NCBI GenBank assembly: GCA_021432655.1
Contig: MU271431.1
Location: 33,823-66,553, forward strand
Direction: 5' to 3'
Length of the DNA stretch: 32,731 bases
From: Atractiella rhizophila
Taxonomy: Eukaryota
Below are positions 1 to 32,731 of the stretch, piece after piece. The notes under the pieces were generated by a model. That model searched no databases, had not been told where the DNA came from, and saw nothing but the letters and a program-made list of their open reading frames with translations. The position numbers and the translations under genes were made by a program. Within the stretch, counting starts at the first letter, position 1. Each line of letters opens with the position of its first letter.

Positions 1-2295
1 TGGCGTACCCTTTTTTGGTTGTGTTTCGGGACAAAACCCTACGGTGGCACGAGAATGTTCCATCCCAGTTTCAGCTTGAGAAGTCTCCCTAGTGACCACA
101 CCTGCAATATGGAGCAAGTCGACTACCTCTGCTTCCGTTTAATGTCAAAGGGTAATTTAGAGAAGAAAGGGGAGAGGTTTCGCAGGTGGTAGAAAGGTTG
201 TTACAGGAATTGATGACGAAAAAGTAGCGTAGGTAGCCCTTTCTCGCCTGAGGTTATTTACAACAAAAGTTATAGAAGGCTGACTTCAACTTCACCGGCT
301 CACTCAAGGGTATCATCTGCACACTGCACTAGTACCGAGGTTGCGGGTAGCAGCTGGTCTACAACGGAGTCTGCCATGCATTTTCGACCATTTGACCAGC
401 CAAACCTTCACAACTCTTCTTCATTAAAGAGCAATTTCCGTGAAAAGTTTCAGTTGGTGCTAACGTCACCTATCAGTGGCAAGACACCTTGTTTAAACTG
501 CGACACTTAACAACTCCTAAAAAGGAGACGCCTAAATCGCGAGACTTCACAACCCCTAGCTAGGAAACGTCTAAACCGAGATACTTCGCAACTCCTAGCA
601 AGGAAGCGGCTAAACTGCGAGACTACACGGCTCCTAGCAAGTAAGCGGAGCCGTAAGACAAGGTCCAGGAACCTTGGTGACTTCCAGGAAGGTCTGGGAA
701 GAGGACAACCACACAGGTCGAACGCCGAGGTTAGAGCGGAGTGGTAGGCAGAAAAACACAGGTCTATCTTTAACGTCTTTTTCAACTATTGCGTTATCTA
801 ATGCCTGAGCTGCAGTAGGTATTGGCTGACGAGCATACGTCGCAGGAAGCAGTAGTTGCGAGAGTCATGCGTAGCACTATTCATAACCTTCCACGGGAAG
901 TACTGCCAGTTGCTTAGTAGGATACTTCCGCTCACCGTTCGTTGAGTGACTTTCACCTACACCGAAACTTCGTACAAACGGGGACAAGAAGAGGAAAGCA
1001 TAGCTCTTCAGCTTTAGTAAGTCGGTAGGGTGATGATCTCGTAAGGACGGTGGGCACAGGCAGACCTTAAGCGCTTATTTCTACAACCGTATCCTTTGTA
1101 GAGCTACCTATTTTAGCACTAGCAAATTATACCGATTAAGACAATCCTCCAATTCGTTCGGGCTTTGTTTTACCCTCGTGCGTGCTCAATTCTGTGGAAA
1201 CTTGCGCAGCTCGTGTAGCAGTTCTGTAAATCGACTTCTTTCTCCCTTCGGCCGGCACCTTACCATTTACTCCTACCCTTAATCCAGTCAGAGGTACTGG
1301 AGGCTTTGTAGCGGCAGTAAGGTCTCTCGTAAAAACCTGTCCTAAAAAGACCAACTTTCTAATCCGACTCTTTCTTACTGTGCTCCTCGCACAGCTTCGG
1401 TAAGGTTTAGGCAGCGTAGGCGACCGCTAGGTAGCTCGAAAGCACCGCCAACCAGGAAGGTTTCGAGGGAGGTTAGTAACTTGACGAAATGCACGAGGAC
1501 GTTGGAAAGGTTGTGCAGGAGGCAGTCGGTGTGTACGAATTACTATGGTATGGGAGGAGGTAGGTCGAGCGTATAGGTTTGGACGCAAGGAGACGGCCGT
1601 TATCTTATACTTGCTTTATCTTAAAGGACCTGGGTCAAGTGGTACTTGAGCCTCGGTAACGGTTGCTGTACGGTAGGCAAGTCTGTAGGCAAATCCAGGT
1701 CAAATTTAAATACTAACCCTGAACCTTGCTTAACCATTCCTTCTTCGTATCACCTGCTGCCGCACCAACGTCTACTCCTGCGACCGACCTGACTTCCGTG
1801 AGCCTGCGATCCGCTGGACTGCGCCCTGGAACTCAGCCTTCTCATTAAGCACTTCAGACCGAGGAGTCAAGCTCTTGTTGACGGATGGAGGGTCCACTTC
1901 ACGGTGCGACCCAGCACTAGTTTCTACAACTCTTTAGGCTAGACAAGGAGCGAGCGAAAGCGTTTGACACGCTACTAGACACGCTGAAGAAACTTCACCA
2001 GAACCTCCTCAAAACCAAAAGGGACTTTCACGGGTGGTGCGTATGATAATTGGGTTCTCATTACAAATAGAGGTCGACATAGTTAGTTGTCTCAGGTCTG
2101 TTTTTGTCGCTCCAGAGCGGGGCTCTCACATTCGCCCGCAAAGCACGATCAACACACAAGGGTAGGCTTCGTCGTGTGACTTCAAGCAGAGACTTAAGAT
2201 TACGGTCGCTATACAAGCTCATGCGGAATTGTCCTCCCAACTAGAGTACCACCTGGTCCTAAGGCAAACTTCTTAGGGACAAGCTACCTAAGAGA
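1..2295. pseudogene. FunK1 kinase paralog (copy 1), present as reversed non-complemented (mirror) sequence; frameshifted
   Basis: Read backwards from 2295 to 1 without complementing, it aligns colinearly with 6308-8609, e.g. it yields gtgaggcgagattggagccgcaagctggacacaccaacaggagaagggtctggaaggacc as at 7867-7926. Introns and the 39-bp repeat are retained. At least three +1 indels relative to the intact copy (near 2135, 2101, 1240). Confidence 0.93.
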
Positions 2296-2485
2296 TGTTT
2301 CCCAATGCACTTGCAGAATTGGAGTCCTGCCACATTGCTTACATTTAACTGCATGATGTAAAAATACAGCCTTTCAATTTTATATACATTTCCCTCTTTC
2401 AAGCAAGCTCCTCCATTCACACTTCCGAGAATGTCCACCGTCCATACTCATATGGATCATTTGAATGTCGACCGTCTTGAATGAA
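2296..2485 (+). repeat. 3' flank of kinase copy 1 (normal orientation), paralogous to 8610-8800
   Basis: tgtttcccaatgcacttgcagaattggagtcctgc... matches 8610 onward and continues exactly where the backwards read of 1-2295 ends (...ccatgcggt). Confidence 0.92.
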
Positions 2486-2576
2486 TACAGTAAGAAGACT
2501 CGCGCTTTCTCGGAAGGAATGACTCAATACGAAAACCGCACTCCTGTCATATGTTAGCGGAGGGACCTGAGACGAC

Positions 2577-2663
2577 TGAGACCATCATCGTCGATGCAGA
2601 TCTATAAGTGAACGAAGGTAAATACAATGAGACTCAGATGAGACCATCATCGTCGATGCAGAT
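2577..2663. repeat. 25-bp direct repeat x2, period 62
   Basis: tgagaccatcatcgtcgatgcagat at 2577-2601 and 2639-2663. Confidence 0.9.
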
Positions 2664-2946
2664 GGGTCTCAATAAGCGCTGGAACCTTATCTGTGAGTGA
2701 TGGACCAACCATAAAACTCCAATTCCAACATCATAAAGTTGGCCACATAGGAAATGCTGATAGTGGCGGAAGTCACGGCAGCTGCATAATTCGTTTGCTA
2801 CTCATCCCCATAGAGGCATTCTTAAAGGGAGGATATTTTCCAAAGTGCTGTTTTTTGCTCCAAACCTGTCAGGATGATTTCACTGTACCAGAGGCACCAA
2901 AGGGAATTCCAGGGTCAAGCACATTAGTGCCAGTGGCATTTGTGAG

Positions 2947-3040
2947 CTGATCCTCAGCGAAATGAGATGGTGGAAACGCTCAATGACATGAAATGAAGCT
3001 ACATACCTGATCCTCAGCGAAATGAGATGGTGGAAACGCT
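2947..3040. repeat. 34-bp direct repeat x2, period 60
   Basis: ctgatcctcagcgaaatgagatggtggaaacgct at 2947-2980 and 3007-3040. Confidence 0.9.
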
Positions 3041-3262
3041 GGGGAATCAGGTTGGCGATCGCCCTAACCCTATGTACACGTGCCGACGAGTGGAGAACAA
3101 GATAGAGAGAGGGAAATGAAGCGAGAGGAAACGAGCGAATGGAAGGAACATGAACGAAGCGAGAGAAACGAGCGAAGGGAAGGAAAGTGACGAAGTAAAA
3201 CGGAGTCAAGTGGTATGTCCCTCTCTCACAGCATTCTCGTTCTCCATCCCCCTTCTACTGAT

Positions 3263-3729
3263 GTGAGAGACATCCCAATCTTCTCCTCGCTCGTCGCTTC
3301 GATCAGAGTCTCTTCTTCTCCTTCGCTCCGGATCACTTTCGTCCTCCACTTTCGAAAGTGCCCTCCTTTGCCCCTCAGGTCACCTTCCCTTGGAGGTTCT
3401 TCCGTGGAATCATCCCTCCCTTCTTATTGTGTAGATGCGCATGTTGAAACGGCGGTTGGGAGATTTGTGACTGTCACACGACATGTGTCGTTTGAAGTGA
3501 GAGACATCCCAATCTTCTCCTCGCTCGTCGCTTCGATCAGAGTCTCTTCTTCTCCTTCGCTCCGGATCACTTTCGTCCTCCACTTTCGAAAGTGCCCTCC
3601 TTTGCCCCTCAGGTCACCTTCCCTTGGAGGTTCTTCCGTGGAATCATCCCTCCCTTCTTATTGTGTAGATGCGCATGTTGAAACGGCGGTTGGGAGATTT
3701 GTGACTGTCACACGACATGTGTCGTTTGA
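3263..3729. repeat. Apparently perfect 234-bp tandem duplication
   Basis: Unit gtgagagacatcccaatc...gtcgtttga starts at 3263 and 3497; it shows as a duplicated 78-aa block in ORF 3215..3754. Confidence 0.95.
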
Positions 3730-4369
3730 GGCGCTTGCAAGACAACACGGATAAAACAGAGCCTGCCTCCTTTGCGCTTCTTCTGCATTGTCTTTCCAAC
3801 AATTGCACCTGCCTTCCAGGACTCGTTCAGCTTGAAAGGTTCAAACCATCCTGAGCCAGCGCAGTGAAGGAGAAAGCTGTTCCTGACCTCTCGCCAGTTC
3901 GTGCGACTATCAACAAGCGTCCACCTGTAGCCTCCGCCACAACACGTTCAAAGCGAGCCAATGAAGGTCAAAGAGGAAAACCAACCTAGCAAAAGTATAG
4001 TATGTTCGGAAGATCCGCGAACGAGTTGATTCTTTGTGACTGGAAGGGATCAACTTGATGTGAGTTACAACGGTGGTACTCCTGCAGTTGCCGAACTTTC
4101 CCACTTCTGCAACGACCGATGAGAACCTCAAGGGACGCCAGCAAGAAAACACCAAGCTCCTCATTCGACCTCCACAAGGAGGCGGGAGGGTAAATACCTT
4201 CCTGGCTCTTTCTAATGCCTGTCACAAAACAGTGTAAGATACCATGAGGGCTGGCGCTATTACACGCACTCGTCCACTAAGAAGTGGAGGAGCTATGGTG
4301 TCATCTTGTCTACCAGCACTCGTCGAGACCTCACCTCCTTACCTTGCTATGACTGACTGCGAAAAGCAA

Positions 4370-5030
4370 AGGAAGGTTGTGTCTCCATTTCTCTCTGTCA
4401 ATGACGAGAATAAAAAAACGATGAACCTAGCACATTCTAGCACCATTTGATGCTGAAGCAGGTTTGGACGCTTTCCGTCCATCGTCATAAGCCGAAACAG
4501 AGGTCCGAGCTTGGGGGAGGAGGATAGAGATCTTTGTCCAAAAGCAGCGGCTCTTCGGTTGATGGCGAGTGCAGTGTGGCTGAGATGTCATGCCAAGCTG
4601 GCAGTGGTAGGCACTGAAGCCGGCCGCAGAAGGTCCGCTGCGATTCGCCCATGAGAATCGAGAATCGGGTGCAAGAAGAAGGACAGAGAAGGAGGAAGGA
4701 AGGTGAACACCAAGCTGCAATTCAGTGTGAATTACTTCGTCGTTAGGCGTTGAACAAGCTTCCGGCGAAAGTCTGCAAGTAAAGGCATTGTTTTCTTCCT
4801 GTTTGTAACTCGCTGACACTTGCAAATTCCACTGAGATTCCTCAAGGATCAAATAATGTCGTAGCCTTTGTCTCTTGAGGTCTTTCGAACTGAGCAGTCA
4901 ATCAATTCGAAACGAGTGCTCTCGACATTCTTAACTCATCTTCTCCGTCCCTCCTCCTCTAGTTGTGTTGCCCATCGTCGGAGCGAGCAACAATTTGGGG
5001 GACATGGGGATCTTTCGAAATCGAGTTTCT
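4370..5030 (-). pseudogene. Decayed duplicate of the 3' part of the BTB/POZ gene at 27165-31315
   Basis: Colinear minus-strand matches to ~27370-28230: cgacgatgg.caac, ggaga.gatgagtt, cagttcgaa, ggaagcttgttcaa.gccta, tgcagcttggtgttc, gacatctcag, ttcagcatcaa, and an intron acceptor (tgacag..aaatggag). Frames are broken. Confidence 0.75.
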
Positions 5031-5875
5031 GCTCCCTGAATGTCGTAAGAAAGCTCATGAAATCCGTTGACTCCCTCTGGCGCAATGCGCAATGAAGGCA
5101 CCTGATATTATATAGCGGTGGCTTTCCAATGCTCTGCGCGTGCCACCATGAAGAATGCAATATCAAACGTGAAATAACAACGGGGCTGAGGAACGTATGC
5201 CTCCTTATCGTCTCCATTCCTTCCACTACTGCCGCATTTGGGATGCCATCCCCCTCTGAAAGAGACAACACGGCCTGTGGAGTGATTACTTTGGCACCTC
5301 TCTATGCATCACCTTTCATTAGACCGACTTGGTGCGGGATCTTATTCAAAGTGTACAGCACACAGAGTGCTCCTTCTGTCGCACTAACGCATTTTGACAG
5401 GTAGCATGGAAGGATGGAAGGGATGCAGAACGGCCCTGGAGAGGACAGGCTGCTCCTCCGCCTTCCTTTGTCCACATCAAGAAAGAGAAGCTTTTATTCC
5501 GCTTTCTCTCTCGGCTCCAGCCCGCTCTCAAGTCCATGCTCACCAACATATAATCTCTTCCACCTTTCATCCCAGAGGTCAAACCTTGATTTGCATCGAA
5601 TCGGGTTCCTTTCCGTCCATAGCCGAGATAAACCACAAACATGACAGTGAAACAAAAAGTGCAGAGGACAAATGCCCATTCTGTCCCAAGACAGCTCCGT
5701 TTCCACGCCACTTTTCCCCAGAATCGTCTCTCGCCCATGCCCATCTCCCCGACGTGATTTGGAGACTTCAGTCAGAACAACGTTAATCAACATCACCCTT
5801 TCTCCCCTTTCTTCCACATTCTCTTATTAAAACCGATAATCTCGAGCTCCATTTTCTCAACTTCGACAAACGAAT

Positions 5876-8469
5876 ATGACGAAAAGGAAGACAAAGAAGA
5901 CTCCAACGGAGAGAGCATCAACGCCACCACCTACCACTCCCAACTCTACTCAAAACACGAAGCAAAAATATCAACAAGAGGCAACTTCAAGAACGGTGCC
6001 ACCAAACTTCAAACCGTTGCAGCACAACCTGCCACTAGGTGAAAAACTCGACTTGGAATCACCGGTTGTGGTGTTGGAGGATCTACGGCCAAACATAGAC
6101 ATACCTGAGGTCGAACTGCCACCCGAGCTAACGACGTATAGGGCAGCGGACTGGAAGGATGAGAACTCGATTAAAACTTGGATGGACGAGCTGTATCGTG
6201 TGAGTGATTCACAGTTGATTGAGCGCCATGAATGAAGACACGGTGCTCCAGGTCGTGCGCAAGGAAAAGTCCAGATATTGCCAAGGTGGTACACGAATGC
6301 AGTTGTCAGAGAATCAGTCGACCAAGGATTCTTCAGAGCTGAACGGAATCTTGGTCCACCATGAGATCGACCCTCCTGTGAAGGCGTACTCGAACGTTTC
6401 GCTGTCATTCGAATTCAAAGACCAAGCTCAGAGTGCTGCTTCGGAAGGGAATACGCAACTAGCACGAAACTCTGCATACATTCTCGGGGCGAGACCTCGC
6501 TGTTTCATATGGAATCTGTTGATTGATAAAGCTGGAGATAAACATTTCTCTTGGGGTAAATGTATGCGGGGTGGGCACTTTCGGGGAAAGCCAAAACGCC
6601 TCGAAGACCACTTCAAAGAATTTGCACAGACCATCGCAAAGTTTGCGAAAGCGAGCGAGGAACAGATCGGATTTCTCAACATCTTTGATCACGACCCAGC
6701 GTGGCACTTCACCTGGGAGGTAGGCAGTTCGTCTCGAACTGAGGGGCCCGCCTCCACGAACCGTCCTTCCGCCTCAAGTTCCCGCGCCAGCTCCCCCAAC
6801 ATCTCGTTGCCTTCAGCCGAGCCATCATCCGCATCTACAACCACGCCATGGTCCACTATGCTCCTTCCTTCGCAATTCGTCCCAAACCCTAATCACAAAT
6901 TTAAACTGGACCTAAACGGATGTCTGAAGGGATGGGATGTCGTCGGCAAACGTTCCGAGTTCAAAGTGAACTGGGTCCAGGAAATTCTATTTCGTTCGTA
7001 CTCCGTTGCCGGCAGCGGAACGCAGGTTTGGATGTGCGAGCTGGAAGGAGGAGGGTACGGCGTCATTAAGCATGTGTGGCTGACGAAGGTCTTGTTGGAA
7101 AGGTTGAAAGAGCACGTAAAGCAGTTCGATGTTTGGAGGGACCTTTGGAAGGACCAACCGCCACTAAGGCACGATGGATCGCCAGCGGAAGCGGTGGATT
7201 TGACCTGGCTACGACACGCTCCTCGTCTCATTCTTTCTCAGCCTAATCTTTCAACCAGAAAACTCCTGTCCAAAAATGCGCTCTGGAATGGTGACGATGT
7301 TTCGGAGGTCATGGAGACTGACCTAATTCCCGTCCTCACCTACCACTCTACGGCGGGCCTCCCTCTTGCTTCAGCTAAACGTCTTGACGATGTGCTCGAC
7401 GCGTTCAAAGGTGTCTTGACGCGTACGGACTTTCTTGTTGCGTTTTGGGCTTGCCTTGATGTGTTAACAGAATTAGCCATGTTGAACGATCACGACTTTA
7501 TCCATCGAGATGTTTCCTATGCCAACATCTTTATTCGCGAGTTCCAGACGAACAGTGATGACGGGAATGCTCCAGCTGTTGGGTGGCTGAATGATTTCGA
7601 CCTCTCGATACGACGCGAGAAGAACAGGGGCAAACATGCTGCAAAGCCACATCCACTTTCAGCGAGTAGCTTGCCCTCGCCCCCGAATGTTTCGTCTTTG
7701 ACCTTTCATTTAGGGGACCTTCCTATTCCTGTCTCGATGCGTACTGAACGCTTTGAAGAAGAAAGGGGCTTCGTACGAGCAGTCGGTTATGGATGACATC
7801 GAGTCCGTTGTCTACTGCGTTATCTACTTTTTCTGCAATTTCTATCCGGACGCTACAGGACGGCTCGTGAGGCGAGATTGGAGCCGCAAGCTGGACACAC
7901 CAACAGGAGAAGGGTCTGGAAGGACCTTCAGTGGCTCCAAGGACCTGGAACAGAATGCCAAGAGGAATGAACGATCCTCCGCACAGCAGAGCGTCAAATC
8001 GGCGAAGGAACGATCCTCAACGCTCCATAGTGCTAAATCTGCAAAGGATCGATCCTCGACACTTCGCAGCGCTAAATCCGCAAAGGAAAAATCCTCAACA
8101 ATTCACAGCGTTGAATCCGTTCCGCAGAACATTGACTATCCACTCCAACCGTGGTTGACTCTGAGAAGTGCCTTTAACGAGAAATTACTTCTTCTCAACA
8201 CTTCCAAACCGACCAGTTTACCAGCTTTTACGTACCGTCTGAGCGAACATCTGGTCGACGATGGGCGTTGGAACCAAGATCACATCGCACGTCTACTTTG
8301 GGAACTCACTCGGCCACTTCAACTTCAGTCGGAAGATATTGTAAACGACATTTATTGGAGTCCGCTCTTTCCCGATGGATGCGATGAAAAAGCAGTAGTT
8401 AAGGACATTGTTGGAAAGATGGTGGAAGCTCTGGAGAGGGGAAAGAAGAGATTTAATGGGAAACTGTAA
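5876..8469 (+). CDS. Fungal protein kinase, FunK1 (Pkinase_fungal) family, ~813 aa; exons 5876-6199, 6252-7422, 7471-7661, 7714-8469
   Basis: Introns 6200-6251 (GTGAGT..CAG), 7423-7470 (GTACGG..CAG) and 7662-7713 (GCGAGT..TAG) join three ORF-track fragments in frame. Motifs SVAGSGTQVW, VIKHVW, HRDVSYANIFI, WLNDFDLS, GTFLFLS and DDIESVVY match FunK1 kinases (HRDxSxxN loop, DFD, GT..F.S, DDLES). Confidence 0.9.
7969..8118 (+). repeat. Coding 39-bp (13-aa) tandem repeat, ~4 units, in the kinase C-lobe
   Basis: ERSSAQQSVKSAK / ERSSTLHSAKSAK / DRSSTLRSAKSAK / EKSSTIHSVES. Confidence 0.9.
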
Positions 8470-8901
8470 GTTGCCTTCGTCTCCATCAGCTGAACGAGGT
8501 ATAACGTCCACACTAGTGATCCCTCTGAAGAGTTCGACTTTGAACCTGCCTCGTGAGAGCACAGTGGCATCCCAAAACAGGGCTTTGCGTTGGTTTTTTC
8601 CCATGCGGTTGTTTCCCAATGCACTTGCAGAATTGGAGTCCTGCGACACTGCTTACATTTAACTGCATGATGTAAAAATACAGCCTTTCAATTTTATATA
8701 AATTTCCCTCTTTCAAGCAAGCTCCTCTGTTCATTCTTCCACGAATGTTCACCCTCGATGCTCATATGGATAACTTGAATGTCGCGCGTCTTAAGTGAAT
8801 GAGAAGGGCAGAAATGGGTGCCTCAACAAGTCCTCACTTGCTGCGGGCCTCCACACATGAATAAGACATAGGAGTTTGGAGCAATTGTGGAGGGTCGGAA
8901 G

Positions 8902-9868
8902 CTGGAACTGATATGCGTCTGTCATGATAACTCATGTTCAAATCACATGAAAATGTCCCCAAATCTTGGAGCTCATGTTCATATCATGTTCATTCTTTAA
9001 AATATCTAAGCAATCATGACAAGGGTGAATGAAGCATGAAATTTCGTGATAAATCATGAGTATGAATCTTGATGAGATTATTAGTGCGTGGCACGTTCGA
9101 GACTGCAAGGTGCAAGACCGAAACATGCAGTGTTAATATTGTAGTATATGTGTGATAAGTGAAATACATTACCAGCAAGGTGCGAGACCGAAACATGCAG
9201 TGGGTCTCACACTTGCAGGGCAATTCTTCTTATAGCAAAGGAGGCTGAGTAATAAGAAAGCGCAAGCAAGAAGTGAAGGAAAGCTTAAGACACACCAAAC
9301 GTGATGGAAGGAGGAGGCACAAGTGCTCCCGTGGCCCCATCAAGTCTAAGAGTGAAAAATCGTGAAGCTCAAGCATACCTCACCTGCGACACAGTTGTCT
9401 GAGAGAAGTACTGCTTTGAACTTGTCTTCAAACGGGTTGTGCTCAGCCGAAGAACTCCTTTCCCTGGGACAAGAATGTACCTACCGTCGCCAATGCAAGT
9501 TGAGCAAACTGGTGAAACAAAGGCGTAGCTGGGCCGAGATCTGAATCTAGGCCTCAAGGCATGACCAAGTGTAGCACAAGGGGGCCCCATTGCACCAGGA
9601 ATATTTCATGATATGGCAAATTGCCATGGATTCATCATTCTCATGTTTTAATAATGAGTACGCCGATCATCATGAAAACTCATGAGTTGGACGAGTTTAC
9701 AACTTGCAGTATTGGACAAATGAGTTTACAACTTGCAGTATTGGACAAATCGTGTTCATTTCATATTCGTCTCATATTAGAGGGTTTCATATGAGCAGCT
9801 AACTCATGAGTTAGGTGTGAATAATAGCATGATAACCAGTGATTAACCAGCTTTCAGATCAGTCCCTA
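8902..9868. mobile_element. Degenerate non-coding TE relic, possibly a non-autonomous DNA transposon
   Basis: Many TCATG/CATGA motifs (CpG-decay pattern); internal repeats at 9105-9132 and 9176-9203 and a 29-bp tandem at 9693-9750; weak terminal inverted similarity (ggaactgat / atcagtccc). No convincing TSD. Confidence 0.35.
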
Positions 9869-11275
9869 TGTCAAAAGCACACCAGACTATAATACATACT
9901 ATCCTCACTGCACTGAGATAAGCGCTGTGGTGCCAGCACCAGTCCCCAAACAGAATCACATATGCGCACGACGTAAAAATTGCTTGCATTGTAAGAGTTA
10001 CTTACATGAGAAGTTTTGAAAGATCCATACTGAATAACTGAATGCTCGCTTGCAAGAGGATCACACCCACGCAAAGTGTCATTGTATTCACACAGTACAG
10101 AACAATCACTGACTGTGAGGGACGTCAATGTCAATGGTGGTGATGCCGAACAAGTTCACACAGTGAAGGAAGGACACTAAACCATGACAAAGTAGCATAG
10201 AGCAAGAAATGGAACAGCCAACATCACTCCAGCATGATGTCAATGTGCATCAAGCACCATGAGAAAGCTTGCACACGAGCAATGAAACCAGAACACTCTG
10301 ATAGGCATAGAAGTGGGAAAGCACACCTCATGCATGATATGCGAATGGAGGGAAAAACCAAATGGATGGAAAGGAAGCCAAGGAAGGGGAGGATGTGAGT
10401 CAAGTAGAAGTTAGAATCAGAAACTTCGGGAGGATGGAGAGAATAAACATAGGGGTACAACAAGCAGGAGCACAACCTGAAGCAGATGTTGCACAGTCAA
10501 AGATGTGAAGCAACATACAGAATAGGTTTTTTTTGGCATATGTATTGATATAACAAAATAAACCAACAAAAAGACGGAGGAATTGCAGACCTGTTTAGGG
10601 CTTGTGAATATAGGGCATTGAGAAGACAAACGTTAAACAGAAAACCAAACCAACCAAGAATAGCAAGAATTTGAATTTGTTTTATGGTCGAGCGGCTCCT
10701 GAGAAGGAAGGCAAGCGATTGAGACTTCTTTACGCCTGTGAATGTGAAATCGAGGAGAGGGAATCCACAGGAAATGAGAATCGAAGAGAGCATAGAAGCC
10801 GAGTAGGCACCTACTTCATCTAAGGACCACATAACTAGATGGCTGAATTCGCAATCACACTCGGAGGAAGATCAATCAAAGGAGCAGGGATAGGGTCACC
10901 GTTAAGCCAGACCACGACGAAGAAAAGGGGTAGTGATGACCGCCCCTGTGGCAGAAATACGGACATAGATGCCCTTTGCAGTGAACAAGACTTCATGATC
11001 CGTGTCTTTGACAATTTGAGAGACAGAGAAGAGAAGTACGAATAGCAGGAACATAGAGGACCTCACGAAGTCAGAGGACACATGGAGAGCCATTTGAAGT
11101 GTGAGTAGAGTAGAACATCTCACCATGACCAAAGATAGGCACCTTGACTCCATTGCCCACTTCAACGGTTTCAGTACCCAACTCTTCTTTGAAATTGTGG
11201 ATAACTTCCTCCAAAACCCTGTAGGCTTGGAAGAGCCCAAGTCAAGACATCCTTGATCTGAGCTATGAAGGGAGC

Positions 11276-11671
11276 TGTTAGGGCTGACACTATGTGCGGT
11301 CGCCGACGGGCGATGCGTCTGTAGTGGAGATAAGCCTAAGTGCATGATATGACATGAAGACTAACTTGTAGTGGAGATAAACCTAAGAGAATACTCTAAG
11401 GTCACCTTCACTACTCTCTGATCTATATATACAAGTGGAATAATACTGCCACAGAGCGTAGAGGAGAGCAGATGAAACATGTAAGAGAACCAAAAGGGGA
11501 AGTGACAGTGGGATTACACGGAGTTAATAAGAGGAGGATAGGCACAATTGGGCTAAGTGGTGATGTAGGTGCAAATGGGCGACGGGCGCCGATTCGCAGG
11601 GAACGCAAATGGGCGATAGGAGACGCAATCCGGGGAATGGACGCCGATTTGCGTAAGATGCAAACCTGACA
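11276..11671 (-). mobile_element. LTR (396 bp) without matching TSD
   Basis: TGTTAGG...CCTGACA termini; near-identical inverted copy of 22603-23019 lacking 21 bp. Flanks GGAGC and ATATC differ. Strand is inferred. Confidence 0.88.
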
Positions 11672-11949
11672 ATATCATTCCTCACTCGTGCTGTGAGCAT
11701 CTTACACTTTTGTTTGACTTCTTACTTATTTCTCTCGTCCTCAGGTGCTTGCTTTGTATACTTTGGGTCAATGATAATGTTAAAAAGCATATTTTTCCAT
11801 TGCAAATCCACTAGTTTGCTGTCCTAGTTCTTTGTTACTAAGCCGCTTCGGTGTTTACCCACCAAACATTTATTCCCAACTTCGAACTCTCCCTCTAGTC
11901 CGGGATAAGTGACTTCAATCTTTACTATTTGATTCCTTTCCCTCCACTA

Positions 11950-13680
11950 ACGTGTGGTCTAGGAATCGATTATGTGAAGCTGCTTCCGTCGAATGTTTCG
12001 ACGAAATATATGGACGAAAACGAATTAGCCTTTGTTCATGATTGGCATTAAAAAGAAAAATCGAAATTACGTTTACCTTTTTCTGAAACCCAAATGGATC
12101 AGCACTTCGATGGTGTCTCACAAACTAACCCCATCCCTATCATTGATAAGGCTGGCTCACCTAGCATATATCAACTTGTGGTAGACTTCTCCTGCAAAGG
12201 CAAGAAACCTTGTCCACCTCACTTCACTTCGGTTAACTCATTCATCGATAAACCTAACTTTCCTTGTGATTGGGATGGCTTTGATCGTACTGCTCAACTT
12301 CTTACTTCACTCCCAAATGATGCTGAGATCTTGGTTCTTGATGTTGAGGATGCCTTCCGAACTTTCAGCACAGATGCCTCTTCTCAACATTGGTTTTGCT
12401 TCAAAGATTTTGACAATAATTTCTGAGTGGATGTCGTAGCCAGCTTTGGTTGCACATCTTGCCCAGGCATATATACCACTTTCAACAAATGCTGGATAGA
12501 CATCCTTCATGGTCTAGGTTTTCCCAAAGGTTTCATTGGGTAGACGATAGTTTCCTAATTCACTCTTGGTCTTAAAATGTGTGGTTTGATGCAGATGATG
12601 TCGTCTCTGTACTTTGTATATTAGGTGTTCCCATCTCATCCACAAAGTCGTAAGATTTTTCACAAAACTTGGAAATATCTTGGCTTTATCTCTGTCCCCA
12701 TACAACGGATCTCCATGCCTGAGCTTACATTTTACAAAGTTTTTTTACTTCTTCAGTTTTCTCTCACACCACGATATTGGTTTGATTTTGCACAGCTTGA
12801 GTATCTCTTAGGTTTCCTTGTCCACATTCTCCTCATTGCTCCTCATTTGCGCCCTCACCTCGCCCCCCTTTATGCACTTAAACGTCAATTTCCTGCAATT
12901 GAACAAAAGGAGGGAGAGGAGGTTACACATTGTATTAAGAAATGTATCTCCATCAACACAGCAGAGCATTACGTCTCTGCCCCAAGGCTCGGCATCTTCT
13001 TAATGGTTTTCCTTGGATATGGAAAAACCGGCCGGATGAGCTCACTCTCTGCAAAGGCATTGCTCGCCAGCAAGGCACCCTGTTTAAGGCCTCTGTGTGC
13101 CTGGCGCTTACACTCAAAATGATTCTTCTTCTTGTCAGACAAACTGGATCACTCTAATTGCTTTGATGCAGCTGTTTTAACCTGTGCTATAATCACCTTT
13201 TTCTCTTGTTCCGGTTAGGGGAAACCACCGTTCGATCTCACAAATCCTTTCATCCACTAAGATCAATTACTTGTGCTGATCTCTCCTGACATCTTACTGA
13301 AGAAGATTTCCCTTACCTCCGCATACTTCTTTGGAATGATAAATCCTTACCCCCGGCACCCAGATTAGGCCATGTCTGGACAATGGACCTTATTGTCAAT
13401 TATCTTCACATCAACAACTCCAGTAACACACTTAACCACCTATTTACCTATATAGATCGCAAGGAAAATGATGGCTCTCTTGGGCACTTAGCTGTTCAGC
13501 TTTTCTCTATTGATGTAACCAGATCTGATCAGCAGCAGGCTATAACCACTTCTCTGATCATTCCTTCCACATCGGAGGTGCCTCATTTCTCCTCCAACTT
13601 GGGTTTGATATCAAGTATATTAGGATGGTAGGAATATGGAAAACCATCACATATGAACGCTACCTGCGTTTCCTCCACAA
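11950..13680 (+). mobile_element. Degenerate tyrosine-recombinase retrotransposon (DIRS/Ngaro-like): RT and YR remnants
   Basis: RT motifs SVNSFIDKPNFPCDW, DVEDAFR, VDVVASFGCTSCPGIY, FHWVDD (~12531), KYLGF. YR motifs DAAVLTCAIITFF and HSFHIGGASFLLQLG..VGIW..YERYLR (13559-13669; consensus HSFRIGGA..GRW..Y). Many stops and frameshifts. Confidence 0.85.
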
Positions 13681-15699
13681 CTACATCCCAACCTATTCAC
13701 AAAAATCACCCTCCTGCCCGACCTCCTAACGGTTTCCATCTACAAACCACCACATATTTTCTCTGATTTCAAACAACCTATCTCAAACGGTTTGCATATG
13801 AGAAGTTCAACAGGATTTGCAGACCTTCAAACAACAACTCTTCCACTCCAAAAATTCCACCCAATACAGGCAAGGAACTTCGTGACATGGCCGAATTCCT
13901 AAAAAAAGTCAGCTCGTCACTTCAGTTTTGGGGCAGGACAGAAGTGCTGGATGCCCTCTGTGATTTTAAAGCAGGTTGTTCATTCCAATCGGATAGCTAT
14001 TGTAGTTCCAGCTTTTCACAGCCAATCAACCAATCCAGCCACGTTCAAAACATGTAAGTTAGAGGCAGACGATAAGCAAAGTAGAATGAAGCCTACATCT
14101 AGGCTGCTGGGCTCTCCATTGCTTCATCGATTCTAGCTTCTCCACACCTGGCTTCTTTCGAAGGATAGACTCCAAGAAGGTCTAGAAAGGTTGTGGATTA
14201 GAAAAAGGACATAATTTAGAAGTAGAATGGAAGATGGCATACTAGGCATCATGCATGAACACTTGCTCATCCTGTTAGCTTTGTTCCATGTGCTTCTGGT
14301 TCTTCACACTTCCTTTGAACATGACTAGGTGTGTTGAGAATGTCAAGGGTCCAGTAAGCGAGAAATGTCCACAGGTGAGAAGCAGAATTCAAGAAGGATC
14401 CTAAGGCTAACCATGAACAGTCTACCCTTTATGTGCCCCTACCGGGTCAGCGTTTGGTGCTTCATCCGCACTTAGCTCCCGATTTGTAGGTGGTGTCCAT
14501 TCCATTGAACTGATAAAGGTGAATCAAAAATGTGAATTGAGAATATCTGGAAAAGGTCAGAACAATGGTCAGTAAGAGGCTTCAACATTATGGAATGAAG
14601 TGAGCAGAACAAGCAGTAAACAAACTAAGACAATAGAGAATAAGAATCTCAAGTTCCTACAGTAGGAAGCAGAGTGAAAACTGATGAGGATTCGAAGTAG
14701 TGTGCCATCCTTTGAGTCCAACTGTGCCGTATCTATGGAGATCATGTGCCTGCCTGAACTTGAAAATTTTGACTAAGGCTAGTTCCTATAACCACACCTA
14801 CACTCTACACACTGAGAGACACTCACACAAGAAGAAGATAATCCAAAATACCACTAGAAATCATCCCATTCCCCATCCTCCATTGATACTTTACTCCGAC
14901 CGACTTCCATATACTTCCATCCATCAAATTGCACAAACTTGGCTAACTACGCATTAAATCGTTCTCCACTAAGAATATCCTCGCATTCGTTCAATATTGA
15001 GAAGAGTTGATGTCGAAATCTTCCAGTCAAAGCTGTTATCCCAGAATTACTCATAATCACGAAAAAACATGTGTTTTTCGCGCTGAAAAGAGGCTACTGG
15101 TGACAGTAAGGTCAGGGGATCAATAACAAAGAGAAATTGTGAAGATCTGAGGACATTTGAGGGACTGCTGAGAAGGCGAGTTCGACATTTTAATTGACGT
15201 CAGTAGTGGACAAATTTTACCAACAATTGTCAAGTGGGTGGCTAACGGGTGAACCAACACCTTCACGAAGTCAGCGCCGCAACCAACTCCCTGCATGACC
15301 CCCTATGCTTCCCAGCTTCCAGATACTAAAAATTATCAGATTGCCTGCATTGTGTGAGCTGATCTACCTGGTGTGCAGACTCACTGGCAGAAAGCTCGAC
15401 CACAAAATCGGATCTGCTGTCTCCGCTTCTGCATATCCCTCATCATTGCTCTGCTTCAGCATTATGGAACCAATGTGAGTGCTCAAATGACCTGATCAGT
15501 AGCAAATCTGACGAGAATAAGCCATAGGAATGTCTCATGAAGCTCCTGGCAGCTCCCCATTGTCGACAATATGACGATGCAGTTAATGCTGCCTGTCAAA
15601 GATGGTAGCATCTCTCCCCTTTCCCATCAAGATGTCTTTTGTTTCTTATCTGTTCTCGTTTACTAATATATGATCTGTAATACAGTGGTCCACAAATTC

Positions 15700-16680
15700 T
15701 TAGAGCTGCTAATGAAACCAACTTAGACTAGCCTCAGTGCTTCCTCTACCAAGTCTCCTCTGACCAAACATGCACCATTGTTGAGAATGCTTGCAAAGGG
15801 ACCTGGTAACAAGTGTGCTATGATACCGTACAACTCGATCAAATGTGGTATCCTCGAACCCTGTGTTGTTGTCAGACTTTTCGTCAAAGCCTCCAGCTTC
15901 ACCTCTCTGCTTGCTTCTTCTGAATGCCATTGTTAACAGTTCATTTTGCTGTTCACAAAGCAACAGAACTGAGAGGAGCGGTACAACTAGTTGTGCCTTT
16001 CCCTTTTCCTCCTCTATTTGACTTGATACTTATTTTGATTCCGCATACAGTAAAACAGTCGAAGGCACCTCTCTCGCACCGCAGTTCCTACCGCCAACCC
16101 ATACGAAACAGGCACATATTGCACAACTCCCACCCCTCATCGACCTCACTCATTGTCAGACTTCTGATTTTAACATGGATATCGCTGTATGTCGGTATGT
16201 GAGCGTTATATATTGGTGGGCTGGCCTTTGGAATGGTTCTTGAGTGGGTCTTTCTTTCCATTGGATCGATCATGTTACCTTGGATCATTGCCTCAATTAT
16301 ATCTCTATTTTGAAACCATAGCACATTTCAGAGAACTGGATCAAGCTAAATGTCTGTATTCATTCTTTTGTTCAGACAGGTAAACATGAATAAAGTAGTA
16401 CAGCTACTTTGTTGCTGCTTGTTGTTCAGCATTAGTGCAACTTAGGCCTTCCCTTTCTGACATGTTCTGTCTTCTTGCTACCACCACTTTCTGTCTCCCC
16501 TCCATGTTCTCTTTCTTTTCTCTTGGTTCTGCTTGCTGCTCCCATTTCTCCAACATCAGCAGGTAACAGTAGACTACGGTCGTTAGCAATGACAGGATTG
16601 TAGACCACAACAAGTGAAGTCGTGGTGCTTTCATAAGCACTTGTCATAGCCATGCTGTTATTGTTCCTGCTGGAGGTAGT
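15700..16680 (-). pseudogene. Degenerate ORF remnant of unknown, probably TE-borne, protein
   Basis: A chain of short minus-strand ORF pieces separated by stops in a CpG-poor region; no recognisable domain. Confidence 0.25.
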
Positions 16681-16988
16681 CGAATTGGAAGTGACTCATT
16701 CTCTTTTCCACGCTGTTGGTAGCTTTTAAAACAGCGACTATAAGTTGATTTGTCTATAAAATTGGACTTTTGATGCTTGGGGCAACCACAATGCTTCTTC
16801 CCAATGGGAATGTTCGACATATTGCAAGTTGAGCTAGAAGATGGTTGTATGATCGACTGTATCCTTATGGCATCATTTTACTCAAATGAAGCCACAACTT
16901 GAACCTGACCCTGAACCTTGTCAGACGCTCATAAATTGTGCGGATGTCATGACTTCCCCTCTTACTCCATCAGGCATTCACAAGCAAA

Positions 16989-17700
16989 ATGGATCTTTCC
17001 AGTTGTGCCACATACTTTACAGCTGAGCCCGCTAACACCAACCAAAACGTATCTCCTTCAGTTTTGACTTCAGTTCCACAACATGCCATTTCTCTCCTAT
17101 TGCATGAACAACTCCTCCTCAATCCACTCTATGTCAACGTGTGGAAAGATGCTCAGAACTCCCATGTCCGATAGCAGCGAAACAATCTGTCATCGAACTA
17201 CTTACAGAGAAAATCAAACTTCTTGAAGAAAAATCCAACTCCCTGCAGCCTTCAGCGACAGTTACCAATCCAACGGCACACCTATCTCTTACTCCCAATG
17301 ATGTTCTATCACCACACCAGAGGGACAACTACCCCAAAATTCGCAATTGGACAAAGACAGAATTGAGGAAGGAGCCCAAGGCAAAACGTCAATTCGCAAG
17401 CAGCTCTAACTTGGGAATGGTAAATTTGTCCACAGCTCACTAGTTATGAGGACAGTGAAGGATTTCGTTGATGAGACTGTTATTGAGATGAAGAAGACGG
17501 TAAATGGGCAGAATGTGCAATGGACAAAATTTCGCAAGGAACATGAGATTGGGCGGTTCAAGAGTTGATGGCAGGACATGAAGTCTTCCGCCTTTTGTGA
17601 GGGAGAAGAAAGACGAAGCGATACCTAATGAATGTTCTTAACAACTCAGCAGCTACCCATACCAATGTGAAAGTAGCAGCCTGAGAGCAGAAGAGGAAAG
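16989..17700 (+). pseudogene. Decayed accessory ORF, probably of the downstream CACTA element
   Basis: Coiled-coil-like IELLTEKIKLLEEK followed by RDNYPKIRNWTK, resembling DYP..W motifs of basidiomycete TE-associated proteins; same strand as, and directly upstream of, the transposase. Confidence 0.4.
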
Positions 17701-18552
17701 AAAAAGTGGGCTTCCCATTCTTAATGTCAAACCGGAACTGAGATTGAAGTGTTAGTTGAGTGCCACAACAGATGACGATGAAGAGGCTGCCGCTGCCCTT
17801 GGTTTGTTTGTCCCGTCCAATGACATGTATGCTTTGCTGATCAACAATTCAGTACCTTAAGTAATCAAACTGAGAGTTCCACAGAACCAAAGTACACCTA
17901 ATACTCCAAATGCCAGTTGCTGCATCTATGCAGGAAAAGTGCATGTATGCAATCTTAATGTGCAATAAGTACTGATTCTTAGAATCAGAAATGTTACAAT
18001 GGCTGCTGAAGCCCAAAGCACTGCAGGTGGTCAAAGCAATGCGGTATAGGTCAGCCCTCAACGGCCTCAAACAAGACTTTGCAGGCACTTGTGACAGCGG
18101 CAGCTGACATGGCGTTAGCTTATCAGAAGCTGATCCAGCTCAGTTGCCTCTTCCGTTGACTGCTTCACAAGGAAGTCAGTTATCAGCTTCAAATCGCCAT
18201 GATCAAGCAGACAACTTCCCAGGATCAAGCTTCCAGACCGCAACTTGTAAGCAAACAATTTTGCTCCATCAGATCAGCTAAGTGAAGTATAATGGTCGTC
18301 TAAATATCCCATTGTATTCCACACATGAAGAAGAAGAAAGCACTGAAAGTGAAACTGAAGTTTCATCGACCTCCCCTCATTCTGGACCCTCCCACCTTGA
18401 TGTTGAAATGTCCCTCGCTTCGTTTCGTCTATTTCATTTCAACATCAGCTAGCTTTACACAAACTTGCCCTTGTAGGTCCTGCTCTCGAAGGACTCCTGT
18501 TTCCGAATGAACATGAGGAAAATGAGGCAGGCTTTCCTCAGGTAGTTCAGAT

Positions 18553-21220
18553 GTGGAAGATCATCTTGAGATCAAAGATTTGGGCCATCAAGGCAAAGCT
18601 TTTCAATGGACTAACTTTGAATTTGAGCAAAATATCAATCAAGAGGAGGATGCTCAAAATCCATTACCTCCACCACCTGCTGTTGAGCTTTGGGAGACGA
18701 TGAACTCTTCAATCTTTGCTTGTATCAGTGGTTCCAAGAACACCCTGGGGTCACACAGACTGCTTTCGACGATTTACTCCAACTTTTGCGCCATTTTAAT
18801 CTTTACTATGATTCACGCTCACGATATCGTAACGAGAACTTGGCAGAAAAGCTCACAAACCTTGAAGGAAATGAGCGAGATTGTTGTATTAACTCTTGTA
18901 TATCTTATACTGGCAGGTATAAAGATACCTTGGATTGCCCCTACTGTGGCGAATCAAGATATGACGAACAACATTTGGTGAAGAGAAAGAAGGTTCCACA
19001 AGAGCTTCATTTGGCTTCCCATTGCTCCTTGTATTCAGGCAATGTATCGGCGATCATTTCGTGCTGAAGCCATGCTATACCGTACGAGAGCAACTGCGAT
19101 AATGCAAGCAAATGCTGATAAACCGATGGAAGACTACATTGACTCTGAAAATTACAATCAACTTCGCCAAAGGTTTTTTAACAATGATCGGGATGTTGCT
19201 TTGCTTTTCTCCTCTGGCTCAAATCTTTCGTGACAAGCACTCAGACGCTTGGCTGGTCATTCTCTTGACCTTCAATTTATCTCCGGAGGAAAGTGTCAAA
19301 AAAACATAATATGATCCTCATTCTATTATTCCTGGACCAAATAATGCAAAGATATCTTTACTTTCATTCAAGAGCCACTGGAAGAACTGAAGAAGCTTGA
19401 GACTGAAGGCATTCGTACCTGTGATGAGACGGAGCAGGAATGGTTCACTTGCCATGTCTATCTTCTTCTAGTCGCTGCTGATATGCAAGGAAGCTCAAAA
19501 TTTTCTTGCACTGTGGGCCTACAAGGCAGGTGTGGTTGCAGCTTTTGCTACCTCATCGGTTATTATACAGGAAAGAGTGGATACTATTATGCTTTTGAGA
19601 ATCCAACTGATGACTTTGAATTTGGGACAACAAGATGAAGGAAGAAGGGGATCCACAAAGAGCAATATTCGAGAGAGTTACCACCTGCAAGAGTACAGAT
19701 GATACTTATGGGTCAGAAATGACACAGCTTTTACTTCCAAATCTCAAGAGGAGGCAGCAAAGCTTACCACCAGGTTTGGAATCGTCTGAAAGACTCCTTT
19801 TGCAAGCTGTGACACTTTTACCTGGCCATACTTCTTCCCGATCGATACTATGCATTTGTTCTTCCAACTTGTTACACTTTCCATGTTCAAAATTTGGCAT
19901 GGTGATGAGCAGATGGGCTTGAATGGGACTGAAGATTTTATCATCCCAGACGAAAGGTGGAAGGGGAGTGGTAGGCGTCAAAACTACATTTGAATCTACA
20001 TAACAAACTCTTCGTACTAGGTGCATTAATGGAAAATGCCCTCGATTTTGGCCAACAGCCTTTGGTGAGTGACCACGAAATATCTACACTGCTTGGACTC
20101 CCTACAAGAATAAAGATTGGGCTCAATGGTGCTTCATTTGGTCTCGACAATTTTTGCCTCATTTTTTACAGCCAAAATACCTGGACCACTGGCTCAAGTT
20201 TGTTACAGAAGTAATAATTGCTTGCCAGACACAGATCACTCATGAGGAACTTCTTGAGATGAAGCAACTCTTTGAAGAATTTCATGATGGGTTTATGCTT
20301 CTTTATTATCAGCGGAAAATCAAGCAGATCAAGATGTGTCAAATGACTCTTCATCGCCTTGTACTTGTCTATGACTGTATTCTGGAAATGGGATCTGTCT
20401 GGGTCTATTGGCAGTATCCCATGGAATGGTTGATCGGTCAAATGGTTCAATCTCTCCAGAATGTCACACAGTATACAGCAACTTTAGCACGTCTCATGCT
20501 TCACCGCGAGCATGTCAATATTGTCAACTGGCTTCATCCATTACCCAAAGACTGCCATATCTCGTGTCCCTTTCACAAGAGTATTTGGGATGACTCTTGC
20601 TTTCTAACTGTCAAGAGGGAGAAAAATCCATCTTTGTACAAGTCACCTCGAGAAGCCTGTTAGGGCTAACACTATGTGCGGTCGCCGATAGGCGATGCGT
20701 CTGTAGTGGAGGTAAACCTAAGTGATAGTATGGCATGAGAAGACTAACCTGTAGTGGAGGTAAACCTAAGAGAATACTCTGAGGTCACTACCACTACATC
20801 TCGATGTATATATACATATTTAAAAGCACTGCCATGAACTGTAACATATGATTCTTGAAACATGTAAGATAGCTAGATCAGGAAAGCAACAAAGGGAATA
20901 CGCGGAAATAAGGCATGTTGAACAGTACAAGTGAGAAAGGATAATAAGGCAATAATGGAGACGGTGCAGACCGGCGAAATGTATAAGGTTTGCTGAGCGG
21001 CGATTCGTGTGAGATAGGGAAAGCGGCGATCAGCGCGTACGTGAGCAAAGCGGCGATGGGGGGCACGTGATCCCATAACGTCGTGAAGTAGGTCACGTGA
21101 CTTCGTGTGGTGCATTTCGATAATGCGTAGGGGCAAGCCTGACAAAGCCCTTGTCCGATATATTTATTGGCAACATAACCAACAAGATTTCTTCGGTCTG
21201 GATGAAGATGACATGGTGTC
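18553..21220 (+). mobile_element. Degenerate CACTA/En-Spm (Transposase_21/tnp2-type) transposase, interrupted by a solo LTR
   Basis: DCCINSCISYTG..CPYCGESRY zinc motif; DRDVALLFS; AQIFRDKHSDAW; FNLSPE; IIPGP; ADMQGSSK..GRCGCSFC; FPIDTMHL; LHRLVLVYDCILEMGSVWVYWQYPME. The frame resumes after the LTR (PREA|LVRYIYWQ). Confidence 0.88.
20658..21144 (-). mobile_element. Solo LTR (487 bp), sister subfamily, 5-bp TSD AAGCC
   Basis: TGTTAGG...CCTGACA termini flanked by AAGCC at 20653-20657 and 21145-21149; the first ~200 bp match the 11276 LTR and the rest is diverged. Strand is inferred. Confidence 0.92.
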
Positions 21221-21229
21221 ACAGACATC

Positions 21230-22083
21230 TTCATGCAGCGAGGGCCACACCAACCCTCTCCGAAATGCTTTGCTGAAAACTACGAGCGCAATGTCTACTT
21301 CGATAGAATACAGCATCCATTCAGCAATGTCGATGGGCAGGGGATCACTGGTAGAGGAAGTCAAAGTATTGTTCACTAAACTGAAGGAGATTGTTCCATG
21401 GGGACCCTCAAGCTGATGACAAGCAAGCAGACCATTCATTCCATGTGGACGGAGTCTGGATGGAAGCGTAAGGAGCTCACTAGAAGCGCAACTTGTGTTG
21501 CTATGAGTACCTTTGATACTGTGCAAATGGAGGCACTCATATAGGTGTTTAACAAGTTCACTGATCGGGGAACTGAGAGCGACAAGCTGAGAATACACTT
21601 TGCTGTCATCCAGTTCTACCTCACTTGTCGTTTTGAGGATCATTTCTTCCAGCTCACATATGTCACAGTAGCAGATGATCTAGATGGAGAGGTCTAGCAA
21701 GGCAACTTATCTTGTAGGTTCTGTAATGACACACCACAGCACAACCGCTTTGTTAACATTGCAACCATTAAAGGTCTCCGTCACCCTCCTCGATTGGCCC
21801 ACCTTCGAGTCCTCCACCAAGCGCTGGAGCAGATTGGTCCCCCCCCCAAGCGCAGGCAGAGAGGACGTCGCCAGTCACCTCTTCCTTAGGTTTGGATTTG
21901 GACCCGGTGGAAGCGGAAGGAACTGGGTGGAAGCGAGGATTCAGCTTGGGGGGAAGCCACATTTGAGGGAAAGACAGGCTAAGTTGGGCAGCCCGCTGGT
22001 GTTGCATAATCCCCATTTCGTGAAGCCGGAAATGGTGATGGAGCTTGATGATGTTATGTTTAGGGATCAGGAGGTGGAACCAT
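21230..22083 (-). pseudogene. Degenerate gene of unknown function
   Basis: Minus-strand coding-like pieces (ORF 21164..21643; ATG at ~22083 followed by stops); possible intron acceptor TTACAG near 21721. No domain recognised. Confidence 0.25.
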
Positions 22084-22602
22084 AGTTGGAGATGGGCCTT
22101 ATTAAGGATGAAGACGAGTGAGATGAGCTTGGAATGAGTGTTATGTGTCACGAGTTTTTGTCTCATTCATTCTCGTTTGTTCTTCGCAAACATTTCCTCC
22201 GTCTTGATGGTCCCAAGTGTGAACAGTACTCCGTCATGCTAAACCTGAACAACATCCCACATCACAACAAGCCAACATCATCTCCCTCTTCCCTTCGCAT
22301 TACAACTCACAACTTGAACATAACAACTGGTTATCTCAGAGTCAGAACCTCTGACGGTTGTTTAGTCAAGTTTATAAAACTGAACATCCGCAACGGACCT
22401 AGTCCGGAAAATCCACACCATCACAGCTCAATCTGCGCCCAGAACGTGAATGCGACAAGATGACGGAGGTGGAGGATTGTGTCAGTACTTGCGCAGTGGA
22501 GAGTTGTTTGGGATCAGGAGGTAGGGGAGATAAAGGTTTTGGTTGTCCACTTTGGATAGGGCTTTGCACCGTCCCGTCCGTCGATTTTTGTGCCTGCGAC
22601 GG

Positions 22603-23019
22603 TGTCAGGTTTGCATCTTACGCAAATCGGCGCCCGTTCGCCGGATTGCGTCTCCTATCGCCCATTTGCGTTCCCTGCGAATCGGCGCCCGTTCGCCGGA
22701 CTGCGTCTCCCGTCGCCCATTTGCACCTACATCACCACTTAGCCCAATTGTGCCTATCCTCCTCTTATTAACTCCGCGTAATCCCACTGTCGCTTCCCCT
22801 TTTAGTTCTCTTACATGTTTCATCTGCTCTCCTCTACGCTCTGTGGCAGTGTTATTCCGCTTGGATATATAGATCAGAGAGTAGTGGAGGTGACCTTAGA
22901 GTATTCCCTTAGGTTTATCTCCACTACAAGTTAGTCTTCATGTCATATCATGCACTTAGGTTTATCTCCACTACAGACGCATCGCCTATCGGCGACCGCA
23001 CATAGTGTCAGCCCTAACA
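22603..23019 (+). mobile_element. Solo LTR (417 bp), 5-bp TSD GACGG, nested in the hAT left end
   Basis: TGTCAGG...CCTAACA flanked by GACGG at 22598-22602 and 23020-23024; CpG-rich; TATATAG at ~22866. Confidence 0.93.
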
Positions 23020-23505
23020 GACGGCAAGAAACGGTGTGCAGACAGACGGGTTTGACAGTGAACATGGGTCAGAACACGGGTGTTCAACAAAATATTTCTT
23101 TATTCCATCCAGCGCCGCCAGAATATGTGATTCATACCACAAGCTGGGGGGCCCCTCGTCCCTCGGGGGGACCACATTGTGTTTCTGCTGTTTTTCAATG
23201 AAAAGTGGTTGACTATGCTGTTAGGAACATGCTGAGAGATAATCAGTGATTGAGTACTCATAACACTTCTTTGGAACTACATTATCTGTTAAATTGTGTG
23301 CAGGCACTCACAGTTTCAAGAGTGACAAATGTGAGGGAACAGAGAATCGAACCAACACCAAAAACAAAATTATGTCACACTCTCACTTAACACCAACTAC
23401 ACCATCGCACAGACTCTTTGTCTCAAAACCCGATGTCAAGTAGGTAAGGAAAACTTGCCCTAAGTACCAACTTGACACACAATTATTTCTGGTCCTTTAA
23501 ATAAG

Positions 23506-23720
23506 CTTTGTTGTGTACGGTCCAAAAGGCGCTGACACATGTATTCTGGTGGTATGCTCACAATTTTGACAGGGTTGTTGTGGGCCAAGAGTCACTTGAG
23601 GCAGTAAGGAAAACAATTTTTCTTTCGTCTTTCAAATCGACTTTGTTGTATACGGATCGAAAGGCGCCGACACGCGTATTCTGATGGTATGCTCAGATTT
23701 CTGGTAGGGTTGTTGTGAGT
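23506..23720. repeat. Diverged ~80-bp direct repeat inside the hAT element
   Basis: ctttgttgt.tacgg..c.aaaggcgc.gacac..gtattctg.tggtatgctca at 23506 and 23641. Confidence 0.8.
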
Positions 23721-24099
23721 GGTGAGAGAAGCGCTCAAGAGTACATGCGTGAGTCATGCTAAAAACTCGTCGTGCTTTATGTATAAGGATATTTTAGCTG
23801 CTAACTACTAATGCCGGCAAGCCTAGGCTTGTTTGGCTAGGCGGTTGAGCCGGCCCACATAAGGTTAGGTTTGTACTGACCCAGAAGCCCCTTTCTGGCC
23901 GTTTTCGGGCCATGCAAAGGAATGTTTGCTCTGCCGCACACAAGAAAATATGAAATTACGAAAAGCTTGCAGCAAAACAAGCAAAAAACGGTAAAAAAAC
24001 CTTGAAATTCATATAACAACCGTTGTTCCCCATCTGACCCGTCATGGAATGCAAGAGAGGGCTGATGGACGGGTGTTACCCGTCCGTTTTCTTCAAAAA

Positions 24100-24139
24100 G
24101 AGAGAAGTAACGTCAGAAGAAACAGAAGGAGGAGCAGTA
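24100..24139. pseudogene. 5' start of kinase copy 3 (mirrored)
   Basis: Backwards from 24139: ATGACGAGGAGGAAGACAAAGAAGACTGCAATGAAGAGAG = MTRRKTKKTAMKR, versus MTKRKTKKTPTER at 5876. Confidence 0.85.
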
Positions 24140-24395
24140 TATCTCCCCTGTCTACTCAGTTACGTCCCCTGACCTACTCTAATTATATTACACACGACAG
24201 GGTCAGTAAACTGCGCTTTCTAGCTTACGAGCTTGCGGTACTATAGGACGTACTTTGTAGTGGGAGAAGAGAGGACAGGAGGTCGTGTGAGATAAGGACC
24301 ACCTGGGGTGAGAGTAGTAAGGTAAAGGACGACGGAGTCCCATGTCCGTTAAACGCTCTATTGAGGTGAAGCGCCTAGTAGAGGAAGGTTTCAAT

Positions 24396-24859
24396 CTCGG
24401 GCAAACCGACGGTTAAGTCGGACTTAAGCTTAAAACACTTAACGGACTTAACCCTTAGGTTAAGTTCGTCGAAGGACTTAACTCTTAAACTTAAGTTCGA
24501 CAACGGTTTGCGTTAAGACTAAACCTTTTAAAACGAACGTAAGCGAACCGGCACTCGTACGGCGTTGACTCAGGAGTGGGCGTAAAAAAACCACAAAGTT
24601 ATATAAGGGCCAGTACCTGTCCTGGCTCTCCACAGGCAAAGTAGAGGGCCGTTGTTTAAGTCCTTTAAATTCTAGCTTTATGTCGAGACCTCGAGCTAAA
24701 GCTAAAAACTTTAGAACCGACCCCACTTAACGTTAAGTGTCTAACTCTTAACGTTAGAAAACCGGCGGTTTGCCATGCGACTTAACGGACTAATCCCAGG
24801 TTAAGTGCAGGTTAAGTGGGGTCGGTCCTAAAGCTTAAACCCTCAACGGTTTGTCCGAG
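24396..24859. mobile_element. PIF/Harbinger-type MITE (464 bp) with TAA TSD, mirrored
   Basis: Backwards read: TAA|GAGCCTGTTTGGC...GCCAAACGGGCTC|TAA; the interior is rich in GAATT motifs, which appear as TTAAG in the given text. Confidence 0.85.
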
Positions 24860-24947
24860 AATCCCGAAAGTGGCAGTGGTAGTTCTGCCCACTGCCCAGG
24901 CCCTGCCTGCCGTAAAAACCGGTGGGCAGGGCATAGGGTTGGTATTA

Positions 24948-25192
24948 NNNNNNNNNNNNNNNNNNNNNNNNNNNNNNNNNNNNNNNNNNNNNNNNNNNNN
25001 NNNNNNNNNNNNNNNNNNNNNNNNNNNNNNNNNNNNNNNNNNNNNNNNNNNNNNNNNNNNNNNNNNNNNNNNNNNNNNNNNNNNNNNNNNNNNNNNNNNN
25101 NNNNNNNNNNNNNNNNNNNNNNNNNNNNNNNNNNNNNNNNNNNNNNNNNNNNNNNNNNNNNNNNNNNNNNNNNNNNNNNNNNNNNNNNNNNN
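24948..25192. other. Assembly gap (245 N)
   Basis: Run of N. Confidence 1.
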
Positions 25193-26575
25193 CCTTTTCT
25201 TGGTGTCCCTACATTTCAGGACAAACGCTACATCGACGCGATAATCGTACCGATTACCGGCTGGAGAAGTCTCCCTAGTGATCCCTGCAATATGGTGTAA
25301 GTCGACGACCTCTGGTGACGAGCATACGTCGCAGGAAGCAGTAGTTGCGAGAGTCATGCGTAGCTCTATTCATAACCTTCCACGGGAAGTACTGCCAGTT
25401 TCTTATTCGGATACGTCCGCTCCCGTTCGATGAGTGACTCTAACCTACACCCGAAACTTCCCACAAGCGGGAACAGGAAGAGGGCAGCATAGCTCTTTAG
25501 CTTTAGTAAGTCGGTAGGCTGTCGACCTCGTAAGGGCAGTAGTGACAAGCAGACCTTGCGCGCTTATTTCTACAACCGTATCCTTTGTAGCGCTACCTAT
25601 TCCAGCACTAGCAAATTGTACCGATTAAGACTGTTGTTTAGTTCCGTTCGGGGTTTTGCTTTTCTCTCGTGCGTGCGCAGTTCTGTGGAAACTTGCGCAG
25701 CTCGTGTAGCAGTTCTGAAAGTCGACTTCTTTCTCCCTCCGGCCGGCATCTTAACATCTACTCCTGCCCTTAATCCAGTCAGAGGTACTGGAGGCTTTGT
25801 AGCGGCGGTAAGGTCTCACGTAAAACCTGTCCTAAAAAGACCAACTTTCTAATCCGACTCTTTCTTACTCTACTCCTCGCACAGCTTCGGTAAGGTTTAG
25901 GCAGCGTAGACGACCGCTAGGTAGCTCGAAAGCTCCGCCAACCAGGAAGGTTTCGAGGGAGGTTGGTAACTTGACGAAATGCACGAGGAGGTTGGAAAAG
26001 TTGTGCAGGAGGCAGTCGGTATGTACGAATTACTGTGGTATGGGTGGAGGAAGGTCGAGCGTGTAGGTTTGAACACAAGGAGATGGTCGTTATCTCATAC
26101 TTGCTTTTTCTTAAAGGTCCTGGGTCAACCCGAATTTGAGCCTTGAGAACGGCTGTTGTAGGGTAGGGAAGTTTGTAGGCAAAGAGGAAGTTGCGGAAGT
26201 CATGCGTAGCTCTGTCCTTATCCTTCCAGGGGACTTACTTCCCAGTTTCTTGTTTGTAGGTCCCGCTCCCGTTCGACGAGTGCCTTTCACCTACACCGAA
26301 ACTTCGTACAAACGGGGACAAGAAGAGCGCAGCATAGCTATTCAGCTTTAGTAAGTCGGTGGGCTGTCGACCTCGTAAGGGCAGTAGTGACAAGCAGACC
26401 TTGAGCGCTTATTTCTACAACCGTATCCTTTGTAGAGCTACCTATTTCAGCACTAGCAAGGTGTACCGATTAAGACAATTGTGCAGTTCCGTTCGGGTTT
26501 TTGTTGTTCTTTCAGGCATGCGCAGTTCTGTGGAAACTTGCGCAGCTCGTGTAGCAGTTCTGCAAATCGAGTGCA
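25193..26575. pseudogene. 3' part of kinase copy 3, mirrored, internally duplicated and deleted
   Basis: Backwards read aligns to ~7372-7760 (26570 to 26183), then ~6915-7784 (26182 to 25316), then ~8480-8600 (25315 to 25193). Most of exon 4 is missing; one-base deletion near 25822. Confidence 0.9.
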
Positions 26576-27164
26576 CATGCAGCCTTGCACACATCGCCTG
26601 TATTCAATTGCATTTTGCAGAAATACAGTCTTATTTTGAATTTTGGCCCAGCACGCAAGCTGCCTCATTAACATTCCCTCACAAGCACCTTAAGTTAGAC
26701 GGGTTACTTAGAATACGTCGTGTACCCTCAGTCCCACTTAGGAAACCACACTAACTCCACAAAGTGGCAGGAGAGAAAGGTACGACAGAAGCCTAATAGA
26801 TGAGATAACAATATTGCCCAACCTCCCCCAGGATGGAGAATTGAATTGCGACGATGTCTGGTCAGTTATTTCAGTGCCAATGAGCCTAAGTCGTTATTCG
26901 TATGCGCCTCAAGAAACATAACAGACAACTCGTGCTTAAATGCACGACATGTTGGTTGGAACGGTACAATTGAAGATTCCACAAAAATCTAGCTGAAAGT
27001 GTACGATAAGAAGAATGACCAGACTTGCAAAGAGGACGAAAACAGAAGCCTGAGTAAAGTCATTAGTAATCCTATTGCTAGCAAATGCACATGCAACAAA
27101 GAAACCAAGGATTTGCAGAAGAAAGACGAACAAAACTAAATAAGCATAACAAATGATGAACTTC

Positions 27165-30100
27165 TCAGATGACCCCCATGACAATTGTGCACCTCAGGGA
27201 ATCCCACTTCCCACCTGCACAACATCAGCATTGGATATTCGGGTCGTCTCACTTACCGGCACCGGCACCGAGGTATTCTTCACTTCTCAAGCTTGTGCTC
27301 TTCCATCCCCAGCTTTGTGAAACAGCGAATGAATCGGGACCAGACGCAAACTTGGTGAGTGCCGTGCCTCCATTTCCTGTCAGTCGACAAAGACAACACA
27401 GAGAAGAAAGACCATACCCAATAAGTTCTGGCAGTTGATGCTGAAGTAAGTTTGGATGGCTTTCCTTCTGTCGACATAGGGAACCACGATTGCAGCTCGA
27501 GGTGGATGGAGGTCGTCACCCAAAAGTGGTGGCTCTTCTGTCGATGGGGAATCCAGTGCGACTGAGATGTCAGGGGAGCTGGCACTTGGAGGTCGTGAAG
27601 CTGGCGGCGGAGGGTCCGTCATGGTTTGGCGATGGAGATATACCTATTCAGACCGTGAGGAACGGATATAAGGGAGAAGGAAAGCGAACACCAAGCTGCA
27701 GTTGCTTCTTTCGAACGATTTGAAGGTAGGCATTGAACAAGCTTCCAGCGTATACGAAAGTTTGCGAATAAAGTCTCTGTTTCTCCTTTAGCTCGCTTAC
27801 ACCCCAGAACTCCACAGAGAATCGGCATGGCTCATACGCGGTCGCCTTCCTTCCTTCGAGTTCTTCGAACTGTGTGGTCAATAAAGATGAACGAATGGCG
27901 GTCGATAAGGAGAAGAAGCGATCGGCGCCAGGGGGAAGGGACATCGGGGATGAGGAATGCCGACGAGGGTGTGACGGCGGGAGAGGAAGGGAGAAGTCAG
28001 ACAGCCTGCGTTATCATTAGTACAGCCAGCTCCGACGCGGAAGGCACATACCGTAAGGTTGAATCCACAGGCACCATGAACCACTTCGAAACGTCTTTAT
28101 CTCCAAGGTCGCTCTCCTTCGAAACCAGCTTTTTCGAAATACCCAACTCATCCTCTCCATCCTTCTCTGGTTGTCCATCGTCGAATCGAGCAGCGAATGC
28201 ATTTGGGGCGATTGGAATCTTTGCCTTGAACTCTTCGGCCATCCATAGAGCCTTCCGCAGGACTTCCTTATCAACGTACGGTTGGCCAGTTATAGGACAC
28301 ATGTCTTTGCCGATTTTCTCCAATTGAAGAAACGTCAAGTGCGAGTAATAGATCCCATCTGCGAACAGAGCTTTGAATTCTCGCTCCTCATCTTCGTCTG
28401 CAAGCAAATCCGTCCCGTCTACAGAATCAATGCCTCGAGACTTTTCCCCATCGACAGATGAGGACATATCCATCGACGCAAGAGATTCAGCCAAACGATC
28501 TTCCGCGACACCTAATTGCCTATCTTTCCGACGAAGGTCGACCACTCTCTTTGCTACAGAATATCGATCGAATTCGCCACCACCTGCCATGTTGCTTGTG
28601 GAAGTGTCAGCACCGAGGTTACTCATGAAGAAGGCGTCGCTGCTGATAATACCGCGAATCCAGCTAGCGGGAACCCCTCCGCTCCTCCAAACTCTGAGGT
28701 CAGGGCGCTTCAGACACTGCCATCGCGCGTAGACAGGATGTGTGAGGTATTGATGGAGGTTTCGCGTGGTTCGCACTTGATTGAGGCGCGATAGCGGATC
28801 TTGAAGCTGCTCTTCGATCGGAAGGATGTCGCTGCCCCATTTTGCCAACCAGCACGCGCACGATTCTCCCACCCTTTCTTGAATTGGGCCGTAAAAGAAA
28901 TCGCCAGCTCCGGAAGAGATGGACGCGGTAGGATCGAGAACGTTGTTGGGAAGCCAACTACCGACTCCTTCAAGGCCACGGCATCCTGATTCTCTTTCTT
29001 CTTTCCCCGACCAGCCTGTAACCCCTTGGCCAAGCGAGAACCTGAGATAAGTGAGGATAGTGAAAGGGGTGATGCTGTTCTGTATCATAGCCATCACGCT
29101 CTGGACCAGAGGCGGTATCGAGAGGTAAGTCGCGGTAGCGAGAAGAGAAAGGAGGAACTGAGGAGTCGCGGGATGAGGACCTGATCCGTCAGGTTGCACC
29201 CATTCGTCCAGGGTAAGCAACTCATCGTGCTCGGAATCCCTGACATCTGCCAATGCATGAAAAGCCGGTCCAAGCGGTGTTCCAGCGAGTGGTTGAGTCC
29301 TAGCCCAATAGGGGAGCAACAACGAGGGAGGATGACCATAAAGGTGTCCGAGACAGTACTCGAACGCCGCGCGTGTGATTTGATGACTGGCCGGACCTTC
29401 GAAGTGGAGGGTGAGGAAGGACGAGTCGTCTTCTGGGACGTTGGGATGGACGGACGCCTTGGAGGAGGTGGCTGAAGAGTTGGAAGAGACTGATGAAGCT
29501 CGAGAGCGCGTCCGCGGCTTTGCCTTTGCCTTTCACGTCAGCGCGAGATCGAAATCCTGGTTGGCGACCGCGCGCTCCTGATTCTCTCCACCGCCTTGTA
29601 GCATGCTCGCGAAGAATTCGGATTGTCCAAGCACAAGACGATGCACCCTGTTCACACAAATATACTCACGTCAGACGTCTGCCTCATAAGTGAGAGGGAT
29701 ATCATCCATCATGACACCGGTTTAAAGCTGGTGAACTGCCACGACATTCGTGACCTCGAGTCTGCACGATACTTGTGCGGACAGAACACTGGAGGTCAAA
29801 GTAGATACATAGAGTCGCGCCAGCCCTGTGATCTGTATTTAGAATGAGAAAAAGGACAGATATAATCGCATATACAACATACAGGGCACCAGTAGCGCTT
29901 TAGACTCTCGAAAGAAATCGAGAAGCGAAATCACAAAGAACATCGTGAAAATTCACGAGAATCAAATCCAACTCGCACTTTATGGGACATCGCTTACTCC
30001 AAGACGCCATATAAATCCAAATCTTTTTCAGCGAAGTAGAACAGATCCAAATCTATCTCTGCCCCGAATCACTCAACGCTGTGCCCACTGCGTTGTGTAC

Positions 30101-31315
30101 CTGAGGTCCAGCGCGGTGAAACGGCGCGACGCGTCAACAATCCACGATCACGCTTTCCTTCTCCGCGCAGACAGAAAGGTATGAACGGGGCAACCACTTT
30201 GAAAAATCACTCATTACTTTGCCTTCCATTTCCATGTCCATTTGACTAAGGTCGCTTTGACGCGCCATTCGGTCCCAGTCCACTCTTCGAACTTTGGGTC
30301 AAGTGGCTGAACTCGTTCTCCAGCTCAAACGCGCCAGAACCGATCTCACATCCCCAAACCCAACATTCCACACAACCCCAATCCCAAAACAAGGCTCTCT
30401 CAATTTCGCACCAAAGAAATACAGAGAACTAGAGGAGAGAGTGTGAAGGAACAGGAAGACGAACCGATATCCCCTCCCCCACGGCCACACTCTAACCTCC
30501 AAATCGCTCATCCCTCCCTTCAGCAAGCCCTGCTCATAAAGATAGCTCGAAAGTCCGCCTCCTGCTCCTCCTAATCCTCCCAAAAGGCCGAATCCACTCC
30601 CTCCCATACCCATGCCCATGCCCATACTGGCGCCGTCGAACACACGACTGCCACCGAACGCGCCAGTCCCGAGAGAAGGGTGTTGTGGGGAAGGGTCGGA
30701 GGGAGGGAGGGGGAGAGGGACGTGTAGACCCGTTCCTGCGCTTGGGCTTGGGGTGGTGGGCGTGAGACCGAGCGCGCTACCTAGGTGGAGGGGACGCTGC
30801 GTTGAGAGTGTAGGGTTGGGCTGAGCGTTCGTATTATTGTTATTACTACTAATAATGGCGCTGGTGGTGCTAGTGGCGGTGGCGGGAGTGGTGGTGGCAG
30901 TAGAGGTCGAAGGAAGGACGGCAGACGGGGTGGAGGCGGACGCGCCGTGTCGCGTGAGGTTGGAGGTGGACGACGAAGCTTGAGCGCCAGCGGTGCGCGG
31001 TCTCGAAGCACTCGAGGGGAGAGGCGCGACCGTCCTCGGCCTACTTGGCGTGCTCGCTCCTCCTCCTCCTCCTCCACTTGCAGGCGTGTGACCCGAAGAA
31101 GGTGCCACGGCCGGAGCAGGCCGCGGACTGCCCCCGGTGTGGGTGAGAGAGGATACGACGGCGTGCACCGGTGTGGAGGTGCCGCGGGGCCGTGTGGGCG
31201 GGGGAGAGGACGGCGGAGAGGGAGGAGAGGAGGAGGGAGGGGAGAAGGAGAGCTGCCGGGAGGCTGGATCCCAGAAGAGGGAGAGCTCGGTGGGCGGGTG
31301 TTTTGGTTTGGCCAT
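27165..31315 (-). CDS. BTB/POZ-domain protein (fungal Btb2/germ-cell-less-like type); exons 31315-30465, 29647-28052, 28005-27690, 27643-27418, 27376-27257, 27214-27165
   Basis: GT-AG introns join LYEQGLLKGGMSDLEVRVW..GYR|VHRLVLGQSEFF..ITRAAFEYCLGHLYG (BTB) to the conserved C-terminus PCRFSVEF..YAGSLFNAYLQ..LG|VYLHRQ..PYVDRR..YFSI..SGPDSFAVSQSWGWKS..LRCTIVMGVI*. One in-frame TGA at 29533-29535 needs explaining. Long Pro/Ser/Gly-rich N-terminus. Confidence 0.85.
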
Positions 31316-32348
31316 TGTGGATATAGATACGGAGAACCCTTTATCGATATCCTTTGCGCTGAGAAGGAGTATAGTACTGAGTGATTACCTACCCAAGCCT
31401 TCTCTCCCTAACAGGCTGCCTTGCCTAGCTCTTCGTCTACGTGAGAGCGATCACTTCGCTGATCAGCAATCGAATCCGTCCGATTAGAGACGCAGCAAGG
31501 AGACTCGGAGGAAGAGTTGTGATACTGTAGGGGACCAAGAAGGAAGATGTTACCCACCGGCAACTCGTCGGCAGCAATCTGAGATCCGTGCGGCTCTTCT
31601 TTCAGTCTTCTCGAAACATACCCACTCCCAATCGAAACAACATAATGTGAGAAAAGTTGAACTTGAAGCAAGGTATGCATGTCCTGGGATGAAGTTGGAA
31701 ATGGGATTATTGCATTCAATATTGGATAGGTCGCTGGTCAGTTCAGGTGAGAACGGTGAATGAAGGATGATTTCGATGATAATTGACAGTATTGGAGGCG
31801 CTTTCTGAATCAAATCAGGCAGAGGGTAAAATGGCGCTAGATGTATATCGTCTTCATGTTATAATTTTGACATGAGATGCGGTCCTTTTGAGAAAGTATT
31901 TTGAATGAAGGTTTGAGTGAAGGGTGACTGCTATCTAGTAATGAGGATATGCTTGATATAACTTATGTCCAGGTTGCGTGTTTATGCTATAAATGGAGAG
32001 GACGAATCTATGTGCATTTTCTCTCACCTTCCAGAAATTCAAAAGATTCAAGCGAGACATTGCGATGGATGAACTGGTCCTGGAATATTTCTCTTGTTAT
32101 CAGATTTTTCAGGTTTGTCAAAGTTGTTCCTGGCATGCCATCGATCAGTCGTGTCAGTCGTGTCAATCCATCTGAGTCTATCCATCCACACATCCTGCCC
32201 TTAATGAATGTTGCAAAACGCGATGAAATTGGGTCAACAAGCACAACGAGCTAGGTGCTTTGTGTATCTGCCATGAAGGCAAGGCGTAGACAACGAGTTT
32301 TACGACTCTCGCTATCCTCCAAACCATCATCCACAACAACACCGTCGC

Positions 32349-32692
32349 TTAACCGCAGCAAGATCCAACGATGCAGCTGTATCATCACCATCCATCGACC
32401 ATCAAAAGTCAGTTCAAACTCTTCTTCTCCTCCAGCTCTTCTCAAGCTCCACCAAGTGAACGAGTGCTGTCGACTTACCAAGTGTAAGGCAGTTCCCTGC
32501 CGCCACCAGAAAGAAGTCAATACAGCATCCTTCCAATCAAGAAAAGAAAGAGAGAAGATCTCACCCGCAGCACGAACGAGGATTCAACAGTCTTGCAGCT
32601 TCTTCAGGCGACAGGATCGGCTCCGGAGTGGGAGAGGAGAGCGCGATGGAGGCGAAGAGGGAGAGGAAGGCGACGGGGAGGGCGAGTTTCAT
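32349..32692 (-). CDS. Small secreted cysteine-rich prepropeptide, 57 aa; exons 32692-32565, 32496-32479, 32376-32349
   Basis: MKLALPVAFLSLFASIALSSPTPEPILSPEEAARLLNPR-SCCGELPYTCCIVGSCCG*. Hydrophobic signal peptide; introns GTGAGA..TTGAC..CAG (68 nt) and GTAAGT..CTGAC..CAG (102 nt) splice in frame to TAA. Confidence 0.85.
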
Positions 32693-32731
32693 TCCTGTGA
32701 TTGGGATCAGGAGAAAGGTCGATCCTCTCTT

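Follow-up and report, generated by a model that had tools for sequence, protein, structure and literature searches.

Stretches of FunK1 kinase paralogs probably stored in reverse order without complementation in the draft assembly of Atractiella rhizophila

Gene content of the window

The DNA analysed here, referred to as the window, is a stretch of 32,731 nucleotides. The public protein models P0009 and P0017 map on it at 98.7–100%, and therefore the window is part of the public assembly of Atractiella rhizophila. In a 2026 study, this assembly is the only representative of the Atractiellomycetes and is described as unpublished genome data (PMC13347111). A genome paper for A. rhizophila was not found among the literature matches listed. 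The features of the window to which the text refers are the following:

1–2295, no strand given: piece A, written backwards and flipped in place, 89.3% identical to 6308–8609
2296–2486, plus strand: 3′ flank of the hidden paralog, normally written, direct repeat of 8610–8800
5876–8466, plus strand: FunK1 kinase gene, normally written, its aligned part 6308–8609 mirrored by piece A
8610–8800, plus strand: kinase 3′ flank, repeated at 2296–2486 and, more diverged, at 26572–26730
24068–24947, no strand given: left piece, written backwards at a contig end, with negative log-odds and a change point at 24067
24948–25192, no strand given: run of 245 N, the only one in the window, taken as a scaffold gap
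25193–26570, no strand given: right piece, written backwards at a contig start and flipped in place, with negative log-odds
26572–26730, plus strand: normally oriented homolog of the kinase 3′ flank, diverged from it, compared with 8620–8800 and 2306–2476
27651–31384, minus strand: BTB-like gene, normally written, corresponding to model P0017, with 28995–31342 mirrored in public protein P0007

The region 6219–7796 of the kinase gene matches the Pfam family PF17667, Fungal protein kinase (FunK1), with an E value of 6.5e-12. The public model P0009 (477 aa) covers 5876–6202 at 100% and 6237–7355 at 98.7% identity, and two splice joints, 6199/6252 and 7422/7471, both with GT..AG ends, are seen in contigs of the sequencing run X3. 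All the relatives of the kinase ORF were A. rhizophila proteins. Internal repeats of about 39 bases, which encode KSAKxRSS-like units in the C-terminal region of the kinase, were observed at 8001–8119 and at 494–648, and are visible in both the forward and the backwards copies.

The second gene of interest is the BTB-like gene. The public model P0017 (466 aa) is 100% identical to the translation of 29094–28051 and 28007–27651, and the 511-aa ORF located at 28000–29532 on the minus strand has 89 relatives at E ≤ 1e-5, many of them from Agaricomycetes and many named as BTB domain-containing proteins. Since these 89 homologs are distributed across fungi, the orientation in which the window presents this gene is the real one. 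The P0017 model starts at 29094 while the open frame continues upstream to 29532, and the relatives from other fungi have about 740–890 aa; the model is probably truncated at its 5′ end. In addition, a short relic at 4746–4928 (minus strand) is 54% identical to residues 381–440 of P0017, which suggests a repeated module made up of a kinase and a BTB-like gene.

Pfam searches on 14 neighbouring ORFs gave no family at E ≤ 0.01. One of the remaining features is a near-perfect tandem duplication of about 235 bases (3259–3495 and 3493–3729, 99.6%), lying inside the ORF 3215–3754, in which only a sub-threshold PHP_C match was found; in one contig of run X3, 3262 is followed directly by 3497, so that one tandem unit is missing. 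The other is a repeat some 418 bases long, two copies of which lie in inverted orientation at a distance of 11 kb from each other (11275–11671 and 22603–23020, 91.6%), with a partial third copy of 160 bases at 20657–20816. This repeat may be the remnant of a mobile element, and no Pfam family was found in neighbouring ORFs.

A reversed, non-complemented copy of the kinase gene at the start of the window

The initial annotation of this DNA, made from the sequence alone, had claimed that bases 2295 to 1, read backwards on the same strand, align colinearly with 6308–8609 as a diverged paralog of a kinase gene. The alignment that it proposed was run. Reversed but not complemented, 1–2295 aligned locally with 6201–8700 from end to end (2295..1 against 6308..8609), giving 12 blocks with 2044 identical positions in 2288 columns (89.3%) and a score of 3281. 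In the same way, when the window was reversed and compared by BLAST with itself as written, 2299..1 was paired with 6303..8609 (2780 bits, E = 0). In the descending direction, from 2295 to 1, piece A corresponds to the 3′-terminal 2.3 kb of a paralogous FunK1 kinase gene: it begins within exon 2 and extends some 140 bases beyond the stop codon.

The three control readings of piece A gave scores of 26 (forward), 24 (reverse-complement) and 23 (complement). As written, the piece is not a direct segmental or tandem duplication, as indicated by the forward score, nor an inverted repeat or inversion, as indicated by the reverse-complement score. Direct duplication was only found once piece A was un-reversed, at the 89.3% identity given above, and for the adjoining flank, where 2296–2486 repeats 8610–8800 at 90.1% over 191 bases (BLAST). 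Chance or low-complexity similarity was also considered as the source of the match and is ruled out by the distance between 3281 and the control scores, the identity over 2288 columns and the 2780 bits.

The block is reversed in place. Bases 2296–2310 are equal to 8610–8624, and the stretch 8594–8624 carries both junction strings joined, so that the window bases 1 and 2296 are the counterparts of the adjacent bases 8609 and 8610. Bases 1–16 read backwards give the string quoted in the initial annotation, and the sequence from 2296 continues as it does from 8610. The annotation was thus right about colinearity, about the in-place flip and, given the PF17667 match, about the mirrored gene being a kinase. 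Its statement that the block is invisible to BLAST and to six-frame translation also held: as written, piece A has 33–50 stops per frame and no ORF of at least 100 aa, and its readings other than the mirror one scored only 23–26 in the alignment.

Reads and metagenomes

Three sequencing runs hold 0.31, 0.29 and 0.23 of the words sampled from 1–4590, and their contigs were placed on 1–9200 at a likeness of 85. Contig depth was above zero in all three runs in 23 of the 23 bins of 2150–9200. It was zero in all three in the 7 bins covering 1–2149, although an uncovered stretch proves nothing by itself. Coverage of 1–2149 as written, which the initial annotation had set against an artefact, was therefore not seen in these three runs, and its absence is not counted here as evidence. 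Among the matches listed for the three runs, there was no loose end or joint at 2295/2296 and no contig bridging this junction, either as written or un-reversed. On 6308–8609, 8 of the 11 best-supported other read letters are equal to the backwards copy, which is too weak to carry weight because many paralogs share those states. With regard to metagenomes, a scan with an exact 35-base pattern taken from 2321–2355 gave 0 matches, and a protein-based scan with 7714–8466 gave 135 pattern matches, none of which was confirmed.

Coding features of piece A read backwards

Read backwards in the frame of the forward copy, with the exons assumed to be 6308–7422, 7471–7660 and 7714–8465, piece A contains 0 stops in 680 codons. 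When the same 214 substitutions were placed at random with their spectrum kept, 5000 simulations gave a mean of 9.1 stops, and none of the 5000 was free of them. The substitutions between piece A and the forward copy are distributed over codon positions 1, 2 and 3 as 63, 57 and 94 (chi-square, p = 0.004). The changed codons comprise 52 synonymous and 127 non-synonymous cases, and the hidden paralog was thus under only mild purifying selection; the amino-acid identity of the two copies is 81%. The one intron examined, 7423–7470, as defined by the spliced contig of run X3, shows no more than 71% identity between the two copies, but its GT..AG ends are kept in the backwards reading at 1184..1140. 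The open frame, the excess of changes at third positions and the kept splice ends together imply that the 11% divergence arose while this DNA was readable, and that the flip came later.

Two ORFs of 436 aa (919–2226) and 259 aa (144–920) are found in the backwards reading. All 19 public family proteins that were retrieved match it, with up to 533 bits and with best stretches of 37–87% identity. However, none of the 19 corresponds to it, the best being 87% identical over 86 aa, and none of the five short public proteins found as candidates for the hidden paralog matched it above 87%. The lack of a public model is what would be expected if the gene callers saw the block as written. Judging from its sequence, and from its 81% identity to a forward copy that matches PF17667, the hidden gene is a FunK1 paralog that is apparently intact within the piece. 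It has no 5′ end, being cut at the limit of piece A, and the scaffold probably also stops at that point.

These features bear on the alternative that the genome really carries a kilobase-scale, reverse-only duplicate of the kinase (2.3 kb in the case of piece A), produced by some process that writes a strand backwards. The string is certainly present in the sequence as given, and no read showing the un-reversed junction was seen among those examined. However, such a duplicate would have lost its coding capacity at the moment of its formation, and it would then hardly present an uninterrupted frame of 680 codons, a third-position excess and conserved splice ends after 11% of divergence. It would also contradict the templated, antiparallel synthesis of DNA, and we know of no copying, recombination or transposition process that yields a reverse-only copy. 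Finally, pieces of this type sit at contig ends beside a gap, as described below. We consider a real mirror copy so improbable that it carries almost no weight against an error in the stored sequence.

An orientation statistic independent of paralogs

DNA is symmetric between its two strands and not between its two reading directions. For this reason, log-odds of k-mers against their reversed spellings were calculated in 500-base bins with k = 4. Only the non-kinase parts of the window were used for training, on both strands and with the tested bin left out. Among the normal bins, 54 of 55 were positive (mean +41.5, sd 20.6), and the only negative one (−6.4) was the low-complexity stretch 30501–31000. 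In contrast, all 9 bins of 1–2000 and 24001–26500 were negative, with values from −14 to −74. The log-odds obtained with k = 2, 3 and 5 agreed with those of k = 4. The cumulative score changed direction at 2292, 24067 and 26499, the first of these points lying three bases from the limit of 2295 obtained by alignment. The negative values and the change point at 24067 indicate that the region from about 24068 to 24947 is also written backwards, despite having almost no counterpart in the window.

The region 30500–31500 is Ser/Pro/Thr/Gly-rich coding sequence at the 5′ part of the BTB-like gene. Long open frames are found there whichever of the forward, reversed and complementary readings is taken, and this low-complexity stretch is the only one in the window that reads alike in both directions. 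Its log-odds are near zero, and so the statistic is blind there. Elsewhere, the k-mer orientation log-odds find reversed pieces without the help of any paralog, which would make them suitable for screening complete assemblies, among them others from the same pipeline.

Backwards pieces on both sides of the gap

Backwards sequence is therefore present beyond the block that the initial annotation had reported, namely at about 24068–24947 and at 25193–26570, immediately before and after the N run. The left limit of the left piece lies between 24068 and 24100, as judged from composition and from the end of homology; at this junction the window holds no paralog that would permit a colinearity test. 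Read backwards, the last 42 bases of the piece (24141..24100) are the start of FunK1 exon 1 and match 5874–5915 with a score of 59, against a background of 25–29. An exon-1 start that runs into the gap is what would be expected of a contig that ends within a repeated gene.

The right piece, read backwards, contains FunK1 fragments in the order 7373–7764, 6914–7787 and 8479–8601. BLAST of the reversed window showed that 26181–26570 mirrors 7373–7764 (94.6%), 25313–26183 mirrors 6914–7787 (87%) and 25260–25314 mirrors 8479–8536 (88%). The last match extends in the backwards reading over 25314..25193, against 8479–8601, and as a consequence the piece ends at the equivalent of 8601. Residues 173–292 of the public protein P0002 are 99.2% identical to the backwards translation of 26182–25823. 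Furthermore, 823–1693 of piece A matches 25313–26183 directly at 89.5%, as expected of two backwards copies of one gene. The parts of the right piece differ in their closest relative, which is P0002 at 99.2% for one, and the forward copy at 94.6% and at 87% for the others. On this pattern, the right piece looks like the product of a greedy walk that hopped between paralogs.

Directly after the right piece, 26572–26730 was compared with the two kinase flanks and gave scores of 76 and 83, while shuffled sequences gave a mean of 34 and a maximum of 64. This stretch continues the kinase flank in the normal direction, so 25193–26570 was reversed on its own and in place, like piece A. A single reversed block of 2.5 kb extending over the gap (24068–26570) was also considered and rejected: in that case 26571 would adjoin the exon-1 fragment, and this fragment has no continuation there. 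Two separately reversed pieces are preferred, given that 26572–26730 follows a piece ending at the equivalent of 8601.

A mirrored stretch in a protein from another scaffold

Public protein P0007 (763 aa) is encoded on a contig of 316,639 bases, which is another scaffold. Its residues 1–350 are the normal C-terminal half of a FunK1 kinase, 81–91% identical to the translation of window 7311–8466. Residues 354–763, on the other hand, match only the complement-without-reverse reading of window 28995–31342, in the following segments:

Residues 354–405: complement-only match, 96%
Residues 405–423: complement-only match, 89%
Residues 420–506: complement-only match, 66%
Residues 462–486: complement-only match, 100%
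Residues 524–716: complement-only match, 89%
Residues 732–763: complement-only match, 94%

These matches indicate that the BTB-like gene also exists in mirrored form on the other scaffold, and that a gene model was called through this copy. Going by this comparison of sequences, the tail of P0007, about 410 residues, appears to be phantom protein sequence in the public databases. The case may differ in detail from those in the window, since an in-place reversal would orient the BTB-like gene oppositely to the arrangement seen here. The mirrored tail also places the reversal error in the public assembly and proteome themselves.

This bears directly on the possibility that the flip postdates the public record and arose either in the preparation of the window or as a planted reversed decoy, the public assembly being correct at this locus. 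Two observations would agree with such an origin: the first base of the block is also the first base of the window, and reversed, non-complemented sequence is a standard negative control in homology searches. Nevertheless, P0007 was itself translated from mirrored DNA on a different scaffold, which shows that pieces of this kind do exist in the public assembly. The other pieces of the window adjoin an N gap and have irregular lengths (about 850–880 and 1378 bases), and 0 of the 19 public family proteins correspond to backwards piece A. A flip made after deposition is accordingly very unlikely, and the reversal is better placed in the assembly as deposited.

Origin and consequences of the reversed pieces

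Taking all the results together, we consider that 1–2295 is a real stretch of a FunK1 paralog that was written reversed and without complementation into the public assembly, with contig-end extension or gap filling as the likeliest cause; to this reading we assign a probability of about 0.94. The initial annotation had likewise attributed the block to an error of assembly or processing, and this is now supported by the coding features of the backwards reading, the composition switch at 2292, the pieces at the gap edges and P0007.

Three properties of the pieces are relevant to how the error could have arisen. Their lengths are 2295, about 850–880 and 1378 bases. Two of them abut the N run 24948–25192 and piece A starts at window base 1. 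At least two of them, when turned in place, become exactly colinear again with the kinase gene and the flank that follows it. As the exact in-place pivot requires piece A to begin at base 1, we infer that window base 1 is the start of a scaffold. The location of the pieces at contig ends, observed beside the gap and probable for piece A, fits an extension or gap-filling step with a wrongly ordered output. The initial annotation had already suggested a wrongly ordered contig extension, and this suggestion gains support, as an interpretation, from the pieces abutting the gap and from the in-place flips.

The following sequence of events would account for the data. The genome would carry a real FunK1 paralog whose 3′ 2.3 kb stand directly upstream of base 2296. 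In the public draft assembly, this stretch would have been stored in reverse order without complementation, probably by a contig-end extension or gap-filling step that saved the newly walked bases in the wrong order. The same reversal would have affected both sides of the gap and at least one stretch on another scaffold. No published report of an assembly error consisting of reversal without complementation was found among the literature matches listed.

With the flips undone, nothing biologically new is left at this locus, which is then an ordinary FunK1 cluster made up of diverged paralogs and a repeated 3′ flank, with the BTB-like gene located downstream. Its FunK1 content consists of the hidden copy (1–2295), the normal copy (5876–8466), the fragments of 25193–26570 and the exon-1 start at 24141–24100. 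The value of these results lies in data curation, as a quality flag for this assembly, and not in biology. The deposited assembly contains pieces that cannot be seen by BLAST, six-frame translation or gene callers, and the artefact would hide from these tools at least one kinase paralog that is apparently intact. A systematic error of this type matters to the users of the assembly because, in the 2026 phylogenomic study, it is the sole representative of the Atractiellomycetes (PMC13347111).

Comparison with known systems

Natural mirror repeats, of the kind that form H-DNA or triplexes, are short homopurine–homopyrimidine tracts with adjoining symmetric arms. They share with the pieces described here the property of giving the same reading in both directions on one strand. 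However, piece A is not a repeat of this type, as it consists of 2295 bases (2.3 kb) of mixed coding sequence located 4 kb from its counterpart.

The pieces resemble misoriented contig ends, that is, reverse-complement inversions, in being blocks at contig ends (for piece A, probably), in belonging to a multi-copy family and in having the wrong orientation with respect to their neighbours. The difference is that an ordinary inversion is reverse-complemented and remains visible to BLAST and to gene callers, whereas piece A scores 24 as reverse-complement and 3281 as reverse only.

Genome copies that are reversed and not complemented are used deliberately as negative controls in searches for repeats and homology. 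The string operation is identical to that observed here: the base composition is kept, and BLAST and translation match nothing. Such decoys are made on purpose and kept apart from the real sequence. In contrast, the pieces described here are unintended, have 0.85–2.3 kb, sit without a visible seam at contig ends of a deposited assembly and were passed on to gene models.

Finally, when turned round, the locus is the same as other clusters of FunK1 (PF17667) paralogs, with several diverged copies and fragments and a repeated 3′ flank. Its hidden copy lacks the 5′ end, and after un-flipping nothing unusual is left to set the locus apart from those clusters.

Follow-up and report, generated by a model that had tools for sequence, protein, structure and literature searches.

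The far end of the DNA analysed here (the window; 32,731 nucleotides of contig MU271431.1 of Atractiella rhizophila) carries on its minus strand a short, split reading frame. The question it raises is whether this frame is a gene for a small secreted cysteine-rich peptide and, if so, whether the peptide is new and what it might do. In the part of the source available, A. rhizophila is described as a root endophyte of the Atractiellomycetes and as the dominant root fungus in five out of eight soils of a Populus study (PMC6450171). Judged by titles and abstract beginnings, and among the matches listed, the literature naming the species is ecological or taxonomic. No paper on its secreted proteins was found in the literature searched, which includes only a minority of the subscription journals; supplementary secretome tables could list the gene.

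Translation of the window gave three coding exons that join into 57 codons and a TAA stop codon (Table 1). An earlier reading made from the DNA letters and their open reading frames (the sequence-only reading) had proposed this three-exon model, including an exon of only 18 nt, and it proved exact: neither intron is present in any of the four RNA contigs, and in all four runs both introns were removed and the micro-exon retained. These contigs derive from 4 of 24 listed runs (three root metatranscriptomes and one soil metatranscriptome, all used as assembled contigs), and the 24 listed runs contained 6-14% of the sampled words. Three of the four runs have year and library type in common and may represent one campaign. 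Expression level cannot be ranked from such contigs. In each run one contig leads from 32564 to 32377 by way of 16 micro-exon letters. The coding region is covered entirely by three contigs and, apart from its first 50 nt, by the fourth. No amino-acid change was found in the contigs; by codon reading, the sole coding difference, at 32633, is a synonymous third position. Skipping of the symmetric micro-exon would, according to the translation, preserve the frame and leave five cysteines; only inclusion was seen in the four contigs, an assembled form of evidence from which rare splice forms are lost.

Table 1. Features of the peptide gene in the window (all on the minus strand, listed in the direction of transcription)
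Feature	Position	Strand	Remarks
5'-UTR intron, 3' part	32695..32731	(-)	basis: two of four RNA contigs
Coding exon 1	32692-32565	(-)	128 nt
Predicted signal peptide	32636..32692	(-)	residues 1-19; cut after residue 17 also possible
Pro-region	32576..32635	(-)	residues 20-39; acidic, Pro-rich; net charge about -1.5
LNPR, predicted Kex2 site	32576..32587	(-)	LxxR with Pro at P2; unchanged in 5/5 copies
Predicted mature start, first CC pair	32565..32575	(-)	RNA-covered in 4/4 runs
Intron	32497..32564	(-)	68 nt, GT-AG, phase 2; absent from 4/4 RNA contigs
Micro-exon	32479..32496	(-)	18 nt; six-residue loop and part of third Cys; identical in 5/5 copies
Intron	32377..32478	(-)	102 nt, GT-AG, phase 2; absent from 4/4 RNA contigs
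Last coding exon	32349..32376	(-)	28 nt including TAA; fourth Cys, four-residue loop, last CC pair, Gly; RNA-covered in 4/4 runs
3' UTR	32205..32348	(-)	poly(A) site near 32205; basis: one of four RNA contigs

The transcript is longer than the coding exons. Two of the four RNA contigs extend past 32694 into an exon of 34-37 nt whose letters agree with those of the upstream exon in a different copy of the gene, and the gene therefore has an additional, non-coding 5' exon, its fourth. Since the contig of the window stops within the 5'-UTR intron, the first exon and the promoter of the window copy are missing; a TATA-like box lies 167-176 nt ahead of the ATG in all four other copies. At the other end, one of the four contigs carries a 9-letter untemplated tail at 32205, where the genomic DNA is not A-rich. 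Transcription of the peptide gene, removal of three introns and polyadenylation are thereby shown for root or soil samples. In one copy (C353b) the 5'-UTR intron, about 90 nt upstream of the ATG, has a GC instead of a GT donor and a different acceptor context; this copy may have a GC-AG intron or be weakened. The immediate stop codon that the sequence-only reading had noted upon retention of the first coding intron is present, yet appears incidental, as one of the five copies has a donor without it.

The encoded precursor has the layout of a pre-pro-peptide. Its beginning shows the traits of a signal peptide (script-based), with Lys at position 2, a hydropathy of 1.9-2.6 across residues 6-16 and small residues at -3 and -1. 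The C-terminal 18 residues form the framework CC-x6-CC-x4-CC, directly preceded by LNPR; every CC pair has Ser or Thr just ahead of it. The six cysteines in three vicinal pairs, the SCCG at both ends and the creation of the middle pair across the second splice junction, where the first Cys of that pair is divided by the intron, had all been claimed before and were confirmed in the translation. The signal-pro-mature layout with a Kex2-type site, likewise claimed, is supported at the level of the sequence by LNPR, which conforms to LxxR with Pro at P2. For Kex2, Arg is required at P1, Leu is the preferred residue at P4 and Pro is one of those accepted at P2; KR/RR and LxxR sites, counted together, occur in some 30% of 120 fungal effectors (PMC8528282). 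The genome of A. rhizophila contains a Kex2 gene (contigs C155/C992) with proprotein-convertase P-domain matches over the cut-off. Judged by their motifs, a subtilisin domain, the P-domain and a membrane segment lie together in this one locus. A second, distinct gene with a proprotein-convertase P-domain was observed at C68:95460-95794, and the presence of two kexin-like genes could be relevant to how this species processes its peptides.

A structure model computed from the one sequence is of low confidence (pLDDT 60.5, pTM 0.25); it places helices at residues 6-18 and 29-35 and a hairpin that pairs residues 48-49 with 55-56. Foldseek with this weak model gave no match up to E=10. As to a possible amidation of the peptide at its C-terminal Gly, a search for domains of amidating enzymes gave no match, and its control was silent as well.

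Searches at the protein, DNA and pattern level agree on five near-identical copies of the gene, two on contig C1, two on contig C353 and one in the window. Some of these are probably alleles, because the assembly contains some single-copy genes in duplicate. As two contigs carry two copies in cis, at least one haplotype, given two haplotypes, carries three copies. Across the five copies 7 of 174 coding columns vary and all cysteines are unchanged. Among the variable codons five are synonymous (one of them a Cys codon), one exchanges Leu and Val in the signal peptide and one Ser and Ala in the second loop. Set against 45.3 synonymous and 122.7 non-synonymous sites, these five synonymous and two non-synonymous codons give p=0.018, a test that comprises seven variable codons in related, non-independent copies. 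The introns provide a further comparison, with 23 of 161 sites variable as against 2 of 123 non-synonymous sites (p=9e-5). The window and one of the copies on C1 (C1a) have 100% identical coding sequences, whereas their identity is 90.5% within introns, 84.6% within the 3' UTR and 64% beyond it. The protein sequence of the peptide is clearly maintained and not diversified. The identity of some copies at synonymous sites would have a probability of about 0.014 if these sites drifted like introns, and this identity, including that between the window and C1a, may reflect gene conversion or codon selection. Near-invariance is unlike what is seen in effectors under host recognition, and it fits a structural role equally well.

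The pro-region has no amino-acid change in the five copies and is conserved like the core. This conservation and the helix modelled with low confidence at residues 29-35 would suit a product in which LNPR remains uncut, a secreted 38-residue form with an acidic helix in the active molecule or as a tether to the wall. For the rust protein MLP124266, the part of the source available describes a 69-residue mature protein studied with its charged N-terminal part retained (PMC6889267). Against the uncut form, a site with Leu in P4, Pro in P2 and Arg in P1 immediately precedes the first CC pair, as in Kex2-processed pro-domains (PMC8528282), and LxxR directly precedes the mature part in the BP family too, as far as the accessible part of that source goes (PMC13525654). 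We regard the uncut form as very improbable, and cleavage after LNPR is assumed below.

The locus is thus occupied by a real, expressed, conserved, multicopy pre-pro-peptide gene. In all four copies with upstream DNA the peptide gene begins about 0.98 kb past a fungal protein kinase gene (PF17667), with which it shares a duplicated unit of 4-5 kb. A functional link between the two was rejected: the kinase copies upstream of peptide genes have an in-frame stop in four of four units and frame changes in three of four, and the open kinase copy in the window (6219-8469, plus strand) has no peptide gene behind it. The kinase family itself is expanded: 79 pieces of the genome match it, and many of them contain stops. 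The duplications are transposon-rich: Plavaka, retrotransposon and Helitron remnants are found in the flanks, and a Plavaka domain over the cut-off lies between the two copies on C1. An open frame at 20073-20663 of the window (plus strand), with only a sub-threshold Pfam match, resembles a remnant of a CACTA/Plavaka-type transposase. A scan of 153 open frames (minimum length 105-120 aa) from the window and from 7 of 13 flanking stretches revealed no peptide-tailoring enzyme, although intron-rich genes can escape it.

Directly downstream of the peptide gene, at about 27400-31400 of the window (minus strand), lies a gene with a 511-aa open frame, which has no match in Pfam or among PDB sequences and which by eye we take to resemble a BTB-type protein; it is complete on contigs C252 and C353 (98%) and truncated on C1. 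Several further structures were observed in the window. Inverted repeats of about 400 nt at 11275-11671 and 22603-23020, separated by 11 kb and complementary at 96-97% of positions, are probably transposon ends; part of a third copy is found at 20657. An 870-nt direct repeat (827-1693 and 25316-26183; 24.5 kb apart, 90%) has a further partial copy at 26189-26570. There is also an exact 234-nt tandem duplication at 3259-3726 and a run of N, an assembly gap, at 24948-25192.

The gene had been called unannotated, which is incorrect: NCBI holds five entries in two clusters, all labelled hypothetical and partial, and one of them, from A. rhizophila, is identical over all 57 residues. Three entries are 55 aa long and lack the last Cys-Gly, unlike the five genomic copies, all of which encode it. 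The gene is therefore annotated, partly wrongly, yet uncharacterised; neither a characterised family nor a paper was found for it. A 290-aa pirin in the 90% cluster of the peptide was rejected as a relative and reflects a database clustering error.

Relatives were searched for in several collections. Word-seeded protein searches with exon 1 and with residues 18-57 returned two candidates each, both from A. rhizophila, and no relative was found among 194 longer proteins. Phmmer against 1.84 billion representatives gave three matches, namely the query itself and two that were rejected, one as a repeat protein of bacterial type and the other as a repeat translation poor in cysteines. In metagenomes, none of 598 stretches was confirmed as a homologue. 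The DNA pattern of the framework occurred there at least 131 times at no fewer than 121 loci, at least three of them with an open frame and an upstream Met, and none was signal-like among the matches listed; one match that was read whole lay on the opposite strand of a Gln/Pro/Ala-rich frame. In the genome of A. rhizophila itself a relaxed pattern gave 76 matches, by eye low-complexity repeats, and no intronless copy of the gene. The precursor matched no Pfam family up to E=1, in agreement with the sequence-only reading, which did not recognise its cysteine pattern as that of a hydrophobin, defensin or knottin. DUF2650 (PF10853) was rejected at 15.7 bits and E=0.012 over 12 residues, below the curated cut-off of 22.9 bits, as was a zinc finger, the one match among PDB sequences (E=0.79). 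In the protein atlas the best score was 0.77, under the noise level, and residues 20-57 had no usable match. Provisionally the peptide appears to be an orphan of A. rhizophila, judged from collections that have little power for fungal genes of 57 residues split by introns. In plant-associated fungi, orphans among the small, cysteine-rich secreted proteins are a common occurrence. The sequence-only reading had made the case depend in part on homologs with conserved cysteines; none was found outside the species, and the gene is real nonetheless, because RNA and purifying selection show it independently. On the whole that reading is partly supported.

The secretion, cleavage, disulfides and function of the peptide are what we infer from here on. 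The precursor of 57 residues would enter the ER by means of its signal peptide, its six cysteines would pair as three disulfides, and Kex2 would cut after LNPR; the secreted product would have 18 residues and a mass of 1790.6 Da (monoisotopic, oxidised). We consider this sequence of events, taken jointly, probable. Enumeration gives 15 possible pairings of the six cysteines, 8 of them without a vicinal bond, and if no neighbours are bonded each CC pair must by logic bond once to each of the other two. The resulting triangular cage would join both ends of the peptide and display two short loops. Given this biogenesis, we see about an even chance that the cage is a protease-resistant ligand, produced in bulk, for some conserved extracellular protein where root and hypha meet. 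It would bind either an enzyme or receptor of the plant apoplast or a target belonging to a microbial competitor; in the searches of sequences, PDB and folds no homologue, fold or family indicated a target. The copies of the gene would increase the dose and would not diversify the product. Production in bulk is suggested because of the copy number and the C-ending codons, which account for 17 of 20 in codons 2-21 against about 6 expected; signal-coding regions may show such a bias regardless of expression. The whole chain, from a Kex2-matured, three-disulfide 1.79 kDa peptide made in bulk to the binding of a conserved extracellular target, is plausible, with its chance somewhat short of even.

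The same peptide could instead assemble on hyphae or sclerotia, perhaps by way of disulfides that link CC pairs of different molecules, and serve as an adhesive or surface-active coat in place of hydrophobins. Several copies with an almost identical product would suit the need for dose, and the predicted mature peptide is near-neutral with a hydropathy of +0.98; this value, however, stems mostly from the cysteines, the other 12 residues reaching about +0.2 by hand on the same scale. No hydrophobin candidate was found in this genome by an exon-by-exon search whose control was silent, a result that is no proof of absence. Hydrophobins are absent from the Puccinia and Rhodotorula genomes that were screened, according to the accessible part of the source (PMC3879219). 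A precedent is offered by Rep1 of Ustilago maydis, another basidiomycete, in which small Kex2-released peptides, the repellents, replace hydrophobins; as described in the part of the source available, Rep1 is a repeat precursor of many peptides that form amyloid-like fibrils, whereas the gene described here encodes a single cysteine-packed core (PMC8528282). We consider the coat unlikely, if a reading to be reckoned with. A more specific version is distinctly unlikely; in it, the three CC pairs form a disulfide architecture not described before, be it a triangular cage or a ladder between molecules, and the peptide self-assembles to take the place of hydrophobins in a filamentous root fungus of the Pucciniomycotina. 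If the peptide coats hyphae, it would bear on how hydrophobins are replaced in the Pucciniomycotina, and the specific version, if true, would bring both a minimal scaffold and a class of fungal surface protein that are new.

Metal binding, raised by the sequence-only reading, would make the product a peptide that binds Cu, Zn or Cd, or a redox-buffering thiol peptide, secreted into the rhizosphere. Six of its 18 residues are Cys, arranged in CC pairs, which together with an SCCG start occur in metallothioneins, and amplification of dosage is typical of metal-tolerance genes. Metallothioneins, however, are cytosolic and lack a signal peptide, whereas the precursor has a predicted one that would route its cysteines through the oxidising ER, and the even number of cysteines fits three disulfides. 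In addition, no metallothionein family was matched, the predicted mature peptide has no His and a single acidic residue (Glu), and no metal-transport gene was seen among the flanking frames scanned. This role is improbable.

Antimicrobial peptides had been mentioned earlier too; that the product is a membrane-active one resembling defensins or AFP/PAF is quite improbable. A C-x3-G-x-C string of gamma-core form is present near the C-terminus, a kind of string that easily arises in a sequence this dense in cysteines. AFP/PAF and BP proteins are larger than the peptide. As far as the part of the source available goes, the AFP/PAF and BP families (BPF superfamily) have in common with the peptide the signal peptide, a pro-region with LxxR, adjoining the mature part in BP, and many cysteines, and differ from it in being basic, while the peptide has three CC pairs, no Lys or Arg and no family match (PMC13525654). 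The preferred reading thus remains the secreted, disulfide-bonded ligand. A. rhizophila has in this peptide a candidate secreted product that is expressed in environmental root samples, present in several copies and almost invariant; with only 18 residues it can be synthesised chemically, which would make its disulfide pattern, fold and activity directly accessible.

How the peptide relates to known systems can be read from its framework. Hydrophobins have eight cysteines in a set pattern, unlike the six found here in a precursor for which Pfam gave no family. Short three-disulfide peptides of other kingdoms include the E. coli heat-stable enterotoxin STa and the M- and T-superfamily conotoxins, which share a pre-pro precursor, a mature peptide of about 13-20 residues and CC pairs; they have two such pairs, not three, and are of unrelated origin. 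Cone-snail transcriptomes may already include a framework of three pairs, and no relevant paper on a CC-CC-CC cysteine framework was found in the literature searched. KEPs and fungal RiPP precursors carry repeated cores between Kex2 sites, in contrast to the single core of this precursor. The granulin core, CC-X6-CC-X5-CC, comes near in spacing; in the part of the source available it belongs to a module of twelve cysteines in about 55 residues with four CC pairs (PMC1310530). The likeness is one of spacing only, as the second loop of the peptide has four residues instead of five and the peptide six cysteines and no Pfam match; against the stacked beta-hairpins of the granulin fold, the model of the peptide (pLDDT 60.5) shows one hairpin.

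Among fungal proteins, the rust MLP124266/AvrP4 family comes from the same subphylum and is, in the accessible part of its description, likewise multigene, with a flexible charged N-terminal part and a C-terminal part of six cysteines in three disulfides (PMC6889267). The knottin spacing given there, C-X2-7-C-X3-10-C-X0-7-C-X1-17-C-X4-19-C, differs from the 0, 6, 0, 4, 0 of the peptide, in which the gaps Cys I-II and V-VI are both 0, and the 13 members of the rust family are diverse whereas the copies of the peptide are almost invariant. The secreted proteins with a Kex2-processed pro-domain (K2PP) share with it a signal peptide, a short LxxR pro-region, a cysteine-rich mature part and a plant-associated producer (PMC8528282), and on sequence grounds the predicted signal peptide, the LNPR end of the pro-region in all five copies and the Kex2 homologue in the producer place the peptide with them. 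It differs from the described K2PP members, which come from pathogens, in having a mature part of only 18 residues, and no sequence relation was found. The class, that of the small secreted cysteine-rich pre-pro-peptides, is thus known, while the framework and the size appear new, and three CC pairs in so short a chain would add a very compact disulfide scaffold to it.
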